Shown here: piece after piece, positions 1-64,000 of the stretch
Position numbering within the stretch: position 1 is the first letter of the stretch
How the letters are laid out: the number at the start of each line of letters is the position of its first letter
Source of the DNA: an uncultured Candidatus Bathyarchaeia archaeon
GTDB lineage: Archaea; Thermoproteota; Bathyarchaeia; Bathyarchaeales; Bathyarchaeaceae
DNA: 64,000 bases
Direction of reading: 5' to 3'
NCBI GenBank assembly: GCA_964623205.1
Contig: CAZUQX010000007.1
Span: forward strand, 12,665-76,664
Made by a program: the position numbers and the translations under genes
Notes under the pieces: model-generated
Database searches by the model: none
What the model was told of the DNA's origin: nothing
The model's input: the letters and a program-made list of their open reading frames with translations, nothing else

Positions 1-623
1 TTAGAGAGGCTGGAATAGCAGTCGATGCTAGACTAGTTACTTTCGAAGACCCCGCTGAATACATACTCGAAGTAGTAAAGGATGAAGGATACGATTTAGT
101 GGTTATAGGAAATCGCGCCGAACACCAAGCAGAACGTTACTCTTTGGGAAGTATTAGCGAGAAAGTTGCAAGACATGCTGAAAGTCCTGTTCTCATTGTT
201 AAACGAAAACCAAAACCAAAACTTGGGAAAATACTCGTAGCAATCGATGGTTCCAAACATTCAGACAAAGCAATCGAATACGCTGTTCAGTTAACCAAAA
301 AATATGGCGCAAAATTGGCTTTGCTGCATGTGGAGGAAGACAAACTTATTCGTATAGGGGGACCGCAAGTCGTAGATTGTGTCGGGACAATCGGTGAATG
401 TATCCTAAAAGACGCCCAAACCAAAACCAAAGGAGTAGCATTTGAAAAGTTTCTGGAGCTCGGAAACCCCGCAGAAACAATAATCAAAATGGCAAAAAAA
501 GGAAACATTGACCTTATCATTGTGGGAAGTAGAGGATTAAGCAGCGTAAGAAGATTCTTGCTTGGCAGCGTCAGTGACGACATAAGCATGCATTCAAGGT
601 CTTCAGTACTAATAGTTAGATAA
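1..623 (+). CDS. Universal stress protein with tandem UspA domains; 5' end cut by window edge (frame enters at nt 3)
   Basis: The frame of ORF 99..623 stays open back to nt 3 (REAGIAVDARLVTFEDPAEYILEVVKDEGYDLVVIGNR...). This gives the tail of a first Usp domain (GSISEKVARHAESPVLIVK) followed by a complete second domain (KILVAIDGS...DLIIVGSRGLS...LLGSVSDDISMHSRSSVLIV). Confidence 0.8.
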   Translation, partial: REAGIAVDARLVTFEDPAEYILEVVKDEGYDLVVIGNRAEHQAERYSLGSISEKVARHAESPVLIVKRKPKPKLGKILVAIDGSKHSDKAIEYAVQLTKKYGAKLALLHVEEDKLIRIGGPQVVDCVGTIGECILKDAQTKTKGVAFEKFLELGNPAETIIKMAKKGNIDLIIVGSRGLSSVRRFLLGSVSDDISMHSRSSVLIVR

Positions 624-661
624 TGCTTCATAAAAGCGTTGAAGAAACTAACCGAGTTATA

Positions 662-1939
662 TCATGAAGTGTTTTGCACAGAGCTGGGCTGAAGATTTTG
701 GTATATTTGGAGTGTTTGTTCAGCAACTTTCTTCCAAGTGAAGTATTGTAAAACTCTTTCACGCCCATTTTTACCCCAATTTTTCGCCCGTTCAGGATTT
801 TCCAAAATTTCCTTCACGCCCCAAGCGATGTCGGTAGGGTTCTCACCATTTACATGAATCCCATTCTGATCCGGACCAGAATTTATGACCTGCTCCCGAA
901 AGCCGACGACGCCATGGGCTCCCACCACAACTGGTTTTGCCATTGACATAGCTTCTAGGCTCACGATACCAAAGGGCTCATAAACTGACGGAAAAATACA
1001 GACGTCAGAGGCAGCGTAGTGAAGAATCCTTTCTTCTTCAGGCACAAACTCGAACCGACAAACAACCTTGTCATTTATTCCCAATCTATTTGCCGTCTCA
1101 TCGATGTCCTTTTGTTCCTCTCCCTTACCTAAAATCACCAGTTTTGTCTTGGGATACTCCTCTAAAATTGTTGGCATCGCCTGAATTAGGTTCCTCACGC
1201 CCTTGACCCATGTTAGTCGCCCTAAGAAAAAGAGCATGCATTCGTCCTCTTTGATGCCATACTTGTCGCGTATTCGTTTAATGTCTCCTGAACTATACTT
1301 TGTGGGATCGTAACGTTCAGGATTTACTCCATTCCATACTACACTGATTTTTTCAGCAAGCCAACCATGCCGAATCAAATCCTCTCTCATTGCATGACTG
1401 ACGGTGATTATGCGGTCTGCAACTTGGGCAGTAGCTGATTCGAAGTGGGAAACAACTTCAGAGCCTTCATCTCCACTTCGACCAGACTCTGTGCTGTGAA
1501 CGTGAAAGACTACAGGTATTTCCGTTTCGTTTTTGATGATAATTCCCGCTATGCTGCTTAACCAGTCATGCACAGCCACTACATCAAATTTGTAGCCTTC
1601 CTTCTTGATCAGGTGATTGACGAGTTTTGTTGCACTAAGAACATTGTAAATGAAAATGTCGTTGAAGAATCTGATGTTTGCCCCCCACTTTCTCAAGTCC
1701 TCGGTGACAAACATTGGAAACACGTTACTCGCATCAGCAATTAAAGGTCGATGGACTTCCACGCCCTTTAGTACTTCTCTTGTCTTCAGATTGCCGGGAT
1801 TAAGTGTAAAAACTGTAACATCATGACCCATCTCAACGAATTCACGGGTTATGTATTCCGCGTATGTTCCCAAGCCGCCCACAAGCTTCGGTGGATATTC
1901 CCAAACTAAAAAACAGATTCTCAAAGGAAATCTTCTCAC
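662..1939 (-). CDS. GT-B glycosyltransferase (GT4/GT5-like), possible archaeal glycogen synthase
   Basis: 425 aa. N-terminal ICFLVWEYPPKLVGGLGTYA resembles the KVGGL motif of glycogen/starch synthases. C-terminal EPFGIVSLEAMSMAKPVV is an E-x7-E motif. Confidence 0.7.
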   Translation of the reverse strand: MRRFPLRICFLVWEYPPKLVGGLGTYAEYITREFVEMGHDVTVFTLNPGNLKTREVLKGVEVHRPLIADASNVFPMFVTEDLRKWGANIRFFNDIFIYNVLSATKLVNHLIKKEGYKFDVVAVHDWLSSIAGIIIKNETEIPVVFHVHSTESGRSGDEGSEVVSHFESATAQVADRIITVSHAMREDLIRHGWLAEKISVVWNGVNPERYDPTKYSSGDIKRIRDKYGIKEDECMLFFLGRLTWVKGVRNLIQAMPTILEEYPKTKLVILGKGEEQKDIDETANRLGINDKVVCRFEFVPEEERILHYAASDVCIFPSVYEPFGIVSLEAMSMAKPVVVGAHGVVGFREQVINSGPDQNGIHVNGENPTDIAWGVKEILENPERAKNWGKNGRERVLQYFTWKKVAEQTLQIYQNLQPSSVQNTS

Positions 1940-2043
1940 AAACAGTTTGTAGTTGGAATTTATATTGCTTTGCTGTTTAGGTGGACTAAAGTTTATTATT
2001 TGATTAGGACAATTTTGTAGTTGCTATTTGAAGAAGGAACCTG

Positions 2044-3231
2044 TTGATGGTAAGCACGGTTATGGTTTTAGCTGTGGTTCTTGGCACAGCCTTCTTGTTC
2101 AATGAATTATTCAAGAAGTTGAATATTCCTCCCGTGGTTGGTCAAATAATTGGAGGTTTAATCCTTGGAATTCCTCTTTTGAAGTCGTTGATTTTTCAAA
2201 GCCCAGTGGATACTGAAATTGTTGATTTGTTGGCTACCTTGGGAATCCTCTTTTTGCTGCTATTAGTTGGGCTTGAAATAGATATTGAGAAGATTCGGCA
2301 GAGTTCTAAAGAGGCTATTTTGATTTCTTTAAGTGCAGCTATGGTGCCCTTAATTTTAGGTTTTCTCTTTCTTAGAATTCTAGGTTATAGCGTATTTGCT
2401 TCGCTGGTGTTTGGTGGTGCTTTGTCAGTTACTGCAGAGGGCACAACAGTGAAGGTTTTGATGGATGCAAATGCGCTTAACACAAGGCTAGGGGCTGTAA
2501 TAGTCTCTGCTGGCGCAATCGACGACATTTTCGAGGTTCTATTCTTGAGCATGGTTACTATTGTTGGCTTTGGAGGAAGTGTACTTCAACTTGTTTATCT
2601 GCCTTTGGAATTCTTCGTTTTTGCAGTTATCGCTTTCCTCCTTTTTAGGCTGATTTCAAAGGTGCTACGAAAAGTCGAAAGAAGAGGAGATGACGTGGAA
2701 CTTTTTTCGCTGGTGATCATCTTTGTTTTGGTTATAGCTTCTTTGTCTGAGTTCCTCCAGATGGGCTACCTGCTAGGGGCTATGATTTCTGGTTTTTTAC
2801 TGCAGATTTCTCTGAAGCGTCTGCACAAGAAAGATGAAGAAGAAATAATCACAGCTACAAAACTTATCACTCTGGCTTTTGTAGTCCCTTTTTTCTTTGT
2901 GAACATCGGCTTAAACTTCAACTACGACTATCTGTTAGGAAATCTGCCTTTACTCACCTTTACAATTGCTATTGCCTTCCTTGGCAAGATAATAGGAACT
3001 CTAATCGTCAAACCATTCGTAAAGCTAAGTCTTAAACAGCTTTACCTTATTGGATGGGGTATGAATTCACGGGGAGCGGTTGAACTGGTGATTGCTCTAT
3101 TGGCGTTAAACTATGGATTGCTTACTCAAGAAGTCTTTTCAGCACTTGTTGCAATGGCGATTATAACTACGCTTGTGTTTCCCTTTGTTCTGCAACGTGA
3201 AATCAAAAAAAACCCGTCAGCTATGGATTAA
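2044..3231 (+). CDS. Cation:proton antiporter (CPA2 / Kef-type Na+/H+ exchanger family)
   Basis: 395 aa polytopic membrane protein. Motifs: VVGQIIGGLILG, LLLLVGLEIDIEKI, GAIDDIFEVLFL, MNSRGAVELVIA. Confidence 0.8.
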   Translation: MMVSTVMVLAVVLGTAFLFNELFKKLNIPPVVGQIIGGLILGIPLLKSLIFQSPVDTEIVDLLATLGILFLLLLVGLEIDIEKIRQSSKEAILISLSAAMVPLILGFLFLRILGYSVFASLVFGGALSVTAEGTTVKVLMDANALNTRLGAVIVSAGAIDDIFEVLFLSMVTIVGFGGSVLQLVYLPLEFFVFAVIAFLLFRLISKVLRKVERRGDDVELFSLVIIFVLVIASLSEFLQMGYLLGAMISGFLLQISLKRLHKKDEEEIITATKLITLAFVVPFFFVNIGLNFNYDYLLGNLPLLTFTIAIAFLGKIIGTLIVKPFVKLSLKQLYLIGWGMNSRGAVELVIALLALNYGLLTQEVFSALVAMAIITTLVFPFVLQREIKKNPSAMD

Positions 3232-3312
3232 TCGCGCAGTTTGCCAAATAATACTCTAAATTATGTTTAATAATAAATTTTAGACCAGTAGTGCTTGCAT
3301 GTTAAAGCTGAT

Positions 3313-3699
3313 TTACTTTTTTACTACAAGAACGTCGCAGCTTGCTTTGGAAACTACCTGTTTTGAAACGCTACCTAACAGGAAAGCTGCGGCACTACCT
3401 AGACCTCGACTGCCCACTACTATCAAATCAAAGTTCTCGTTTCTGGCAGTATCAACCAAAGCTCGTGAAGGCTTAGAACCAAGAATAGCGGTTAGACTGG
3501 CATCGATTTTTTCCTCTTCTAAAAGTTGCTTTGCTTTAATCTGAGTTTTTGTTGCTTTATCTTGATTTTCGGGTTTGTAAACTGTTATGACTTTCACGTG
3601 TCCTGAAAACTTTTTTGCGATACTAATTGCTTCCATAAGTGCCCATGTAGAGTAGGCTGAACCGTCGATTCCTACAATAATTCTCATTCTATCTTTCAT
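3313..3699 (-). CDS. Universal stress protein (single UspA domain)
   Basis: 128 aa. IIVGIDGS...DLIVVGSRGLGSAAAFLLGSVSKQVVSKASCDVLVV is the canonical Usp ATP-binding motif. Confidence 0.85.
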   Translation of the reverse strand: MKDRMRIIVGIDGSAYSTWALMEAISIAKKFSGHVKVITVYKPENQDKATKTQIKAKQLLEEEKIDASLTAILGSKPSRALVDTARNENFDLIVVGSRGLGSAAAFLLGSVSKQVVSKASCDVLVVKK

Positions 3700-3768
3700 A
3701 AAATTACCCCCGCGATCAATCCACGTTTTTTAACCGAACGGTTACTATTCATTAGTTCCAACCACGTT

Positions 3769-4962
3769 TTAATTTTTTCGATCTATTTTTGTATCCATAA
3801 GTCCTGGATTCCTTCGTATACCTCTAGCAAGAACTGGCGGAAAGATGAGGGTAGTTATTATACTCATTGCCACGAGGGCTGAAAAAACCTCTAGAGGAAT
3901 TAAACCATACTGTATTGCAACCAACGCAATCACCAACTCTGCCGCACCCCGAGAGTTCATTGCCCAACCTGTGTAGTAAAGCTGTTTCCAGCTCAGAGTA
4001 GAAACTGGCTTAACTATCAGAGTTCCTATCAGCTTTCCAAAAAAAGCAATAATCACGGTAGCTACGATGAGAGCAGTATTAGAGAAAAATGTGCTAAGAT
4101 CAAACGTTAACCCAACGTTAACAAAAAAAAACGGAACAATGAAACCCAAAGCAACAAGCTTGATAACGTTTATCATCTCCTTTTTGTGTCGTTTGCTGAT
4201 ACCTTTCAGTGATATCTGCAGGAGAAAACCTCCGAGAATAGCACCAATCAGATAGCCTACGTTCAAAGATTCAGAAAAAGCTGCAAGAACCAGAACAAAA
4301 ATCATGACTACAGAGAATAAACCGGTCTCTTCTCCTGGTATTTTATCCAAGTACTTCAGAGCCTTTGAAATTACTTTGAACGATATAAATGCAATTACGA
4401 GGAAAATTACCATTTCCACAGGAACCATAGCCAAATCTAATAAGCTTCCGCCCTTAGCAAAAATCACGACAAGGGACAAAAACAGAACTTCGAAGATGTC
4501 ATCAATAGCCCCCGCCGCAAGCATAACAGCACCCAAACGAGTGTTCAAACTATTCAACTCCATAAGTACCTTAACTTTTGTTCCTTCTGACGTAACCATC
4601 ATAGCTCCACCGAAAATCAATGCAGTCAAGAAACCATAACTTGGAAAAAGCGCCAAAATAAAGAAAAATCCAAGCGTGAAGGGGACGAGGGCAGAGCTAA
4701 GCGATACAAGAATTGAGTCTCTAGAGGTCTCCTTTATCTTTTCAATTTCAATTTCCAATCCAGCTAGAAAAAGAAGAAGCAATATCCCAAGTGTAGCCAA
4801 GAAATCAATTATTAACAATGCTGATCCATCGTCAAAAAGCAGATTCTTTAAGAGGGGAATTCCAAACAATAGCCCTGCGATGATTTGGCCAACCACTGAT
4901 GGCAAGCCAATTCTTTTGAAAAGTTCTCCAAATAGGAAAGCAATGACTAGAATGATGGGCAC
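3769..4962 (-). CDS. Cation:proton antiporter (CPA2), paralog of 2044..3231
   Basis: 397 aa, colinear with the 2044 protein: VVGQIIAGLLFG, LLLFLAGLEIEIEKI, GAIDDIFEVLFLS, MNSRGAAELVIA. Confidence 0.8.
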   Translation of the reverse strand: MPIILVIAFLFGELFKRIGLPSVVGQIIAGLLFGIPLLKNLLFDDGSALLIIDFLATLGILLLLFLAGLEIEIEKIKETSRDSILVSLSSALVPFTLGFFFILALFPSYGFLTALIFGGAMMVTSEGTKVKVLMELNSLNTRLGAVMLAAGAIDDIFEVLFLSLVVIFAKGGSLLDLAMVPVEMVIFLVIAFISFKVISKALKYLDKIPGEETGLFSVVMIFVLVLAAFSESLNVGYLIGAILGGFLLQISLKGISKRHKKEMINVIKLVALGFIVPFFFVNVGLTFDLSTFFSNTALIVATVIIAFFGKLIGTLIVKPVSTLSWKQLYYTGWAMNSRGAAELVIALVAIQYGLIPLEVFSALVAMSIITTLIFPPVLARGIRRNPGLMDTKIDRKN

Positions 4963-5094
4963 AATTGCTAGTATCTGCGTTTTTCATCCACCCAAAAACC
5001 AATTAGAACTTTCCTTAGATGCATTTTGGCATGCCTTATTTTCATGCTTGAAGGAAGAGAGCCAGATTTAAAGTTTCCGCATAAACCTATATAC

Positions 5095-5228
5095 ATGCGC
5101 GCGCAAGGTATGATGTTAAAAGTATCCCCAATTTTTAATTTATGGGCTGTATATTGAAATGAAGTCTTTTCTACGATTCTTAGTCTTTGAGATCATATTA
5201 AGTTCTAATTTGCCCCGTGCGCGCGCAT
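5095..5228. repeat. 11-bp GC-alternating inverted repeat pair (ATGCGCGCGCA / TGCGCGCGCAT) bracketing 112 bp of AT-rich spacer
   Basis: 5095-5105 ATGCGCGCGCA and 5218-5228 TGCGCGCGCAT are exact reverse complements. A third copy, TGCGCGCGCGCAT, lies at 54223-54235. All three are intergenic. Confidence 0.6.
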
Positions 5229-5357
5229 CTACGACAATGCTCAAAAGTTAGTTTAACATTTGTCCTGATTGTATATCAAAAATGGTAAATTATAAACTTT
5301 AATTGTGGTTATCAAGCTTTTTCCTTGAAAATCCGAGGGAACTGGAAAAAAGTTTGC

Positions 5358-6287
5358 CTAGATTCCTAAGATGAACAGCCAAATGTTCAGATAAACTATT
5401 GCACCGAGGGAGGAGATTAGGGTTAAAGAGGCTATGGTCTCTTTGTAGAAGTCGTATCGTTCGCTGAGAACTGAGAGAGAAACGGCAACAGGCATCCCAT
5501 GCATAAGCACCAACACTGACCTTGACATAGTTGGCAGATTGAACAGCATTAGAGTTAAGAAAGCTAAGGTTGGCAGAAAAATTATCCGTAGAAGACTTAA
5601 CCCAGAAGCCTTAGCTAAGCTTGTGTATTTCTTTCCGTAGAGAAAAGCCCCAAGCATGAAGACAGCTACTGCAGATGTGGTGCCTCCCAGCATATGCAAG
5701 GAAGTGTATATGGGAGAGGGAATCTCCACTCCAATAAGGGATACCAAAATGCCGGCAATGATTGAAATGATTAAAGGGTTTCGTGAAAGCCGGGTAGCAA
5801 CATGCTTTAATCCCTCCCATTTTGAAGCTTCCCCAAGCCTACACAACTCAAGCACCATGATGGAAATTGCTATCGCTACGATGCCGATGGAAGCCGCCGC
5901 CAAAGTAGCTAGATGCTCGCTCTGTTCTGAGGGAAAAGCAAAGGTTATGAAGGGTATGCCAAAGAAGGCGAGACTGCCAAAAACTGTGCTTAGAATGAGC
6001 AGATAGAGAGTATTTCTAGAGAACCTAAAGAGAAAGAAAAGCAGCACGTAAATCGCCACCACCCCAAGAACCGGGATGATCCCCGCAAAAATGAAACTCA
6101 AAGTCTCCCCGACAAAACTGGTCTCAGCCAAATCAACGAAAAACAAGGCTGGCAACGCAAAAAAGTACACATAAGCACTGAGCACCCGCTCGTCCCCCGA
6201 CTTCAAAAGACCAAATTTTCTCGAAAAGAACCCTATGCCAATTAAAAGAAGAATAGGAACGGATGTTCCGATCAGTGCGTCAGTCAT
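5358..6287 (-). CDS. AEC (auxin efflux carrier) family permease
   Basis: 309 aa with about 10 predicted TM segments. The size and the split 5+5 hydrophobic layout are typical of AEC/malate-permease-like transporters. Assigned by overall pattern only. Confidence 0.6.
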   Translation of the reverse strand: MTDALIGTSVPILLLIGIGFFSRKFGLLKSGDERVLSAYVYFFALPALFFVDLAETSFVGETLSFIFAGIIPVLGVVAIYVLLFFLFRFSRNTLYLLILSTVFGSLAFFGIPFITFAFPSEQSEHLATLAAASIGIVAIAISIMVLELCRLGEASKWEGLKHVATRLSRNPLIISIIAGILVSLIGVEIPSPIYTSLHMLGGTTSAVAVFMLGAFLYGKKYTSLAKASGLSLLRIIFLPTLAFLTLMLFNLPTMSRSVLVLMHGMPVAVSLSVLSERYDFYKETIASLTLISSLGAIVYLNIWLFILGI

Positions 6288-6419
6288 GCATGTCCCTCCA
6301 TCTAATTGATTTCTTGAAAAGATAAATGTTGCAATACAGAAGTGTGACTACTTCAATCACATCAATTTTGGAGAAAAACAGATAATCAACTGATCTGCTA
6401 AATTAGCGCGGGGAAAGCA

Positions 6420-7673
6420 ATGGTTAGTTTCAAGCAAGCTCTTCAGATACTTGAAGCAAAAGGAAAACTTGAACGTATTAGAGACGAGACTTCATTGCAT
6501 GAAATTCCTGACATAATAAGGAAGGCTGAAAAGGCTCTTCTTTTTGAGAATACTGGAACCGAATACTCGGTAGCCTCGAACATTTGTACGCGAGACAATT
6601 TCTGCACAATCTTCAGTATGAACTGGAAAGAAATTCAGGAAAAGGTAATATCCGCCCTCGATAATCCCCTAAAACCAGTCACAGTTGCTGAGAACCCCTT
6701 TAAGGAAGTCGAGCTTGACCTCGAAAAACTACCGATTCTGCAATATTACGCCTCTGACCCCGGACCCTACATTACCTCCAGCATCTTCGTCACAGAATGC
6801 GAAAAACGCAACCTCTCATATCACAGAATACTTGTCAAAGGAAAGAACATGGGCACAGCAAGAATCTGCCATCGCCACACATGGCAATGCTACATCAAAA
6901 ACAACAGAAACATTGACGTAGCAATCTGCATCGGGATGGACCCCGCCCTCTTATTCGCTGGAGCGATTTCCACCAAAGAGCCCATGGACGAAACTGAAAT
7001 CGCCGGCGGCTTTTACGGCGAACCAATAAAAATTGTAGAAATGGAGAATGGCATCTCCGTGCCTGCGGACACAGAAATTGTATTGCTTGGAAAGCTCACT
7101 TCAGAAGAGGGGACGGAAGGGCCGTTTGTCGATGTCACAGGCACATATGACTTGGTCAGACAACAACCAGTAGTTAAAATCACCAAGATACTGAGACAGA
7201 AAGAGAAACCAATTTACTATGCGCTCATTCCCGGAAGGGGCGAACACTCATTTCTAATGGGCTTCGGAAAGCTGCCCCTAATCTACAAAGAACTCAGAAA
7301 GGTCTGCAACGTCAAAGACTTAGCTTTCACGGACGGCGGAATTAATTGGCTTGGTTGTTCCGTGAGCATAGAGAAACAGAGCGATGAAGAGCCCAAAAAG
7401 ATAATCGAGACTGCCCTTGAGGCGCACAAGAGCTTAAAGCATGTCTTCGTGTTTGACGACGACATAAACCTCTCTGACCCCGAGGATGTACTCTGGGCAC
7501 TAACAACCAGATTCCAAGCCGACAAAGACATATACACTTATCCCAATTCTCTCGGTTCAAGCTTGGATCCCAGCTCCGAACCCGGAGAAGACAGAAGAAG
7601 AACATGCAAAGCAGGATTCGACTGCACAATCCCATTATCCAAGAACAAAAAGGATTTTGAGAAAGTTACCTGA
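6420..7673 (+). CDS. UbiD-family (prFMN-dependent) decarboxylase
   Basis: 417 aa. YHRILVKGKN, DVAICIGMDP and EGPFVDVTGTYD match the EGPFGE-x-TGYY type motif of UbiD enzymes. Confidence 0.8.
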   Translation: MVSFKQALQILEAKGKLERIRDETSLHEIPDIIRKAEKALLFENTGTEYSVASNICTRDNFCTIFSMNWKEIQEKVISALDNPLKPVTVAENPFKEVELDLEKLPILQYYASDPGPYITSSIFVTECEKRNLSYHRILVKGKNMGTARICHRHTWQCYIKNNRNIDVAICIGMDPALLFAGAISTKEPMDETEIAGGFYGEPIKIVEMENGISVPADTEIVLLGKLTSEEGTEGPFVDVTGTYDLVRQQPVVKITKILRQKEKPIYYALIPGRGEHSFLMGFGKLPLIYKELRKVCNVKDLAFTDGGINWLGCSVSIEKQSDEEPKKIIETALEAHKSLKHVFVFDDDINLSDPEDVLWALTTRFQADKDIYTYPNSLGSSLDPSSEPGEDRRRTCKAGFDCTIPLSKNKKDFEKVT

Positions 7674-7754
7674 GAAATGCGTCTACATGCGCACTTGAGA
7701 ACACTCGGCATTAACGAATCCAGAAAGTTACCCGTTTAGAAGCTAGCTGCTCCC

Positions 7755-9656
7755 TCAGGATAATGTCTCGTCTAGCCGTCTTTTCAGAATCCCGCTGACC
7801 ACTCCAGCTTTCACTCGCCCTCTAGCCTTCTTCATAATAATGCCCATTAATGGTGCAAAGGCACCCTTTCCCCGTGCCTCTATAAACTCGATGTTTCTCT
7901 CTATCACGTCATCTACCAGTTCCTCAAGTTCCTTCTGCGAAATCATCCCAAGCCCCAGACTCTTAAGAGCATCATTGGCAGTAAGTTCTTCATGGTTTGA
8001 AAGCCAAGTTAATAACTCGTGAATACTTTCCTTCGCAGTCTTTCCGGAGCCTATCAGGCTAAACAGTCCCCTGAACTGCTCGTCAGTAACGGCTTCAACG
8101 GTTATTCCGTCCCGTTTTAGTGCCTTCAAAGTTTCCGTCAACGCAACCGCAATAACCGTTGGAGAAACTTTCGTCTCTTTAGCCAAAGCCTCGAAGAGGC
8201 CAAGGTATTCAGAATCCAAAATCTGCTTAGCAAGCTTCCTATTGAGCCTATACTCCGCCATCAGACGCTTCCTCAGTTGCTCAGGTAATTCTGGAAGCTG
8301 ACCACACAATTCGTCAAGATATTTCTTTGTCAACTGAATTGGCGGAACATCAGTTTCAGGATACATGCGAGCAGCTCCAGGTCTCGGGCGCATATACTTT
8401 GTTGTTCCGTCAGGATTCGTTGCCCGGGTCTCTTCGGGAACACCATCTAGAGCTACTTTTGCTCGCTCAGTCACTGCTTTCAGAGCATCTGTTGCGTTTT
8501 CCAAGGTATCCGCCACGAAGACCACGGCGTCCATTGAATCCTTCTTTAAGAGTTTCCCGATTTGATTAATTTCTTCAACTGTTACGCCATAGGCAGGCAT
8601 TTCATCTGTGTGGAAGATTCCTCTAACCCTTCCCCAGAAACGGGCAATCCCAGCTAACTCAGCCCCAAGCCTCATGCTTAACGCCAACTCTCTCTTGAGG
8701 AGACCAGCAAATCCGGCAAGCCTGACGGCTAAGACAGGTTTGTTCTGTTTGATAGCTTTCGCGATTACTTTGCATTTTGTTTGCTTGAAGACGGAAGTAA
8801 CGTCGACAAAATCTTCGTTTATTTGTTCTTTCGTTACTCCTCGTTTCTTCAGTTCATCTCTTACTTCTAGGAGGCCAAGTTGACGATGAACCTCGTTCTC
8901 GATTACCTGAGAGACCAGCTCCAGTTCCTGAACGCCCTTTATCTCTATCAGAGCGCCGTCTCGTATGGAAACGTTCAGGTCCTGACGAATGGTTCCCAAC
9001 CCCCTCCTAACCCTGCGGGTCGCCCTCAGAATTCTTCCGATAGCGGAAGCAGTTTCTTCAGCCTCTTCTGGAGAATAGATGACTGGGGCTGTGGTAACTT
9101 CTATGAGGGGTATTCCAAGGCGGTCGATGCGGTAACGGATTAGCTGTCCCTCTTTTCCAGTTTTCCTAGCCGCATCTTCTTCAAGGCTAACATGCTGAAT
9201 GGGCACTTTCTTGCCTTTGATTGTGATCTCACCGTTTAATGCTACTACGCATGTTCGCTGGAACCCTGTTGTGTTTGAGCCATCTATGACTGTCTTGCGC
9301 ATGACATGAATCTCGTCCACCGGCTTCGCTTTCATCATGAGCGCTACTATGAGAGAGGTTTCCACCGCCTCTCTGTTGAGGTCATGGGGAGGTTCCTCAT
9401 CCATCTCCACAAGGCATGCGGTCTCGTTGTTAGCTTCGTACAGAATCTTCGTTCCCTTCTGAAACTCAAAGAGGGCTGCGGGATCAACCTGACCTAACTC
9501 GCTCTGGGTCGGCCTTAACCTTCTTAGGAAAGTGAACTCAGGCTCTTCCTTGAACAGTTGTGGCTCGCAGGAACAAAAGAGCTTCTCCCTAGTATCTAAT
9601 TGCTGATGAATCTCAAGTCCTGCCTTTAAACCAATTTTTGAATAGTTAACACCCAT
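7755..9656 (-). CDS. gatE: Glu-tRNA(Gln) amidotransferase subunit E
   Basis: 633 aa. N-terminal GLKAGLEIHQQLDT..KLFCSC, GatB/E-type core and C-terminal YqeY-like tail. It starts 10 nt downstream of gatD. Confidence 0.9.
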   Translation of the reverse strand: MGVNYSKIGLKAGLEIHQQLDTREKLFCSCEPQLFKEEPEFTFLRRLRPTQSELGQVDPAALFEFQKGTKILYEANNETACLVEMDEEPPHDLNREAVETSLIVALMMKAKPVDEIHVMRKTVIDGSNTTGFQRTCVVALNGEITIKGKKVPIQHVSLEEDAARKTGKEGQLIRYRIDRLGIPLIEVTTAPVIYSPEEAEETASAIGRILRATRRVRRGLGTIRQDLNVSIRDGALIEIKGVQELELVSQVIENEVHRQLGLLEVRDELKKRGVTKEQINEDFVDVTSVFKQTKCKVIAKAIKQNKPVLAVRLAGFAGLLKRELALSMRLGAELAGIARFWGRVRGIFHTDEMPAYGVTVEEINQIGKLLKKDSMDAVVFVADTLENATDALKAVTERAKVALDGVPEETRATNPDGTTKYMRPRPGAARMYPETDVPPIQLTKKYLDELCGQLPELPEQLRKRLMAEYRLNRKLAKQILDSEYLGLFEALAKETKVSPTVIAVALTETLKALKRDGITVEAVTDEQFRGLFSLIGSGKTAKESIHELLTWLSNHEELTANDALKSLGLGMISQKELEELVDDVIERNIEFIEARGKGAFAPLMGIIMKKARGRVKAGVVSGILKRRLDETLS

Positions 9657-9666
9657 GCCGTTTTCC

Positions 9667-10998
9667 TCAGTATCCTATTCCTTCGTGAAGGGTTCTGGGC
9701 GATATTTCATTGGCTATATTTTCTTTGAGAATCTTCTTTGCCTCTTCAGTTTTGGTTGTTTGGCCGAGGGTCCACATTAGTTTCACGAGGGCTGTTTCAG
9801 GAAGCATATCTTCTAGTGAGAGAACTCCCATGGCTAGGAGGTCTCTGCCCTGATCGTAAACGTTCATGTCTAAGCGTCCCCAGATGCACTGGGAAGTCAT
9901 GGCAACAACCACATCCTTTTCAATAGCCCTCTGAATGGCTGAAAAACAGTAGTTTCCCACATGACCCAGTCCAGTGCCCTCGAGTATTATTCCTCTATAG
10001 GCATTCTCAACATACCAATCTATGATCTGGGGGTTCAGGTCTGGATGAAACTTGACTAGGGCGACTCTCTCGTTGAAAGTTGGTTTCAGGTTTAGTTTTC
10101 GCTTAGGATCCCGTTTCCTGTAGTTTTTGATTAGCATTGTGATCTTATTGTCTTCCACTCTGGCTAGAGGCGATTCGTTTATGGATTTGAAGGTGTCTCT
10201 GCGGCTTGTGTGACATTTTCGTACCTTGCTTCCTCTGTGAAAAACTATTGATTTGTCTGAAACCGTTTCATGCATGGCAACCACAACCTCTGCGAAAGGA
10301 GCATTTGCAGCAGCTCTTACGGCTCCCAACAAGTTGGTTGCAGCATCTGAACTGGGGCGATCCGCTGACCTTTGGGAAGCCACCATTATCACGGGCACCG
10401 GCAGGTCTTGAAGAGCAAAACTCAAAGCCGCAGCGGTATATCCTAAGGTGTCGGTTCCATGAGCCACCACAACTCCGGCTACGCCATTTTTGATATGTTT
10501 GGCAACGGTTTTGGCAGTTTTAATCCAGTGTTTTGATGTGATGTTTTCGCTGTAGACGCTGAAGAGAATCTCTGTGTCCACCACGGCTATCTCTGAGAGT
10601 TCCGGAACCACGCTGTAGAGGTCGCTTGCAGAGAGGGCTGGACGCACTCCTCCTGTTCTGTAGTCAACTCGGCTGGCTATGGTGCCTCCGGTGCTAACGA
10701 TAGCTACCTTAGGCAATCCTTTCTTGTGTTTTGGAAGAGGCGGAGGCGTGAATGTTGGTTTGACTCCCTCCCCAACCTTTTCTATCCGTGTTGTGGACTC
10801 GATGCGGACTCCGACGTTGTAGCCGCTCTTCAGTTTGATTATAATGTGCTTTTCGTCCCCAAACTCTGATCTGGGAATAAGAATGCCTTCCCAGTTTTCC
10901 CCGTCTTTGGTGACGCGGATCACATCTCCGATTTCGGCCCCCACCTTCTTCAAAAACTTTAATGCTTGGCCTCTATAGCCCGGAAACTCCTCACTCAA
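9667..10998 (-). CDS. gatD: Glu-tRNA(Gln) amidotransferase subunit D (asparaginase-like)
   Basis: 443 aa. STGGTIAS and HGTDTLGYTAAALSF are asparaginase signatures. An N-terminal GatD-specific domain is present. Confidence 0.9.
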   Translation of the reverse strand: MSEEFPGYRGQALKFLKKVGAEIGDVIRVTKDGENWEGILIPRSEFGDEKHIIIKLKSGYNVGVRIESTTRIEKVGEGVKPTFTPPPLPKHKKGLPKVAIVSTGGTIASRVDYRTGGVRPALSASDLYSVVPELSEIAVVDTEILFSVYSENITSKHWIKTAKTVAKHIKNGVAGVVVAHGTDTLGYTAAALSFALQDLPVPVIMVASQRSADRPSSDAATNLLGAVRAAANAPFAEVVVAMHETVSDKSIVFHRGSKVRKCHTSRRDTFKSINESPLARVEDNKITMLIKNYRKRDPKRKLNLKPTFNERVALVKFHPDLNPQIIDWYVENAYRGIILEGTGLGHVGNYCFSAIQRAIEKDVVVAMTSQCIWGRLDMNVYDQGRDLLAMGVLSLEDMLPETALVKLMWTLGQTTKTEEAKKILKENIANEISPRTLHEGIGY

Positions 10999-11078
10999 GC
11001 CCGTTTTCTCCTCTTCATCCCTTCAGATACACTTACTGAAAACATCTTCCAATTACTTGGACCTGTTTATTAAAAGCT

Positions 11079-12668
11079 TTAGCTGAGATGTTTGGAGACG
11101 TATGGTCCGTCGTAGTCGTAGCCGAAGCGCCTGTAATATTGTTTTGTTCCAAGAGCGCTTGTAACAACAATCTTGTTTCGTTTGTAGTCTTCCAGAGCGA
11201 TTCGTTCAGCTTCAGACAAAAGAATATTTCCATAGCCTTTGTGTTGCCACGCCTTAGCTAGATGTCTTCCAACAGGAACCAAGGGACCGTACACCCGGAG
11301 TTCACGAACTATCGCTGTGGTTTCAGGAAGAATTTCTGGTCTCCAGGCTTTGTCTGACGGAATGCGTAATCGTATGTAACCAACCAAAACATCATTAACA
11401 GGGTCCTCAGCAGAAATGAAAAGCTCTTCGCCCTCAGAAGCCTCTTCTGTGACTGTTCGAATCTCAATTTTGTCTGGGTCAGGCTTTACTTTGTCGTTCA
11501 GCCATCTGTGCCCCACTTCCCTGCATCTTATGCATCGGCATCGCATCCCTTCTTCATTGAGTCTTTCCTGAACAATTTGCCTGAGGTTGCTGCGGTTCAC
11601 TCCCGCCTCAATCAGATAGGCGGGTATGTCCCTCTGAACCCTCATAATCCTGACCCAAGGAGGAAGTATCTTCTTTGCCTCCACGATTAGCTGAGCCGCC
11701 TCCTCTGTGCTGTAAGGGCGATATTCTCCCTTCTTCCACCAGCTGTAAACCTTGGTTCCTTCAAGAACTAGACAGGGATAAATTTTGATCATGTCCGGCT
11801 TGAACGAAGGATTTGAGAATATCTCCTGAAAGCCTTTTAGGTCACGTTCGAAGCTTGAGCCGGGTAAGCCGGGCATAAGGTGATAAACTATCTTCAAGCC
11901 AGCGTCCTTCAGCGTGCGGGTGGCTTCTATGACGTCCTGAATTCGGTGGCTTCTGTTAACCCGCTCGTAGATGTCGTCATAAATGTTCTGGACTCCCAGT
12001 TCTACTCGGGTTACGCCCATGGAGAGCATATGGTTAATATGTTCTTTTTTTGCCCAGTCTGGCCTTGTTTCAACGGTAATTCCGACGTTGCGAATTCTAC
12101 TGGTCTCAGCCTCTCTTTTCGCTTCTTCCAGAGAAGCCGATTCTGTTTCAGTGACGGCGTTCAAGCATTGCCTAACAAAATTTTCTTGGTAGTCTAGGGG
12201 CGTGCTAGGGAAGGTTCCGCCCATTATGATGAGTTCCACTTTGTCAACCTGGTGTCCTATGGCCTCCAGCTGTTCGATTCGCTTTTTAACCTGCTCGTAG
12301 GGGCTATACTCGTTTTGTATCCCTCTCATGGCAGCGGGTTCATGACCTGTATAGCTTTGGGGAACACCGTAAGATGGACCGCCGGGGCAGTAGGCGCATG
12401 GTTCTTCTTGGGGGCAAGGGAAGGGTTCTGTCATTACAGCGACTATGGTTACTCCGGAGATTGTGCGAACAATCTTTCTTCGGAGGATAGGGAGCAGTTT
12501 GGCTCTCTCTTCAGGTTTGAGAAGGCGTATTATATTGGAGTTGGAGGGAACTTTTCCTAGGCTGTGTTCTCCGGCAACCTTTATCTTAACATAGTCGACA
12601 TCCCTCTTTGTGGGGTTGGGAATCTCCATTAGACGTTGAATGATCGCTCTGTAGGCGTCTCCGCTCAT
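11079..12668 (-). CDS. elp3: Elp3-type radical SAM / GNAT tRNA U34 modification enzyme
   Basis: 529 aa. A Cys-rich radical SAM region (PCPQEEPCAYCPGG) is followed by a C-terminal GNAT (WQHKGYGNILLSEAERIA). Confidence 0.85.
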   Translation of the reverse strand: MSGDAYRAIIQRLMEIPNPTKRDVDYVKIKVAGEHSLGKVPSNSNIIRLLKPEERAKLLPILRRKIVRTISGVTIVAVMTEPFPCPQEEPCAYCPGGPSYGVPQSYTGHEPAAMRGIQNEYSPYEQVKKRIEQLEAIGHQVDKVELIIMGGTFPSTPLDYQENFVRQCLNAVTETESASLEEAKREAETSRIRNVGITVETRPDWAKKEHINHMLSMGVTRVELGVQNIYDDIYERVNRSHRIQDVIEATRTLKDAGLKIVYHLMPGLPGSSFERDLKGFQEIFSNPSFKPDMIKIYPCLVLEGTKVYSWWKKGEYRPYSTEEAAQLIVEAKKILPPWVRIMRVQRDIPAYLIEAGVNRSNLRQIVQERLNEEGMRCRCIRCREVGHRWLNDKVKPDPDKIEIRTVTEEASEGEELFISAEDPVNDVLVGYIRLRIPSDKAWRPEILPETTAIVRELRVYGPLVPVGRHLAKAWQHKGYGNILLSEAERIALEDYKRNKIVVTSALGTKQYYRRFGYDYDGPYVSKHLS

Positions 12669-12711
12669 CAGTTTTCATCTACAAAATATGCATGAAAGCT
12701 TTTAGATAAGT

Positions 12712-13281
12712 CTACACCTCTTCCTGAAGGTTTGTGCATATCACAACATGCCCTTTCAGGCGCTCACCAGTCTTCAGAGTGGATACTTTTAACCGTGCCC
12801 GCTTAAGGAGGTTAGCGAAGCTGTCCGTCGTGAACTTCTTTTTCAGTCCAGTTACGACGAAGAGTGCTTCAGGTTTACTGACTCGTTTCATTTCCAAGAT
12901 AGTTTTCGTGGGGTTCGGCATGTTTTGTAGGAGAGTTATAGCGAAGACTCGGTCAAAGATGTGGCTTGGGAAGGGCGTATTGTCTGCGTCTGCACAGATA
13001 AGTCCTGTATTAGACAGGCTTTTCATGCGTTTTTTTGCTTCTTGAAGAAGTTTTGAAGAGATGTCTAGTCCCACAAGGAGGTTGGTTGTCTCGTTGATGT
13101 GTTGAAAGAGGAATCCTGTTCCGCATCCCATATCGAGGACAAGATCGTTTGACCCGAGCTCCATGCTGTTTAAGGCGTCTTCTATTTTGGCATTCTGTTC
13201 CTCCAGGTATTGGGCATCATAAACCTTGGCTTGATGGTCGTAGTGACGCATAGTTCTGCGCTTTTCGTTCCATTCCCGCAT
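12712..13281 (-). CDS. Class I SAM-dependent methyltransferase
   Basis: 189 aa. VLDMGCGTG motif I, LVGLDIS motif II, and FDRVFAITLLQNMPNP. Confidence 0.75.
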   Translation of the reverse strand: MREWNEKRRTMRHYDHQAKVYDAQYLEEQNAKIEDALNSMELGSNDLVLDMGCGTGFLFQHINETTNLLVGLDISSKLLQEAKKRMKSLSNTGLICADADNTPFPSHIFDRVFAITLLQNMPNPTKTILEMKRVSKPEALFVVTGLKKKFTTDSFANLLKRARLKVSTLKTGERLKGHVVICTNLQEEV

Positions 13282-13335
13282 GCTTCTCAGAAGTTTTATC
13301 TATGTTCACACTTCTAAAGATTGTTGGCGGTCTAA

Positions 13336-14121
13336 ATGCCCAGCCATAAACCAGTCATTACACTAGAAAATCCAAGTGTCGAGCAGGCAGCCAAATTCAT
13401 CAGAGAGGCTGTTTCGGAGCGGAAGGCTGTGATTCTGGTAGGTAACTGCTGGGTAGACTACAAGGGACGGGCAAGCTCAAAACTGGAGCCCGGAGAGCGC
13501 ATTGTTTTGATCAAGGAGGACGGTTCAGTTTTGGTTCACCGACCAGTAGGTTACGAGCCTGTTAACTGGCAGCCCGCCGGATGCCTATTTCAAATCCGTG
13601 CCATCGGAGATATTCTGCGGGTTCGAGCTAGCCGCAGGAAACCCTCCGAGTCGGTTAGTATATCTTTCGATTGTGTTTACCTTCTTTCCGCTATGAGCTT
13701 GGTTGACCGGGGAGAATTTTCTCTTCACGCCAGTGAGGGGGACATGCAGAGGGCGATTCTGATGGATCCATCAATTTTGGAATCTGGGTTCGAGCCCATC
13801 TCTTATGAGAAGAAGGTTGAGCCCGGGTTTGTGGATGTGTATGGTGTCGACAGAGATGGAAAGCTTGTGGTTGTGGAGATCAAACGAAAGACTGCTGGAA
13901 GGGATGCAGCATTACAGCTGGCGAAGTATGTTGACTTCATCAAGACAACCGTGAACAGGGAAATTAGGGGCGTCCTTGTGGCTCCTCGCCTAGCTAAAGG
14001 CGTTCAGAGACTGCTGGCTACTTTGGGACTTGAGTTTAAAGCCTTGGCACCTAAGAAATGTGCGGAGACCTTGCGAAGATCAGAGACCCGTAAACTTGCA
14101 GATTTTTTTGTGAAAAAGTAA
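13336..14121 (+). CDS. nucS: Endonuclease NucS (EndoMS)
   Basis: 261 aa. The C-terminal RecB-like nuclease has VDVYGVDRDGKLVVVEIKRK (D...E-x-K). The N-terminal half-barrel domain length fits NucS. Confidence 0.85.
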   Translation: MPSHKPVITLENPSVEQAAKFIREAVSERKAVILVGNCWVDYKGRASSKLEPGERIVLIKEDGSVLVHRPVGYEPVNWQPAGCLFQIRAIGDILRVRASRRKPSESVSISFDCVYLLSAMSLVDRGEFSLHASEGDMQRAILMDPSILESGFEPISYEKKVEPGFVDVYGVDRDGKLVVVEIKRKTAGRDAALQLAKYVDFIKTTVNREIRGVLVAPRLAKGVQRLLATLGLEFKALAPKKCAETLRRSETRKLADFFVKK

Positions 14122-14151
14122 CTTCTTGCAAGAGATTTTCCAACAATTTTG

Positions 14152-14475
14152 TTATCTTACGTAGTACGGGCTCTTGCTTTTTTTCATCTTACTTAGAACG
14201 TTGACTAGAACAAAGTCAAAGTCTTTGCCCCATAAGAGCCATCGTAAACCGTGGTAGAAGCGTAGGTATTCCACTCCTCTTCGGGTGGTTTGATAGAAAT
14301 TCTCGCTTTCTTTCTTCACACTTACCAGTTTCAATGCCACTATGGCGGGCATGTATTTTTCGAGGCTGTCCCTGTCTAAGTCACATCCTACTATGATTTC
14401 CGATTCCTTGGAGCCCAAAGTGGCTACCCGTAGGATGTCAGCGACAACATCAAACTCCTTTCTCTTCTCCGTCAT
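14152..14475 (-). CDS. Small winged-helix DNA-binding protein
   Basis: 107 aa. VADILRVATLGSKESEII...SLEKYMPAIVALKLV...YQTTRRGVEYL is a wHTH pattern. Paralog of 14585..14929. Confidence 0.5.
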   Translation of the reverse strand: MTEKRKEFDVVADILRVATLGSKESEIIVGCDLDRDSLEKYMPAIVALKLVSVKKESENFYQTTRRGVEYLRFYHGLRWLLWGKDFDFVLVNVLSKMKKSKSPYYVR

Positions 14476-14584
14476 CGAAGCACCGCCTGGGCAACTTCAA
14501 ATCTAGACGCTAGACAATTTTAATGATTATTTCAAATACGGTAATATGCCAAAGACGATAGAAGAAACCTCTAGTCGAGCAGTC

Positions 14585-14929
14585 CTAGCTTACGTAAAAC
14601 GGATGATTCTCCTTCCCTTTCATCTTTCCTAGAAGGCGCATCAAGAGGAAATCGTTGTCCTTGCCCAATAGAAGCCATCTCAGCTTATGATAAGTGTTGA
14701 GGAAATCTAATCCTTTCTTGGTTGTTCGATAGCGCATCTCATCTTTATCTTCCATAGTCAGCAGATTCAATTCTGCTAGAGCTGATAGATAATTGTCCAA
14801 AGCCGTGGAATCCAACTTGCATCGGTCCATAATCTCGCCTTCCTTAGAGCCTTTGGCTGCCACTCGCAAGATTTCCGCAATGACCTTAACTTCGTCTTTT
14901 CTTCCCGTCTTAAAGCACCACCATAGCAC
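14585..14929 (-). CDS. Small winged-helix DNA-binding protein (paralog)
   Basis: 114 aa, colinear with the 14152 protein, including the shared tail LRWLLLGKDNDF...GKMKGK..PFYV. Confidence 0.5.
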   Translation of the reverse strand: MLWWCFKTGRKDEVKVIAEILRVAAKGSKEGEIMDRCKLDSTALDNYLSALAELNLLTMEDKDEMRYRTTKKGLDFLNTYHKLRWLLLGKDNDFLLMRLLGKMKGKENHPFYVS

Positions 14930-15282
14930 TATTGTTTATTGAACATGATTGACTTGTAGGCATTTTAATGGTTATTTCAGTTCCGCCAATAATGAACTAA
15001 CAGATAGTAAAAAATTCTAGAACACAACGCATTTCAAATTAGAACAGCATAACAACGCAACATCAGGAACATAATTTCTGAAAAACACCTATTTCTTGAA
15101 GTAATCTGTGATAATTGCTGTCCAGAACATAAGAAACTAGAGCAGACGACATTAAAATCCCTCGGCTACGAAGAAAATTGGCTTAGTCAAGGTTTCTTGA
15201 CTAAACGAATAACGCATCGATTATATTTTTGGTCAAGATTTCTTGACAAAAACACTTTTCTGTTCTATTAAGTAGTGTATTA

Positions 15283-16350
15283 TTGGTGCCCATGTTGGGA
15301 GATAGACGGGCAACTCTCCTTGTATTTCTGGTTCTCTGTTGCATATTGGTTAGTATGCCTAACATTATCGTAGTTAAGGCAGCTGAGGATTCTTGGGCAA
15401 CTATGGAGCCAATGCCTACGGCTAGGAGTAGTCTTGGGGTTGCTGTTGTGGATGGTAAGATTTATGGTATTGGAGGTTTCAATGGCAGTTTTCTGGGCAC
15501 TAACGAGATGTATGATCCTGCTACAGATACGTGGGTGACAAAAACGCCAATGCCAACGCCTAGATGCAATTTCGCCATTGCTGTTCATCAAAATAAAATA
15601 TTCGTCATAGGAGGAACTATAGGTCCAATGGTTGATACAGGGGTGAACGAGGTTTATGATACTATAACGGACACTTGGGAAACCAAAAGTGGCATGTCAG
15701 TGACAAGAAAGGGATCATGTGCAAACGTTGTTAATGACAAAATATATCTGATAGGCGGTGTACAAACGGGGATCCCGCCTTTTCGTGTTACCGGTGAAAC
15801 CAGAGTTTATCACATTTCAAATGATTCTTGGACCACCAATACACCCATACCAACTCCTGTTTCTAATTACGCATCTGCAGTCAGCGACAATAAAGTATAC
15901 ATAATTAGCGGTCATTTAGATTCAGGCACTGATTGTAACTTGACTCAAATTTATGAGCCTGCAACTGACACGTGGAGTTACGGCACGCCTCTTCCTGTTG
16001 CTATTTTTGGGGCATCTGCAGGAGCTACTTCTGGCGTCTTGGCTCCAAAACGATTCCATTTGCTATATTGGGATATTCAGTATGTTTATGACCCCGAAAA
16101 CTCCACATGGACTAGCGGCACTCCAATGTTAACCGCTCGTTATGGCGCAGGGGTCGCAGTGGTAAATGATGAAATATACGTCATTGGCGGATCCGACGGT
16201 GAAACTTACCGAAACGAGAATGAAAAATATACTCCAGCAGGCTATATCCCAGAGTTTCCATCATGGATAATTCTACCACTATTTTTAGTTATCATGTTAT
16301 TTGCAATAATCATCAGAACGAAAATATTCGCTGATTCTTCTCTGAAATAG
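15283..16350 (+). CDS. Secreted Kelch-repeat beta-propeller protein with PEF-CTERM-type C-terminal sorting signal
   Basis: N-terminal signal/TM (LLVFLVLCCILV). About 6-7 repeats of W...MP..R......KIY.IGG. C-terminus YIPEFPSWIILPLFLVIMLFAIIIRTKIF has P-E-F, a TM helix and basic residues. Confidence 0.75.
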   Translation: MVPMLGDRRATLLVFLVLCCILVSMPNIIVVKAAEDSWATMEPMPTARSSLGVAVVDGKIYGIGGFNGSFLGTNEMYDPATDTWVTKTPMPTPRCNFAIAVHQNKIFVIGGTIGPMVDTGVNEVYDTITDTWETKSGMSVTRKGSCANVVNDKIYLIGGVQTGIPPFRVTGETRVYHISNDSWTTNTPIPTPVSNYASAVSDNKVYIISGHLDSGTDCNLTQIYEPATDTWSYGTPLPVAIFGASAGATSGVLAPKRFHLLYWDIQYVYDPENSTWTSGTPMLTARYGAGVAVVNDEIYVIGGSDGETYRNENEKYTPAGYIPEFPSWIILPLFLVIMLFAIIIRTKIFADSSLK

Positions 16351-17703
16351 AGCGTTCCTTAGTAGGCTGCTTCTCTCTATCCATTGTTTCATTGGAATCT
16401 GAAACTGGTTGGCGATGCGGTTCAAAGCTTCATTCAATGTGTTGTATTTTAGCGGTCTTTGCCTGAGGGCGTTTCTCACGTTCTCTCTCACCTGCCAGAC
16501 TCCCACGGGCATGATATAGCCGGGATGCGCCTCTCTCAAAACAACTACCAATGCTTGTCTTCGTTCCTTCATGAGCAACTCTCCAACTGCTAGACGAGCT
16601 GCATAATAGCAGCCTCCAATGCTGGCGTAGGTGGTGCGACCGCCAAAACCTTCCCAATCTGAACACATGACAACATATCTGTCGCTGGGATTCCAAACTG
16701 TACCCGGATACCAAGCTTCCATCGCCTCATAACTCCAGACTCTCGGCATCATCAAAATCTCAAATTTATTGTCCAGATAGCGAGACTCATAGACACGATA
16801 CTCGTTAATTTCAGGAAAAGTCTTAATCTTTTTCATCATATCTTTGGAGATGATGCTGTCCACAGCTGTTATGCTCCAGCGGGTGGGAACCAAGCGTCTC
16901 TGCTCCTTCATTCCAAAGGCGCCCACGCTAAAAGCCCGCTGAATCTTTGTAACTAACGTTCCCTTCTGGAATAGAGTTGTAACGGCTTCGGATGCCTTCA
17001 GGTCATCGTCGAAGTAAGCTTTCTCGATGTGGTGGTCCCACCGAGAGTTTGAGAGCTTCATATTCCTGAGGAGAGCGGAGGGTCCGAAAGGTTGAATCTG
17101 ACTATCAAGAACAAGCGTCTGGGTAGGCTTCTTCTTGAGGGACAATTCAACATCAACTGGATTAATCGACAACGCCAGATCAATTGTCTGATCCATCATC
17201 TTCCCTGCCTCCTCGAACTTTTTCACATTAACTCTGTGCTTTCCTCTTACGAGCAAGGAGCGAAAGCCCACAATTTCATCAATTGACTTTCCAAACCAGA
17301 ATTCGGGTAGGTCATAGAGGCTCGTGTCTTCATGAATTGGAGGAACGAGAGGTCCTGCATAAACGTAAGGATAACCGATTCGACCCACAAAGACCCCGGG
17401 TGGGCAAGCTCCATCCAAATCAGTGCCCTGAAGAAGAGGTGCGGTTTTGAAGTAAGAACGGAACCTGACAACAAGAGGACATCTGGTTTTGCCGCATAGG
17501 AACTTGCCACCTTTGCATGCTGCGCATAGGCTCTTTCCTCGGGCTTTCGTCACCAGCTGGTCTTTGCTGTAGTTTAGGTCTGCGGCGAGGCTGTGATCAT
17601 CTAGAAGCTCCAGAACCCATGGGTTATCCTTCAAAGAAGGCTTGGGTTTCCTCACCTGCCCTATAACTTTGGCGTTTCTCTTTCCTCCAGTTAGTCTTCT
17701 CAT
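16297..17703 (-). CDS. Nre-family (archaeal DNA repair-associated, DUF650/DUF651-like) protein
   Basis: 468 aa. N-terminal Cys cluster CAACKGGKFLCGKTRCP. Size and layout match my recollection of archaeal Nre proteins. The 3' end overlaps the convergent Kelch gene by 54 nt. Confidence 0.55.
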   Translation of the reverse strand: MRRLTGGKRNAKVIGQVRKPKPSLKDNPWVLELLDDHSLAADLNYSKDQLVTKARGKSLCAACKGGKFLCGKTRCPLVVRFRSYFKTAPLLQGTDLDGACPPGVFVGRIGYPYVYAGPLVPPIHEDTSLYDLPEFWFGKSIDEIVGFRSLLVRGKHRVNVKKFEEAGKMMDQTIDLALSINPVDVELSLKKKPTQTLVLDSQIQPFGPSALLRNMKLSNSRWDHHIEKAYFDDDLKASEAVTTLFQKGTLVTKIQRAFSVGAFGMKEQRRLVPTRWSITAVDSIISKDMMKKIKTFPEINEYRVYESRYLDNKFEILMMPRVWSYEAMEAWYPGTVWNPSDRYVVMCSDWEGFGGRTTYASIGGCYYAARLAVGELLMKERRQALVVVLREAHPGYIMPVGVWQVRENVRNALRQRPLKYNTLNEALNRIANQFQIPMKQWIERSSLLRNALFQRRISEYFRSDDYCK

Positions 17704-17958
17704 CTCTGCTCCGCCGGAAAAGATCTGTGATAAGTTTGTTAACGAAGTTAGAAATTCTTTTCTATTCCCCCAACAAATTTTGCCATTTCGACTTGGGTTA
17801 TCGGTTTTTCATGTTTTGTTTCTGATGAGTTGTGTGTGTCTGATTCTGATACCTGCATATTTGTTATATATGAATGGAGAGAATGTATGAAATAGTAAGA
17901 AACCAGACATTATGCCAGCACCCAACACCTGCAAAAAATTCACAGGAGTTAAGACTCA

Positions 17959-18708
17959 ATGATCGTAACGCTCCACTCGTACAAGGGCGGAACAGGAAAG
18001 ACCCTGCTATCCGTGAATTTGGCAATGATTTTAGCCGACAAAGGCAAAAGGGTTTGTCTACTAGATTTAGATCTTCGAGCACCAAGCCTCAACTCTACAT
18101 TCAAAAACGACAAGAAATACTGGCTAAATGACTACCTGAACCGAGCCTGCGAGATCGACAGTGTTCTAACAGACTGCACTCCCAGATATATAAAAAAGGG
18201 AAAATTGTTTGTTGGTTTGGCAGACCCTTCAACAGAAGCTATTCGGGAGATGACATCCAAGGACAGAAAATGGGGAATGGAAGCATTAGGCAGACTGCTA
18301 TCTCTCAAAAACTCTCTCACTAACGATATGAATTTTGATTATGTGATATGTGACTCCAGCCCAGGACTTCAGTACTCATCCATCAACGCCATCGTCGCAG
18401 CCGACATAGTACTAGTAGTAACCTCCATAGACAAGTCGGATGTGGAAGGAACCCAGAGGATGATACATGACCTCTACGACCTCTACGAAAAGAAGACAGG
18501 AATCATAGTTAACAAAGTTCCAGACTCCATCTTATTAGGAAGAATTCCCCTCAAACTCGACCCACACCAGTTACCCATCATCGACCTCATTCCCTGTTCC
18601 TGCGACGTACTCCAATCAGGAGGAGAATACCTTTTCGCTTTTGAAAAAACAGAACATCCCGTAACATACACATTAAGGAAAATAGCCGCGAAAATCGAAC
18701 ACATCTAA
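17959..18708 (+). CDS. MinD/ParA-family P-loop ATPase
   Basis: 249 aa. Deviant Walker A SYKGGTGKT, Walker B-like YVICDSSPG. Confidence 0.8.
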   Translation: MIVTLHSYKGGTGKTLLSVNLAMILADKGKRVCLLDLDLRAPSLNSTFKNDKKYWLNDYLNRACEIDSVLTDCTPRYIKKGKLFVGLADPSTEAIREMTSKDRKWGMEALGRLLSLKNSLTNDMNFDYVICDSSPGLQYSSINAIVAADIVLVVTSIDKSDVEGTQRMIHDLYDLYEKKTGIIVNKVPDSILLGRIPLKLDPHQLPIIDLIPCSCDVLQSGGEYLFAFEKTEHPVTYTLRKIAAKIEHI

Positions 18709-18986
18709 AAAAGTTACCGCCCAAATATAAGGTGACGAAGCGCCAGGTTATCATGGAATCTGAATAAGGAACCGCAGGATTACAAATCTGCTATAGGTTC
18801 TTGTGCCTCTTTTGAAGTTCCAGGCGCATGTGGAGTTCTAATCCAAAACTCCTAAAGCCCATGGATAATTGACCTCTAGGAAATTTTAAGTTAAACCTTT
18901 GAAGGAAAGACAGGGGCGTAATTTCCAGAGGTTAGTGCAGTGTCCTTTCAAATTGAAGTTAAATCTTTAAGTTTCCTATGACATAG

Positions 18987-19691
<705 letters not shown>

Positions 19692-20239
19692 TCTATAAGA
19701 CCGCAGAAAAATGCGGATCATAAAAAACCCCAAGGGTTTGTGGTAATGTAGCGTTTCTTGTTGTATTCGCGTCATTTTCGTCATTTTGTGTCATATCTTA
19801 CGAAAAGATTTATATGTTAGTTTATGATATATTGCTATATATGATATGTCTTAAAAAAGACATATTGTATATGAGTTAAACAGAAGAACTGTAAAACAAA
19901 GCTACAGGGAGGTGAAAGTTACATGAAAAGAATATTTACAACCAATTGGTATTTACACAGAGCGTATTTCCCATCTAACACTCCAAGGCACGAAGCCAAG
20001 AATTGAAAGTTAAAGAAAGGTTTCCATAAATTTCTTCTTAATGTAAAAAAGAGAATTATTCATCTTCAAAATGCTAACAGGTTCTTGATTTATTCATATC
20101 GTGAAGAGTTCTTTTCAGGTCTAAAAGATGGTTCCTCTGTTTATAGTCAAGTTATTGCAAAAGGCCGTGTGCAAATCCATAAAGATGTTAAAATCATGAG
20201 TAAAGTTCAGTAATTCGATTGTAGTTTTTGAGCTTAGGC

Positions 20240-20331
20240 GGGATTGACAACCTTTATATCTTCTGTTCTGGCTTCATTCCCTTCTAACGGGATTAAATCA
20301 GTTGACCTTAACAGACCTTAAGGGATTGACA
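20240..20331 (+). promoter_or_regulatory. Repeated GGGATTGACA / GGGATT..GTTGAC motifs plus TATA-like box upstream of the DUF89-glycogen gene string
   Basis: GGGATTGACA occurs at 20240-20249, followed by CCTTTATATC, and again at 20322-20331. GGGATTaaatcaGTTGAC occurs at about 20288-20307. Confidence 0.3.
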
Positions 20332-20332
20332 G

Positions 20333-21214
20333 TTGAACATTGAACTTAGATGTATCTCATGCATTCTAAATCGTGGCTACCTAGAAATTCAAGAATCCAT
20401 AGACGACCCATCACTCCAATTCAAAACTATGTCAGCTCTCCTGCGTTTCTTAGCCGAGGAATTCAAACCAACAGCCAATCCCGCCTATTTAGGCACAAAA
20501 CGAGACAGGTTGATAAGAGAGATAACTGGCAACCTTGACCCATTCAAAAAAAAGAAGCAGATTAGCAACCAAAAAGCTCTAGAAACTCTTCCTCTGGCAA
20601 AGAGTCTAGTCTCAAAAGAGACTTCAACGGAATTACGATTTAGGAAGGCTTGTCTCTCCGCCATCGTCGGCAACATCATGGAATTCGACCTCCCAGACAA
20701 CCCCTTCAAGTTCACAGACCTCGAGAAGCTGATTCAGCAAGCCGAAAACGATCTGGCTATAGATGAGATTCCCCAAATCTTCAACAAAACAAAGAAGGCA
20801 AAACGTATTCTTTACTTAACCGACAACGCCGGAGAAATAGCCTTCGACACGCTGCTTGTCCAAGAACTGAAAAATCTAGGTGCCCATGTCATAGTGGCAG
20901 TTAAGAGTGGTCCGATACTCAACGATGCCACCATGGAAGACGCCCAAATCGTTGGAATGGACAAAGTGGCAGACGAAGTAATCACCACAGGCTCGGACTC
21001 GGTTGGTTTGTTTCCCGAAGAATGTTCTAGCGAGTTCCTAAACATTTACAATTCGGTGGATTTTGTGGTGGCGAAAGGCATGGGTTACGCTGAGACCCTT
21101 ACAGAACTTCAGCTTCCAGTTCCGCATGCTTTACTGTTGCGAACAAAGTGTTGTACGGTAGCTAATCACCTTAATGTGGATACAGGGAAAAACGTTGCTA
21201 AGATTCTATTCTGA
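20333..21214 (+). CDS. DUF89 / ARMT1-like damage-control phosphatase family protein
   Basis: 293 aa. N-terminal CISC, and LYLTDNAGEIAFDTLLV (the DNAGE motif typical of DUF89). TTG start per the ORF track. Confidence 0.7.
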   Translation: MNIELRCISCILNRGYLEIQESIDDPSLQFKTMSALLRFLAEEFKPTANPAYLGTKRDRLIREITGNLDPFKKKKQISNQKALETLPLAKSLVSKETSTELRFRKACLSAIVGNIMEFDLPDNPFKFTDLEKLIQQAENDLAIDEIPQIFNKTKKAKRILYLTDNAGEIAFDTLLVQELKNLGAHVIVAVKSGPILNDATMEDAQIVGMDKVADEVITTGSDSVGLFPEECSSEFLNIYNSVDFVVAKGMGYAETLTELQLPVPHALLLRTKCCTVANHLNVDTGKNVAKILF

Positions 21215-21234
21215 TCCCGCAGGATGTAACAGAA

Positions 21235-23328
21235 GTGGATTTGCCTAGAATACGTCTTGGACGGAGTGTTCTCTCTAATGTCAATGAGGCTCTTCGAAGA
21301 GAATGGCTTGTAACCAACGGGTTAGGCGGATACGCTTCCTCGACTATTTTGGGAATTAACACCAGAAAATATCATGGTCTCCTCGTTGCAGCATTTAATC
21401 CTCCAGTAAATCGCTGGGTTCTGCTGACAAAGCTTGACGAAGAAATTAAAATCGGAAATAGACTCTACGCCCTAGGGGCTAACGAGTTCAGGGACGTCAT
21501 ATACCCTGAAGGATACCGTTTTCTCTCTAACTTCGTCCTCAACCCCCTCCCAACTTACAATTACGCTGTGGAAGGTGTTAGCCTTCAAAAGACGATTTTC
21601 ATGCCCCAAGGAAAAAACGCGACCATAGTAATCTACGAAGTCTCCAATCCATTAGACGAAAAGATATCTATCCACATCTCACCACTCGTCAATTCAAGGC
21701 ACATCTACCACATAACGAACAAGAACATGTTACCGTGGAGATTTTTTCAGAAGCGCTTCAGACAAGGCGTGATAATAGAGCCCTCCGATCCGATATCCTC
21801 TCTGATCCTGTCCTCAGGCAATGACGAATCTTTCGTGGAGGAGAATTGGTGGGTTGAGAAAATATTCTTCAGGACAGATGCCTCCAGAAATGAAAGCAGT
21901 ATCGACGACTACTTTAGACCAGGATTTTTCCGGTTTTCTGTCGATTCGAAAGAAAAGAAGAAATTTTATGTCCTTGCTGCAGCTGGAAAAAGCGAGGCGG
22001 AAGCCCAGAATCTTTATACATCCCTTGGCAAAGGTAAGGAATACATCGATCGGTTGCTTCGGCAGGAGTTAGAGCGCCGAGAAGGTTTGTTAAAAAAGTT
22101 CCAGGAACGCCACGCTGACTTAGAAATGGCGGAGTGGTTGAAGTGGCTCACCCAGGCGGCAGTCTCTTTCATTGTGAAGAGAGCCTCAACCGGAAAGAAG
22201 TCTGTTATTGCTGGTTACCCGTGGTTTGATGATTGGGGAAGGGATTCCCTCATTTCTCTGCCTGGGCTAACGCTTGTCACTGGGAGGTTTGAGGATGCAC
22301 AGGAGATTTTGTTGACTTTTAAGCACTATTGTAAAAACGGTGTCATCCCCAATCGTTTCTCGGACACGGCTGAAGATGCACCAATCTACAACACGGTGGA
22401 CGCCACCTTGTGGTTCTTCAACGCTGTTCTTCAATACCTCAAGTATACTGGTGATTTTGAATTTGTTCGAGAAAATTTGTGGGAAACATTGAATGAGATC
22501 GTTGAGTATCACATTAAAGGCACCATCTTTGCCATTCACATGGAAGAAGATGGATTGATTGTGCATGGTCCACAACTGACTTGGATGGACGCTGCTACAA
22601 TTGACCGTTTTGTTACGCCAAGAGGGGGGAAGGCAGTTGAGATCCAAGCCTTGTGGTATAACGCCCTGAAAACCATGCAGTTGCTAGCAGAAAATTTCAA
22701 TTATGGAGATAAAGCAGAAGAATATTACAGCATGGCTGAAAAAGTTAGAAAAAGTTTTTCAGAAAAGTTTTGGAACCCCAAGAAAGAATACCTCTTCGAT
22801 GTAGTATCTGAGCATGGCACTGACCCATCGTTAAGACCGAATCAGGTGATTGCTGCCTCGTTGGACTTTCCTATTCTTGACAGTGGAAAAGGGGAGAAGG
22901 TCGTTGAGATAGTCTGGAAAAAACTGTGGGGCAGTTACGGGCTTAAAACTCTCCCTAACGATGATCCACGATATATAGGCGAATACATCGGTGATCGTGG
23001 TCATCGCGATAGTGCATATCACAACGGCACGGTTTGGGCGTGGCTTATCGGCCCCTTCACCACAGCTTTCTTAAAGACTAAAAATCACGAAACACGTTGG
23101 CGAAACTTTGCCTTCAAAAGGTTTCTTCAACCTCTCTTCTGTGAAGAAATTTACCGAGGTGGCTTAGGAACGGTTAGCGAAATCTTTGATGGTGATGAGC
23201 CGCACATTACCAGAGGTTGTATTTCTCAGGCTTGGAGCGTAGCTGAGCCATTAAGAGCCTACGTTGAGGACGTAGCTTTGAAGAGACCTCCCCATGAAAG
23301 AGAAATTCTAAATACTCGTACATATTAG
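21235..23328 (+). CDS. Archaeal-type glycogen debranching enzyme (amylo-alpha-1,6-glucosidase, GDE_C)
   Basis: 697 aa. N-terminal EWLVTNGLGGYASSTI..NTRKYHGLL, and C-terminal (alpha/alpha)6 motifs GYPWFDDWGRDSLISLPG, TWMDA, YHNGTVWAWLIGPF. Confidence 0.85.
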   Translation: MDLPRIRLGRSVLSNVNEALRREWLVTNGLGGYASSTILGINTRKYHGLLVAAFNPPVNRWVLLTKLDEEIKIGNRLYALGANEFRDVIYPEGYRFLSNFVLNPLPTYNYAVEGVSLQKTIFMPQGKNATIVIYEVSNPLDEKISIHISPLVNSRHIYHITNKNMLPWRFFQKRFRQGVIIEPSDPISSLILSSGNDESFVEENWWVEKIFFRTDASRNESSIDDYFRPGFFRFSVDSKEKKKFYVLAAAGKSEAEAQNLYTSLGKGKEYIDRLLRQELERREGLLKKFQERHADLEMAEWLKWLTQAAVSFIVKRASTGKKSVIAGYPWFDDWGRDSLISLPGLTLVTGRFEDAQEILLTFKHYCKNGVIPNRFSDTAEDAPIYNTVDATLWFFNAVLQYLKYTGDFEFVRENLWETLNEIVEYHIKGTIFAIHMEEDGLIVHGPQLTWMDAATIDRFVTPRGGKAVEIQALWYNALKTMQLLAENFNYGDKAEEYYSMAEKVRKSFSEKFWNPKKEYLFDVVSEHGTDPSLRPNQVIAASLDFPILDSGKGEKVVEIVWKKLWGSYGLKTLPNDDPRYIGEYIGDRGHRDSAYHNGTVWAWLIGPFTTAFLKTKNHETRWRNFAFKRFLQPLFCEEIYRGGLGTVSEIFDGDEPHITRGCISQAWSVAEPLRAYVEDVALKRPPHEREILNTRTY

Positions 23329-23437
23329 TAAATAAGAAATTTTAAAAAAGGCGAGGAATAACCTTTTTCTTCCTGAAGTCATTAATACAACATGGAACTT
23401 TAGTAACTTAGGTAGTTTTAGAGAAGGTAATGAAAAG

Positions 23438-24199
23438 ATGGTTAAAGAAACAGGCGGAGCATCTAAAAGGATGTTTATCACTGGACTTATCATCGTACTT
23501 CTTGTTTCCCTTGCACTTTCAACATTAATTGCTAGTCAATGGGCTGTTGGACCACAGGGTCCACTAGGACCACAAGGAGAAGAAGGACCCACAGGGGACA
23601 CAGGACCACAAGGAGAAACTGGACCACAAGGACCACAAGGAATACAGGGACCAACAGGAGCTACAGGACCACAAGGAGAAGAAGGACCTACAGGGGACAC
23701 AGGACCACAAGGAGAAACTGGACCACAAGGAGCCACCGGACCACAAGGACCACAGGGAGAGCAAGGCATTGGATTTGAACCCCAAAGCCGCATTTCAGTT
23801 CCAGCAACAGCATTCATATGCCTTGATACCCAGTACGAATTCAACCCGTTTGTATTAAGAAATGATCTGTCCATACCGCTCAATTTTGTCGCACCACTTC
23901 AACTCCCCCATGGAACCACCATCACAGACGTTACTTTCTATTGGTATGATAATGGTACTGATGTTATCGATTTTTCTTTGGTTAGGTATGAGCGGGTTCA
24001 GGCTTACACAATGGGCTCTTGTTCTTCTCCTTCCACGGAACTGGTAGGAGATGGTTCCTCTTCTCCTGTTGCTATAAGCTTTGAAACCGTCGACAACAGC
24101 CAGTACGTTTACTACTTGCATGTCTATATTCCTGCTTCCCTTACAGAAGGGGAATACATGTTCTATTATGCAATTATAGAATATGAATTTCCAGCATAA
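23438..24199 (+). CDS. Membrane-anchored collagen-like (G-X-Y)24 repeat protein with about 140-aa C-terminal globular domain
   Basis: N-terminal TM helix ([20 protein letters not shown]). There are 24 uninterrupted Gly-X-Y triplets at nt 23549-23764 ([24 protein letters not shown]...). The C-terminal domain has no motif I recognise. Confidence 0.8.
23576..23731 (+). repeat. Near-perfect 57-bp direct repeat (99-bp period) inside the collagen-like region
   Basis: 23576-23632 and 23675-23731 (GGAGAAGAAGGACC[C/T]ACAGGGGACACAGGACCACAAGGAGAAACTGGACCACAAGGA) differ at one position. Confidence 0.85.
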
Positions 24200-24467
24200 A
24201 CACCAGAGATACAATCCCCACTCTTTCTCTGCATTTTTCTTCTTGCCCGAAAACTTACGTATGGAAATACTGTAAATCTCGTGTGAATGTAGCATTCTAA
24301 AATTTTAAAAGTAGAAGACAATGCAGAATTTCTTGGGAGACTTGTGGAAACGGTTTGGTGAATGGCCTAACCAAAAGGATAAACTTAGATAATGCGTGTA
24401 CCGCCTAATGAGTTGGATTACATATGACTCTTACAACTACATGGGTTCAAATGAATAGTGGTCAACC

Positions 24468-26066
24468 ATGACAGATGTTTGTCTAATGTTTGAGGTTCAT
24501 CAGCCATTCAGGTTGAACCGTAATTTTCACTCTGACCTGCTGTCTAAAGGAAAAGTAACAAAAAAGGAGCTTTTTGACCTCTATTTTGACAACGGACTTA
24601 ACCGTTACATTTTCGAGAGAGCCGCAAGGAAATGTTACTTTCCAGCAAACAGCATAATCTTAGAACAGATTGAACAATGCAAGAGAGAACGGAAAAAGTT
24701 CAAGGTAACTTACGGGATATCCGGAGTCTTCCTTGAACAGTGTGAACGATGGAACCCAGACCTCATCGAATCCTTCAAACAACTCGCAGAAACCGGCTGC
24801 GTCGAATTCATGAATGAAACATACTACCACTCGTTGGCTAGCCTTCACGGAACAGATCGCTCAGAATTTGTGGAACAGGTTGAAATGCATCGTCAGCTCA
24901 TGAAGGACCTCTTCAATTATGAACCACAGGTTATCGAAAACACTGAGTTACTATACAACAACGCCATAGCTAAGACAATGGAGGGAATGGGTTACAACGG
25001 CACAGTTACAGAAGGCATTGAGAGGCTTATCTGGGGAAGAAGCCCCAACTACGTCTACAAAGCCAAAAACTCTAACCTCCGCGTGTTACTCCGCAACTAC
25101 CGCCTCTCCGACGACATAGGATTCCGCTTCTCCTCAAATTGGTGGAGCGAATATCCTCTAGACGCAACCAAATACGCCCGGTGGCTAGCCGCAACCCAAG
25201 GACAGGTGATTGTTCTTTTCGTTGACTACGAAACATTTGGGGAGCACCACTGGTCAGAATCTGGAATTCACGAATTCTTAAGATGGCTACCAAGCGAAGT
25301 GAACAAATGGCACAACCTTCACTGGCAAACTCCCTCCGAAGTCATTAAGAGGCACGCTCCAGTCGGTGAAATCGACGTTCATGAATACAACACCGTCTCG
25401 TGGGCTGACATTGAACGAGACCCCAGCGCGTGGATTGGCAATCCAATGCAGAACATTTGTTATGACTCTTTGAAGGAACTTGAACCGTTGGTGAAAGGAA
25501 TCGGCGACAAAGAGCTTATTCGTCTGTGGCGGTACCTCCAGATGAGTGACCACCTGTATTACCTCAGCATAAAGGGAGGAGGACCTGGAGACGTACACAA
25601 CTACTTCAGTCCCATGGGCAGTCCGGTAGAAGCCTTTGCGGTATACTCACGAATCCTCTCCGACCTCGAAGCCAGAATCCTCGTAGAACTAGAAAAACCA
25701 GAACTGGCAGCAAAGAGGATGCTGAGGCGGCTTCCAGCTGGAATGGGATTCACCTTCTCTTACGACTTTGCTCGCTCCTCTGGTTTAACAGTTCACAGCT
25801 TAAACGAATTTTATTCAACACTGAAGACCATTGACCTTAGCTCTATTCGGTTTCATGTGGAAAAAGGAGATTTCGAACGCTGGCTACGCCAAGTTGTCGG
25901 CGAAAACAAACTAGCTGATGAGATGGCAAAAATCAGTAGGGCAAGCAAAAAGCTGAAAGGGGAAGCATTACGCAAGAAAGTTCTTGCTGCAACTGAAAGA
26001 AGAATAAAACAATTGAAAGGAATTACTAATGAAGGCTCTACCCGTTTAAAGGCAAAGGAAGGCTAG
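24468..26066 (+). CDS. GH57-family alpha-glucan-active enzyme (alpha-amylase/glucanotransferase type) with extra C-terminal about 90-aa module
   Basis: 532 aa. N-terminal MFEVHQPFRL and DYETFGEHHW fit GH57. C-terminal residues about 427-516 are homologous to the C-terminus of the 29453..30007 protein. Confidence 0.8.
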   Translation: MTDVCLMFEVHQPFRLNRNFHSDLLSKGKVTKKELFDLYFDNGLNRYIFERAARKCYFPANSIILEQIEQCKRERKKFKVTYGISGVFLEQCERWNPDLIESFKQLAETGCVEFMNETYYHSLASLHGTDRSEFVEQVEMHRQLMKDLFNYEPQVIENTELLYNNAIAKTMEGMGYNGTVTEGIERLIWGRSPNYVYKAKNSNLRVLLRNYRLSDDIGFRFSSNWWSEYPLDATKYARWLAATQGQVIVLFVDYETFGEHHWSESGIHEFLRWLPSEVNKWHNLHWQTPSEVIKRHAPVGEIDVHEYNTVSWADIERDPSAWIGNPMQNICYDSLKELEPLVKGIGDKELIRLWRYLQMSDHLYYLSIKGGGPGDVHNYFSPMGSPVEAFAVYSRILSDLEARILVELEKPELAAKRMLRRLPAGMGFTFSYDFARSSGLTVHSLNEFYSTLKTIDLSSIRFHVEKGDFERWLRQVVGENKLADEMAKISRASKKLKGEALRKKVLAATERRIKQLKGITNEGSTRLKAKEG

Positions 26067-26094
26067 AAATGGCTTGGTTAACAACGAAGAGTAG

Positions 26095-27885
26095 GTGCAA
26101 GTAGAGAGGCTTTTGATTATGATTAGAGATCCTGTCTGCGGGCTACCATTAAATGAGACCAATACAGAATTCAAGGCTGAAGTGAGGGGAAGAACATACC
26201 ATTTCTGCGGTGAATACTGCAAACGCGCCTTCCTGCGGGGAAAGAGAATAGCCTACTTCTCCATGGAAATCGGATTGAACAACGATTTTCACACCTACAG
26301 TGGAGGTTTAGGAGTATTAGCTGGTGACATGATAAAATCCAGCGCTGACCTTAAGATACCGTTAGTAGGAGTCACTCTCGTCAGCAGGAAGGGGTACCTA
26401 AGACAGGAGCTTAGAGACGGAAAACAGATCGAGTATCCGGACGAGTGGATGCCGTCCAAATTAATGACTGAATTGCCAACTCAAGTCGAGTTGAATATAC
26501 AGAATCGAAAAGTCAGAGTAAAAGCTTGGCTTCATGATTACCAGAGTCCCACAGGAGGATTGGTTCCTGTCCTATTTCTTGACACAGACGTCGAAGGTAA
26601 CACCCCCGAAGATAAGGAGATTACTTCTTTCCTGTATGGTGGCGACGAGAGGTACCGGTTGAAGCAGGAGATCGTCTTGGGAATTGGCGGGGTAAAAATG
26701 CTTGAAGCCGCTGGCTTCAGAATAGGAAAGTATCACATGAACGAGGGGCATTCTTGTCTCCTCACGTTGGAGTTGTTGGCAAGGAACGGTATGGAGCTGG
26801 ATGAGGTGAGAGATCTTTGCATATTCACCACTCATACTCCAGTAGAGGCGGGTCACGACAAGTTCTCGTATGATCTTGTCCAAGAAATGTTGGGTGAAAT
26901 GATTCCTCTGAAAACCATGAAGAAACTTGGAGGAGAAGATCGGCTGAATATGACGCGTCTGGCACTTAACTTAAGCAAATATGTGAACGGCGTTGCTAAA
27001 AGACATAAAGAGTTTTCCTTAACCTTATTCCCAGGTTACAACATCACAGCCATAACTAACGGTGTCCACTCTTTCACATGGACCTGTGAGAGTTTCAGAA
27101 GGCTTTTTGACAAGTATCTGCCGGGATGGGCTAACGAACCTGAATTGTTGGTGAGGGTAGACAGCATCCCCGACGGGGAGATCTGGCGGGCTCATATGGC
27201 GGCGAAAGAGGCTCTAATACGTTATGTTCGTGAATTATCAGGTCTCCGATTTGATAGCGACGTGCTTACTTTTGGTTTTGCTCGAAGATCCACCGGCTAC
27301 AAAAGACCAAGTCTGCTATTCTCAAACATAAAGAGACTTGAAGAAATCAACAAGGTGGGAAAGATTCAAGTTGTTTATGCGGGCAAAGCTCATCCCAAGG
27401 ATTGGATGGGGAAACGGTTAATCGAAGAGATTCATGAGATGAAAGAGAATCTGAAGGGTCTGATGAAGATTGTCTATTTAGAAAATTATGATCTGCAGAT
27501 GGCGGCTAAGCTTACTTCGGGTGTAGATGTCTGGTTGAATACTCCTCTCCCACCTTTTGAGGCTTCTGGCACAAGCGGGATGAAGGCAGCCCATAATGGG
27601 GTGATAAATTTCAGTGTCTTGGATGGTTGGTGGGTGGAGGGTTGTGTTGAGGGTGTCACGGGTTGGGCTATTGGGCCTTCTCCAAAAGAAAACTTGGAAG
27701 AGGCGGATAGGAGATATCGGGAGGTCACAGAATTATACAGTAAATTGGAGTATGTGGTTGTCCCCAAATTCTACCGAAATAGGGATGATTGGATACGAAT
27801 GATGGAGAACTCGATTGGAAAGGTTGCCTACTACTTCAACAGCCACAGAATGATGCGAAGATACGCATCAGAAGCCTACCTGTAA
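26095..27885 (+). CDS. Alpha-glucan (glycogen/maltodextrin) phosphorylase, short GT35 type, with N-terminal YHS-type metal-binding domain
   Basis: YFSMEIGL...YSGGLGVLAGD, VNGVAKRH, TNGVH and EASGTSGMKAAHNG (the PLP-lysine region) fit GT35. The N-terminus DPVCGLPLNETNTEFKAEVRGRTYHFCGEYCKRAF is a YHS pattern. The probable true start is the ATG at 26119. Confidence 0.85.
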   Translation: MQVERLLIMIRDPVCGLPLNETNTEFKAEVRGRTYHFCGEYCKRAFLRGKRIAYFSMEIGLNNDFHTYSGGLGVLAGDMIKSSADLKIPLVGVTLVSRKGYLRQELRDGKQIEYPDEWMPSKLMTELPTQVELNIQNRKVRVKAWLHDYQSPTGGLVPVLFLDTDVEGNTPEDKEITSFLYGGDERYRLKQEIVLGIGGVKMLEAAGFRIGKYHMNEGHSCLLTLELLARNGMELDEVRDLCIFTTHTPVEAGHDKFSYDLVQEMLGEMIPLKTMKKLGGEDRLNMTRLALNLSKYVNGVAKRHKEFSLTLFPGYNITAITNGVHSFTWTCESFRRLFDKYLPGWANEPELLVRVDSIPDGEIWRAHMAAKEALIRYVRELSGLRFDSDVLTFGFARRSTGYKRPSLLFSNIKRLEEINKVGKIQVVYAGKAHPKDWMGKRLIEEIHEMKENLKGLMKIVYLENYDLQMAAKLTSGVDVWLNTPLPPFEASGTSGMKAAHNGVINFSVLDGWWVEGCVEGVTGWAIGPSPKENLEEADRRYREVTELYSKLEYVVVPKFYRNRDDWIRMMENSIGKVAYYFNSHRMMRRYASEAYL

Positions 27886-27953
27886 ATATACCAAAAAGCT
27901 TTGGAAAAGAAAGTGTCTATTTTTCTCGTTTTATGCAAGCAATTCCTTGGAGG

Positions 27954-28097
27954 CTATTTCGTAAATTTACTTCGATTTCTCTTGAATTTCTTTTTGCATT
28001 TAACACTGCAGAAATAATATTTTTCTCCATCATGAGTGATTTTATATTTAGCTGTCTTTTCGTTTAGAACGACGCCACAGACTGGATCTCTAGGCAT
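27954..28097 (-). CDS. 47-aa stand-alone YHS-domain mini-protein (not in supplied ORF track)
   Basis: My own translation of the minus strand gives MPRDPVCGVVLNEKTAKYKITHDGEKYYFCSVKCKKKFKRNRSKFTK. ATG is at 28097-28095 and the stop at 27956-27954. The YHS consensus DPVCG...YYFCS..C is present. Confidence 0.6.
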   Translation of the reverse strand: MPRDPVCGVVLNEKTAKYKITHDGEKYYFCSVKCKKKFKRNRSKFTK

Positions 28098-28330
28098 AAT
28101 CTTTCATCACTCAATAGATGAGGAATTCTATATAAGACTGTTGTATAGACTGCGAATATTCGTTAGAAGAGAAGCCTGAAGATTAGTTGAATAGTTGGGT
28201 ATTGTATTTTCGTTTCTTCAAGTAACCGATGGTTTTATATGAACGATAATACATATGAGAAATACTTCATAAAAAGCTAGGTAAAAGAGAACTCAAAGCA
28301 ACATTAGGATAAACAAAGAGGGATGTAATT

Positions 28331-28651
28331 ATGAAAAAGGGATTAAGTGAAACCTGTTACAGGTTCTTTGTGAATTTGTCGAATCCTACAAGATTAGCTG
28401 CATTAGAAAAGTTGATGAAAAAGCCGATGAGTGTAACTGAGCTCGCTGATTCTCTTGGGCAAGAACAGAGCATGATCTCACATAACCTTAAACCACTACT
28501 AGACTGCAATTTCGTTTACATCAAGAGACAGGGAAAGAAACGAGTTTATTCTGCCAATCAAGAAACTATCGGTGCACTCTTCAAAGCAGTTGAGAATCAC
28601 GCCAACAAATTCTGTCCAACAGGCGGAAAGTGCCTCATAAGAGGAAATTAA
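28331..28651 (+). CDS. ArsR/SmtB-family winged-helix transcriptional regulator
   Basis: 106 aa. LSNPTRLAALEKLMKKPMSVTELADSLGQEQSMISHNLKPLLDCNFV is the ArsR HTH pattern. Confidence 0.8.
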   Translation: MKKGLSETCYRFFVNLSNPTRLAALEKLMKKPMSVTELADSLGQEQSMISHNLKPLLDCNFVYIKRQGKKRVYSANQETIGALFKAVENHANKFCPTGGKCLIRGN

Positions 28652-28687
28652 GGGCAATTTTGCAATGGTTACAATAGGTGATAATTC

Positions 28688-29020
28688 ATGAAACAGGATA
28701 TTAAGGAGATTTCTGCCCAACCAGTAAGGCTGCTAGACATGGTAGACTATCAGGAAGGCTCTGTGGTAAGTCGAACAGTAATTGACAAAGAGACAGGAAC
28801 GGTAACCCTATTCGCCTTCGATGAAGGCCAGGGACTAAGTGAACATACGGCGCCCTTCGACGCTTTAGTTCATACACTAGACGGCGAAGCTGAAGTTACA
28901 ATATCTGGAAAAACATTTCCGTTGAAGAAGGGAGAAATGGTGATAATGCCAGCCAATCAACCGCATGCCTTGAAGGCAACTGAGAGATTCAAAATTATTC
29001 TAACAATGATATGGTCATAA
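28688..29020 (+). CDS. Cupin-domain protein
   Basis: 110 aa. GQGLSEHTAPFDALVHTLDGEAEVTISGK...GEMVIMPANQPHAL carries the two cupin motifs. Confidence 0.75.
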   Translation: MKQDIKEISAQPVRLLDMVDYQEGSVVSRTVIDKETGTVTLFAFDEGQGLSEHTAPFDALVHTLDGEAEVTISGKTFPLKKGEMVIMPANQPHALKATERFKIILTMIWS

Positions 29021-29063
29021 TAATTGCAGCAGATAAAAAAGTGAGAGATTATTGTTAGAAGGG

Positions 29064-29372
29064 TTATGGAACTAACTCAACTTTCTCTATTTCTGGCACT
29101 CGTTTCTTTATGCAATTTATGACTCCCCATTGTAGGGTCATAGCTGACATTGGGCATCCGTTGCAGGCTCCCTTAAGTTTCACCTTAGCGACGCCGTTCT
29201 CTATATCCACAAGTTCGATATCTCCGCCGTCAGCCTGTAATTGAGGTCTCACTTCTTCAATGCATTGTGCCACTTGTTCCTTAATCGTCTTTGTCATGGA
29301 TAACAATCCCTTAAATAACAAAATAAAAATCAAACTAATAAAGATGCTGCGTGCTTTAAAGCCGAAGTTCAC
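29064..29372 (-). CDS. NifU-like (Nfu C-terminal domain) Fe-S cluster protein; true start probably the ATG at 29297
   Basis: VRPQLQADGGDIELVDIENGVAKVKLKGACNGCPMSAMTL is the Nfu CxxC motif. The first 25 ORF-track codons look like a spurious extension. Confidence 0.75.
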   Translation of the reverse strand: MNFGFKARSIFISLIFILLFKGLLSMTKTIKEQVAQCIEEVRPQLQADGGDIELVDIENGVAKVKLKGACNGCPMSAMTLQWGVINCIKKRVPEIEKVELVP

Positions 29373-29452
29373 GAACCCACAACAACGATTCTTGTTCCAG
29401 TCACAAAAACCGAATAAAATAATAATCGGGAAAAACGATTATTCTCTGGAAC

Positions 29453-30007
29453 GTGCAGAAGATGAGTGCGAGCAAAATCAGGGGAAAGATTTTGGTAGTG
29501 TTGTGGGCTGCTGGAAAGCCGATTACCCTTCAAGGGATAGCTGAAAAAGTAGGATTAAATTCATCCTCAACAATGGGATACGTGCTAGGTCTCATAAAAG
29601 CAAAATACGTTTCTGTGCCTCAGAAACATTCCTACGCCATAACAAATCTGGGCAAACAAGCGTTAGGGCTGCCAAAAGTAGACAAGAAACTGGTATCGAA
29701 CATTCTGAGTCCCGTCTCCATAGAAAGAGCCTTCCATTTCTACTATGATCTCAATCAGTACTCTGGCATTCATGCAGACAGCCTCCAAGATTTCGTTGAA
29801 AAAATCCAAGCGGTCGATTTGAAGTCCATCGAATTCCATATTCCACGAAAAGACTTTGAACTTTGGATTCGCTCGCTGGGAGACCTAGAACTCTCCAAGA
29901 AGTTAGAATTGCTGCGAATGGCACAGTTGTCTGGAGAAAGCCTCAGAAAAGAGCTCTACGAAACCATTAAGTCCAGATGCGAAGAACTGACGAGGCTTTC
30001 CCTCTAA
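29453..30007 (+). CDS. wHTH protein fused to the same about 90-aa module found at the C-terminus of the GH57 enzyme
   Basis: N-terminal RGKILVVLWAAGKPITLQGIAEKVGLNSSSTMGYVLGLIKAKYV is wHTH-like. Residues about 92-184 (FHFYYDL..SG....SLQDFVEKIQAVDLKSIEFHIPRKDFELWIRSLGD) align with GH57 residues 427-516. Confidence 0.55.
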   Translation: MQKMSASKIRGKILVVLWAAGKPITLQGIAEKVGLNSSSTMGYVLGLIKAKYVSVPQKHSYAITNLGKQALGLPKVDKKLVSNILSPVSIERAFHFYYDLNQYSGIHADSLQDFVEKIQAVDLKSIEFHIPRKDFELWIRSLGDLELSKKLELLRMAQLSGESLRKELYETIKSRCEELTRLSL

Positions 30008-30096
30008 AGAGTGCAAATAACTGCAACTGCTTTCAAGCGCGCAATCTTTTAGAATATGTAGGCGGTTCTATCAAACGAAGAAAAAAGGGGAAAGAG

Positions 30097-31224
30097 TTAG
30101 GAGTCCACCTTCACGAACCTCTTCTTCAACTTTTCCAAGACCTTTGGTAACGTAGTATATTCCATAGCATGAGAACTCAGACGCGCAGGCTCAAATTCTC
30201 CCATGCGACGAAGAACCGCGGCGTACTCTATTGCTTCTCGCCGAGCTAGATCAAAGGCTGGGTCCTCAAACAGGTCGCTTATCAGGGGCTCGCCGTTGTC
30301 GTCGCTGACAATCATCCCGTTGCCGACCTGAAAGCCGAGAGCCACAATCCGCGGGGGGCCATCAAAGACGGTGCATCGACTATCCTTCAAGCCCACAGGC
30401 ATGAGTGGACCCCAGTGACTCCCGCGCATCCACCCTTCCACGAAATAGCTGTGCATGTATGGAGCAAGAACCTCCCCAAGCGCTGGCAAGCCGTGCTGAG
30501 ACCTTACAATCGAGACAGGATCATCCTTTCCCACGTATTTACCTGCAATCAACGACAGTCTTGTTATGCTCGTGGCGCCGCATATCAGGTTATCTCTAGC
30601 TCGCCGCACATGCGAGACTACGTAACGCTCAGGCGTCCCTATCAAGGCTATCAACTCGTACATCTCTTCGGGACACTTCAAAATTACCTTCTTGTTTTCT
30701 ATCACGTCAAGAACCTCAAACTTAAAGCCCCCTATCATACTCGGGTCAATCACAAGGCCTGCAGTGTTGCTCGGGTCTCCAAATATTTTGAACATGGGAA
30801 AATTGAAGGCGCCGGGTTCAGTTTTGTCGGCAGCGAAGACAACTATTGGGTCTGAGCCGCGTTCCTCGATTTCCATCTCAGCTACGCCAGGGCCCATCCC
30901 CCGTATGTTTCCGCTAAAAGCCGTTTTTAGAAGATCCTGTCCTGCACCATAGAGTTTGAGAACTTTTGCTTTGTTGGCAGCTTCTTGGAAAATTTTCCAT
31001 GCCAGTTTGTGGATTTCGAGGTTGCTTTCTCCTTTCTGGTGTACCATGAGGAGTTCAAGGTCGTCCCCTGCGTTGAATACATAATAGCTGTTGATAAGTC
31101 CCTTATTTTGTGCTTCTTGTAACCGTTTTTTTCCAATATCAATGAGAGGCTTAGGCACTATGTGGTGCCCAGCTAGTGACCCTACATCAGCTTTAATAAT
31201 CGAAATAGTAGTTTTTTCCGTCAT
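30097..31224 (-). CDS. fbp: Fructose-1,6-bisphosphate aldolase/phosphatase (class V FBPase)
   Basis: 375 aa. N-terminal ISIIKADVGSLAGHH plus overall colinearity with archaeal FBPA/P. Confidence 0.9.
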   Translation of the reverse strand: MTEKTTISIIKADVGSLAGHHIVPKPLIDIGKKRLQEAQNKGLINSYYVFNAGDDLELLMVHQKGESNLEIHKLAWKIFQEAANKAKVLKLYGAGQDLLKTAFSGNIRGMGPGVAEMEIEERGSDPIVVFAADKTEPGAFNFPMFKIFGDPSNTAGLVIDPSMIGGFKFEVLDVIENKKVILKCPEEMYELIALIGTPERYVVSHVRRARDNLICGATSITRLSLIAGKYVGKDDPVSIVRSQHGLPALGEVLAPYMHSYFVEGWMRGSHWGPLMPVGLKDSRCTVFDGPPRIVALGFQVGNGMIVSDDNGEPLISDLFEDPAFDLARREAIEYAAVLRRMGEFEPARLSSHAMEYTTLPKVLEKLKKRFVKVDS

Positions 31225-31404
31225 TCTACCCCTACACCCTTCGTACTAGCCTTTCTAGTGTGACGGTCTTAAAAGATCTCCCTAACAACCCCGCCGTCTT
31301 GTTCCAGTAACAACCACTTCAGGCAAGATAAGAGACAAACTTCAATAAAACCCGTGTTTACATATGTTCTCAACTGCTAATCCCCAGAAGAGAGGAAACG
31401 AAGA

Positions 31405-32256
31405 ATGAAGATCGTATTCTCGCAAAAATGTCTGGAGTACAGTTGGCCTGGACACATCGAAAGACCTGAACGAGTTAGAAAAGCGCTTGAACTCCTAGAA
31501 AGGCAATATGATTTCCTGGAGCCTAAGCCAGCTTCACGGGAAGACCTATTGAGGGTTCACACCAGAGAATACGTTGACTTGATCGAGACTGCAGAGGCTG
31601 GAAGCTACTTGGATGGGGACACACCAGTGCCTGAAAACATCTACGAGTATGCTCGTCTTTCTGCTGGTGCAACGGTGTTGGCTGCCAAGGAAAAGGGGTT
31701 TTCTTTCATGAGACCTCCGGGTCATCATGCTGGCAGAAACGGTAGAACCTTGGGAGTAGCAACCTTGGGCTTCTGTTACTTCAACAACATCGCAGTAGCT
31801 ACCAGAAAACTGGGCGTACCCACCTTGATTCTGGACATTGACGGACATCATGGAAACGGGACTCAAGAGGTTTTCCAAGGAGACCCCAAAGTTACATTCA
31901 TCTCCTTGCATAGGTCCCCCACCTATCCGGGAACAGGTCTTAGGTCGCATGGTAACTGTTTGAATTTTCCTTTGTCGTATCCTGCTGGTGATTCGTTATA
32001 TCTGGAGACTTTGCAGAAAGCGTTGAATCAGGTAGAAATGGCAAATATCGAGTTGGTTGGGATTTCAGCGGGTTTTGATGCTCACCAAGGAGACTTGGCT
32101 TCGTTGGGTTTGACACCTGAGGGATACCGAGAGATTGGAAAAAGGGTGGGAGCCTTAGAGAAGCCAGTCTTCGGTGTGCTAGAAGGGGGTTACATAAGCG
32201 AATTCGTAGGCAGAGACGTGCATGAACTCATCCAAGGAATCGAAGAGAAGCACTGA
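31405..32256 (+). CDS. Histone deacetylase-family (AcuC/acetylpolyamine amidohydrolase-like) Zn hydrolase
   Basis: 283 aa. RPPGHHA, ILDIDGHHGNGTQ, GFDAH and EGGY motifs. Confidence 0.8.
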   Translation: MKIVFSQKCLEYSWPGHIERPERVRKALELLERQYDFLEPKPASREDLLRVHTREYVDLIETAEAGSYLDGDTPVPENIYEYARLSAGATVLAAKEKGFSFMRPPGHHAGRNGRTLGVATLGFCYFNNIAVATRKLGVPTLILDIDGHHGNGTQEVFQGDPKVTFISLHRSPTYPGTGLRSHGNCLNFPLSYPAGDSLYLETLQKALNQVEMANIELVGISAGFDAHQGDLASLGLTPEGYREIGKRVGALEKPVFGVLEGGYISEFVGRDVHELIQGIEEKH

Positions 32257-32297
32257 AAACTCAACTCCATGCAGATTAGGAGACTAATAACAGCGTA

Positions 32298-32317
32298 TTG
32301 TTGAAAACATCCAACTA
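32298..32317 (+). repeat. attL-like site: core TTGTTGAAAA + inner arm CATCCAACTA
   Basis: Read directly: 32298-32307 is the core and 32308-32317 is the arm. The arm is the exact reverse complement of 49129-49138. Confidence 0.65.
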
Positions 32318-32414
32318 TTTGTTTGATTTTCTGTTTGGGATTTCATCTCTTTCACCAAAACGGTTCTTAGGTATCTCTAAGCTTATTTAAATTATTCGAA
32401 AGGGCTTTTTACAA

Positions 32415-33785
32415 TTATTCTGCAGGTTCATAAGATTTCCAGAAATGGAGTGTGTTCCCTGCCTTCTTGATAATATCATTATATGTTAATACTTCCACAT
32501 TATGAAAGCTCTCTTTCAATAGCGTTAGTTTCTCTTTTTGAACTTTTGTTAGTCTTGTTCCAGAAAGTGCTCCTATTACGGCTATTCCCTTTGAATTATA
32601 ACCCAATGATGTTTGTTCAATATAATAATCAACAGCTTGATTTATACCATCGTATACTTTCTTTGATAACGTGCCATCCTTATTGAATATCGGGTCATTT
32701 GCTTCTTCAAGTTCGATTAAAACACATTTGTCTAATCCATCGATACGTTCAATTATGAAATCCGCATGTTTTCTTTTGCCGATTTTTGTGTCTCCTGTTA
32801 GTTTTCCATCTGGAGTAATGTCTGAAAGGATTTTCTTGTCGAAATATTCTATACCTAAAAGCCAATAATCTTTTGCTAGCAGTTTATGTATAGCTTTTTC
32901 ATCTTTTTTCACAGAATCTTGGTGTCTTTTAATTTGTTTTTTAAATTTCCTTAAACTTCTCTGCAGTTTTTCATATCTGTCCATCATTTTGGACATTTCT
33001 GGTAGTTTCTTAATTATTTTGTTCTGGTCTCTCCTTGATAATTTAGAAAGTTGTTTAATGAAAAGTCGAGATACTTTAGATTTTAGAAGTGAATTTAATA
33101 ATTCCCCAACCTCTTCTTCACCAAGTTTCTCTATCACTTCAATGAACGTTTTGAGTTGTATTTTTGGAGCTTTGGGTTTGAGTTTCACATACTCCTTAAT
33201 AATTTCTGTCCCTAACGGTGAGTGCTCCAAGGCTTTTTTCAATTTCATTTTTTGTTCGGCAGTCATTCTGTCAAATTCTTTAATCAGATTCTCCAAAATG
33301 TTGTAATATGAATTTTTCAGTTCATTAACCAATGCATTTGGGGATTTACCTTTAAAGAAATGCTGCGGAACTTTTTTAGAAAAATCACCCCAAATTTTAT
33401 GGGAATACTTATTTAGCCTTAATTCATTAACGGCAGAATCTATTTTCTTGCCGTATTTGACATAAACATCAAAATTAATTTTAACCCAATTTTTCCCATT
33501 TTCCGTGGTTTTATAATAGGGTGCAAAGTGTTTTCCCTTGAAAAAAAGCAATTCAAAATTTTCTAATCCATCATATTCCTTTTTCATGCAGCTTAACATG
33601 TGTCTCAATTTGGTGAAACCGTATTTAATCCAATTCTCTTTCTCTTCTTTTGAGGGTCTAAATGCAAAGTAAATTTCTTTCTCCTTCAAATCGTCATAAA
33701 ATCTCCATTGTGTGCCACAACAAAATTTGTCGATTACTTGAAATTCAGGTGATGCGGGAACGCTTTTTAATTGTTTATCAATCAT
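32415..33785 (-). CDS. Shedu-like (DUF4263-type PD-(D/E)xK nuclease) defence protein with long helical N-terminal region
   Basis: 456 aa. The C-terminal part reads KAIHKLLAKDYWLLGIEYFDKK...KRKHADFIIERIDGLDKCVLIELEEAN...INQAVDYY...IAVIG. This follows the DUF4263 pattern as I remember it (pwLlG...Dfl....vivE.K...Q...Y). Confidence 0.55.
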   Translation of the reverse strand: MIDKQLKSVPASPEFQVIDKFCCGTQWRFYDDLKEKEIYFAFRPSKEEKENWIKYGFTKLRHMLSCMKKEYDGLENFELLFFKGKHFAPYYKTTENGKNWVKINFDVYVKYGKKIDSAVNELRLNKYSHKIWGDFSKKVPQHFFKGKSPNALVNELKNSYYNILENLIKEFDRMTAEQKMKLKKALEHSPLGTEIIKEYVKLKPKAPKIQLKTFIEVIEKLGEEEVGELLNSLLKSKVSRLFIKQLSKLSRRDQNKIIKKLPEMSKMMDRYEKLQRSLRKFKKQIKRHQDSVKKDEKAIHKLLAKDYWLLGIEYFDKKILSDITPDGKLTGDTKIGKRKHADFIIERIDGLDKCVLIELEEANDPIFNKDGTLSKKVYDGINQAVDYYIEQTSLGYNSKGIAVIGALSGTRLTKVQKEKLTLLKESFHNVEVLTYNDIIKKAGNTLHFWKSYEPAE

Positions 33786-33829
33786 TTATGTCGGATTCCA
33801 TCTAAACTATCCAATCATTGTGAAGTGAC

Positions 33830-34342
33830 TCAACCACGATTTTTATCAACCTCGTATTCTGCCTCTCCCTCTTCGACTCCTTTCCTCGCCTTTTCATATG
33901 CTTCTCTGGGAATTTGAAGTGAATTCTGATTTAGTTCGTTTCTAAGACATGAAAATTCCTTCAGGATTTTAGTTAGTTTATCAATCGAGCTTTCATTAAC
34001 AATATCAATCTCTCGGAATATTCTCACTCTGTTTCTCAGCGAATTGTATTTGTTGCCAGCATCTTGATGCGAACAGGTTTTTTCATTGGGATTAAGAAAT
34101 GTAATAATTGCTGTTAGTGCAGCAACGACAATAGCCATGAAAGCAGTAATGATTTCATGATAGGAAAATTGTGTTAGGGCTGAGACTCCAGAAAGTGCAG
34201 CCAATACTACTGCGGGCAAACCCAAATATCGGTGAATATTTCGCCATTTGTTTGCAGCTTCAAAATGTCCTTTTGCCGAATATAGGCAATCTTCTTCTAT
34301 TCTTTTCGCCTCATCAACAATCTTTGCTTTCAGGTCTACCAT
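33830..34342 (-). CDS. SLATT-type 2TM effector-like protein
   Basis: 170 aa. An N-terminal helix (YSAKGHFEAANKW) is followed by two TM helices (LGLPAVVLAALSGVSAL / ITAFMAIVVAALTAIITFL) and a helical tail (HQDAGNKYNSLRNRVRIF). Its start lies 11 nt after the stop of the upstream NTase gene, with GAGGT between them. Confidence 0.6.
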   Translation of the reverse strand: MVDLKAKIVDEAKRIEEDCLYSAKGHFEAANKWRNIHRYLGLPAVVLAALSGVSALTQFSYHEIITAFMAIVVAALTAIITFLNPNEKTCSHQDAGNKYNSLRNRVRIFREIDIVNESSIDKLTKILKEFSCLRNELNQNSLQIPREAYEKARKGVEEGEAEYEVDKNRG

Positions 34343-34353
34343 TTTACTACCTC

Positions 34354-35286
34354 TTAATAATATGAAGGAAAATGAGAATCAAAAACTAGGTTCCACCAGT
34401 AGAAAGCGTCAGAAATCTTTTCATTTTTTTCGGTTTCTCTCGCCTTATTTGCACGAATCAAAGCAGTTTGCAATTTTGAATATGCCTCTTGTTTTTGTGC
34501 TTCAGTTTGGCAAGCAGGAATAACCCCTGATATTCCCATTGGGTCTTGAATTCCTGCAAGACTATTACTATACAATTGGCTGAGGATTTTTCTAACATCA
34601 TATGAATACTCAATATAATCCTCACCAGAGGCGTATTTTGTTACACGTAATTCAAGGTAAAAAGATGAAATAGGAACGTTTCTAAAATACTTCCAAGCCT
34701 TTAAGAATCTAACAAGAGGTTTAACCTTGTAACCTTTCTCTTTATTAACATAAGTAACCCATGAATTATGGGCTTTTGGGGAAGAGTTCATCCATCCTCC
34801 ATTCCCATCGGGAATTTCGTAGATGTTATAGCCATTACTGCTTGTTTTGATGAAATCCGCAGGAACAACCTCAGTTGATTCTGAGGCATCTCTTCCAAAT
34901 GGAACCCAAACGGCAGGTGTTCTTACCGAAACGCCTGTATTTGGAAATCTAACATCAAGGGCATTCCGCATCTTACGAAGAGTTGTAAGGGAGTTTTCAT
35001 TTAAATTGCCTGATGGTATAACAGCGAAATAATCGACATCGCTATAACCACGAATACTGGTTGCATTCCCAAATGACCCTGTTTTGAAAAAATGTGTCAT
35101 TCCAAAGCTTGATACAAGACATGCTTTTATTGAATCACGATGTCCCTTTGCAGCCTCCGATTCTGTCAAAGTTGGCGTAAGACGACTATGAAATTCTTTA
35201 AATCCTTCTTCAACGGTCTTAGCCAAATCCTCACAACTCCGATAGTTTTTTCTTGAAGTAAAATATGAAGAATGGAACGCCACCAA
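34354..35286 (-). CDS. SMODS / CD-NTase-like minimal nucleotidyltransferase (putative second-messenger synthase); start uncertain
   Basis: TGSFGNATSIRGYSDVDYFAVIP (G-S...D-x-D), TEVVPADF (third acidic residue), W..SSPKAH and RFLKAWKYF...SSFYLEL. The ORF-track start is a TTG that overlaps the upstream small ORF. An alternative TTG at 35226 lies just after that ORF's stop. Confidence 0.65.
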   Translation of the reverse strand: MVAFHSSYFTSRKNYRSCEDLAKTVEEGFKEFHSRLTPTLTESEAAKGHRDSIKACLVSSFGMTHFFKTGSFGNATSIRGYSDVDYFAVIPSGNLNENSLTTLRKMRNALDVRFPNTGVSVRTPAVWVPFGRDASESTEVVPADFIKTSSNGYNIYEIPDGNGGWMNSSPKAHNSWVTYVNKEKGYKVKPLVRFLKAWKYFRNVPISSFYLELRVTKYASGEDYIEYSYDVRKILSQLYSNSLAGIQDPMGISGVIPACQTEAQKQEAYSKLQTALIRANKARETEKNEKISDAFYWWNLVFDSHFPSYY

Positions 35287-35431
35287 TTCCAGTAAAGATT
35301 ATCCTGAAAGTTTCGTTATTAAGATAGAGTAAGGAATCAATTACGCTGGCTGTTGCGTAAATCCCGATGATAGCGATTATTGGTATAACAAAGAAGTCTT
35401 TAATCGCCTTTTCAACTCTGTCTTCGCCCAT
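35231..35431 (-). CDS. 66-aa two-TM peptide, first gene of the cassette
   Basis: ATG at 35431 is preceded by GGAGGAG (complement of 35438-35444) with a 6-nt spacer. There are two hydrophobic helices (FFVIPIIAIIGIYATASVI, IIFTGIGGVPFFIFYF). Confidence 0.45.
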   Translation of the reverse strand: MGEDRVEKAIKDFFVIPIIAIIGIYATASVIDSLLYLNNETFRIIFTGIGGVPFFIFYFKKKLSEL

Positions 35432-35437
35432 GTAATT

Positions 35438-35485
35438 CTCCTCCTGATGATAGTTTGTTTAATATTTTGTAGCGATATATTTAAA
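35438..35485 (-). promoter_or_regulatory. SD (GGAGGAG) and TATA-like box (TTTAAATATAT on minus strand) upstream of the 4-gene cassette
   Basis: 35475-35485 ATATATTTAAA lies about 45-55 nt upstream of the ATG at 35431, inside a 187-bp AT-rich gap after the RM gene. Confidence 0.35.
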
Positions 35486-35618
35486 TGTTTGGACATAAAT
35501 ATTAAATTACTCTTTGTTATCAACTGGATTTTTGGTAATTGGCTTTTGAGTTAAACTACCCAAAGAAAAAGAAACATATGGAGAGAGTCAAATGAAACTG
35601 CTAACTCTGAAATGAAAA

Positions 35619-38345
35619 TCATAGATTTCCTTCGATAATCCTTTGCTCTTTCTCGGTTATTCCATAAATCTTGTAAACCAGCTCGTCAATTTGGCAGTTA
35701 ATTTTGTCCATTTCCTTCTCAAGTCTAGCCCGTTCATCTGTCATTTTGTCACCAATTTGGTTTACACGAGCTTTGAGAGACAGCATCCTATTAACAAGTT
35801 GTATTAATGTTTGTTCAGATTCTTGAGCAACTTTTATCGGAAGTTCTTCCAGAAACTTAGTTCTATACCTCAAATAGCCTCCACCCATATGCATACCACC
35901 AAATAATACAAAATAAACAAAAGAAACCAGTTTTGAATTGAGCAAGCCGAGAATATATTCTAATGAAGTGTTTTCATTTTTCAATACCCCAAAATAAACT
36001 CCGCCTTGTGGTATTCTCTTCTCATAATCCATGGTAGCAGTTATTCTTAACGCATCTTCAGCGATGACAATTTTTCTTTTTAAACTGTTTACATACCTTT
36101 TTGATGTTGTGCTTATGACTTTTTTTAAGTTATTTTTTGTTATATAGCTGCCTTTGCTAATTGAACTGTATCTATCGAATTGATATTGTTTCAAAATTTC
36201 GAAATCATTAACAATGTTCTCTTCTAATGTTGTTGGTATTCTTAGCCCTTCAGAAATCTTAAGGTATTTTGATAATTTATCGCATTTTCTCAGTAATTTT
36301 ATAACAATGTCAAATTGTTCTTGGCTAATATTAATTGGGAAGATTTTTGAAGGCAAAACTTCCAAATCCCTTCGTGTTAGCCAATAATTTACAAAATTTT
36401 TATTTAAGAATTCATCACGTGTTGATACCGAACCGATATTAATCCTTTTTACATTTTTTCCCTTTGTAAGAAAAAGAAGAACTGGATAATTTGCAGCCTC
36501 TTTAAAAATATCTAAATGGCTAACACTTATAATTGTGCAATGGCTTGAATTCTTTACAATAATTTCCCTCAGTTTTTCAGCAGAACTGGCAGCACAAAAT
36601 TTGTTCGGCAAGATGAAGCCACATTTCCCACCTTCTTGCAACCACTTGAAAACGCTTTCAATAAACAAATAGTAGATGTCGTATTTTCCATAAGCTGAAC
36701 TAAAAACATCTTTCCAATATGTTTTTTCAACAATTTTTAGGTTATCTACTCTAACATACGGTGGATTTCCGATAACAACATCAAATCCTCCTTCTTTCAT
36801 TATGTCATCGAATTCATCTTCCCATCGAAAAGCTATGTTGCCTGCAATATTTTCATCGTCAATTATCGAGTTTCCCCGCCTGATGCTTTCTTCCAGTAAT
36901 GGTAATCTATGTCCCTTCTCAGCTATTTTGAGTAATAGATTGAGTTGTGCAATTTCAACTGCCTGTTTGTCTAAATCGACACCAAAAATATTGTCTTGGA
37001 GAATTTTTGCCTTTTTTGTAAATGGAATATCAATTTTTTGTTTGTCCAACTGAGTTTGACTATAATCCTTGATATTTTTCTTATAATATTCATCGAAAAT
37101 ATCGAATGCTTTAATCAGGAAGCTACCTGAGCCACAAGCAGGGTCTAATACTCTAATTTCTTCTACGTTGACTTTCTTTTTTTCCAGAATTTTGCCTAGA
37201 GTATTCCTAACGATGTAATCAACGATGTAGGTTGGAGTGTAGTAAATTCCCTGTTCTTTTCTATGTATCCCATTTTTGGTGACTCTTGCTCTTTTTGCAG
37301 TCTTTTTCAAAATGTGACTTAAGTATTGCTCATAGATGTTACCTAAAACGTCAGCATCGATTACTGAAAAATCGTAAGAAATAGAGAAATACTTCTCTTT
37401 TGTGAAATACAACCCCTTTATTATTTCAGATAATATTTCGTTATCAATTTCTAGTTGGTCACACAAATGTTTAGTAAATATCTTGCTGTCATAGTGTTCA
37501 TCAAAGTAACTGAAAATCTCTCTGAGACCTTTTACTAATTTTCCTCTGCCTCTGCTTCTCCATTCCCTTAATTTTGAAATCAAAAGTTTTTCTTCAAGCT
37601 CTTTGTCTTCACAATTTCGAATAAAAATAAGCCTGTCTAAGATTCTTTGAACTGACTCGTCCAACTCTTCTTTTGACAACTTTTCTTTTACGTTTAATTT
37701 CGTTATGCTCTTTGTGAGCATTCTTCTATATTTTGTAAAGTCCTCAAGAAGTTGCTCATCTATGGATGCTTTCTTAGTCTTTTTACTCCGTCTTTCTGCT
37801 GTTTCATCTAACAAACCTTTTTCGAAACTTTCTTTCGACAAAAGCCATAATTCATCAAATCTTTCAAGAAAATCGTCATACGTGATGGTTGTAAAATGGC
37901 TCTGTAAATAGTTAGCTGCCTTCCACTCAGCATTAAGAATTTTCACAGCTTCAAAATCTGTAAGAACTGCCCATGTGCAACCTTTATGCCATGCATAGCT
38001 GATTGCCTGCTCAAAATACTCTTCTTTATCCAAATCTGCTTTTAGTGACTTTGCTTCTAGGTAGAATTTTGGAATTCCATCAATTCTGAAACCATAATCC
38101 ACACGCTTTTTAGAAATTGTTTCTTCGGCAGTAACCTCTTTGGAATCTTGAAAATTCCAACCTAGTGCACGAAATAAAGGTTGAATGAAACCAATTTTAG
38201 TCATCTCTTCATTGTATTCTTTGACTCTATTTTCCTCTACAACTTTGTTGTATTTTTCTACAAGTTCTGCGATTTCGCTTCGAGCTTTTTCTTTGTCCAT
38301 TGTGGATACTAATTTTGTGGTTTCGATTATAACTTTTTGGGGCAT
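35619..38345 (-). CDS. Type IIG restriction endonuclease / N6-adenine DNA methyltransferase fusion (Eco57I-like)
   Basis: 908 aa. The N-terminal PD-ExK nuclease is of HsdR-N type (VDYGFRIDG..FYLEAKS). Methyltransferase motifs are VLDPACGSGSFL (motif I) and VVIGNPPYV (motif IV). The C-terminal specificity region ends in KIYGITEKEQRIIE. Confidence 0.85.
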   Translation of the reverse strand: MPQKVIIETTKLVSTMDKEKARSEIAELVEKYNKVVEENRVKEYNEEMTKIGFIQPLFRALGWNFQDSKEVTAEETISKKRVDYGFRIDGIPKFYLEAKSLKADLDKEEYFEQAISYAWHKGCTWAVLTDFEAVKILNAEWKAANYLQSHFTTITYDDFLERFDELWLLSKESFEKGLLDETAERRSKKTKKASIDEQLLEDFTKYRRMLTKSITKLNVKEKLSKEELDESVQRILDRLIFIRNCEDKELEEKLLISKLREWRSRGRGKLVKGLREIFSYFDEHYDSKIFTKHLCDQLEIDNEILSEIIKGLYFTKEKYFSISYDFSVIDADVLGNIYEQYLSHILKKTAKRARVTKNGIHRKEQGIYYTPTYIVDYIVRNTLGKILEKKKVNVEEIRVLDPACGSGSFLIKAFDIFDEYYKKNIKDYSQTQLDKQKIDIPFTKKAKILQDNIFGVDLDKQAVEIAQLNLLLKIAEKGHRLPLLEESIRRGNSIIDDENIAGNIAFRWEDEFDDIMKEGGFDVVIGNPPYVRVDNLKIVEKTYWKDVFSSAYGKYDIYYLFIESVFKWLQEGGKCGFILPNKFCAASSAEKLREIIVKNSSHCTIISVSHLDIFKEAANYPVLLFLTKGKNVKRINIGSVSTRDEFLNKNFVNYWLTRRDLEVLPSKIFPINISQEQFDIVIKLLRKCDKLSKYLKISEGLRIPTTLEENIVNDFEILKQYQFDRYSSISKGSYITKNNLKKVISTTSKRYVNSLKRKIVIAEDALRITATMDYEKRIPQGGVYFGVLKNENTSLEYILGLLNSKLVSFVYFVLFGGMHMGGGYLRYRTKFLEELPIKVAQESEQTLIQLVNRMLSLKARVNQIGDKMTDERARLEKEMDKINCQIDELVYKIYGITEKEQRIIEGNL

Positions 38346-38747
38346 CTTAGTTAGTCACTTATCTCCCCTACCTTTTTTCGTTGAATCTGATTCTGCATAG
38401 CTATTCCAAAAATCATCTTTTGTTGGAAAGCGGTTTCAAAAGTGTTATTAAGATGGTCAAGTGCGATTATTTTGGGGGTTGACTGAGGATACTGCCTTCT
38501 TAGGAAGTGCATATATCACACCAACTCAGTCATTTCCCCCATATGAATAAGCATTTTCTGTAAAAATTCTCTGATTCTTTCGGTGTCCAGAAAATCGTCC
38601 TTATGTAGGCTTATGTAAATATCCATTTTTTGTGACTTTTTAAGATTTTTAGCGGTTAATTTTGACGAAAAACAAAAAATATTGGTTTTTTAGGCTTTAT
38701 GGATAGTTTTATATGCTGTTTGACCCTAGTTTCTTGCGGTGTGATGT

Positions 38748-39003
38748 ATGCAAAAGAAAAATAAGGGCAAAATTAGCGGAGCGTTGAGGCTGGTTTTTTT
38801 GCTATCTAGCCTCAAAGTTACGTTTCAAAAATTTTGGAGGGTCAAAGCTGTCTAGTTTTTCACGGAAGCATTACAGAGCCATAGCTGAGATAATCCGAAA
38901 CGCTGAAACAAAATATCAGGTAGCTCAAGATTTAGCTGAGATGTTCGCAGCAGATAACTACCGATTCGACTACCAGAAATTCTTCAAGGCTTGCAATTTG
39001 TAG
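38748..39003 (+). pseudogene. Small ORF interrupted by a +1 frame change at a T7 run (frameshifted gene, slippery site or sequencing artefact)
   Basis: The ATG at 38748 opens MQKKNKGKISGALRLVF... The run at 38794-38800 is TTTTTTT. The +1 frame continues without any ATG/GTG/TTG start as ...SSFSRKHYRAIAEIIRNAETKYQVAQDLAEMFAADNYRFDYQKFFKACNL, ending at TAG 39001-39003. Confidence 0.3.
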
Positions 39004-39013
39004 AGGCTTAAAA

Positions 39014-39169
39014 ATGAAGATGCAGATTTTCAAATACAAAGTTAACCGTAGTATGAAAAAGTGTCTGCTAATCGGCATCGAAAAACCAAACAAAGTTGTT
39101 CTGGTTCACATAGGAAAAGTGTTCAAACCCTTAGACGCACAGCGAATAATAGAGCAATGCAAAAGGTGA
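39014..39169 (+). CDS. 51-aa hypothetical protein (below ORF-track cutoff)
   Basis: My own translation: MKMQIFKYKVNRSMKKCLLIGIEKPNKVVLVHIGKVFKPLDAQRIIEQCKR. It ends 4 nt before the TTG start of the ATPase ORF. Confidence 0.3.
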   Translation: MKMQIFKYKVNRSMKKCLLIGIEKPNKVVLVHIGKVFKPLDAQRIIEQCKR

Positions 39170-39173
39170 AAAG

Positions 39174-40448
39174 TTGGTTACGCCAACCAGAGAGCAAATT
39201 ATAGCTTATGCTTTAGAAAAGTGGCACATGGACGAAGCAAGAATGGGCAATCCAGCCTTCGACATTGAACCCGAACTGAGCGAACTGAAAGAAGAGGGTT
39301 ATTTGAGTCTCGCACAATCTGAACTGATGCGAAACCCAAATCTTGACGAATGGGACGCATATAATGAACGCCTAGATAATCTTCAGAAAACTTTGGAAAA
39401 AGAGCAACAAAACGATGTTAATACAAAAACGGTATTAGATGACATCCTCAATTTTGACGATTTGCTTTTGATTGCCAATAAGGGACAGGGAAAAACAAAC
39501 GCTTTGAAGGTCATAAGCTCAGAATTGCGAAAAATTCCAGATACTAGGGTAATAATCTTTGAGACCTTCCCCAAATTCTGCCTAGAATTCGAGGCTATTC
39601 CCTTCATTAAAATACATGATACCGATGTAACAGAAACAGGGCATACGGTAGACATAGAGAGCTACTTCTTGAGACATGAAAGAGACTACACAGTAAAGCG
39701 GGGACACGAAATAAGAGAAGCTCTAGGCAAGAATAGGGACTTAATCTTCACGCTAGAAATAACCGATATTGAAAGAATCGCATTTTTCGTTTACAGCATT
39801 GTTCAATATTTCTACCGTAGGGCATACCTTCGATTATACAAAGGCTATGAGAAAAGAGAAAAGGTAGTTTTCGTTATCGAAGAATCGCAAAATGTCTTTG
39901 ATTCTAGCACAATTTCAAAGAAGCTCTTCAACAGATTGCGGAAAATTTTCTCTGAAGCTAGAAACTTGGATTTGCATTTTATCATGTGCAGTCAACGACT
40001 CCAAGACCTCAACACCAAGATAAGGGGAAGAACTCGTTTAATGTTGGGAAATGTAAGCCTAGACGACTACGAATTGAAAGTTAGACGGTTGCTCAGAAAT
40101 AGCAAACACAAAACTGACATACTAAACTTTGAAAGGGGAACCTTTCTTTATTCAGCTACGGACAAAATAATCAAATTCCCATTATTTGAGACCACAGAGA
40201 AACCCTATGAACTAAACTACAAAGCCGAACCAAAACAAAAAATTGAACCACAAGAAGAGATTAGACACATGAAAAGGAAAAAGCCGAGCCGATGGCAAAA
40301 GCTGAAAGGCTTCCTAAAATTCTGGTCTTGGGGATACGATATTCCAGAGTATCCAAAAGGAAACAGAATCAAAGAAAACAGCTTTGAGGACGAGGACGAA
40401 GAAGACACAGCTTTTGGCGTTCCCATCGATATGTTAGAAGAAGACTAG
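39174..40448 (+). CDS. P-loop NTPase (FtsK/HerA- or plasmid/virus packaging-like ATPase), acidic C-terminal tail
   Basis: 424 aa. Walker A LLIANKGQGKTN, Walker B KVVFVIEESQNVF, then HFIMCSQRLQDL. The C-terminus is EDEDEEDTAFGVPIDMLEED. Confidence 0.55.
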   Translation: MVTPTREQIIAYALEKWHMDEARMGNPAFDIEPELSELKEEGYLSLAQSELMRNPNLDEWDAYNERLDNLQKTLEKEQQNDVNTKTVLDDILNFDDLLLIANKGQGKTNALKVISSELRKIPDTRVIIFETFPKFCLEFEAIPFIKIHDTDVTETGHTVDIESYFLRHERDYTVKRGHEIREALGKNRDLIFTLEITDIERIAFFVYSIVQYFYRRAYLRLYKGYEKREKVVFVIEESQNVFDSSTISKKLFNRLRKIFSEARNLDLHFIMCSQRLQDLNTKIRGRTRLMLGNVSLDDYELKVRRLLRNSKHKTDILNFERGTFLYSATDKIIKFPLFETTEKPYELNYKAEPKQKIEPQEEIRHMKRKKPSRWQKLKGFLKFWSWGYDIPEYPKGNRIKENSFEDEDEEDTAFGVPIDMLEED

Positions 40449-40498
40449 CTAGTTAATTCTTGGTATGTATTGGCGGTTCATAACTTTAAAGACACTGT

Positions 40499-40729
40499 AT
40501 GAGATTTGATAGTATTATGAAAGCCAAGAAGCAAACTTCAAATCCATTACTTACGCAAACAAATCAATGTTGTAAGGGTTTTCTTCAGAATCAGGTAAAC
40601 GTTCTACAAGCTATAAGAAACACACTAGAAGAATACACTAAGGAAGAAGTCATAAAACACATTGACCAAATACTGAATTATTACGAACAAAAAATTGAAG
40701 AACTCCCCAAACCAAAGTCAACGACCTGA
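40499..40729 (+). CDS. Hypothetical 76-aa protein
   Basis: ORF only; no recognisable motif. Confidence 0.3.
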   Translation: MRFDSIMKAKKQTSNPLLTQTNQCCKGFLQNQVNVLQAIRNTLEEYTKEEVIKHIDQILNYYEQKIEELPKPKSTT

Positions 40730-41311
40730 ACTTGCGTTTTGGATTAGAATAAAGAAAATAAGCGATACTCCGAGTTTAAATCAAAAGTTTTAGTGCCATC
40801 ACAAATAACTAAACAGTATCGCTTAATCATCTCACATATCCCCACCCTCTTTCATTTTTTTGATTTTTTGAAAGCCTATCTCTAAAAATTGGCAACATAC
40901 CCGAAAACCACAAGCTAACCATTAATCCAACATTAGAGGCATTTTAACTGAGAAATATTCTATAAAAATACTCTATAAGAAATCTAGAGGATTCGAACAA
41001 AATTCTCTTGAAAAATAGCTTGAGCCTTAATGCTTTCTCAAAGACTCTCCAAAAATCCTAGCTTTAATTATATCCTTATGTGAGCTTATGAGGGGGGGGC
41101 TTTTTGTTTGTGTCTCTCATTTTTTCTTAAAAGAAGCTGTATCCTGCCCTCTCTTTCATAAATTCTAGTTATGTTCCAAGTCAGTTAATCTTATTTTCCG
41201 TCAATCAAAACTAAGCTATGGCATAGAATAAACTACAACCAGATACACAGCCCTTTTTCTTTGTTCCATAACTAATTTTTTTATCATGTGCTGAAATTTT
41301 TATTGTTGAAT

Positions 41312-41341
41312 TAGTTGGATGTTGTTAGTAAGTTCCAACAA
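41312..41341 (+). repeat. Internal degenerate attP-like site (24/30 identical to the attP reconstructed from the island ends)
   Basis: TAGTTGGATG-TTGTTAGTAA-GTTCCAACAA compared with the predicted TAGTTGGATG-TTGTTGAAAA-CATCCAACTA. A core-like TTGTTGAA also sits at 41303-41310. Confidence 0.5.
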
Positions 41342-41557
41342 AAAGTTGGGTTTTTTATCCTGTGATGGGTTTAGTTAATCGTCATTTATTGTTAAAATTG
41401 ATAGATTTTTCGCATGTTTTGTAGCAATAATGCAACAATTTAATGAGAAAACACTCCCAGAACGTCCTGACCCCTTCTACTAACTGCATAAACAATACAC
41501 AAAACATAGTCTATCGGTTTCGGTTGGAGTAAAAAATATGTTCAAATTGGCTAGGGC

Positions 41558-41586
41558 ATATACATTGTCACGGTATATACATTGTC
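41558..41586 (+). promoter_or_regulatory. Tandem ATATACATTGTC repeats (17-bp period) about 100 bp upstream of the TIR-like gene
   Basis: 41558-41569 and 41575-41586 are identical 12-mers. They are followed by TTTGTAG repeats. Confidence 0.4.
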
Positions 41587-41683
41587 GTTTTTTTGTAGCG
41601 TTTCTTTGTAGTGTGTAGTTTATTGGTTTTCGTTAGGACAATAATCTTATGAATTGCATTGTCCCAATTGTAACTGATTCAGA

Positions 41684-42583
41684 ATGCCTTTCTATCACGT
41701 TAGGATAACCAAGAAAAGCAGAACAACAAACGACAGGCTTGCATTAGACCTCTCCAAAGATGAATTGATGGCGAGAATCGTTAATCCTTTCTTAGAAGGA
41801 AAAACATTCATGTGTGGTGGGGAGCCGATTGACCCTTTTGATGTTGCTGTAATTCACATCAATGAAACAGAAAGAAAATCTGCTGACCTAATTCCTGAAA
41901 TCAAAGCTGAGAGAGCAAGGTCTAGAGTTGCTGTGGCAATTTCTAATGAGTGGTATGTTACTAAGAAGGGGAAAGATGTGACTAGAGAGTTGATTACTCA
42001 TCCTCCAAAAAAGCAAGAAACTGTGAAAGTTACTGTTGAACTGAGTAAAAACGTGTTTATTGTTCATGGCAGAGACCATGAGCCAATGAAAGAGCTAAAA
42101 ACAATGCTCTTGGAATTTGGTCTCAACCCTATTGTTCTTCATGAACAACCAAGCGGAAGCAGAACAATTGTAGAAAAATTAGAGAAATATTCTGATGTTG
42201 GTTACGCTTTTGTGATTTTAACTCCAGAAGATGTTGGATGTTTGAAAAATAAAATTAGGGAAAAGATAAACTCAGTTCTTAAACTTACTGAAGACAAAAA
42301 ACCAAGGTCTTTGATAGCTGACATTCATTCTATAGGAGTAATACGTGCTTATATGCATGAAATGAATGCATATCTTAGTCCTAGAGCCCGTCAAAATGTT
42401 GTTTTGGAGTTTGGCTATTTCATGGGCTTGTTGAGTCGTGACCGAGTTTGTTGTTTGCTTAAAGGAGACGTAGAAAAGCCCTCAGACATGCACGGAATAG
42501 TATACGTTCCTTTCAAGGATTCTGTTGAAGAAAGACGCAGTATGATAATTAAGGAACTTAAAGAAGCTGGTTTTGAACTTTAA
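41684..42583 (+). CDS. TIR-like domain protein (Cap12/PycTIR-type predicted nucleotide-binding/NADase effector) with unknown about 120-aa N-terminal domain
   Basis: The C-terminal half reads NVFIVHGRDHEPMKELKTMLLEFGLNPIVLHEQ...YAFVILTPEDVG...ARQNVVLEFGYFMGLLSRDRVCCLLKGDVEKPSDMHGIVYV. This matches my memory of the TIR-like family pattern (fIvHG.d...a.vllTpDD...aRqNV.fElGyf...PSD..G..y). Confidence 0.65.
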   Translation: MPFYHVRITKKSRTTNDRLALDLSKDELMARIVNPFLEGKTFMCGGEPIDPFDVAVIHINETERKSADLIPEIKAERARSRVAVAISNEWYVTKKGKDVTRELITHPPKKQETVKVTVELSKNVFIVHGRDHEPMKELKTMLLEFGLNPIVLHEQPSGSRTIVEKLEKYSDVGYAFVILTPEDVGCLKNKIREKINSVLKLTEDKKPRSLIADIHSIGVIRAYMHEMNAYLSPRARQNVVLEFGYFMGLLSRDRVCCLLKGDVEKPSDMHGIVYVPFKDSVEERRSMIIKELKEAGFEL

Positions 42584-42589
42584 AAGTGA

Positions 42590-42871
42590 TTAGGCTTTTC
42601 CCCTTGAAATTAATCTTCTTGCTATGCCTATCGTGTTTAAGGCTACATTTTCCGTGCACAAAAATTCGTCCATGAAATCGTCTTTTACTTCTGCTATCAG
42701 TTCTTGAACCTGTTCTATTAGTATCCACTCTTCTGGGTCTGAGATGTTTTGCTTCTCGGAAATGATTCCATATTTGTTTTCGTATTCATCCATGAGTTTC
42801 AGGTAATTTTTTATTGTGCCCCTATGGTTCGCAAGTATCCATTCGATTTTTTTTCGTCTAGTCTGTGGCAT
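42590..42871 (-). CDS. Hypothetical 93-aa protein (last gene of a 3-gene minus-strand unit)
   Basis: ORF only. It starts 12 nt downstream of the 42884 gene. Confidence 0.4.
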   Translation of the reverse strand: MPQTRRKKIEWILANHRGTIKNYLKLMDEYENKYGIISEKQNISDPEEWILIEQVQELIAEVKDDFMDEFLCTENVALNTIGIARRLISRGKA

Positions 42872-42883
42872 ATCATTTTTTCC

Positions 42884-43234
42884 TCATGGTATTTTTGGCG
42901 ATAGTTGTTTTCTTAATTTGCATAACTTTTCAATTGTTTCTCGGTCATGTGTTCGGATTAGGCTCTTGTCTATGAGGGCAACTAAGCCATGTTTCAAAAT
43001 CTCTTCTAAGCTGTATGCGTCATAGAACTTTTTGATTTCATTTGCGTAAATGAGTGTTTCAGTTGAAATTCTGATTGATGTGCCCGATTTTTTGGCTAAC
43101 TTTAGCGGTTCTGTGGCGAACTCGACCTTTTCTGGTTTAACTAAATTCAAAGCTTCTAGCGGAATTTCCAGTTTGAGAGGAACTGACTTTTTGCCTTTCA
43201 GTCGCTTATCGTCAGGTTTTATCAGTTCTGTCAT
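42884..43234 (-). CDS. Hypothetical 116-aa protein
   Basis: Its start overlaps the stop of the upstream gene by 4 nt (43231-43234), which suggests translational coupling. Confidence 0.4.
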   Translation of the reverse strand: MTELIKPDDKRLKGKKSVPLKLEIPLEALNLVKPEKVEFATEPLKLAKKSGTSIRISTETLIYANEIKKFYDAYSLEEILKHGLVALIDKSLIRTHDRETIEKLCKLRKQLSPKIP

Positions 43235-44022
43235 GGTCTCAATCCTCTCTGAATGATTGTTGTTCCGCTTTTTGCTTCAATCAATGCATTGTAGGCTTTG
43301 ACTTCCTCAACATATTTTTTGAATTCTTTAAACAGTTTTTCTGCCTTTTGTATCGTTTTTTCGTTGTATGCTATTGTCTCCTTTTCTTCTTTGGTTATTC
43401 GCTTATTGTATTGCATAATTTTCTTATTTTGTTCCTCAACTTTTTTGAAAAATTGTTTCGCTTCTTTGATTGTTTTAAGAGTTTCAGATTTTTTGTTTTC
43501 AGTTTCTTCAACAAATTTGAGAACTTTTTTTAAAAGCTCTTTGACCTGTTTTTTTCGACTCTTCTCAAGAGCCAAAATCTTATCCTGTTTCTCTCTGACC
43601 CGTTGCATCCAATCATGAAAATTTTGGATTAGGTCTTTTCTTGTTTCAGCGTCCTTTCTGGTTTGTTCCAGCAAACAGTTCTGAAACACATCTACAAAGG
43701 TTTTGAAATTTTGTAATTGGTCTAAGTATTTGGCACGGATTTCCTCATTCAATTCTCTGGTTTCTTGTTCGTCTTCTGCGTGTTGTTGCCTTAAAGCATC
43801 AATTTCGTCCAAAATTATTGACTCAATATCTTCTAACTGTTCTTTCATGGTTTCCTGAAAACTTTTTTTCCGTAGGCTTCTCTGTCCAGCTAACCAACTT
43901 GAAGCCCTCCCCAAATCAACCTCTTCCGATTCGACTGATTCGTTTTCTTCTTCAATTTCTTCCGAATCGATTTCTTCGCTTTTCAATTTTTTTAGGTAAG
44001 CCTCCATCTTTTTGTTCGTCAA
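43231..44022 (-). CDS. 263-aa highly charged coiled-coil protein
   Basis: An acidic N-terminus (EEIDSEEIEEENESVESEE) is followed by E/K/Q-rich heptad-like sequence throughout. Confidence 0.5.
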   Translation of the reverse strand: MTNKKMEAYLKKLKSEEIDSEEIEEENESVESEEVDLGRASSWLAGQRSLRKKSFQETMKEQLEDIESIILDEIDALRQQHAEDEQETRELNEEIRAKYLDQLQNFKTFVDVFQNCLLEQTRKDAETRKDLIQNFHDWMQRVREKQDKILALEKSRKKQVKELLKKVLKFVEETENKKSETLKTIKEAKQFFKKVEEQNKKIMQYNKRITKEEKETIAYNEKTIQKAEKLFKEFKKYVEEVKAYNALIEAKSGTTIIQRGLRP

Positions 44023-44053
44023 ATTGAATTCCTCATTCTTTGCATGCAGTTTG

Positions 44054-44082
44054 TATACATATATTATACATAATTATACATA
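44054..44082. promoter_or_regulatory. Three direct TATACATA boxes at 11/10-bp spacing in a divergent promoter region
   Basis: The boxes are at 44054-44061, 44065-44072 and 44075-44082. CACGTGAT at 44227-44234 and the 10-bp palindrome ATCACGTGAT at 44268-44277 lie downstream. Confidence 0.4.
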
Positions 44083-44229
44083 TAAGTTTTATTGTTAATA
44101 CAAGAAGAATATATGTGTGAATCAACATAATATATTGTGTTTCATAGACACCAGAATTTGAAACGTTTCTAGGTAAAAAGGGAACATCCAAATTCCTTCT
44201 TTTCTTTTAACAAAAATTCTTATCAGCAC

Positions 44230-45108
44230 GTGATTAAAACATTTTTTGTCAAATATTTTTTTATTTCATCACGTGATAACAAAAAAAGCATAAACGATAC
44301 CTTTATAACGAACTTAACGAATACATTTCATGATAAAATGGATTGGCGGAACATGACCGATATTGAAGAAAAAGCTGTTGGAATTGCTGAAATTATTTGG
44401 CATGACCGATATTTTCGAAAAGGATTCTTTAGACAATTTTACGATTGCCTTCATGAAGCCCTTAAGATTTGTGACCAAAAATATCCTCAAAGTCAGTTGG
44501 ATTCTTTCAGGATTGCTGTTCCGAAATGGCGATTCAAACGGGAAATCCAATTAGCTAATGATTGTTATCGACTTTTCAAAATCCATAATTCCCTAGAAGA
44601 TAGAAAGAAAATGAGACATACGAGATATTTTTGGTTCATGGACGGAATTTCTAAGAAGCGAACTGAGCTTGATTGTTGGGATACGGTTAGAGTTTTTGAC
44701 GGTCAAATTTTGCCGTGTGGTTCCTGTTGCATAATTGAATCTCCCCATTTTATGCAACTGAAAGCAAAGAAAACGGATACATTAACTCAATTAATTGTTC
44801 ATGAAATCGTAGATGCCTTAGAATCAAAGGATTGCTGTAGGTTACAAGAAGAAACCAAGAAACGAAACTCGTGTGCTAATGGCTATAAATCCCATGAAAA
44901 ACACCACGACCAAATCATACTCGCAGAGCAATGGCTCTATAACCGATTCCATAAAAAGAGACCCGATTACTACACACCATTCGAAGACGAACAGTTACGA
45001 ATCCTATATCCGAAAGCCTCTAGAGAGACACTTGAAAAAGAATTGAAATTCCGTTCTTGGAAGTCTATCCGCTCAAGAGCTTACGACTTGGGAATAAAAA
45101 GAATTTGA
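44230..45108 (+). CDS. Hypothetical protein with C-terminal Myb/SANT-like helix region; true start probably the ATG at 44338
   Basis: The ORF-track GTG start runs through the CACGTGAT palindromes. The first Met (MDWRNMTDIEEK) is codon 37. The C-terminus is LRILYPKASRETLEKELKFRSWKSIRSRAYDLGI. Confidence 0.45.
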   Translation: MIKTFFVKYFFISSRDNKKSINDTFITNLTNTFHDKMDWRNMTDIEEKAVGIAEIIWHDRYFRKGFFRQFYDCLHEALKICDQKYPQSQLDSFRIAVPKWRFKREIQLANDCYRLFKIHNSLEDRKKMRHTRYFWFMDGISKKRTELDCWDTVRVFDGQILPCGSCCIIESPHFMQLKAKKTDTLTQLIVHEIVDALESKDCCRLQEETKKRNSCANGYKSHEKHHDQIILAEQWLYNRFHKKRPDYYTPFEDEQLRILYPKASRETLEKELKFRSWKSIRSRAYDLGIKRI

Positions 45109-45193
45109 GAATCTTCAATCTAGCCTTTATATATCAAAACGCATGGGGAAACGCATGATTCCAAAATTAGCCAAAAAGGAGGTGTGACAAATA

Positions 45194-46288
45194 TTGACAC
45201 AATCCAGTAAGTCAGTTAATCAATCCAAAAATACGCATGATAATAACCATAAATCACAATATACTATAAAAAAGTCCAAACATCAAACTAGACCTACCCT
45301 TAGACCTCTCCAAACTTATAAAAACATGATAGAAAAACATTGTAAACCCTTTAATTTGGCTTGGTTGGATTCTGGAATTGATTATCTAATAACCTGTATC
45401 GACAACTACGATTTTACGCATGATTTTTCTTTGACCCAGAAGGAAATCCCAGAACTTAAAGATGTGCTACGGCTCATGATTGTTAGAGGGATGTATGTCA
45501 GGTCTCTTGACGTGGTAAATAAACTTAAAATCTCTAGAAGAACCGCACAAAAATATCTTCTAAGACTTTGTAAATTAAGATGGTGTATGCGTGGTCGTTG
45601 GGTAACGTATAACGACATAAATCCATTCCTGCAATTTCTGATTTACCTTTCTCCAAAAAAGATGGGGCAGCTCATACATTTCTTCGCTCCTAGGCAGGTC
45701 GATTTGTTGAACCTCTTATCATACTCACTCTTGGAAGCTATAGATGAAAAAGTTAATGATGTCAAATTCATTTGGAGTCAAAAAGAACCAGATTTTGGCA
45801 ATGACTATTTTCCGTCCCTTCAGCATATTGGAAAATTCTATCCATATTTCAACGGAACGGTTCAAATTAAAGCCGAAACAGAAAGCCGAGATTATTATTC
45901 GACCCTTCCGTATAACATCCATTGGACGGGAAGGAATTCTCACATTACCCTTCCAATTCCCTTCAAATTCTATGGAGTTCAAGATGTTGGATACTCATCC
46001 AAAATTAACAAGCTGAAAGTCCATTTCGACAATTCGATAACAGTTGGGATTCCTTTAGGGTCTGCCAGTTATTCAAGTCGAAAATTACTAAATGAATGGG
46101 GACTAAAGCATTGGAGCGATATGGCAAATAGCTTTATGAACAAATACTGGAAAAACGAATATGTAGAGACCTTTAATTTCCAAACCCATGAAGAGATAAT
46201 AAAGAATAGATTACTCTACAAAGCAATCCCGATTAAACAGGTATCACAAAAGACATTTCTCTTAAAGCAATGTCTAGCTGAGATATAA
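45194..46288 (+). CDS. Hypothetical 364-aa protein with putative wHTH (possible replication/partition-type function)
   Basis: LKISRRTAQKYLLRLCKLRW is an HTH-like stretch. There are no enzymatic motifs. Confidence 0.4.
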   Translation: MTQSSKSVNQSKNTHDNNHKSQYTIKKSKHQTRPTLRPLQTYKNMIEKHCKPFNLAWLDSGIDYLITCIDNYDFTHDFSLTQKEIPELKDVLRLMIVRGMYVRSLDVVNKLKISRRTAQKYLLRLCKLRWCMRGRWVTYNDINPFLQFLIYLSPKKMGQLIHFFAPRQVDLLNLLSYSLLEAIDEKVNDVKFIWSQKEPDFGNDYFPSLQHIGKFYPYFNGTVQIKAETESRDYYSTLPYNIHWTGRNSHITLPIPFKFYGVQDVGYSSKINKLKVHFDNSITVGIPLGSASYSSRKLLNEWGLKHWSDMANSFMNKYWKNEYVETFNFQTHEEIIKNRLLYKAIPIKQVSQKTFLLKQCLAEI

Positions 46289-46389
46289 GTTCATTTTCTA
46301 TTCAAAAACCACTCTTTCTCAATTTCATTATGCGATATTGTAAACAAAATGTAAAAACTTATAAGTAAGTTTATACATATATTTATTAG

Positions 46390-46638
46390 ATGATAAAAAT
46401 GCAGCATAAATATGCATTCATAAGAATAAGAAAAGAAACAAAGGAAAAGCTTGATACATGGGCAAAAATTTGTGACAAGAAATTGATTAACATGCTAGAT
46501 GAAATCATAGACGCTTATCGGGACACTATTCTAATCAGCAACATCAATCGTTTACTAAACAGTCCAAACGCAGACGATGTTTTCTATGTCGCTAACGAAG
46601 TCGCTAAATCAATCATTAAGAGGGATAACAATGACTGA
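46390..46638 (+). CDS. Small possible ribbon-helix-helix protein
   Basis: AFIRIRKETKEKLDTWAKICDKKLINMLDEIIDAY has a beta-strand plus two-helix pattern. A TATACATA box at 46372-46379 suggests a leaderless start at ATG 46399. Confidence 0.4.
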   Translation: MIKMQHKYAFIRIRKETKEKLDTWAKICDKKLINMLDEIIDAYRDTILISNINRLLNSPNADDVFYVANEVAKSIIKRDNND

Positions 46639-47341
46639 ACCAATTTGTGAAAATTGTGGAAAGCCATTAAACGAATGTCAATGCGAAGAACCAAAGATTT
46701 CAGTTTCAAAAGCTAGAGAGCCTGACAGGATTGTCAGAATTGAATCTGTGCAAGTCCCTAGTAAAGAAGAGTTTGAGAAGGTCAAAAAACAAAAAGAGGA
46801 TTATGAACGAATTATCGCACTTCAGGCTGAAAAAAGCTTCAGAGACGAGCTTTCAGAATTTTTGTCTCAAGTAGATGACGATGAAAAACGGGAAGCAATT
46901 GAGAAAATGATTGACAACGACCCAGAAAGGTTAGAAAATGCTAAAATGATGACTTCAATTCTGGAACAGGCAATTCATGCTGGTGGTGGTCGAGTTACTG
47001 GAAGAAGAATGCCTAGCGGAAAAGCCTCATTGCCTCAAAATAATTCAGGTTTTTCAGACAGTTACAAAGAATACGTTGATACGTTGTATGAAACTCTCAA
47101 AGACCCAAGTAAATCTGACCTAGAAAAAGAATCAGCAAATCAGATGCTTGACCAATTGTTCGGTGAAATGGTGAAAGGACTTCGTGTAGCTAAAGGAAAA
47201 TATGGTCATGCCGTGCCATCATACCAAGTTACGGAGTGTCCTAACTGTCGCTTGTTGCTTACTGGAGAACGGGGCGAAGAAATCGATTATTGTCCTCGCT
47301 GTGGATGGCAGAAATACGTGAAGTCTGCGAGACGGGCTTAG
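46631..47341 (+). CDS. Zinc-ribbon protein (Cys pairs at both termini)
   Basis: The ATG at 46631 overlaps the upstream stop (ATGACTGA). N-terminal CENCGKPLNECQC and C-terminal CPNCRLLL...CPRCGW. The ORF track lists 46577 as an upstream alternative start. Confidence 0.5.
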   Translation: MTEPICENCGKPLNECQCEEPKISVSKAREPDRIVRIESVQVPSKEEFEKVKKQKEDYERIIALQAEKSFRDELSEFLSQVDDDEKREAIEKMIDNDPERLENAKMMTSILEQAIHAGGGRVTGRRMPSGKASLPQNNSGFSDSYKEYVDTLYETLKDPSKSDLEKESANQMLDQLFGEMVKGLRVAKGKYGHAVPSYQVTECPNCRLLLTGERGEEIDYCPRCGWQKYVKSARRA

Positions 47342-47380
47342 GCTGTTTTTTATGCCTACCGTCTTAGCCATCATGGATTA

Positions 47381-47827
47381 ATGGATGGAAGAAAAATGCT
47401 AAGAAAAAAGAAAGTTAGTCTCGTCTTGTCTGTTGCCCTTTCTGACAGGGAAACATTCAAAGTTCTACCTGACAAGAAGCAACAAAAGAACATCTACGAC
47501 AGAGTTCGCAATAGGCTAGTTCGTCAGGGAGTAGAGGACGATTTACTGCAAACTAGATTAATTGCTGAAATCCGTTCTGAACTCTTTAAACTTCAACCCA
47601 AATTCAACCCAAAATCTTCTGAATCCGAAATTCAAAGCAATAAAGAATCATTTTTTGACAGAAATTTTAGAATTAGAGGTTTTGACGTTTGGAGCGAACA
47701 CGAAGAGTCTATAGACCCAATTCAGCAACTTCAGGACAATTACAATCGAACCGTAGAAGAGGGATTCAGAGATGTTTTCTGTCCTATCTGTCATTGCGAA
47801 AAATCTTGCTGTCGATGTCACGAATAA
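47381..47827 (+). CDS. Hypothetical 148-aa protein with Cys-rich C-terminus
   Basis: The C-terminus is CPICHCEKSCCRCHE. Confidence 0.4.
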   Translation: MDGRKMLRKKKVSLVLSVALSDRETFKVLPDKKQQKNIYDRVRNRLVRQGVEDDLLQTRLIAEIRSELFKLQPKFNPKSSESEIQSNKESFFDRNFRIRGFDVWSEHEESIDPIQQLQDNYNRTVEEGFRDVFCPICHCEKSCCRCHE

Positions 47828-47843
47828 AAAAAGTGGAAGAAGA

Positions 47844-49124
47844 TTATTCTTCCGCTTGCTTTTTCTCTAGTTTCTTAATTACGCCTTTGTAGTCAGCCAA
47901 CAGGTCTAAAGCTGGTTGAACTTGTGTCTGCAAATCAAAAATTGTCTGTTTTGCTTCGGACAGTTCTTTTTGCTGATTATTGGTGGTTTCTTGAAGTAAA
48001 TCCACTCTTGTCTTAAATGCAGAGTTTTCCCTCTCAATCTGCTGAATAGCCTCCTTCATTTTCTCTATTTGTTCCTGTTGATTCTGCCTAGTTTTTCCTG
48101 ATATATCTCCATTGAGAGACAAATTCTTGTAAGCCAAACGAAAGATTTTCTCAGCTTGGTCTTCCAGTTCTTCGTATGTCATGTCAGAAACGCTTACAGA
48201 TTTTGCACAGATTATTTTCGCCATGTCTTTATCTATTCGTCTTAATCTGCTGAAAGTGAATTTTCGGATACAATGAAATCTAACTCTCTTTTTCCCGATG
48301 TTGATGTTTGCTTTAGTTACTAATCTTCGAAGTTTTTTGTTTAATCCTTCATTTGAGATGGGTTTGTCTGGTTTGCTGTTGCACCAGATGTATTTTGGGA
48401 GTTTTCCTTTTTTCTTTTCCAGCACCTTCAAGTATGCATTAACACTTTCTATGGCTTCAGGAGTCAAAAATGAGATTGGCTGAATTCCTGTTTTTTGTCG
48501 TGGCTGACCTATCCATTTGGCAAAGTCTAAGCCTCTCTGTTTAGCATCATCAATAATCTCTCTAAGTTTCTGTGCCTCTATCCTAAGAAAATCCTTGCTT
48601 CCCTGTCCATAGCTAACCGCCAATGAAATCAATGCTTTTTCTGCGACATCTCCAAAATGGAACATCTTGCGTAAATCGTCTTGACTGAATCGATATTCAT
48701 CTTGTGGCATCTGAGTAGGTGCAAAAGAATCCATTACGCCTTCTATTGCTTTACAATTTTGATGATAAAACGCTAATACTGCACTCCCCATTTCATTGCA
48801 ATAGTTTGTTGAATATGGTTTGTTGCTTTTTGGATTAATCTGCTTTCTGAACCAGTTATAGAACTCGATTATTCGGTTAGAAATGTCTCTTTCCCATTCA
48901 TCCAAGTTGTTGAGCATTTTTTCCTGTTTATATTCTTCAATCAATTGTTCTGGGGTCTTGTCAGTCCAGAAACAGTATTTCTTAAATCTGCTCGAATGGC
49001 TCCGCTTCGTAGATTCTTTGCATCTAGGAAAATACTTGAGGTAGTCAGCGTTTTTCTTGCTAATCATTTCTGGTTTTTGGTTTTCTTCATATTCTGTTTT
49101 AGGGTTTATGGATTCAAAATCCAA
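47844..49124 (-). CDS. Tyrosine recombinase / integrase with about 90-aa C-terminal coiled-coil extension
   Basis: 426 aa. VRFHCIRKFTFS (H-x-x-R) is followed by AKSVSVSDMTYEE (candidate catalytic Tyr). The N-terminal region resembles a SAM-like core-binding domain. TTG start per the ORF track. The gene abuts the attR-like site. Confidence 0.7.
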   Translation of the reverse strand: MDFESINPKTEYEENQKPEMISKKNADYLKYFPRCKESTKRSHSSRFKKYCFWTDKTPEQLIEEYKQEKMLNNLDEWERDISNRIIEFYNWFRKQINPKSNKPYSTNYCNEMGSAVLAFYHQNCKAIEGVMDSFAPTQMPQDEYRFSQDDLRKMFHFGDVAEKALISLAVSYGQGSKDFLRIEAQKLREIIDDAKQRGLDFAKWIGQPRQKTGIQPISFLTPEAIESVNAYLKVLEKKKGKLPKYIWCNSKPDKPISNEGLNKKLRRLVTKANINIGKKRVRFHCIRKFTFSRLRRIDKDMAKIICAKSVSVSDMTYEELEDQAEKIFRLAYKNLSLNGDISGKTRQNQQEQIEKMKEAIQQIERENSAFKTRVDLLQETTNNQQKELSEAKQTIFDLQTQVQPALDLLADYKGVIKKLEKKQAEE

Positions 49125-49128
49125 CTTG

Positions 49129-49148
49129 TAGTTGGATGTTGTTGAAAA
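49129..49148 (+). repeat. attR-like site: inner arm TAGTTGGATG + core TTGTTGAAAA
   Basis: Read directly. It lies 5 bp outside the integrase ORF start. The adjacent 49121-49135 CCAACTtgtAGTTGG is itself a 6-bp-arm palindrome. Confidence 0.65.
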
Positions 49149-49237
49149 TAAGCTTTTTCCAGAAAAACCAAGCGAACCATGAACTCCACTTAGAATAGAA
49201 GGTTAAAGGTTTTTAGCTTTAGCCTGTTTAAGTTACA

Positions 49238-49759
49238 GTGGAATGGGAAGGATTGTCCATGGGCAAGTTTACAGTAATTTCTGCTAAAATACCTGATGAG
49301 GTGTACAAGGAACTCGCTCTTCGTATCCCTGAAGGGGAAAGAAGCACATTCATTCGGGAAGCCATACTGGAGAAACTGGAAAAGACTCCGCGACCAGACA
49401 AGATTCTAGGGTTGGAACAGAAAGTCACCAAGCTGGAAAACGAAGTTAACAAAATAAAAGATTGGCTAGCCAAGCTTGAAGTTCTTACCCACGAAGAGGG
49501 AAAAGTAAATCCTCATATCTTCTGCATCGACGAGTTTGACAACAAAATCGTGGATTACCTTCTCGATAATAGAGGAGCCACAACCACCGAGCTTGCGGAG
49601 TTTCTGGGAACGAATCGCTGGTTTGTTCTTAACCGCCTCAGAAAAATTGAGAAATCATCCAAGAAGCAACTTGGAAAATCCATCATATTCTATTACTCTG
49701 GAGAAAGAACGGGAAAAAGAAAAGCTTGGTGGATAAGTGAAGACCTAATTGAAACATGA
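49238..49759 (+). CDS. Ribbon-helix-helix + winged-helix transcriptional regulator
   Basis: KFTVISAKIPDEVYKELALRIPEGERSTFIREAILEKL is a CopG/RHH pattern. C-terminal IVDYLLDNRGATTTELAEFLGTNRWFVLNRLRKI is wHTH-like. The likely start is the ATG at 49259. Confidence 0.6.
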   Translation: MEWEGLSMGKFTVISAKIPDEVYKELALRIPEGERSTFIREAILEKLEKTPRPDKILGLEQKVTKLENEVNKIKDWLAKLEVLTHEEGKVNPHIFCIDEFDNKIVDYLLDNRGATTTELAEFLGTNRWFVLNRLRKIEKSSKKQLGKSIIFYYSGERTGKRKAWWISEDLIET

Positions 49760-49801
49760 CCCGCCTTAATCGACAAAGATTTTAAGTATGTTCGCTGACA
49801 T

Positions 49802-50056
49802 GTGGCTGTGGGGTTGAAGGATATGTCAGAACTTGTAAAAGCCTATATCCTTGCTAACGTAAAACGTGGAGCCGAACACAAGGTTGCCCTGAAGATTAAG
49901 AAGATGAAAGAAATCACGGAAGTCCTTGTTACCTATGGACTCTGGGACATAATCGCCCGCATCGAAGCTGAAAGTTTAGGGCATCTCGACAAGATCATCA
50001 CTGATATACGGCAGATTGAAGAGATCGAGCAGACCACCACGCTCATAGGCTCCTAA
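49802..50056 (+). CDS. Stand-alone Lrp/AsnC-type ligand-binding (RAM) domain protein
   Basis: 84 aa. AYILANVKRG...EVLVTYGLWDIIARIEAESLGHLDKIITDIRQIEEIEQTTTLI has the RAM-domain beta-alpha-beta-beta-alpha-beta pattern. Confidence 0.6.
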   Translation: MAVGLKDMSELVKAYILANVKRGAEHKVALKIKKMKEITEVLVTYGLWDIIARIEAESLGHLDKIITDIRQIEEIEQTTTLIGS

Positions 50057-50138
50057 AAAGTCTCGAATACACGTCCTTGCAGAGACGTAAAGGCAACAAA
50101 GCTTAATTTACACAAAGACTCTGGAAGAGTGAAAAGTA

Positions 50139-50243
50139 GGGCCCGTAGCCCAGACAGGATTAAGGCGTCGAACCATCCCACAGGGAAGGTGCGCAAGCCT
50201 CCGGAGCCGGAAACCCGGGGTTCAAATCCCCGCGGGCCCGCCA
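50139..50243 (+). tRNA. tRNA-Arg (anticodon CCG at 50201-50203) with 26-nt intron at 50171-50196 (position 29/30) and encoded CCA
   Basis: Folded by hand. Acceptor GGGCCCG/CGGGCCC, D stem GCC/GGC, T arm CGGGG-TTCAAAT-CCCCG, discriminator G, then CCA. After intron removal the anticodon arm is TCGGC-CTCCGGA-GCCGG. BHB motif around the intron (4-bp helix 50165-50168/50191-50194, 3-nt bulges 50169-50171 and 50195-50197). A TATA-like TTAATTTA box sits at 50103-50110. Confidence 0.85.
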
Positions 50244-50259
50244 AAAGGAAGAAAACAGA

Positions 50260-52206
50260 ATGGCTACAGTTAACCCCTTCAAGGAATTCCATGATGACTG
50301 CGAGACCGCTTTAAAGGATGCCCTCAACAAGCTACATCCCAATTTTATCTTGCCATTTATGCTGCTTGAAATCCCGCCTAACCTCGAATTCGGTGAATTG
50401 GCAACCTCGGTATGCTTCGAGATTGCCAAGCAAACTGGAAAGAAAGCTAGGAATATAGCGGAGGAAACCGTGCAAACAATAGATGTTAGCGGTTTTCCGT
50501 TGATTCAATCAGTTGAGGCTGCTGGGGCAGGATACATCAATTTTCACGTAAACTCTGAAAAGTTCTTCCGTTTAACCCTTGAATCCGCCAGAGCCCTCGA
50601 TCGGGAATATGGATACGTTAAAACTTCTGAGCCGAAAACGATTATGCTCGAACATACCAGCGTCAATCCCATCCATCCAATCCACATAGGACAGGCAAGG
50701 AACCCGATGTTGGGCGATGCCCTAGCCCGCATCCTAACGGAACACGGACACACGGTCTCAAGGCATTATTATGTGGACGATGTTGGCCGCCAGAGCGCTG
50801 TCATAGCCTACGGATACACTAAACTTGGGAGGCCGAAGCCCCAAGGAAAGCCTGACAGTTTCATAGGCGCAATCTATGCGGTTACAAGTTGCATAATGGA
50901 GATTCAGCGTCTCAAGAAAGCGGTTGAAACAGCAAAGAAGCTTGAGACCCAAGAAATTTCGAAGCTACAGAGGGAACTGGATGATTGGGCCTCAGTTGCG
51001 GCAGACCTAGAAAAGAGATTCCCCGAAATCTTCACTCGCCTCCTAGACGAAATCAGCAGGGACAGCGACCCTGAAGAACAGGTGAGCAACCTAATACGTG
51101 GATACGAGGCGGGCAGAGAAGATGCGAAGCAGCTACTCAGGGAGGTCTGTCAACTCTGTCTCAGAGGATTCAGAGAAACCCTCGGCAGAGTTGGAGTCAT
51201 CATCGATTCTTGGGACTGGGAGAGCGACCTAATCTGGAACGACGACGTCAACCGTGTCCTCGACGAACTAAAGACAACCCCCTATGTTTTCCAGTTGGGA
51301 GGAGTTTTAGAATTTGATGCAGAAAAAGTTGCTCACGACCTTGATCTCAAAAAGGCGTTGGGTCTGAGCGATGACCATGAGCTATCTTCCCTGACTCTCG
51401 TGAGGGCTGACGGAACCACCCTCTACACAACGAGAGATATTGCCTATCATCTGTGGAAGTTTCAGAGAGCTGAATGCGTCATCAACGTGATCGGCATGGA
51501 ACAGAGTCTTCCCCAGCTGCAGTTGAAACTTGCTTTGAGTGCTCTTGGTCACGTGGATTACATAACAAAACTAACTCACTTTGCCTACAATCTCGTGAGC
51601 CTTCCGGGGTACCGGATGTCAAGCCGCAGAGGTCGCTACGTCACCCTCGACGAGGTTATGGATGGAGCAGCCGAGCGGGCTTACGAAGAAGTTACGAAAC
51701 GTTCTCCTCACCTGTCTGATGAAGAGAAGAGGCAGATTTCAGAATTCGTGGGAAAAGGAGCAGTCAAATATGCTCTCGTTGAAGTGGATCCAACAAAACC
51801 TGTTGTCTTTACTTGGGACAGGGTGCTAGACTTTGAGAAGAACAGTGCCCCCTACATTCAGTATTCGCACGCTAGAGCCCAAAGCATCCTGAAGAAAGCA
51901 TCTAGAGAACCTGAAAACGCTGACTACTCAATTCTAGCAGACCCAATGGAACGGGATATAGTGCTGACTTTAGCTCGTTTTCCTGAGGTCTTCGTGGATG
52001 CTGCAGAGAATCTCCGACCAAACGCCATAGCGGACTATGCCAACAGGTTAGCTGACAAGTTCAACAGGTTCTACACTAAACTGCCAGTTATAAAAGCCGA
52101 GTCACGTGAACTAAGCGACGCTAGACTCGCCCTTGTGGACGCTACGAGAATAGTTCTTCGAAATGCCCTGAAACTCTTGGGAATAGAGGCGCCAGAGAGA
52201 ATGTAA
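50260..52206 (+). CDS. argS: Arginyl-tRNA synthetase
   Basis: 648 aa. Class I HIGH-like motif SVNPIHPIHIGQARN, MSSRRG (KMSKS-like), and a DALR anticodon-binding C-terminus (YIQYSHARAQSIL...). Confidence 0.9.
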   Translation: MATVNPFKEFHDDCETALKDALNKLHPNFILPFMLLEIPPNLEFGELATSVCFEIAKQTGKKARNIAEETVQTIDVSGFPLIQSVEAAGAGYINFHVNSEKFFRLTLESARALDREYGYVKTSEPKTIMLEHTSVNPIHPIHIGQARNPMLGDALARILTEHGHTVSRHYYVDDVGRQSAVIAYGYTKLGRPKPQGKPDSFIGAIYAVTSCIMEIQRLKKAVETAKKLETQEISKLQRELDDWASVAADLEKRFPEIFTRLLDEISRDSDPEEQVSNLIRGYEAGREDAKQLLREVCQLCLRGFRETLGRVGVIIDSWDWESDLIWNDDVNRVLDELKTTPYVFQLGGVLEFDAEKVAHDLDLKKALGLSDDHELSSLTLVRADGTTLYTTRDIAYHLWKFQRAECVINVIGMEQSLPQLQLKLALSALGHVDYITKLTHFAYNLVSLPGYRMSSRRGRYVTLDEVMDGAAERAYEEVTKRSPHLSDEEKRQISEFVGKGAVKYALVEVDPTKPVVFTWDRVLDFEKNSAPYIQYSHARAQSILKKASREPENADYSILADPMERDIVLTLARFPEVFVDAAENLRPNAIADYANRLADKFNRFYTKLPVIKAESRELSDARLALVDATRIVLRNALKLLGIEAPERM

Positions 52207-52276
52207 ACTCTTCTCTATGCAGCATGCGAAAAACACAAATTGCTAAAGCGAGAAAATATATTCTTGAGGCTTTTGT

Positions 52277-52564
52277 ATGCCCATGTATATTCTTCTTTCA
52301 ACCCTTACGCCTGAGGGACGGAAGACAATCAAGAAGAAGGCTGAACGAATAAGAGAAGTTAACAAGGAAATCGAGGCTTTTGGCGCCAAAGTTATTTCCC
52401 AATACGCAACTTTGGGACCCTACGACTTCGTTAACATCGTGGAAGCCCCAGACAATAAGGCAATTACTCGTGTATCTCTGGAACTTGGGTCCCGTGGAAC
52501 CATTGAGATCATGAGTTTGCCAGCCATGACCGTCAACGAATTCATCGCCATGGCAAAAGAGTGA
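52277..52564 (+). CDS. GYD-domain protein
   Basis: 95 aa. MYILLSTLTPEGRKTI...ATLGPYDFVNIVEAPDN is the GYD family pattern. Confidence 0.75.
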   Translation: MPMYILLSTLTPEGRKTIKKKAERIREVNKEIEAFGAKVISQYATLGPYDFVNIVEAPDNKAITRVSLELGSRGTIEIMSLPAMTVNEFIAMAKE

Positions 52565-52672
52565 ATCCATATCTTCCCTTCTTTTTTTGAGAATGTTTTA
52601 GCAAATTTTATTAGATGTTACACAGAGGGTTTTCGTAAAGACCAAGTTGACACGGATAGGCCGCTATGTGTT

Positions 52673-53365
52673 TTGGTGGAGGAGAGCTGGTATCTGCAAG
52701 GTTTTGATTTAGGAAGAGAGTTGCTCAAGTGGATAGCGATTGTAACGATGACTGTAGACCATGTTGGAGTAATCCTGTATCCTGAGTTTACGGTTCTGCG
52801 AATTATCGGCAGGCTCTCTTTTCCCTTATTCGCCTATCTGCTGATACTGGGGATGGAAAGCACAAGTAATCTGCGTAACTATTTCATTCGCCTTTTCCTT
52901 TTCGCTTTGATTTCTCAGGTTCCCTTCTTTCTAGCCCTTGACTATGAACCCTTTGGATACCTGAATATCTTCTTCACGCTCTCTTTTGGTCTCTTATTTG
53001 TCCATTATTTCAAAAAGACTTCTGTATATGCAATCGTTCCTATGTTTGCCTCCTTCATTCTACCCATCGATTACAGCGTCTATGGCTTAGCTATGATAGG
53101 CTGCATGTACATCCTGAAGGAGGACACAAAGTTTGGCGTTGCTGCGTTGGTTTTGCTTAACGTGTTGTTTTTGGTGCCATGGAATTCCCAATTTCTCTCC
53201 ATCTTGGCAATACCGTTAATTCTTCTTCACAAAAACGGTTACTTGAAGATAAAGAGAGAAACTGCTGAAAAAGCTACCATTCCTCTGTGGAGAAAATACT
53301 ATTTCTACGTCTACTACCCCCTCCACCTAGGCCTGCTTTACCTAATAAAAACAAATTTCTTCTAA
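52673..53365 (+). CDS. TraX-family membrane protein
   Basis: 230 aa, polytopic. LKWIAIVTMTVDHVGVILYP is the typical TraX N-terminal motif. Confidence 0.65.
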   Translation: MVEESWYLQGFDLGRELLKWIAIVTMTVDHVGVILYPEFTVLRIIGRLSFPLFAYLLILGMESTSNLRNYFIRLFLFALISQVPFFLALDYEPFGYLNIFFTLSFGLLFVHYFKKTSVYAIVPMFASFILPIDYSVYGLAMIGCMYILKEDTKFGVAALVLLNVLFLVPWNSQFLSILAIPLILLHKNGYLKIKRETAEKATIPLWRKYYFYVYYPLHLGLLYLIKTNFF

Positions 53366-53643
53366 TCACTTATAACAAACTATTTCTCGGCGTGCATAAA
53401 ATTCTTGTACAGATATGTAACCTCTATTCTTGTATGGTTGTTATCGAGCTCCAGTTTTTCTTTGGTTTACTTTCTTGTGAAATCCTAAGTATCATATAGA
53501 ACATTATTCTAGAAAATTTCTCATTATGATATAGTTGATTCTTCTAAGACAAATTTTAAATTCGAAATGAAATTAATGTAGATAATATATCCCCTTCATA
53601 AGCAAATAGAATACCGAGAGAAAAGATAGGTGAAGATGTAACA

Positions 53644-54189
53644 ATGCTAAGAAAGAAACTTTTCGCTGCAATCATTGGGCTGGCTATGCTTTCAGTAACT
53701 GGTCTTGCGGCGTTGAACGACACTTGGACAAGCTGTAGCATTTCAATGCACGCTAGTACTGCTTCAACTGCAAGCCTTGGACAATGGGAAGATTGTTTGC
53801 TGACGACACCCTTGGATACTTATGATTGGGGCGGTGTTGCTCAGGGAGAAACCTATCAGCTTGAATACTACATCAGGAACACCGGCACCGTTGGCTTATA
53901 CATCACATATCTACCTACTGATGTAGACTTGGGTGACCCTCAAATAGCAATGACCATTGCCGTGAAGGTTATCGAGTGGGGAAACGTTCCATGCCAAATG
54001 TTCGAAGTAGATTATGATTATGACCAAATGTTCAATGTGCTGCCAGAGAAAGATGCAGCTAATCCGGGTCAGGGCTATTTCCTTGGTCCAGGCAAAATCG
54101 CAAAGCTCCGCGTAGAACTGACAGTTACCTCTGTAATCGCTGGAGGAACCTATGATTTCGTATTCGCAATCCACGGATGCAACATATAG
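53644..54189 (+). CDS. Secreted hypothetical protein (signal peptide, beta-rich)
   Basis: N-terminal MLRKKLFAAIIGLAMLSVTGLAA. No enzymatic motif. Confidence 0.5.
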   Translation: MLRKKLFAAIIGLAMLSVTGLAALNDTWTSCSISMHASTASTASLGQWEDCLLTTPLDTYDWGGVAQGETYQLEYYIRNTGTVGLYITYLPTDVDLGDPQIAMTIAVKVIEWGNVPCQMFEVDYDYDQMFNVLPEKDAANPGQGYFLGPGKIAKLRVELTVTSVIAGGTYDFVFAIHGCNI

Positions 54190-54448
54190 GCTCGCGCAGG
54201 AATAACAGGACTTATTAAAGCTTGCGCGCGCGCATTTTATCGTCTGCTCTGATTTATTGTGTTCCAGACAGTAATAAAAACGTATTATTTCTAACAGGAC
54301 GCCTTGCAACAAAAGACTCGGGAGAGAAGCTGAATATACCTCTTCGAAGCGACACTTCGGGATAATCCCATCGAACATCGTCGAAGTTTAGGACAACATC
54401 AAGAAATTGGGGGAGAAAACAAAACGGAGACAGCTTGGACCATCATGA

Positions 54449-55684
54449 TTACAGAATGAAGGGAATTACAACAATCATCAGCAACACCCAAACCAAAGTG
54501 AGCGTCACTGCAATAGTTATTCGCGAAACATTTTTTTCGTCCACTCTTCGACCCAGAATTCTCTTCAAAGAAATGTCAAACATACGCCCTCCATCCAGAG
54601 GATAAATTGGCAAAGCATTGAATACAGCAACATTCACGTTAACAAACCACAACCAAAAGAGGACGTTCGCCAAAACATGCCACTGTGCCCCCAGCCCATG
54701 CGTGTAAAAAGGCACCAAAGAATCCGAAAAAGGCACTGCCCCAGGAGCCAAATCTGGCGGAATCAAGTATAAAGTAAGTGTTTCAGGAGTCAATGTCAGA
54801 TATGATTTTGGCACGCGCGTATAATCAAACAATCTCACACCCATGAATGTGTGTTCTTCAAACTCGATTAAATTCAAGGATGTGGAAAACTGGTCATCCC
54901 ACATTTCGCCTCTAGCTACTGTCACCTGCAGTACGTCCCCTGGATTCTTTCCATCAATTAAGGCACTCAATTGTTCTCTACTACTAATCTGGACATTGTC
55001 TATTGAAACGATTACGTCTTCAGCCAGCAACCCTGCCTCATCAGCCGGCATACCTTCTATAACATCCGAAACATATACGCCATCAACCACTGGAGTCAAG
55101 CTGCTAACAATAACCAGAACACTGAGCATGCACACTACGGCTACAACGATATTTCCGCCAACCCCCGCTGCCAAAACTCTCAAAGAATCTTTAGCTTTCG
55201 CTTTTGCTAACTGCTTCTCGTCAACATCTACAAAAGCACCAATGGGAATAATTAGAAAGAAAAAGAGACCGCTGGACTTAACTCTTAATCCACGATTTCT
55301 CGCTATAATTCCATGGGCTCCTTCGTGAACCACAATTGCACAAATTATTGCGATCCACCCATACAATATGGGAAGAAAAGGGTTAATTCCCGGTATCAGC
55401 AGGTAAGCTCCAAGACCCACTTCACGCGTTACCTCTCTAGCAGCAGGAGCCCATAACAAAGTAAATAGGCTGCCACAGATCAGGTAAAGTCCAATGCCTG
55501 CCACAATTGGCACAATAATGAGGGCAACCCAAGAAAGCAATCGTGATGCTCGAAGGGACCCCAGCTTATCCAAAACGCCATTGAACATCCGTGTCCTAAC
55601 AGCCACTAGAGGGAAAACAAATTTGATTCTAGGCTGCTCAGCTTCCTCAGCTTCAGCTTCCGGTCCAGTCAACGAATCCACCAA
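54449..55684 (-). CDS. Site-2 protease family (M50) membrane metalloprotease with PDZ domain
   Basis: VHEGAHGIIA (HExxH), a PDZ-like stretch (GMPADEAGLLAEDVIVSIDN) and NALPIYPLDGGR. Confidence 0.8.
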   Translation of the reverse strand: MVDSLTGPEAEAEEAEQPRIKFVFPLVAVRTRMFNGVLDKLGSLRASRLLSWVALIIVPIVAGIGLYLICGSLFTLLWAPAAREVTREVGLGAYLLIPGINPFLPILYGWIAIICAIVVHEGAHGIIARNRGLRVKSSGLFFFLIIPIGAFVDVDEKQLAKAKAKDSLRVLAAGVGGNIVVAVVCMLSVLVIVSSLTPVVDGVYVSDVIEGMPADEAGLLAEDVIVSIDNVQISSREQLSALIDGKNPGDVLQVTVARGEMWDDQFSTSLNLIEFEEHTFMGVRLFDYTRVPKSYLTLTPETLTLYLIPPDLAPGAVPFSDSLVPFYTHGLGAQWHVLANVLFWLWFVNVNVAVFNALPIYPLDGGRMFDISLKRILGRRVDEKNVSRITIAVTLTLVWVLLMIVVIPFIL

Positions 55685-56212
55685 ACGTTCAGCCCTTTAA
55701 CTAACGCTTCTTCTAAATCATTAATGTTTAGCTAAAAAACGTGAACCAGAAAGATGGTAATGCCTCAAGGGCTATTCGTTTTGTAGCACGCAGTCGAGAC
55801 ACTATAAGGAATCACAGGTATCAGTATAACAAAATCTGTGGCAGTCATCTCGGTTCCTATGGGGCACCCCTCTCACTATTTTCCCATTCAGGTCAATTCG
55901 AAAACCTTGCATACAAACTTCATCCTCTTTGAGTTTTACAACCTTTTTCTTCCCATCATTCAAATCGAGGATACCCATTTCAACTTCTTGAACTAACATT
56001 TTTCATTCATTCAAACCAATGCCAAACTAAAGTTTAAAAATATTTTATATTATGAATAAAGATTTCAAATGAGTATGAAAAATTAAACTTTACCCAGATC
56101 CAAAAGGGTTACAGTTTTTGAAATCCCAGTTATCCAGACTTTTTCACAGCATATTGTTTCCGGAAAGCTCTTCAATCAAAACAGGACACAATATCAGCGG
56201 AAGGAAGCTCTA

Positions 56213-57478
56213 ATGGCTGACGGAAAGGAAACGGAACAAGGAACCGATCGCTTGGTTGTCTTCGATGTGGAAGGGATTCTTATACCGAAGAATCGTTATC
56301 TCCTCTTCGAGATATCACGCAAAGTGCGATTTTGGGGCTTTATAAGAACTCTAGCATTAGGATTTCTCTATGAAATTGGACTATTATCCCTAGAATCCGC
56401 CCTGCGAAGAATCTATATGATGCTCAAAGATTTCAGAACGGAAGAGGTCCTTCAACTCCACAAGAAGATACCTCTGATGCCCGGCGCTGAAGAAGTCTTC
56501 AAAAGATTAAACGCGAATGGATATAAGACAGCGTTAATAAGTTCAGGTCTCCCCACCCTTTTCGTGAAAGACCTGGCCATGAGACTGAAAGCTGACTACG
56601 CCTTCGGTCTGAACCTAGAGATAGTTAACGAACGTTTGACAGGTGTCATAGGGGGCGACGTTCTAAAATCTGGCGGCAAAGCAGTTGTGTTGAAAAGAAT
56701 ACTTGAAAAAGAAGGCTTAAACCCCCAAAATTGCATCATGGTCGCTGATGACCGAAACAACCTTCCCATGTTTCCCCTATGTAAATTAAGGATAGGCTAC
56801 AACCCCGATTTTGTTCTGAGCGCCAAATCCGACTTCGTGACAAGAGGCGAGCTAACAGAAATCGTACCCCTCATAACCGGAGAAAACCCGCAAGTTGTTC
56901 ATCCTCCCATATCAAGAAGCCGTGGTCTCCGAGAAACAATGCACATGAGCAGCTTTTTGCTGTCCTTCATTTCCATATACTTCACAGGAAATATCCTACT
57001 GGCTTCGGTGATACTTCTCGTAACCGTGCTCTACACCCTATCCGAGGTCGCCAGAATTCGCGGAATCAACATTCCCATTCTCTCCTCAATAACATGGAAC
57101 GCAGCCAACAAACCGGAACTCTACGAATTTGCAACATCCCCCATCCTTTTTGCCCTAGGCATAGCAATCTCCCTCCTCATCTTCCCAGCGCCTATACGTT
57201 ACGTAGCCATCACAGTACTCACCCTAGGCGACGGATTCGCCCACATCTTTGGAATGAAGTTTGGAAACATCCGTCTTCCCTTCAACAAAGGAAAGAATCT
57301 GGAAGGCACAATCTTCGGTTTCCTCTTTGCCTTCTTTGCAGCATTGATTTTTGTTGACCCGGTAAAAGCTTTGATTGGCGCCGCCGTTGGAATGATAATG
57401 GAAGGACTCCCCCTTCCGGTCAACGATAACCTAACCATGCCCTTAGCTTCTGGACTAGTACTCACCCTGATTTCGTAA
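56213..57478 (+). CDS. Fusion protein: HAD-IB (phosphoserine phosphatase-like) domain + CTP-dependent polyprenol (dolichol/phytol) kinase-like membrane domain
   Basis: N-terminal LVVFDVEGILIP (motif I variant D-x-E), ALISSG and MVADDRNNLPMF. C-terminal TM domain with TLGDGFAHIFGMKFGNIRLPFNKGKNLEGTIFGF. Confidence 0.6.
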   Translation: MADGKETEQGTDRLVVFDVEGILIPKNRYLLFEISRKVRFWGFIRTLALGFLYEIGLLSLESALRRIYMMLKDFRTEEVLQLHKKIPLMPGAEEVFKRLNANGYKTALISSGLPTLFVKDLAMRLKADYAFGLNLEIVNERLTGVIGGDVLKSGGKAVVLKRILEKEGLNPQNCIMVADDRNNLPMFPLCKLRIGYNPDFVLSAKSDFVTRGELTEIVPLITGENPQVVHPPISRSRGLRETMHMSSFLLSFISIYFTGNILLASVILLVTVLYTLSEVARIRGINIPILSSITWNAANKPELYEFATSPILFALGIAISLLIFPAPIRYVAITVLTLGDGFAHIFGMKFGNIRLPFNKGKNLEGTIFGFLFAFFAALIFVDPVKALIGAAVGMIMEGLPLPVNDNLTMPLASGLVLTLIS

Positions 57479-57587
57479 GGCAGAACGGGTTGTTACGATA
57501 GAATTAAAAGATTGCAAGTTATCATATAGTAACGACACGACAAATTGATAGCATGTAACAGAATTGATCTAATGGAGTTTTCTCTGC

Positions 57588-58193
57588 TTGGCAGAATTCG
57601 GTAAAATTGAGTATAGACCCATCTCTGTTCGCGAAGCCCTCACTGAAATGAAGGATGTGTCAGAGATAATGATTGATTTGGCATATTCGGCAGCCCTTTT
57701 CAACAGCCATGAACTCGCGGAAGAGGTTTTGGAACTCGAAAAACGCGTGGACTACCTAGCATACATACTAGACATGAACACGATGCTGGCAGCTAGGGAC
57801 GCAGAAGACGCTCAGCACCTCACCGCTGTGACAAACGTAGCTGCTGCCACCAACAAGATCTCGGACGCAGCTGCTGACATAGCGACTATTGTTCTCAAAG
57901 AGATAGGAATACATCCAATCGTTCGGAAGGCCTTCGAAAAAGTTGAGGAACGACTGGCACGAGCAATAGTTGAACCTAATTCGATTCTTGTAAACAAGAA
58001 ACTTGGAGACCTAGAATTAGCCGCCAAGATAGGGGTTGATGTAATAGCTATTCGACGGCAAAAAGAGTGGACCATAGACCCAAGCGACGAGGAGAGGATT
58101 ATGGAGCGCGATGTGTTAATCGTCAGAGGGGCACCGCATGGCGTTGATGAACTGAAAGCCCTAGCCGCGGCTAAACTAAAGGAGATGGAATGA
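57588..58193 (+). CDS. PhoU-like + TrkA-C (RCK_C) domain regulatory protein
   Basis: 201 aa. An N-terminal helical PhoU-like half is followed by a C-terminal TrkA-C pattern (LGDLELAAKIGVDVIAIRR...ERDVLIVRG). Confidence 0.6.
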   Translation: MAEFGKIEYRPISVREALTEMKDVSEIMIDLAYSAALFNSHELAEEVLELEKRVDYLAYILDMNTMLAARDAEDAQHLTAVTNVAAATNKISDAAADIATIVLKEIGIHPIVRKAFEKVEERLARAIVEPNSILVNKKLGDLELAAKIGVDVIAIRRQKEWTIDPSDEERIMERDVLIVRGAPHGVDELKALAAAKLKEME

Positions 58194-58206
58194 GGGAATA
58201 GCCAAA

Positions 58207-58809
58207 GTGGGATTAACTGAGAAACATTTCAAGAAGATCGTTGACAAACTTGTGTTTCTGAAGGACACCTCTGAACTTATGATAGACCTCGCATACTCCT
58301 CGCTCCTTCTCAACAGTCGAGCGTTAGCTGAGGAAGTTGAAGCCCTAGAAAAGCACATGGATGATCTCCACACGGACTTTGAGCTGCTAGTTTTGTCTAG
58401 TGGCTTCAAACCTGAAGAATCCAAAGATTTTCTCGGTTTAATAAGGTTGGGAGTAGTCACAGAGGAAATTGCGGATGCAGCTATGGAAATCGCTGATGTC
58501 GTGTTGCGAGGGCTGGAACCCCATCCCATCCTGAGACTGGTTATAGAGGAAGCTGAAGAGACTGTAACTCGGGTTACCGTTTCAGAGAGTTCTCCGTTGG
58601 TGGGAAAGAAAATTCGAGAAGCCCAAATTCAAGAGGAGACGGGTATGTGGGTGCTGGTCATCCGAAGAGGGAAATATTGGTTGCGGCCTCGTCCTGACAC
58701 AATAATTAAGGCAGGCGATGTTTTAATTGCTGCAGGTTATGCTGAGGGAGAGGCTGACTTTGAGGCCTTGGCTTCTGGTGGTACAGAGCCAGTTATAGAA
58801 GAGTCTTAG
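58207..58809 (+). CDS. PhoU-like + TrkA-C domain regulatory protein (paralog)
   Basis: 200 aa, colinear with the 57588 protein (MIDLAYSSLLLNS..., VGKKIREAQIQEETGMWVLVIRR...GDVLIAAG). Confidence 0.6.
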   Translation: MGLTEKHFKKIVDKLVFLKDTSELMIDLAYSSLLLNSRALAEEVEALEKHMDDLHTDFELLVLSSGFKPEESKDFLGLIRLGVVTEEIADAAMEIADVVLRGLEPHPILRLVIEEAEETVTRVTVSESSPLVGKKIREAQIQEETGMWVLVIRRGKYWLRPRPDTIIKAGDVLIAAGYAEGEADFEALASGGTEPVIEES

Positions 58810-58824
58810 AGCCAGTTCGAACCT

Positions 58825-60066
58825 TCAGGCGATAAGGGCTAGTGCTACCAGAACAGCGGCGGTTGTCACGGTGTCCGCTAAGGAGCTTTCTATGGGTATT
58901 ACAAAATTATCTGGGTTCCAACCTCTTCTGTAAGTAAAAATTGCTACGGCATAGGCTATAAAAACCATAACTGAGACAGCAAATATGTTTGTAGTTAAGA
59001 GTTGACTAGCGAATATCAGTAGGTCTCCTAGTGTTTTTACACCGCTAATGAAAGAGGATAACATCACATAGATTACAAACATTATTATCGACGCTAACCA
59101 TGCTCCACCTATCTCGTTTATATGCTGTTTTATGGAGGAGAAAGAGGGTTTAGCTAGACCCAGAGCGAGTTTTGTTGTGGCGGTTGATCCTATTATAGAG
59201 CCCACTCCTCCCACCGTAGTGATTATCGCTGGATAGACAGCATATATCTTCCTTCCGCTGCCCGTGACGCCGCTGATTTTTGTGATAAAAGAACCTGTAA
59301 CGTTAACAATCAACGTCACAAATACCAGAGTTAAAAGAAATTCTCTGATTGTCGCGGCAAACTTTGTTTCACTAAAATTTTTGACCAGAATGTAGACCAC
59401 AAAGAAAATGAAAATTATGTCAAGTATCCAAATCAGGTAGCGCCCAACTGAACCAAGCATAAAGAAGAGGCTCAAACTAAGAACGTAACATATGGTGCTA
59501 ATTATATCAGAAATTGTGGACGTTACAGGATATACAATGATATCTGGGTCCAGCCCTCGTCTGAAGGAAAGAACTGAAAACACCATCGTTAGGGGAGAGA
59601 CAAACACCACTGACAAAGAAATGGTTGCTGTAATTACTGTCAATAACTGAATAAAATCTAGTATTGTGGCCTTCCAGAGAAATATGCCGAATATCCAGGT
59701 TCCGGTCCCTACGCTTATGCCGCTTATAAGAGCTAGCGTAACTACTGCCCGGAGAAGGAGATTAAAGTCTTTCGTGTTTTTGGTGAAGCTGGCTTTGATG
59801 GTTCCTAAGTGCAAGCCGGTGCCTAGGTGTCCACTAAAGAGACCGCCTACGGCACCCCTGATACTCAGAATTCCCGGGAAAAGGAATAGTGCCCATGGTG
59901 CCTCGTTTATGGATAAGACATTAAAATAAAAAATAAGGAGAGTTCCAGTTAGCAATCCAAATATATCAAATGAGAAGGATAAAAGGGACTGGCCTAGGCT
60001 GGCTTTCAGCTTCGTTAATGACAGGGTTCCGGCTATGTTGGTCTTCGTCATCGCCTTCACTTCCAT
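58825..60066 (-). CDS. MgtE-like divalent cation transporter, duplicated membrane domain (SLC41-like, no cytosolic sensor domains)
   Basis: 413 aa. Two homologous halves each carry the P-D motif region (GLDPDIIVYPVTSTISDIIST and GWNPDNFVIPIESSLADTVTT). Confidence 0.7.
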   Translation of the reverse strand: MEVKAMTKTNIAGTLSLTKLKASLGQSLLSFSFDIFGLLTGTLLIFYFNVLSINEAPWALFLFPGILSIRGAVGGLFSGHLGTGLHLGTIKASFTKNTKDFNLLLRAVVTLALISGISVGTGTWIFGIFLWKATILDFIQLLTVITATISLSVVFVSPLTMVFSVLSFRRGLDPDIIVYPVTSTISDIISTICYVLSLSLFFMLGSVGRYLIWILDIIFIFFVVYILVKNFSETKFAATIREFLLTLVFVTLIVNVTGSFITKISGVTGSGRKIYAVYPAIITTVGGVGSIIGSTATTKLALGLAKPSFSSIKQHINEIGGAWLASIIMFVIYVMLSSFISGVKTLGDLLIFASQLLTTNIFAVSVMVFIAYAVAIFTYRRGWNPDNFVIPIESSLADTVTTAAVLVALALIA

Positions 60067-60444
60067 CCATCCAGCTTGGCCTCCGAGTTTTTGATATCAT
60101 GCTTTTTGCAGTGATGCGGAGCGTACGGCCGGGTATGTAGAGTTCTTGATCCATCTCTGGATCGGCAGTCGTCTGTAACGCTAACACCGCTTTTTGTCGC
60201 TCCTTCTACGACTAAGACTCGACAACAGCCCTTAAAGGCTTTTTGTCCAACCTTTCCAGATAATCCCGAAAGTTATGGCAGAACCAAAGGAACTAATTAG
60301 AATATTATGAGAAAAGAATGCGCCTTAGACACTTCCGTTAAGCGTTTACATTCATGAGGTTTTATGGGCTCCGCTAACCTCACCCGTTCACTGCCGTTTG
60401 GCACATCAGAAAAAATGTCCGCTAGGTGTCTAGGAGCCTTTAGA

Positions 60445-61386
60445 TTACAGTTTTTTCATGTTGAGGCTCTTCATCAGATCCCTTTTTCTGTTTCTCACCG
60501 TAACTTCGGTTACGTCTGCCGCTTTAGCGAGGCGGCTCTGTGTTATCTTCTCTTTTTTCAGTTTGGATGCAATGTAGAGTGCTGCTGCCGCTAGTCCAGA
60601 AGGGTCTTTCCCTGTGGTAGCATACTTCCTCTTAGCCTCTCCTATTAGTTTGATGGCTAATCCCTCAACTTCACTGGAGACTCTAGCTTTCTCAGCTACC
60701 TTTGTAACATAGTCGGTCGGGTCGTCTATGGGCATCCGCATCTCCAGGTTCCTAACTATAACGCCGTAAGATCGTGCAATCTCTTTTTGGGTCCTCTGAC
60801 TGGCTTCCGCTATCTCCTTCAGAGTTCTAGGAAGCTTTGTGAATCTAACGGCTGCGTATAGGGCTCCAGCCACCATTCCTCCAATGCTGCGTCCCCGAAC
60901 CAAGCCTTCGTTCAAAGTCTTTCGGTAGATTATTGATGCCATGTCGACCACTGAGGAGGGCATGTGAAGTATTTCGGAGAGGCGTTGGAGTTCGCTTAGG
61001 GCTAGCATGAGATTTCTGCTCTGGGAGGCATGGACTTTCGAGCGCATCTGCCATCTTCTGAGGCGCCACATCTGTTGCTTGACTTTTGGCGATAGGGGGC
61101 GACCGAAGGCGTCCTTTTCTACGCGGATGACTGTGGACAAACCTTTGTCGTAGTGTGAATATTTGATCGGGGTTCCGGCTCTTGCTCTGGCGTCTCTTTC
61201 TTGGGCGGTGAAGGCTCTCCATTCGGCTCCTTGGCTTGGGATGTCCTCTTGGATTACTAGACCGCAGCGGCCGCAGACGTATTCTCCCATCTCTAAATCG
61301 ACAATTATGTTAGTGCTCCCGCACTCTGGGCACCTAACAGTAACTATTTGCTCTGACACAATATAACATCCAGTTTGTGTAACCAC
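60445..61386 (-). CDS. tfb: Transcription initiation factor IIB (TFB)
   Basis: N-terminal Zn ribbon CPECGS...CGRCG, B-reader/linker and two cyclin-fold repeats (GRSIGGMVAGALYAA..., AAAALYIASKL...). Confidence 0.9.
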   Translation of the reverse strand: MVTQTGCYIVSEQIVTVRCPECGSTNIIVDLEMGEYVCGRCGLVIQEDIPSQGAEWRAFTAQERDARARAGTPIKYSHYDKGLSTVIRVEKDAFGRPLSPKVKQQMWRLRRWQMRSKVHASQSRNLMLALSELQRLSEILHMPSSVVDMASIIYRKTLNEGLVRGRSIGGMVAGALYAAVRFTKLPRTLKEIAEASQRTQKEIARSYGVIVRNLEMRMPIDDPTDYVTKVAEKARVSSEVEGLAIKLIGEAKRKYATTGKDPSGLAAAALYIASKLKKEKITQSRLAKAADVTEVTVRNRKRDLMKSLNMKKL

Positions 61387-61557
61387 TTATAATGTGGGCA
61401 AGCTAATATTTAAATATGACGTATGTCATATAACATCTCTCCGATCGCCGAATAAAAAAACAGCACGATAAAACAATAAAAAGCCACTCAGAATTTTTCT
61501 GATGCTTTTGACAAGACTTATCTTACCTGATTTCTAAAAGGATTAAATGCGATCAAG

Positions 61558-62991
61558 ATGAAGTTCTCGTTCATAAATCCAAGCCCCCCTTCAGAATCAA
61601 TGTATATGGTTCCAACAGCGTGGCCCCCTCTAGGAATTCTGTATTGTGCGGGAGTCCTAAAGGAGGGGGGAATTGAGGTTTCTCTACTCGACCAACCCGC
61701 TAAAGGTTTCTCATTGGATCAAACAGTGAATTGGGTGAAAAAAGAGGGCCCAGACATCATAGGTTTCTCAGTTTTGCTCAGCGCTGCGAAGGAGGCTCCA
61801 AAGATTGCTGAACGCGTTAAAGTGGAAAATCCCAATATAACAGTAGTCTTTGGGAGCCATCATGCAACTTTCAACGCTGGGAGAATTCTTAAGAAATATC
61901 CTTTTGTGGACATTGTGGTTAGGGGGGAGGGCGAGCACACGAGCCTCGAGATTGCGAGGTGTTTAGAAAAACATAGAGACCTTGACAAAATTGAAGGGAT
62001 AACCTTCAGGAAAAATGGTAGAATCGTCTCTAACCCTGACAGACCATTGAATAAAGATGTGGATGCTCTTCCCTTCCCTGATCGCAATCTTGCAGGGGTC
62101 CAATACGTTTCCGCAATCTTTGGAGCTAAAATCAACACCAAAAAGTTTACCACTATCCTCTCATCCCGTGGGTGTCCCTTCAACTGCAGTTTCTGTGGAA
62201 TCAGAAAGTTCACTCGGAGAGCTTGGAGACCTCGATCAGTTGAGAACGTTATGGCAGAACTAGAGTATCTGCAGAGCGAAGGCTATGAACAATTTCTCTT
62301 TGCAGATGACAACTTTACCCTTGACGCTAAGAGAGTGTCAAAGCTTTGCCGAAGCATAAAGAAGGAAGGGATGGACATCGAGTGGTTCTGCGATTCGCGA
62401 GTGGATCACGTCAGTTATGACATGTTCAGAGAGATGGCGAAGACCGGATGCAGATGCCTCTTCTTTGGGATAGAGAGTGCCAATCAAAGGATTTTAGACT
62501 ATTACAAGAAAGGCATCACCCCAGAACAGACAGAAAAGGCAGTCCGCAAGGCCAGAAGGGCTGGCATAGACATAATCGTGGGTTCCTTTATCGTGGGGGC
62601 TCCTGACGAAACCCAGCGGGAGATCATAAACACGTTGCAGTTCGCAAACAAATTGGACATTGATGTGCCTGACGTCAACATTCTAGGGGCTCATGTGGGA
62701 ACGGACATATGGAATGATCTTGTGGCGAAGGGGCTTCTGAACGAGGAGAAACAGTGGGAGGATGAGGTCTGTATTCCCAGAGATTTGCCAACTCCTGTTC
62801 CCTACGAAGAGGTGAGGTCGCTCATATTCGAGTACTTCCGAGCTTTCTATCTCAATCCAAAACAATTGTTGACGGAGTTGTTGAGAATTTCAAAGAGCAG
62901 TTTCAGGATAGCTGCTGTCATACAAAACCTGGTTGGTTTTCCCCAATTAATTGAGACTCTGACTCGAGCAATCAGGCGAGACGAAAACTGA
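61558..62991 (+). CDS. B12-binding-domain radical SAM enzyme
   Basis: N-terminal B12-binding-like domain (PDIIGFSVL). Radical SAM cluster motif SSRGCPFNCSFCG (CxxxCxxC). Confidence 0.8.
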   Translation: MKFSFINPSPPSESMYMVPTAWPPLGILYCAGVLKEGGIEVSLLDQPAKGFSLDQTVNWVKKEGPDIIGFSVLLSAAKEAPKIAERVKVENPNITVVFGSHHATFNAGRILKKYPFVDIVVRGEGEHTSLEIARCLEKHRDLDKIEGITFRKNGRIVSNPDRPLNKDVDALPFPDRNLAGVQYVSAIFGAKINTKKFTTILSSRGCPFNCSFCGIRKFTRRAWRPRSVENVMAELEYLQSEGYEQFLFADDNFTLDAKRVSKLCRSIKKEGMDIEWFCDSRVDHVSYDMFREMAKTGCRCLFFGIESANQRILDYYKKGITPEQTEKAVRKARRAGIDIIVGSFIVGAPDETQREIINTLQFANKLDIDVPDVNILGAHVGTDIWNDLVAKGLLNEEKQWEDEVCIPRDLPTPVPYEEVRSLIFEYFRAFYLNPKQLLTELLRISKSSFRIAAVIQNLVGFPQLIETLTRAIRRDEN

Positions 62992-63051
62992 AAAGCTGAT
63001 AAGTAAAATAGTAGTTCGACTGAATATTTGTGTAGTTTGGGGAAAAGGCTC

Positions 63052-64000
63052 ATGTCGCAGGGAAACGAAAGCGCCAGAAAAGAGATTGAGATATTGAGGA
63101 TTTTGAGCGAGTTTGATAGTCCTGTGGGTTCAACATTACTCAAGCGGGAGTTAAGAAAAAGAGGTTTTCTTCTCAGCGAAAGAACTGTTAGATACCACCT
63201 TCTCCTGTTAGAGGCAAAAGGCTTCGTGTTAGGGCACAATCGAAGAGGAAGAACAATAACCCCGAAGGGTCTTGAGGAACTGAGCAGAGCCCTAGCCTCT
63301 CAAAGGCTCGGTTTCACCACAACCCGGTTTATGTCCTTAGCCTATTCGGCGACCTATGACCCCGCCGTAGACTCGGGAACGGTTGTTGCGAATGTGTCAA
63401 TTTTGGATAAGCGTCTTCGTGACAAAACTTTGGAGACTGTGAAAGCTCTGCACAGGATGAATCTATTGTCAGCACCATACATCAAACTGCTGGACGAAAA
63501 TGAAGAATACTGTGACATACATGTTCCTAAGGGAAAGATTGCGCTCTTCACAGTCTGCAACTTAACCATAGATGGCATTCTAATCCACTCGGGAATCCCC
63601 CTGTCTTTTGAATGTGGTGGTCTTGTTCAAGTGGTAAATCGTAAACCCATCCGGTTCGCGGAAATAGTCTCCTACGAAGGAACCACTATACCGCCCCTAG
63701 AAGTGTTCGTATACAATAAGACGACTTCCATCACAAGAATATTGAAAACCGGGTCAGGGATGATACTGGCGACCTTGAGGGAGATACCTGCGGAAGCGAG
63801 GGAGAAGACAGTTAAGATTCTTGAAGGTCAAAAGAAAAAGGGGTGGGGAGGAATTCTGGTTTTGGGAGAGCCTAATGAGCCGATACTTGGAGTACCGATA
63901 GGCATGGACAGATTCGGCGTATGCATGGTTGGCGGCATCGTCCCCGCAGCAGCCATGGCAGAGGAAGGAGCACAAATTGTCACCGCAGCCCCCCACTGCT
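63052..64000 (+). CDS. nrpR: NrpR-like regulator (wHTH + NrpR/DUF128-type domains); 3' end beyond window
   Basis: Not in the ORF track because no stop falls inside the window. My own translation from ATG 63052 gives MSQGNESARKEIEILRILSEFDSPVGSTLLKRELRKRGFLLSERTVRYHLLLLEAKGFV...GRTITPKGLEEL. The frame is then open to nt 64000. Confidence 0.6.
   Translation, partial: MSQGNESARKEIEILRILSEFDSPVGSTLLKRELRKRGFLLSERTVRYHLLLLEAKGFVLGHNRRGRTITPKGLEELSRALASQRLGFTTTRFMSLAYSATYDPAVDSGTVVANVSILDKRLRDKTLETVKALHRMNLLSAPYIKLLDENEEYCDIHVPKGKIALFTVCNLTIDGILIHSGIPLSFECGGLVQVVNRKPIRFAEIVSYEGTTIPPLEVFVYNKTTSITRILKTGSGMILATLREIPAEAREKTVKILEGQKKKGWGGILVLGEPNEPILGVPIGMDRFGVCMVGGIVPAAAMAEEGAQIVTAAPHC

Follow-up and report, generated by a model that had tools for sequence, protein, structure and literature searches.

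A probable two-gene type I CBASS with a SLATT_4 effector on a mobile defence island of a Bathyarchaeum-like archaeon

Membrane proteins, SLATT4 among them, are the most abundant effector class of CBASS, and SLATT4 and SLATT6 are among the commonest individual classes (PMC12480259). The closest described systems are the type I operons EcCdnF04-SLATT6 and EcCdnF05-SLATT6, which defend E. coli with a protection of at least 10,000-fold (bioRxiv 10.1101/2023.05.21.541620). They consist of a cyclase and a SLATT protein, harbor neither Cap2/Cap3 nor HORMA/TRIP13, and their effector is an all-helical protein with two transmembrane segments (2TM). In Bathyarchaeia, CBASS has already been counted in 16 of 367 MAGs (PMC10848311). 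Other small membrane effectors, of the Cap15 / 2TM-beta type found in CBASS and Panoptes, kill by disruption of the inner membrane under cyclic-nucleotide control (PMC12657230). SLATT domains are also found in reverse transcriptase (RT) defence systems (DRT9/DRT10 and the UG/Abi RT-associated systems), where they are paired with a reverse transcriptase and its non-coding RNA. On the cyclase side, the closest solved structure to the enzyme described here is that of Pseudomonas aeruginosa CdnD (PaCdnD; 6p82, 6p8u and 6p8j), the cyclase of a type III CBASS, an enzyme under the control of HORMA and TRIP13 proteins that acts together with the nuclease NucC.

The window analyzed here is a stretch of 64,000 nucleotides from a Bathyarchaeia genome. 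On its minus strand lie, in this order, the genes of a 66-aa 2TM peptide, a 290-aa nucleotidyltransferase and a 170-aa 2TM protein (Table 1). An initial annotation, made from the letters and open reading frames, had proposed an archaeal CBASS-like cassette, and the sequence features on which it relied were all recovered in place. These include the AT-rich gap of 187 nt ahead of the peptide gene (35432-35618, GC 0.283), the strong Shine-Dalgarno-like (SD) motif before the peptide ATG, and a GAGGT inside the 11-nt spacer that precedes the third gene. The TATA-like box is likewise present, as the octamer TTTAAATA, and fits the consensus TTTAWATA, but it is not enriched across the window (6 occurrences against 7.7 expected); as this count is not above chance, its position alone is suggestive, and it is retained as a candidate promoter of the peptide-cyclase-SLATT unit. 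An oligo-T tract (35574-35562, minus strand) lies after the stop of the upstream restriction-modification (R-M) gene and before TTTAAATA. No tRNA genes or Rfam families were found within the window, indicating that the island described below is not tRNA-targeted and that the unit has no attached riboswitch or ncRNA. SD-like motifs are uncommon in the window, where 6 of 37 long ORFs are preceded by one.

Table 1. Features of the cyclase-SLATT_4 locus and of the island that carries it (positions in the window)
Feature	Position	Strand	Remarks
TTTAAATA, archaeal TATA-box-like octamer	35478..35485	-	~47 nt upstream of peptide ATG
GGAGGAG, Shine-Dalgarno-like motif	35438..35444	-	6 nt before ATG 35431
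66-aa 2TM membrane protein gene	35231..35431	-	Conserved unannotated family
CD-NTase (SMODS) cyclase gene, 290 aa	34354..35226	-	TTG start, 4 nt past peptide stop
SLATT_4 2TM effector gene, 170 aa	33830..34342	-	11 nt after cyclase stop
SLATT TM1	Residues 39-57 (34228-34172)	-	Hydropathy
SLATT TM2	Residues 64-82 (34153-34097)	-	Hydropathy
Shedu SduA-type nuclease gene	32415..33785	-	44 nt downstream of SLATT, same strand
Type IIG R-M enzyme gene	35619..38345	-	Upstream neighbor, separate system
PDC-S35/Cap12-TIR gene	41684-42583		In island
Integrase-like gene	47844-49124		In island
Low-GC mobile defence island, 16.8 kb	32308..49148	.	Carries the cassette; GC, absence in relative, repeats
Direct repeat TTGTTGAAAA	32298-32307 and 49139-49148		Island ends
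Inverted 12-mers	32306-32317 and 49129-49140		Island ends

The second gene encodes the enzyme of the system. Its motifs GSFGNATSIRGYSDVDYF, TEVVPADF and RFLKAWKYF..SSFYLEL, from which a SMODS-type nucleotidyltransferase had been called, are all present. The longest ORF starts at TTG 35286, encodes 310 aa and overlaps the peptide gene; the family profile alignment begins at residue 22 (PADLOC model positions 2-287), homologues are 288-294 aa long and the NCBI-derived protein has 290 aa, which places the start not at TTG 35286 but at TTG 35226, 4 nt after the TGA stop of the peptide gene (35233-35231). Profile searches bear out the SMODS call, with 47.9 bits against Pfam SMODS (cut-off 26.5) and 5.1e-116 against the PADLOC Cyclase profile PDLC00776 over positions 2-287 of 287. 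The score against NCBIfam CBASS_cyclase_b (NF041117) is 119.4 bits, under the equivalog cut-off of 200; by this measure the cyclase is related to the curated subfamily but falls outside it. The AlphaFold (AF2) model (pLDDT 90.1, pTM 0.85) gave the outcome expected for such an enzyme, the 50 best Foldseek matches in the PDB all being CD-NTases (CdnD, CdnC, CdnB, DncV, CdnE), with 6p8u in first place (TM 0.80). In a PDB sequence search PaCdnD (6p82) was matched over residues 3-287 (E 9e-17) with its catalytic residues aligned. The predicted catalytic residues of the window cyclase, G50-S51, D63 (35040-35038), D65 (35034-35032) and D124 (34857-34855), correspond in that alignment, as G50-S51, D63-V-D65 and D124, to those of PaCdnD (PDB 6p8j being its D62N/D64N mutant), and G50, S51, D63 and D65 are invariant across 35 cyclase homologues. 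Sequence and model thus agree on a SMODS/CD-NTase of cGAS/DncV-like fold with a predicted pol-beta-type GS / DxD / D active site, the same as that of PaCdnD. Readings of the enzyme as an MNT/KNT, CCA-adding or poly(A) polymerase protein were rejected, no such structure being among the top fold matches, and the scores for MTPAP-like (Pfam, 16 bits) and cca_archaeal (TIGR, 11.7 bits) were both far below cut-off. PaCdnD and the window cyclase are only 22-23% identical, so that the nucleotide product of PaCdnD is not transferable to the window enzyme, and no genes for HORMA, TRIP13 or NucC are present among the window neighbors scanned.

The third protein was identified in the initial annotation as a SLATT 2TM effector, and it scores above the SLATT_4 cut-offs of both NCBIfam (144.3 bits, cut-off 55) and Pfam (34.1 bits, cut-off 27), with 3.8e-66 against the PADLOC 2TM Effector profile PDLC00712. 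The assignments of the proteins to their families stand well clear of chance (E values 1e-12 to 1e-116). It consists of an N-terminal helix, two TMs, recovered as two hydropathy stretches, and a charged tail predicted to be helical, the charged flanks holding 24 K+R and 24 D+E. Its single-sequence AF2 model reached a pLDDT of 44, too low to be of use, and a PDB sequence search returned ryanodine-receptor matches at chance level only (E of at least 0.03). The SLATT proteins of the RT defence systems belong to the same domain superfamily, and the PADLOC profile RTasSLATT (PDLC03811) matches at 4.4e-18, far behind the CBASS 2TM profile; the partner here is a CD-NTase instead of a reverse transcriptase with its RNA. 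Cap15 / 2TM-beta effectors resemble the window protein in their small size, in being membrane effectors and in the TM hairpin at their N-terminus, but they sense the nucleotide by a C-terminal beta-barrel, whereas the tail of this SLATT_4 protein is predicted to be all-helical, and no Cap15-type profile matches it. The two are analogous, not homologous. Inverse signaling of the Panoptes type was also rejected, as the Panoptes effector is Cap15-like (beta-barrel) and not a SLATT protein.

The cyclase-then-SLATT_4 order, whose conservation elsewhere had been put forward as a check, recurs both in bacteria and in several lineages of archaea. SLATT_4 orthologues lie directly 3' of the cyclase in L001, L003, L006, L015, L054/55 and L057-59, and on its other side in L035 and L036. 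Cyclase and SLATT identities to the window proteins are 73/75% (L054), 69/61% (L057) and 66/60% (L003), and 65/55% (L001), 60/52% (L006) and 56/44% (L015) at the more distant loci; over these six independent loci the two proteins diverge in step. Most of the remaining relatives (most of L002-L038) are S_4TM-coupled operons, whose cyclases are orthologous, with a full-length identity of 50-64%, and whose two genes follow each other in the same order across short spacers; their effector is a Pfam S_4TM protein of ~300 aa (E 1e-75 to 1e-80), in contrast to the 170-aa SLATT_4 of the window, whose cyclase belongs to a minority branch paired with SLATT_4. A CdnD12-4TM operon, reportedly studied in E. 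coli, is offered as a comparison for the S_4TM-coupled operons only.

No Cap2/Cap3 (E1/E2/JAB), HORMA/TRIP13 or other CBASS accessory genes were found among the five adjacent proteins scanned, and the other island ORFs scanned gave no CBASS accessory match either. We classify the locus as a type I CBASS, made of cyclase and effector only, and of an already catalogued kind. Both proteins are matched end to end by 2023 PADLOC profiles, so the pair is covered by the profiles of a standard defence annotator. The rarity and novelty claimed for it at first were overstated: SLATT effectors had been called poorly characterized and such systems rarely described in archaea, and both statements go too far in view of the effector abundance, the E. 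coli protection data and the Bathyarchaeia counts cited above. Compared with the SLATT6 operons, the window differs in its Bathyarchaeia host, in an effector that is SLATT_4 and not SLATT6, in a cyclase whose closest solved relative is CdnD (clade D) where the tested operons use CdnF, and in the small unrelated 2TM gene 4 nt upstream.

The pair lies in an island of GC 0.33-0.39, against 0.43-0.48 outside, which is bounded by repeats (Table 1) and has no counterpart in Ca. Bathyarchaeum sp. CP070820.1, where an HDAC-like and a 166-aa gene enclose the empty site. The archaeal origin assumed at the outset is borne out by an ArgRS 91% identical to that of Ca. Bathyarchaeum sp., and the host is a Bathyarchaeum relative. 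An identical copy of the locus occurs in Logan contig L039 (run SRR14802572), over 7,221 nt, and being identical to the window it provides no divergence information. Two other defence genes flank the unit. The Shedu gene (Pfam SduA_C 1.6e-11, 45 bits for a cut-off of 27; PADLOC SduA 1.2e-8) is a separate defence system, possibly co-transcribed with SLATT, and no oligo-T run is found in the 44-nt spacer between them. The R-M enzyme matches Pfam Eco57I (5.7e-41), N6_Mtase and TaqI_C, and PADLOC REase_MTase_IIG (3.4e-131). A link of either gene to the CBASS was rejected, since neither adjoins CBASS in L001-L038. Altogether, we consider it very probable that the cyclase and SLATT_4 genes form a two-gene type I CBASS that was horizontally acquired on a mobile defence island of a Bathyarchaeum-like archaeon.

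The first gene raises a different question. As initially described, it encodes 66 aa, and its two hydrophobic segments span residues 13-31 and 41-59. It has no match to any Pfam, NCBIfam, PADLOC or PHROG family, and a word-indexed search retrieved only the peptide itself, as if the ORF were spurious. This reading was overturned by an exhaustive HMMER scan, which recovered 36 representative clusters (at 50% identity) that are 40-59% identical to the peptide (E<=1e-3). Moreover, metagenome contigs searched with a six-sequence peptide alignment yielded four loci; the metagenome relatives are 63-75% identical, and dN/dS against them is 0.09-0.15, which indicates a genuine protein under purifying selection. 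Its homologues elsewhere carry GGAG, GGGA or GAGG 6-10 nt before their starts, mostly TTG.

The initial annotation had suggested that this peptide might be an immunity, regulatory or co-pore subunit, and a first alternative to a two-gene system is a three-component variant, in which the CBASS has taken the 66-aa protein into its service, be it as an immunity/antitoxin subunit restraining SLATT, as a second component of the pore or as a tether that holds the cyclase at the membrane. The peptide is indeed a real protein under selection, has two TMs like the effector, and is encoded inside the mobile island and not in the host backbone; its stop and the cyclase start are 4 nt apart, and no other gene of the unit has a strong SD. 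In the gene call of a distant cyclase homologue (P0117, in L060), moreover, an unrelated 2TM stretch is added in frame at the N-terminus; this extension may be a gene-calling artefact, as AAGGAGA and an internal TTG start lie at the canonical cyclase N-terminus, and it is not a peptide homologue (4 bits against the peptide-family HMM). The comparative data speak against recruitment. The peptide was found in 0 of 46 related cyclase loci (L001-L038 and L053-L060, by tblastn and by the family HMM on six-frame translations), and it is also absent beside the closest cyclase relatives, at 77%, 73% and 69% identity. Conversely, no cyclase or SLATT gene lies near the peptide homologues in 10 other, independent contexts (L040-L051), where the peptide gene is the sole gene in common with the window. 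Adjacency to the cyclase, which the initial annotation had proposed to examine across archaeal MAGs, thus recurs nowhere among the 46 and 10 loci, making the peptide a locus-specific neighbor and not a regular CBASS component. It belongs to an independent conserved archaeal family of small membrane proteins, and its gene is probably co-transcribed with the cyclase-SLATT pair at this locus. The 4-nt junction could still reflect a functional link hidden from the comparative data if very recent, as a single recent recruitment would escape the tests used here; we regard the three-component variant as very improbable. The same low credence covers the wider proposal that the peptide was captured as a third CBASS subunit gating or insulating the pore that SLATT would form in a membrane of ether lipids, or that a +1 slip tethers the cyclase.

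A second alternative, which we hold to be very doubtful, is that a recently transferred bacterial-type CBASS is carried as inert cargo, either weakly expressed in this archaeon or without function there. Cyclase homologues at 60-77% identity are mostly bacterial where the source names an organism, and GC3 is 0.28-0.29, far under the overall GC of the host. In addition, the cyclase TTG has no SD of its own and relies on upstream translation, which makes the expression level uncertain. However, both ORFs are intact and keep every catalytic and family-invariant residue, intact cyclase-SLATT_4 pairs are also found in MAGs of Thermoplasmatales, Halobacteria and Bathyarchaeota, run SRR14802572 yielded the identical copy on assembly, and promoter-like box, SD and translational coupling are all in place. 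Finally, slippage by +1 during translation or transcription at the A6 run (AAG AAA AAA C) near the 3' end of the peptide gene, giving a 2TM peptide-cyclase fusion and hence a membrane-anchored CD-NTase, is extremely unlikely: the cyclase is read in the +1 frame of the peptide gene, which is open from TTG 35286 across the run, and the gene call of P0117 joins a 2TM part to a cyclase, but the C-terminus (...YFKKKLSEL-stop) is shared by standalone homologues (...YFKKKLSKL, ...YFKRKMSEL), so that the stop is native and the A-run a conserved KKK motif, 20 open codons are expected by chance about 1 time in 4 in AT-rich DNA (base-composition estimate), and the A6 run recurs unchanged in the independent assembly.

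For the preferred two-gene type I CBASS, the protein families suggest the following course of events. Virus infection would activate the cyclase, which would make a cyclic oligonucleotide through its GS / D63xD65 / D124 active site. The target of the nucleotide signal would be the helical parts of SLATT_4 that lie in the cytoplasm; the effector would then oligomerize and breach the membrane, and the infected cell would die before virus release, by abortive infection. Nucleotide sensing by a SLATT protein has, to our knowledge, been shown for no CBASS, and we know of no cultured pair of a Bathyarchaeia member and its virus. In this scheme, the peptide gene would supply the TATA-like box and the strong SD at the locus and, through the 4-nt stop-start junction, would probably feed ribosomes to the TTG-started cyclase.

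The locus thus adds one more archaeal case of a catalogued defence system, and its main value lies in correct annotation. It also exposes a conserved and unannotated family of ~66-aa 2TM proteins that word-indexed searches miss completely. The cyclase-SLATT_4 module, 55-77% identical in bacteria and in Thermoplasmatales, Halobacteria and Bathyarchaeia, implies transfer across domains, raising the question of whether one small helical effector may disrupt both ester-lipid and ether-lipid membranes.

By the usual CBASS classification, the sequence evidence assigns the locus to type I CBASS, with a membrane effector of the SLATT4 class (PMC12480259). Its three ORFs lie in the same direction on the minus strand within 33830-35431 and encode a small peptide with two transmembrane (2TM) stretches (gene 1), a CD-NTase cyclase (gene 2) and a SLATT_4 protein (gene 3). 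An ORF and motif check recovered all the sequence features and motifs quoted in the initial annotation. The 187-nt upstream gap (35432-35618) has a GC content of 0.283 and carries an oligo-T tract directly past the stop of the upstream gene. It also contains the octamer TTTAAATA, found six times in the window versus 7.7 expected, i.e. not above chance, so that a promoter role would be favored by position alone. In its longest form the gene 2 ORF would run from TTG 35286 and so overlap gene 1; the real start is placed at TTG 35226, leaving 4 nt between it and the gene 1 stop, because the PADLOC profile alignment begins at residue 22 of the long ORF, homologs nearly all have 288-294 aa, and the NCBI-derived protein has 290 aa. 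Between the gene 2 stop and the gene 3 start lie 11 nt containing GAGGT.

Coordinates of the genes, upstream signals and island features
Feature	Position	Strand	Remarks
10-nt direct repeat TTGTTGAAAA	32298-32307 and 49139-49148		flanks island 32298-49148
Inverted 12-mers	32306-32317 and 49129-49140		island ends
Third copy of right end, 15 nt	41312-41326		within island
Shedu SduA-type gene	32415-33785	-	SduA_C 1.6e-11; 44 nt downstream of SLATT gene
Gene 3 (SLATT_4)	34342 to 33830	-	170 aa, ATG start
Gene 2 (cyclase)	35226 to 34354	-	290 aa, predicted TTG start
Gene 1 (2TM peptide)	35431 to 35231	-	66 aa, ATG start
GGAGGAG (SD)	35444-35438	-	gene 1 ATG 6 nt downstream
Octamer TTTAAATA	35485-35478	-	in upstream gap, ~47 nt ahead of gene 1 ATG
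P-loop ATPase-like protein, 424 aa	39174-40448	+	weak: AAA 2e-3 (below cut-off), PADLOC mad8 1.9e-6
PDC-S35 protein, 299 aa	41684-42583	+	CAP12/Pycsar-effector TIR PF10137 1.3e-32; PADLOC candidate system PDC-S35 1.3e-62

Gene 2 codes for a SMODS-type nucleotidyltransferase, as initially annotated. It scores 47.9 bits against Pfam SMODS (curated cut-off 26.5) and matches the entire PADLOC CBASS cyclase profile PDLC00776 (E 5.1e-116; a profile without curated cut-off). With 119 bits it stays under the curated cut-off of 200 for NCBIfam CBASS_cyclase_b, and is therefore related to this curated subfamily but outside its membership. The nearest solved protein is Pseudomonas aeruginosa CdnD (6p82/6p8u; E 9e-17, residues 3-287), at 23% identity, a distance at which the nucleotide product is not transferable. 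The active site is intact: G50-S51, D63-x-D65 and D124 align with the catalytic residues of this enzyme, and G50, S51, D63 and D65 are invariant in a 35-homolog alignment. The AlphaFold2 model, for which an alignment of 35 homologs served as input, has a pLDDT of 90.1, and a Foldseek comparison with the PDB gave CD-NTases exclusively among the top 50 hits (CdnD, CdnC, CdnB, DncV, CdnE), led by 6p8u (TM 0.80). An MNT/KNT or CCA-type enzyme is ruled out by the SMODS match and these structural matches.

The identification of gene 3 as a SLATT 2TM effector likewise held, with scores above both curated SLATT_4 cut-offs (NCBIfam, 144.3 bits versus 55; Pfam, 34.1 bits versus 27) and a match to the PADLOC CBASS 2TM effector profile PDLC00712 (E 3.8e-66; without curated cut-off). 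Hydropathy places two adjoining transmembrane stretches at residues 39-57 and 64-82, preceded by a charged N-terminal helix and followed by a tail that is also charged. No solved relative was found by sequence, and a single-sequence model (pLDDT 44) was too low for use.

Close homologs of the cyclase number about 2,000, the best 120 of these being 58-78% identical; in species-representative genomes the cyclase family is spread over many bacterial phyla and is also present in MAGs labeled Thermoplasmatales, Halobacteria, Methanoregula and Bathyarchaeota. The pairing with the effector is conserved elsewhere: a SLATT_4 ortholog of 170-180 aa lies directly behind the cyclase at four of the cyclase-centered loci (L001, L003, L006, L015) and ahead of it at two (L035, L036), and most of the other loci have a Pfam S_4TM effector of ~300 aa behind the cyclase. 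The nearest metagenomic cyclases, 73% and 69% identical, are each immediately followed by SLATT_4. Relative to the window, sequence identity declines in parallel for cyclase and SLATT (73/75, 69/61, 66/60, 65/55, 60/52 and 56/44%), and both genes therefore travel and evolve as a single module. Profile scans of the proteins adjoining the cassette detected no CBASS accessory genes.

The gene 1 peptide represents a conserved family of small 2TM proteins that lacks annotation. A word-indexed protein search returned no homologs and missed the entire family; HMMER, run exhaustively over 1.84 billion representatives clustered at 50% identity, recovered 36 clusters at E<=1e-3 (six at E<=1e-10), 40-59% identical to the peptide and mostly of 60-110 aa, with the pattern F.V.P..L.G.Y....I(D/E)S.L....F..IFTG.GG.P....YFKKK. 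Relatives at four metagenome loci are 63-75% identical, with dN/dS of 0.09-0.15 and synonymous sites near saturation, and most homologs have a TTG start with GGAG, GGGA or GAGG 6-10 nt ahead. This conservation, the dN/dS values and the SD-like motifs together mark gene 1 as a real, translated gene. Profile scans of Pfam, NCBIfam, PADLOC and PHROGs gave no entry for the family. Neighbors of the homologs include an F420-dependent oxidoreductase, LonB, AIM24, an integrase-like gene and Alba, and the Alba and LonB neighbors suggest that the family is archaeal. On one of these contigs (L051), a GC-rich stretch at ~1300-2750 with no convincing ORF adjoins the Alba gene and is probably a structured RNA gene.

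The peptide had been proposed as a possible additional CBASS component, and here the initial annotation, right on cyclase and SLATT, found no support for its sole new-looking feature. A family profile HMM run on six-frame translations of all retrieved loci detected the peptide gene at none of the 46 cyclase-centered loci, and none of ten independent peptide contexts (L040-L051) has a cyclase or SLATT gene; the peptide gene is all that these contexts share with the window, with no conserved neighbor. These distributions argue against gene 1 as a CBASS part and point to a standalone small gene. The most economical reading is that it supplies expression signals to the cyclase: it would bring the promoter-like box and the sole strong SD at this locus, and the 4-nt stop-start junction would give translational coupling for the TTG-started cyclase. 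Recruitment of the peptide as a third subunit or membrane tether seems improbable. A slip on the A6 run (AAG AAA AAA C), which is very unlikely, would fuse the 2TM peptide to the cyclase, whose +1 frame is open through this run in the window, but the peptide end (...KKKLSEL-stop) matches that of standalone relatives and the run is the conserved KKK motif of the family.

The gene call for another cyclase, P0117 (L060, 217-1335; 61% identical), includes 85 additional in-frame residues at the N-terminus, an extension bearing two hydrophobic helices, which the family HMM rules out as a member of the peptide family. The extension may be an over-extended gene call, since AAGGAGA and a TTG start are present at the canonical cyclase N-terminus; P0117 thus represents an over-long call or else a CD-NTase isoform anchored in the membrane. 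Downstream, a partial ORF resembles in its N-terminal sequence the S_4TM effectors of other loci.

The cassette lies in a mobile defense island. The ArgRS (50260-52206) shares 91% identity with its counterpart in Candidatus Bathyarchaeum sp., and its remaining named matches are all from Bathyarchaeota. The Ca. Bathyarchaeum sp. genome CP070820.1 shows the order FBPase, HDAC-like gene, 166-aa gene, AsnC, ArgRS. At the syntenic site the window carries an insertion of 16.8 kb, absent from CP070820.1, that separates the HDAC-like gene from the 166-aa homolog and has a GC content of 0.33-0.39 versus 0.43-0.48 outside. An integrase-like gene is present at the right end, no tRNA gene was found at the junctions, and the third right-end copy suggests two elements inserted in tandem. 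The cargo comprises a type IIG R-M enzyme, the peptide with CBASS, a Shedu SduA and a Cap12/Pycsar-TIR protein (PADLOC PDC-S35). The spacer between the SLATT and Shedu genes has no oligo-T run, and both systems may therefore share a transcript from a promoter upstream of the peptide; the N-terminal 290 residues of SduA have no family match, and Shedu linkage was not seen at L001-L038. The PDC-S35 gene lies 6 kb from CBASS on the opposite strand, and two homologs lie 2-3 kb from a related CBASS in a Poribacteria genome (L017). The P-loop ATPase-like gene and the ORFs at 42590-47827, which have no family match, might be unknown defense genes or else the element's own backbone for replication or packaging. 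An independent assembly (L039; Logan SRR14802572_15617, 17,687 nt) shows no difference from the window in the 7,221 nt compared and by extrapolation spans the island almost exactly, from 32 nt past the left junction to ~0.8 kb past the right. Such ends would be expected where the assembly graph breaks at the borders of the island, if the population mixes island-bearing and island-free genomes.

The initial annotation overestimated the rarity of such systems. The most abundant class of CBASS effectors is described as membrane proteins, SLATT4 and SLATT6 among them (PMC12480259), and type I operons whose effector is SLATT6 gave strong protection in E. coli (10.1101/2023.05.21.541620). Counts of CBASS have been published for Asgard archaea (PMC11291487) and for Bathyarchaeia, with 16 of 367 MAGs positive (PMC10848311). 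The gene 2 and gene 3 proteins are moreover covered end to end by existing PADLOC profiles, and the locus therefore belongs to an already known kind. By analogy with established CBASS, infection would activate the cyclase, which would make a cyclic oligonucleotide, and SLATT_4 would respond by oligomerizing, collapsing the membrane and aborting the infection.

Follow-up and report, generated by a model that had tools for sequence, protein, structure and literature searches.

An att-derived site inside a Bathyarchaeia integrative island, possibly the scar of an earlier integrase-made join

Composite SCC and ACME islands of staphylococci contain at least three att repeats, result from successive insertions at one site and include some sub-elements without recombinase genes. 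Insertion of lambda Int substrates at secondary (pseudo-att) sites creates hybrid junctions made of one authentic arm and part of the overlap, and heterospecific lox/FRT spacer variants have the same arms with a different overlap and do not recombine with the wild-type site. Archaeal elements mobilized by tyrosine recombinases form arrays that re-use one site (Krupovic et al. 2019, PMC6563490), and hybrid elements have been proposed to arise when tandem insertions recombine (Badel et al. 2020, PMC7253208). In an integrated element of Atabeyarchaeia (Asgard), the att motif has been found 'adjacent to, and within' the element (Valentin-Alvarado et al. 2024, PMC11529989).

We compared these systems to a mobile island of 16,841 bp (positions 32308-49148) in a 64-kb stretch of Bathyarchaeia DNA, referred to here as the window. 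The island shares with the archaeal arrays (PMC6563490, PMC7253208) a site-specific integrase and a repeat of the att core, and an att-like segment lies inside it, as is expected at the join in such arrays. Unlike in these arrays, neither side of the internal site can be recognized as a whole element: the island has a single integrase and a single ATPase, the backbone is common to single elements, the internal core is altered and neither a second integrase nor a remnant of one is present. The island resembles Yucahu-i/mini-Yucahu-i and iMGE-xvi (PMC11529989) in having the att motif at its borders and inside an archaeal integrated element. In these Asgard cases a sub-segment is able to circularize alone, and very different integrases share one motif, as three integrase lineages do here. 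Those cases come with reads that document circles and with an 11-bp motif in identical copies, whereas the internal copy of our island is degenerate and known from assembled sequence. The SCC and ACME islands differ in their serine recombinases (Ccr), intact internal repeats, documented separate excision and bacterial hosts, and the likeness of the internal site to lambda pseudo-att sites and lox/FRT variants is one of logic only.

Three relatives contain an empty attB, namely Ca. Bathyarchaeum sp. (CP070820.1; L062) and two MAGs (L063, L064). Their sites read ...ATTAGGAGACTAATAATACTTCA-TTGTTGAAAA-CAGCCTTTTTTCTGAAAAACCAAG... and lie, like the island, between the deacetylase gene and the wHTH gene, in an unchanged gene order without the island. 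The core TTGTTGAAAA, present once in each empty site, forms a direct repeat in the window, with an attL copy at 32298-32307 and an attR copy at 49139-49148 (both + strand). The deacetylase-proximal host half of attB (ATTAGGAGACTAATAACAGCGTA, 32275-32297, + strand) occurs a single time in the window and adjoins the core in all three empty sites; the half on the wHTH side (TAAGCTTTTTCCAGAAAAACCAAGC, 49149-49173, + strand) was likewise located by the empty-site comparison. It follows that the 16.84-kb island entered the deacetylase/wHTH intergenic region in one clean insertion, at the 10-bp core. Its GC content is 0.35-0.36, compared with 0.44-0.45 in the flanks, and a recombinase gene lies at one of its ends. 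FBPase and deacetylase genes make up the left host flank; the right one contains wHTH, AsnC-like and ArgRS genes. The empty sites also rule out that the island is nested in another element with the host motif as an arm of that element, the wHTH, AsnC-like and ArgRS genes being host genes in conserved synteny. A tRNA or non-coding RNA as target or product was ruled out as well: the window contains no tRNA, and an Rfam scan of 38300-42000 returned one sub-threshold match and no Rfam family or other conserved structure.

At the left end, the core is followed by CATCCAACTA (32308-32317), which opens the P' arm (C-ATCCAAC-TATTT-GTTTGAT, 32308-32327, + strand), a dyad of two half-sites and an inverted repeat of the arm at the right end. 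There, the core is preceded by TAGTTGGATG (49129-49138), the final part of the P arm dyad (ATCCAAC-TTGTA-GTTGGAT-G, 49119-49138, + strand), which overlaps the integrase start and has a DNA-hairpin fold z of -4.5. We rebuilt attP from the island ends as TAGTTGGATG-TTGTTGAAAA-CATCCAACTA. It is symmetric, with the layout [ATCCAAC-N5-GTTGGAT]-G-core-C-[ATCCAAC-N5-GTTTGAT].

The integrase gene (47844-49124, - strand) starts 4 nt from the P arm TAGTTGGATG and encodes a protein with a C-terminal coiled coil. The family is divergent: the match to Pfam PF00589 scores 24.4 bits, below the curated cut-off of 27.1, and a profile search of PDB sequences returned no recombinase. In an alignment of 32 homologues, His-284, Arg-287, Tyr-317 and Lys-211 are invariant and show a lambda-like spacing (the reference pattern being R-K-HxxR-H/W-Y, whose first arginine is not among these residues). 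An AlphaFold model made with the 32 homologues has a pLDDT of 87.5, and XerA (E = 3e-7), IntI4, lambda Int, XerH and Cre are its top Foldseek matches in the PDB, in line with a catalytic domain of the lambda Int/Xer/Cre fold. As judged from the invariant residues and this model, the product of 47844-49124 is a real tyrosine integrase. Its relatives are found in Bathyarchaeia MAGs and in sediment or peat metagenomes. A second 'integrase' match at 9117-9347 lies inside GatE and is due to chance. In SSV-type 'suicidal' integrases attP lies inside the ORF, and integration splits the gene. In the circular form of the present island, the integrase reading frame is likewise uninterrupted across the core, where it acquires an ATG. 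Because the homologues align only from about residue 24-28, the att site may sit in the integrase leader rather than in its coding part. Two backbone genes (46577-47827, + strand), of 254 aa (46577-47341) and 148 aa (47381-47827), lie next to the integrase, and their homologues adjoin the integrase in L012, L013, L014, L015, L025, L034, L057 and L065-67.

The hallmark backbone gene of the island is a HerA/FtsK-fold P-loop ATPase (39174-40448, + strand), assigned from homologues, motifs and a model. Sequence-only searches with this protein gave weak results. It has more than 160 homologues at 46-80% identity, among which the Walker A motif GxGKT and an acidic EES motif are invariant. A Logan contig of 17,687 nt encodes an ATPase (P0340) identical to that of the window. 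The best fold matches of its model (pLDDT 79; Foldseek) are HerA, SIR2-HerA and the STIV2 B204 packaging NTPase (TM to target 0.66), pointing to a P-loop fold of the HerA/packaging-ATPase type with Walker A and B motifs. Seven other element types (L015, L017, L018, L019, L060, L061, L065-67) combine the ATPase with a tyrosine integrase, and the order and orientation integrase, 148-aa gene, 254-aa gene and, further on, ATPase recur within the single elements L015, L019 and L065-67, the last being an element of ~17 kb.

The att-like segment lies downstream of the ATPase gene, in a long non-coding region. As originally predicted, 41312-41341 matches attP at 24 of 30 positions, with the arm TAGTTGGATG at 41312-41321 (10/10), an altered core TTGTTAGTAA at 41322-41331 (7/10) and a second arm that begins with GTTCCAACAA at 41332-41341 (7/10). 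A scan of the whole window with the 30-mer attP ranked this position (24) beside attL at 32288 (24) and attR at 49129 (23) as the top three; a weak match at 14428 (20-21/30) is a chance one. The arm and core together (41312-41331, + strand) are identical to attR over their first 15 nt, and this 15-mer, TAGTTGGATGTTGTT, comprising the arm and five core bases, occurs exactly at 41312 and 49129 only, while 0.15 matches with up to two mismatches are expected in the window. The predicted core-like sequence before the arm is present too: TTGTTGAA at 41303-41310 is part of ATTGTTGAAT (41302-41311, + strand), and TATTGTTGAA at 41301-41310, identical to attL at 32296-32305, is a 10-nt match that directly abuts the arm on its left as a truncated second core. 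To the right, the degenerate second arm (41332-41363, + strand) reads G-TTCCAAC-AAAAA-GTTGGGT followed by the integrase-leader-like TTTTTATCC. Its dyad at 41333-41351 (TTCCAAC-AAAAA-GTTGGGT) resembles those of both real arms (ATCCAAC-TTGTA-GTTGGAT at 49119-49137; ATCCAAC-TATTT-GTTTGAT at 32309-32327). The sequence AACAAAAAGTT within this arm, found nowhere else in the 64 kb, is the version of the motif that L009 and L011 have on the 5' side of their integrase genes, and 13 of 16 positions beyond the dyad are identical to the integrase leader (GTTGGGTTTTTTATCC versus GTTGGATTTTGAATCC). The similarity is hence longer than 30 nt: the att-like segment spans ~60 bases (41301-41363) and contains three of the four attP half-sites.

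The second arm is also scored as a terminator-like hairpin (TCCAAC-AAAAA-GTTGGG) that a T run follows, a terminator-like scan picks 41334-41350 and the region is AT-rich, so that a chance resemblance of such a hairpin to the att arms has to be considered. The statistics render this very improbable. Among 2000 island-length Markov simulations the best score was 23 and none attained 24/30, the 15-mer is exact and unique to the internal site and attR, and a core fragment adjoins the arm. The terminator scan, for its part, returned one site where 0.7 are expected, and the DNA fold z is only -0.94. The internal site is a genuine att-derived sequence in the form of a damaged copy. An apparent excess of the heptamer GTTGGAT between the internal site and the right end (six on the + strand, all in + strand genes or att sites) is not significant, with 5 observed and ~2 expected when att copies are left out.

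The placement of the mismatches bears on the origin of this copy. The first 15 positions are all identical to attP and the second 15 match at nine; all six mismatches lie in the second half, three of them in the core. By our own calculation, such clustering has a hypergeometric probability of C(15,6)/C(30,6) = 0.008, which argues for a hybrid site, two parent sequences meeting within the core, and against uniform decay. We favor the reading that 41301-41363 is a scar, the hybrid junction of an old integrase-made join within a single composite element, and give it a probability of about 0.45. The divergent integrase would have inserted this composite element at the core TTGTTGAAAA of the conserved intergenic host motif. 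In the earlier join, a related element may have inserted in tandem or at a secondary site and then been lost for the most part, or modules may have been exchanged. If an insertion was nested, an internal deletion running from one of its junctions to the other would leave the truncated core TATTGTTGAA abutting the arm. One arm and the adjoining five core bases would have stayed identical to the live site, and the remaining half of the core, like the second arm, would have come from, or decayed into, a different sequence. The single insertion and, as set out below, the backbone that spans the site, the lack of the segment in L014 and the like composition of the two halves agree with this reading, and the archaeal arrays, the proposed hybrid elements and the internal Asgard motif (PMC6563490, PMC7253208, PMC11529989) are precedents for it. 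Such internal att relics would record the growth and module exchange of archaeal islands.

Tyrosine recombinases generally need homology in the overlap region. Because the internal core differs from attL, attR and attB at 3 of 10 positions, strand exchange with these live sites should fail and the internal site should be inert towards them; attL x attR recombination, which releases the entire island, should then be the sole route of excision. The original prediction had offered, as one option, that a decayed core locked two elements together. The altered core fits this, and 'locked together' is the part of that interpretation that survives. Two observations speak against a scar. One is the exact 15-nt identity with the live attR, set against the 25-34% divergence of the flanking non-coding DNA from the related locus L014, which implies either that the event was recent or that the half-site is under selection. 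The other is that L061, an unrelated member of the family, also has an arm-plus-core copy downstream of its ATPase.

We next consider whether the internal site still separates two elements. In such a tandem pair, E1 (32308-41311, without a recombinase and with the defence genes) would be mobilized in trans, now or formerly, by the integrase of E2 (41312-49148). Archaeal tyrosine-recombinase elements are known in arrays at one att site (PMC6563490, PMC7253208), and the site has the P-O-P' layout of a middle junction, a claim that stands as far as the layout and the 24/30 match go and falls short in that the core is 7/10, with clustered mismatches in place of a matching intact overlap, and the outermost left half-site is missing. 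The orientation said to be shared with attP could not be upheld: as attP is near-palindromic, the site matches at 24/30 on the + strand and 23/30 on the - strand, leaving either direction admissible, and a hand count over 50 nt slightly favors the inverted reading (35 versus 31). That E1 is devoid of a recombinase was borne out by Pfam and tblastn searches. There is no sign of an integrase pseudogene beside the site either, tblastn with 32 family members giving only noise at 40619-40894 (+ strand; E ~0.4-1.5). The gene content speaks against two elements. E1 contains the hallmark ATPase, E2 the integrase and the 148-aa and 254-aa genes, so neither unit is self-contained with a backbone of its own, and the same split order is found in single elements. 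The backbone spans the internal site, and the idea of an integrase-less defence cassette served by E2 does not agree with backbone genes that are divided between the halves and collinear with single elements.

The surroundings of the site can be compared with L014, the one comparator on which the junction comparison rests. L014 (contig Ga0307431_1000374) has an integrase of a different clade (47% identity) with different arms and is without an ATPase homologue. It is collinear with the window over the integrase, the 148-aa, 254-aa and 93-aa genes, two non-coding blocks and the RM gene. Block 1, left of the site (40838-41241; no ORF of 42 aa or more), is 66% identical to L014 13483-13081, and local alignment extends this homology to ~41290; block 2, right of the site (41384-41509), is 75% identical to L014 12892-12767. 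In L014 the two blocks are contiguous, separated by ~80-190 nt of other sequence, and the att-like segment is absent. The intervening sequence has no significant similarity to the site in the window or to the att arm of L014 itself, and in local alignments with L014 the arm-plus-core and the right half of the site score no better than shuffles (163 and 188 of 500). A gapped motif, CTGTTA(N0-3)GGCT, occurs in L014 only at its att arm and in this segment; in an unbiased window-rank test the segment comes only at rank 47-104 of 383, and we consider a copy of L014's own arm at the syntenic place unproven.

Composition and occupancy point in the same direction. The tetranucleotide correlation between E1 and E2 (r = 0.964) compares with 0.958 for the two host flanks, and half-by-half values are uniform, so the compositional difference looked for between the halves did not appear. 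Neither E1 nor E2 was found on its own among the three empty sites and ~70 related loci, a small sample in which no locus joins host flank to sequence at either side of 41312. Independent occupancy by either half and conservation of the 41312 motif in homologous elements had been named in the original prediction as the tests of the two-element claim. On present data, with one junction comparator and three empty sites, the claim fails them, and the original interpretation as a whole is partly supported. Because of gene content, the synteny of the junction in L014, composition and occupancy, these being four lines of evidence, we conclude that the internal site does not separate two elements, at least at present, and a tandem pair is unlikely. 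We recommend annotating the island as a single element that contains a relic internal att site, not as a satellite-plus-helper pair.

We then examined internal att copies in other members of the family. The integrase of L061 is 26% identical to that of the window, yet it targets the same host motif (repeat AAAAGCTAGTTTT). L061 contains an internal arm-plus-core copy (ATACT--AAGCTAGTTTTCACCA versus ATACTAAAAGCTAGTTTTCAACA; 20/21, one 2-nt gap) 150 nt downstream of the ATPase gene, and eight TTTACGGACA iterons give this region an origin-like character. In an unbiased rank test of internal matches to each element's own att sites, the best one fell into the non-coding region downstream of the ATPase in both elements (rank 1 of 332 segments in the window and 1 of 188 in L061); this region makes up ~7% of each element. 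No internal att copies were found in L014, L015, L017, L019, L054 and L060, and a 15-nt match in L056 belongs to the far-end arm of that element. The recurrence in the window and L061 hints at a function or at a systematic mechanism. L061 can be read in the manner of a tandem pair as well, as a minimal unit of integrase, 143-aa gene and ATPase that ends in the arm-plus-core copy, and behind it a 6.4-kb segment without an integrase, which the live arm and core close off. L060 has a probable att repeat 70 nt after its ATPase gene, and an ATPase-proximal terminus would on this account exist in the family. The terminus of the ATPase module may, to go by these sequences, be a recurrent place of att-directed accretion, which would generalize the two-element idea. 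Alternatively, the integrase may bind close to an origin-like region. With two cases at matching positions, integrase-driven accretion becomes a testable idea in the family.

The same location hints at a functional site, either an accessory integrase-binding site near an origin or control region or a heterospecific recombination site (same arms, different overlap) that may pair only with a copy of itself, for instance in resolving dimers of the circular form. A perfect arm and five core bases have been kept while the neighboring non-coding DNA diverged, the inverted arms GTTGGAT and TTCCAAC retain the 12-nt spacing of attP, the L061 copy occupies the same relative place in the iteron-containing region, and a non-coding stretch of at least 500 nt downstream of the ATPase is common in the family. 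No counterpart was found in L014, L015 and L019, however, degeneration affects both the second arm and the outer half-site, attP alone could already resolve dimers, and searches of the region returned no Rfam family or other conserved structure. We regard a functional site as improbable, and slightly more doubtful still is that the internal site is a working second att site of a modular system, with the same integrase-binding arms and its own overlap. If it were, the integrase could assemble, lock or swap large modules beside the ATPase/origin region (the Shedu-CBASS-RM block, for example, or segments without an integrase like that of L061), and the defence cargo of the family would have been gained by att-directed accretion and not by illegitimate recombination.

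This cargo was identified with Pfam and PADLOC. On the - strand, the island encodes a Shedu-like SduA (32415-33785), a 2TM/SLATT effector (33830-34342), a SMODS cyclase (34354-35286) and a Type IIG RM protein (35619-38345). On the + strand, a candidate defence gene with a TIR domain (PDC-S35/CAP12-Pycsar TIR; 41684-42583) follows the internal site and is cargo missing from L014; ORFans are present besides. Searches of IMG/VR (with DNA patterns and with the integrase and ATPase proteins and alignments) and of phage and plasmid collections found nothing related, and 19 matches to CATCCAAC-N5-GTTGGATTT are unrelated phage DNA. Our analysis delimits an apparently undescribed family of Bathyarchaeia integrative elements, absent from the collections searched, that combines a divergent tyrosine integrase with a coiled-coil tail, a HerA-like ATPase and varied defence cargo. 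At least three integrase lineages of this family target one conserved, palindrome-rich intergenic host motif.

The island uses as its attB a conserved intergenic motif, rich in palindromes and ~65 nt long, with the layout CAT-ATTAGGAGnCTAATA...TTGTTGAAAA...CAG..TTTTTCTGAAAAACCAAG; in the window it lies at 32275-32307 and 49149-49173. We also located the motif in relatives whose attB is empty (L062, 6853-7050; L063; L064), in the other related loci L015 (2193-2253), L046 (4873-4917) and L060 (11835-11878), and at positions 20-60 and 9640-9689 of L061, a family member whose integrase is 26% identical to that of the window. Several unrelated host contexts carry it, for example beside the genes for S7, aEF1A, aIF5B and adenylate kinase, and it is used by at least three integrase lineages, namely the window/L007 type, the L001/L012/L019/L020 clade and L061. 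Many metagenome contigs end at or near its core. L015 (2193-2253 versus 9300-9360) and L046 (4873-4917 versus 9804-9848) each have a second full copy (45-65 nt) in inverted orientation, 5-7 kb upstream of the copy that adjoins the integrase gene, and in both loci the two copies bracket essential host genes. Either the motif occurs naturally twice in these loci, or the inverted pairs could result from a chromosomal inversion mediated by the integrase.

We compared the arrangement of the core among related elements. In L009 (95-147) and L011 (240-292), whose integrases share 63-68% identity with that of the window, the core is reversed relative to the integrase gene, reading aTGTTGAAAA-CATCCAAC-AAAAA-GTTGGAT-int versus TTTTCAACAA-CATCCAAC-... 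in the window and in L007. Judged from this layout, L009 and L011 would integrate in the orientation opposite to that of the window and L007 elements. The AAAAA spacer in their arms is the one seen in the internal att-like site of the window (41301-41363). L056, a 9-kb element at a different host site, carries a 31-nt direct repeat (4201-4231 and 13227-13257). Its integrase-proximal palindrome, GAAAC-AAAAA-GTTTC, has an exact second copy near the far end (13078-13092), and from this recurrence a dyad on either side of the core seems to be a general architecture within this integrase family.

In the circular form, in which window positions 49100-49148 are joined to 32308-32420, the integrase frame is open through the core, which codes for FSTT, and reaches an ATG that is absent from the integrated form. 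There, the only integrase start is a TTG at 49124. Integration may cut the integrase off from its promoter or its start, which would be a mild form of the SSV-type split.

Downstream of the HerA-like ATPase gene (39174-40448) and a 76-aa gene, the window contains ~950 nt without credible open reading frames. Within this stretch, two blocks (40838-41241 and 41384-41509) are conserved with L014, a locus collinear across the internal site; the stretch also includes an imperfect palindrome, TTGTAGCAATAATGCAACAA (41422-41441), and two direct copies of ATATACATTGTC (41558-41569 and 41575-41586). Eight iterons occupy its counterpart in L061. The non-coding stretch may serve as an origin or as a control region. 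In L014, the gapped motif CTGTTA(N0-3)GGCT has only two copies in the whole 16-kb locus (4642-4654 and 12901-12928), one in its own att arm and the other within an 8-bp perfect palindrome, TAACAGTT-GCCTTA-AACTGTTA, syntenic to the internal site of the window. An unbiased rank test gave no support for the motif at the syntenic place, and its recurrence may therefore be coincidence.

The HerA-like ATPase family has no Pfam or NCBIfam assignment and no relatives in IMG/VR, among the INPHARED phages or among the PLSDB plasmids; it is abundant in Bathyarchaeia and Asgard-rich metagenomes. No earlier description of the element family appears to exist. P0340, an ATPase identical to that of the window, is recorded from another assembly, on a Logan contig of 17,687 nt. 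At 17.7 kb, this contig is close to the island in size, and it may be the same element, either assembled as a contig of its own or in circular form.

Follow-up and report, generated by a model that had tools for sequence, protein, structure and literature searches.

The locus at positions 50139-50243 of the archaeal DNA analysed here (a stretch of 64,000 nt, hereafter the window) raises the question of whether a sequence in which standard tools find no gene encodes a tRNA interrupted by an intron outside the canonical site, as had been proposed in a first-pass annotation. ARAGORN with default settings returned 0 tRNA genes for the whole 64-kb window, and Rfam at its gathering threshold returned 0 RNA families, bearing out the warning that tRNA finders can miss this gene. 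In E-value mode on positions 50050-50330 (281 nt), Rfam produced a partial tRNA match of 14.7 bits, under the 29-bit cut-off, indicating that the covariance model does not recognise the unspliced gene because of the intron; the intron-bearing gene of the closest relative was likewise missed by Rfam. The same E-value search placed a spurious mascRNA match on the T arm, and low-stringency ARAGORN was uninformative, giving more than 120 junk calls. A crude scan for T-arm and acceptor sequences detected no other hidden tRNA in the window, only the gene at 50139-50243.

We interpret 50139-50243 (plus strand, 105 nt with the encoded CCA counted in) as the tRNA-Arg(CCG) gene of a member of the Bathyarchaeia near Ca. 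Bathyarchaeum, containing a 26-nt protein-spliced intron at position 29/30, a reading to which the sequence comparisons lead us to assign a probability of about 90%. The DNA flanking the gene is 85-89% identical to CP070820.1, from Ca. Bathyarchaeum sp. bin115 (L013), the closest relative, and 80-86% identical to two other Bathyarchaeia genomes, in agreement with the earlier guess, made from the intron type, of a TACK/Thermoproteota-type lineage.

The gene reads GGGCCCG-TA-GCCC-AGACAGGATTA-AGGC-G-TCG[AACCATCCCACAGGGAAGGTGCGCAA]GC-CTCCGGA-GCCGG-AAACC-CGGGG-TTCAAAT-CCCCG-CGGGCCC-G-CCA, with the putative 26-nt intron (50171-50196) in the inner brackets. Deletion of these 26 nt leaves a 79-nt product, which ARAGORN calls as tRNA-Arg(CCG) with the anticodon arm TCGGC-CTCCGGA-GCCGG. 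As had been claimed, the cloverleaf requires removal of 50171-50196: the spliced sequence forms 20 of the 21 cloverleaf pairs, and the sole unpaired position, C13-A22, is also found in the intronless Bathyarchaeia orthologues that share this D arm. The product has stems of 7, 4, 5 and 5 bp, a 7-nt anticodon loop with U33 and a purine at position 37, and a GTTCAAATC T loop. The 5' exon (50139-50170, plus strand, tRNA positions 1-29) comprises the acceptor strand, the D arm, G26 and U27-C28-G29, and differs from the intronless Bathyarchaeia orthologues (for example, L038, L067 and L069) only in a few D-loop bases and at position 27. The 3' exon (50197-50243, plus strand, positions 30-76) supplies the anticodon CCG (50201-50203), the T arm, the other acceptor strand, the discriminator G and the encoded CCA (50241-50243). 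The intron thus lies between G29 (50170) and G30 (50197), in the 5' strand of the anticodon stem and outside the canonical 37/38 site.

Around these junctions, the precursor can adopt a bulge-helix-bulge motif, and all the helix, bulge and inner-helix coordinates given for it in the first-pass annotation are correct. Its central helix H has 4 bp, one of them a G-U pair, formed by GCGT at 50165-50168 (G24, C25, G26 and U27) with GCGC at 50191-50194. On opposite strands, helix H is flanked by two 3-nt bulges, CGA (50169-50171) and AAG (50195-50197), with predicted cleavages at 50170/50171 and 50196/50197. On the intron side, helix h' (ACC at 50172-50174 with GGT at 50188-50190) extends through TCCC/GGGA into a 7-bp hairpin (50172-50190) with one A-A mismatch and the loop ACA, whose pairs have folding probabilities of 0.83-1.0. 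Given junctions set independently by the cloverleaf, an in-register motif with 4/4 pairs in H and 3/3 in h' arose by chance in 0.03% of shuffled introns and in 0.1% of random 26-mers from the window. Cleavage after the second base of each bulge would join UCG to GC and restore the 5-bp anticodon stem, and the intronless orthologues read CCG/GC at this point, so that the splice sites had been placed correctly. Conversely, the proposed 1-nt ambiguity of the exon boundary is wrong, because either one-base shift breaks an anticodon-stem pair: a shift of -1 yields TCAGC by computation, and a shift of +1 yields TCGAC as read from the sequence.

The description of this motif as a textbook bulge-helix-bulge holds for its core, which recurs in 41 genes, and fails for the strict form. 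The strict hBHBh' motif is defined by at least two Watson-Crick pairs in each of h and h' (PMC7714728). In the window gene, h' has 3 bp (extending to 7), but the exon-side helix h consists of the single Watson-Crick pair G23-C31, A22 and C32 being unable to pair, and the motif is therefore of the relaxed HBh' form. Two more divergent intron-bearing genes, from Ca. Hecatella orcuttiae (L005) and a Bathyarchaeia metagenome-assembled genome (L034), have a D arm that ends in GG, which gives a 3-bp exon-side helix and satisfies the strict definition there.

To place the gene among its orthologues, we scanned one genome per GTDB species with the pattern CTCCGGA-N11-GGGGTTCAAATCCCC-N-CGGGCCC, recovering 76 loci, mostly from Bathyarchaeia, plus Desulfurococcales, Methanomethylicota, Culexmicrobium and others. 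An insert of 20-37 nt occupies the identical site in 40 other tRNA-Arg(CCG) genes, again mostly from Bathyarchaeia, and these follow the pattern GGCG(C/T)CG / A....(GCGC/GCGT/GTGC/ACGC)AA / GC-CTCCGGA. Both 3-nt bulges and h' are kept in all 41 genes, the window's included. Helix H is fully paired (4/4) in 40 of the 41 genes, or 39 of 40 excluding the window, the exception being L005, with one A-A mismatch. Of the 41 genes, 40 have CG^A as the 5' bulge (the caret marks the predicted cut) and the remaining one has TG^A; as the 3' bulge, 37 have AA^G, three AG^G and one CA^G. The interior of the hairpin varies freely in sequence and length.

Another 32 genes lack the insert and read CCG/GC across the site, 12 of them labelled Bathyarchaeia or Bathyarchaeota; as tRNAs, the intronless orthologues score 60-62 bits with Rfam RF00005. 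Two of the intronless genes (L069 and L076) lie behind the same two upstream genes as in the window, and a third (L070) behind one of the two; all three read GGCGCCG/GC. We conclude from the shared upstream genes of L069 and L076 that genes with and without the intron occupy orthologous loci, and from the CCG/GC reading at this conserved locus that the junction is fixed. Together, the 40 intron-bearing genes, the intronless orthologues and the ARAGORN call on the spliced sequence confirm the gene, the anticodon CCG, the intron coordinates and the 29/30 position that had been assigned to it. The gene is genuine and conserved, and ordinary for an archaeon of the TACK lineage.

Pairing changes among the orthologues support the motif. 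In a junction-anchored alignment of 34 distinct sequences, 95.2% of the cells of the motif were paired, as compared with 79.2% in shuffles, and the covariation score was 0.509 as compared with 0.213; neither observed value was reached in any of 500 shuffles. When the partners were slid by 1-3 columns, pairing fell to 8.5-71.4% and the score did not exceed 0.18. Helix H was paired in 99.3% of the cells, and compensatory, two-sided changes occurred in six of the eight pairs, including all four of the outermost h' pairs; in helix H, the pair at position 26 changed from G-C to A-U in three sequences, and that at position 27 from C-G to U-A in one.

Thermodynamic folding ranked the motif lower. The HBh' fold, which needs part of the D stem to be opened for helix H to form, is less stable than the minimum-free-energy fold by 1.9 kcal/mol, and the ensemble probability of helix H is about 4%. 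In the minimum-free-energy fold, 22-25 pair with 30-33, and 28-29 with the intron; this arrangement fits all the orthologues, with 96.2% of cells paired. However, its own pairs are invariant or show one-sided changes only in the orthologue alignment, with no two-sided changes, and it presents the splice sites asymmetrically. We thus rejected it as the splicing structure.

Different gene models can be drawn over the same bases. The intron search of ARAGORN (option -i), which had been suggested as a check, reported 50139-50243 as a tRNA-Ser(GGA), in a fold that has an 8-nt intron and a variable region of unusual length. This fold is poor, having a mismatch in the anticodon stem and a drawn "variable arm" that is an unpaired stretch of 20 or more nt containing the true anticodon arm. 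Since, in addition, CTCCGGA occupies a normal anticodon loop in the 40 orthologues and in the intronless genes, and the gene adjoins the arginyl-tRNA synthetase gene, we give a serine tRNA a chance close to nil. A covariance model, R1, built from 28 intronless orthologues addressed the suggestion that such models might assign another fold or anticodon: it retained the anticodon CCG and placed the insert elsewhere, aligning the gene over its full length (70.2 bits, E = 5.5e-12) with 50161-50188 (28 nt) removed from the D loop and D stem. The intron 3' end, GTGCGCAA, is then read as exon, and GTGC-G-CAAGC supplies, in turn, the 3' strand of the D stem, position 26 and the 5' strand of the anticodon stem. 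We consider this placement to have a very slight chance of being right, because it forms 18 of the 21 cloverleaf pairs, as compared with 20 of 21 for an intron at 29/30, and offers no bulge-helix-bulge motif at its junctions. It also discards TTAAGGCG(C/T)CG, which is near-invariant in most intron-bearing genes and matches the exons of intronless Bathyarchaeia, and keeps as exon a segment that varies among GCGT, GTGC, ACGC and GCGA. The R1 alignment is most likely an artefact of the model, because insert states in the D loop are cheap and the 3' end of the intron complements a near-palindromic exon stretch.

Rejection of the unspliced gene by the standard finders would also be expected if the tRNA were disrupted and non-functional, with the insert as junk that is never removed. 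It is very unlikely, however, that such a relic would show near-perfectly conserved exons, a motif maintained by compensatory changes across 41 genes around a hairpin with a free interior, and a conserved promoter-like motif upstream; moreover, in the complete chromosome of L013 (CP070820.1), the intron-bearing gene is the sole match to the search pattern. A last possibility is that the tRNA was altered by the integration of a mobile element, the gene being a hybrid att site, as might be thought from the integrase-bearing, low-GC island just upstream and from the occurrence, in other archaea, of tRNA-Arg(CCG) copies limited to the 3' half. Yet a 10-nt repeat, TTGTTGAAAA, marks the end of the island, roughly 1 kb upstream of the tRNA gene, and a search for repeats of any part of the tRNA in the window found none. 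The closest relatives, L013 and L063, lack the island, its flanking sequences being contiguous there, and they have essentially the same intron-bearing gene (that of L013 differs at 2 bases), which refutes a hybrid origin and leaves it with next to no credence. An intron at 29/30 in an intact tRNA-Arg(CCG) gene is thus the reading that we carry forward.

The island itself spans approximately 16.8 kb (32308-49138), has a GC content of 33-39% and is bounded by direct copies of TTGTTGAAAA at 32298-32307 and 49139-49148. It contains genes for a Shedu SduA_C protein (32415-33785), a CBASS-like SLATT_4 and SMODS pair (33830-35286), an Eco57I/MmeI-type restriction-modification fusion (35619-38345) and a CAP12/Pycsar TIR-domain protein (41684-42583), as well as an open reading frame on the minus strand (47844-49124) with a weak match to tyrosine integrases. 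The element resembles an integrated defence island, and its insertion site is intergenic rather than within the tRNA. Between the island and the tRNA gene, 49238-50056 holds a gene for a 173-aa protein, with a weak match to the winged-helix family HTH_24, and an 84-aa open reading frame for an Lrp/AsnC ligand-binding domain; a homologue of the 173-aa gene adjoins the tRNA in most of the Bathyarchaeia loci fetched.

Upstream of the tRNA, a BRE-like element, CAACAAAG (50094-50101, plus strand), is followed after one base by a TATA-like box, TTAATTTA (50103-50110, plus strand), that ends 28 nt before the 5' end of the tRNA. The sequence (C)AACA...TTAAT(T/C)TA occurs at the same upstream distance in close and distant orthologous loci and, from this position and conservation, 50094-50110 is likely an archaeal promoter. 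Downstream, the arginyl-tRNA synthetase gene argS (50260-52206, plus strand; Pfam Arg_tRNA_synt_N, tRNA-synt_1d and DALR_1) starts 16 nt past the CCA, and the spacer (50244-50262 region) contains an SD-like GGAAG and no T-run; an exact-sequence look-up of the ArgRS protein returned no record. In six relatives (L013, L063, L054, L053, L026 and L060), as in the window, argS starts 13-20 nt after tRNA-Arg(CCG), behind a spacer with an SD-like GGAAG, GGAG or GGTGA and without a terminator-like T-run, and in other Bathyarchaeia (L075, L010 and L043) a distance of 2-3 kb separates the two genes. Because the tight spacing recurs in the six relatives, tRNA-Arg(CCG) is probably co-transcribed with its own synthetase.

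These features suggest a route to the mature tRNA. A transcript that probably also includes argS would start from the likely BRE/TATA promoter, some 30 nt upstream of the tRNA gene. In the precursor, exon bases 24-27 would leave the D stem, position 26 and the anticodon stem to pair with the intron GCGC, and the resulting 4-bp helix would be flanked by the bulges CG^A and AA^G, with the intron hairpin closing the 5' bulge. The splicing endonuclease EndA would then cut the relaxed HBh' motif after the second base of each bulge, at 50170/50171 and 50196/50197, and the RtcB ligase would join the exons into a 76-nt tRNA plus the encoded CCA, with the anticodon stem UCGGC/GCCGG and a predicted spliced junction reading ...GGCG(U/C)CG/GCCUCCGG....

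Relaxed hBH and HBh' motifs are documented EndA substrates and, at non-canonical positions, are cut only by the (alpha-beta)2 or loop-bearing types of the enzyme (PMC4090602, PMC5829648). A tblastn search with one M. jannaschii EndA query found no EndA gene in the 64-kb window and identified homologues in two Bathyarchaeia loci, from genomes other than the window's: a 178-aa protein (L046, 7071-7607) and a 183-aa protein (L040, 2371-2922), both with the Pfam tRNA_int_endo domain and its N-terminal domain. Both retain the Tyr and Lys of the catalytic triad and have Thr or Ala in place of its His (KEHS becoming KETA or KEAR), a replacement hinting that the two proteins serve as structural subunits within a heteromeric splicing endonuclease. 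Each gene adjoins one for an MTR-1-P isomerase/eIF2B-like protein, and no catalytic EndA partner was seen.

Position 29/30 is among the listed non-canonical intron sites of archaea (PMC4090602), and the nearest parallels are the introns of Crenarchaeota/Thermoproteales (Marck & Grosjean 2003; Sugahara et al. 2008, reviewed in PMC4090602 and PMC4033280), which are likewise short, located outside 37/38, processed through a relaxed (HBh') motif and found in the TACK lineage. Introns of this type are expected to need a broad-specificity EndA. In contrast to the recent spread of introns through many genes that those accounts describe for Thermoproteales, the host here belongs to the Bathyarchaeia, and one intron resides at one site of one isoacceptor in many species. 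The split tRNA-Ala(CGC/UGC) genes of Caldivirga maquilingensis (Fujishima et al. 2009, cited in PMC4090602) have the same 29/30 break and the same class of processing motif but consist of two separately transcribed halves joined in trans, whereas the window gene is one continuous unit holding a 26-nt intron in cis. With the canonical 37/38 introns and their strict hBHBh' motif (the substrates, for example, of the M. jannaschii and A. fulgidus EndA), the window gene shares the core of a 3-nt bulge, a 4-bp helix and a 3-nt bulge, cleaved after the second bulge base; it differs in its 29/30 location, in a helix H drawn from the D stem and positions 26 and 27 rather than from the anticodon loop, and in an h of a single pair.

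No publication retrieved in our full-text literature search specifically described tRNA introns or EndA types for Bathyarchaeota/Bathyarchaeia. What is modestly new, on the genes compared, is a single intron at one site of one isoacceptor kept across dozens of Bathyarchaeia species, which extends the non-canonical introns of crenarchaeal type to this group and predicts a broad-specificity splicing endonuclease in it; our understanding of tRNA splicing is unchanged. The 40 other intron-bearing genomes may score as lacking tRNA-Arg(CCG) in other pipelines, if these are equally blind, and genes missed in this way would distort the tRNA counts of metagenome-assembled genomes. Comparison of alleles with and without the intron at this one conserved locus could also serve to date intron gain or loss.

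A further thought is that the 29/30 intron might be old and selectively kept in a large Bathyarchaeia clade for a role beyond its own removal. In the Bathyarchaeum sub-clade, where tRNA-Arg(CCG) and argS appear to be a single transcription unit, tRNA maturation might be coupled to argS expression through splicing or through a different folding of the precursor, or the intron might protect an integration hot spot, an idea that derives from the att-like 3' halves, beginning at position 32, in other archaea. We regard such a role as speculative and unlikely.

The partial tRNA-Arg(CCG) copies in question, in L021 (276), L024 (62) and L041 (5452), start exactly at position 32 (CTCCGGA...) and are preceded by unrelated sequence. 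They look like att remnants of elements integrated into tRNA-Arg(CCG), their hosts being Culexmicrobium and a Desulfurococcales metagenome-assembled genome, and the copy in L041 lies 1.8 kb from a full gene.
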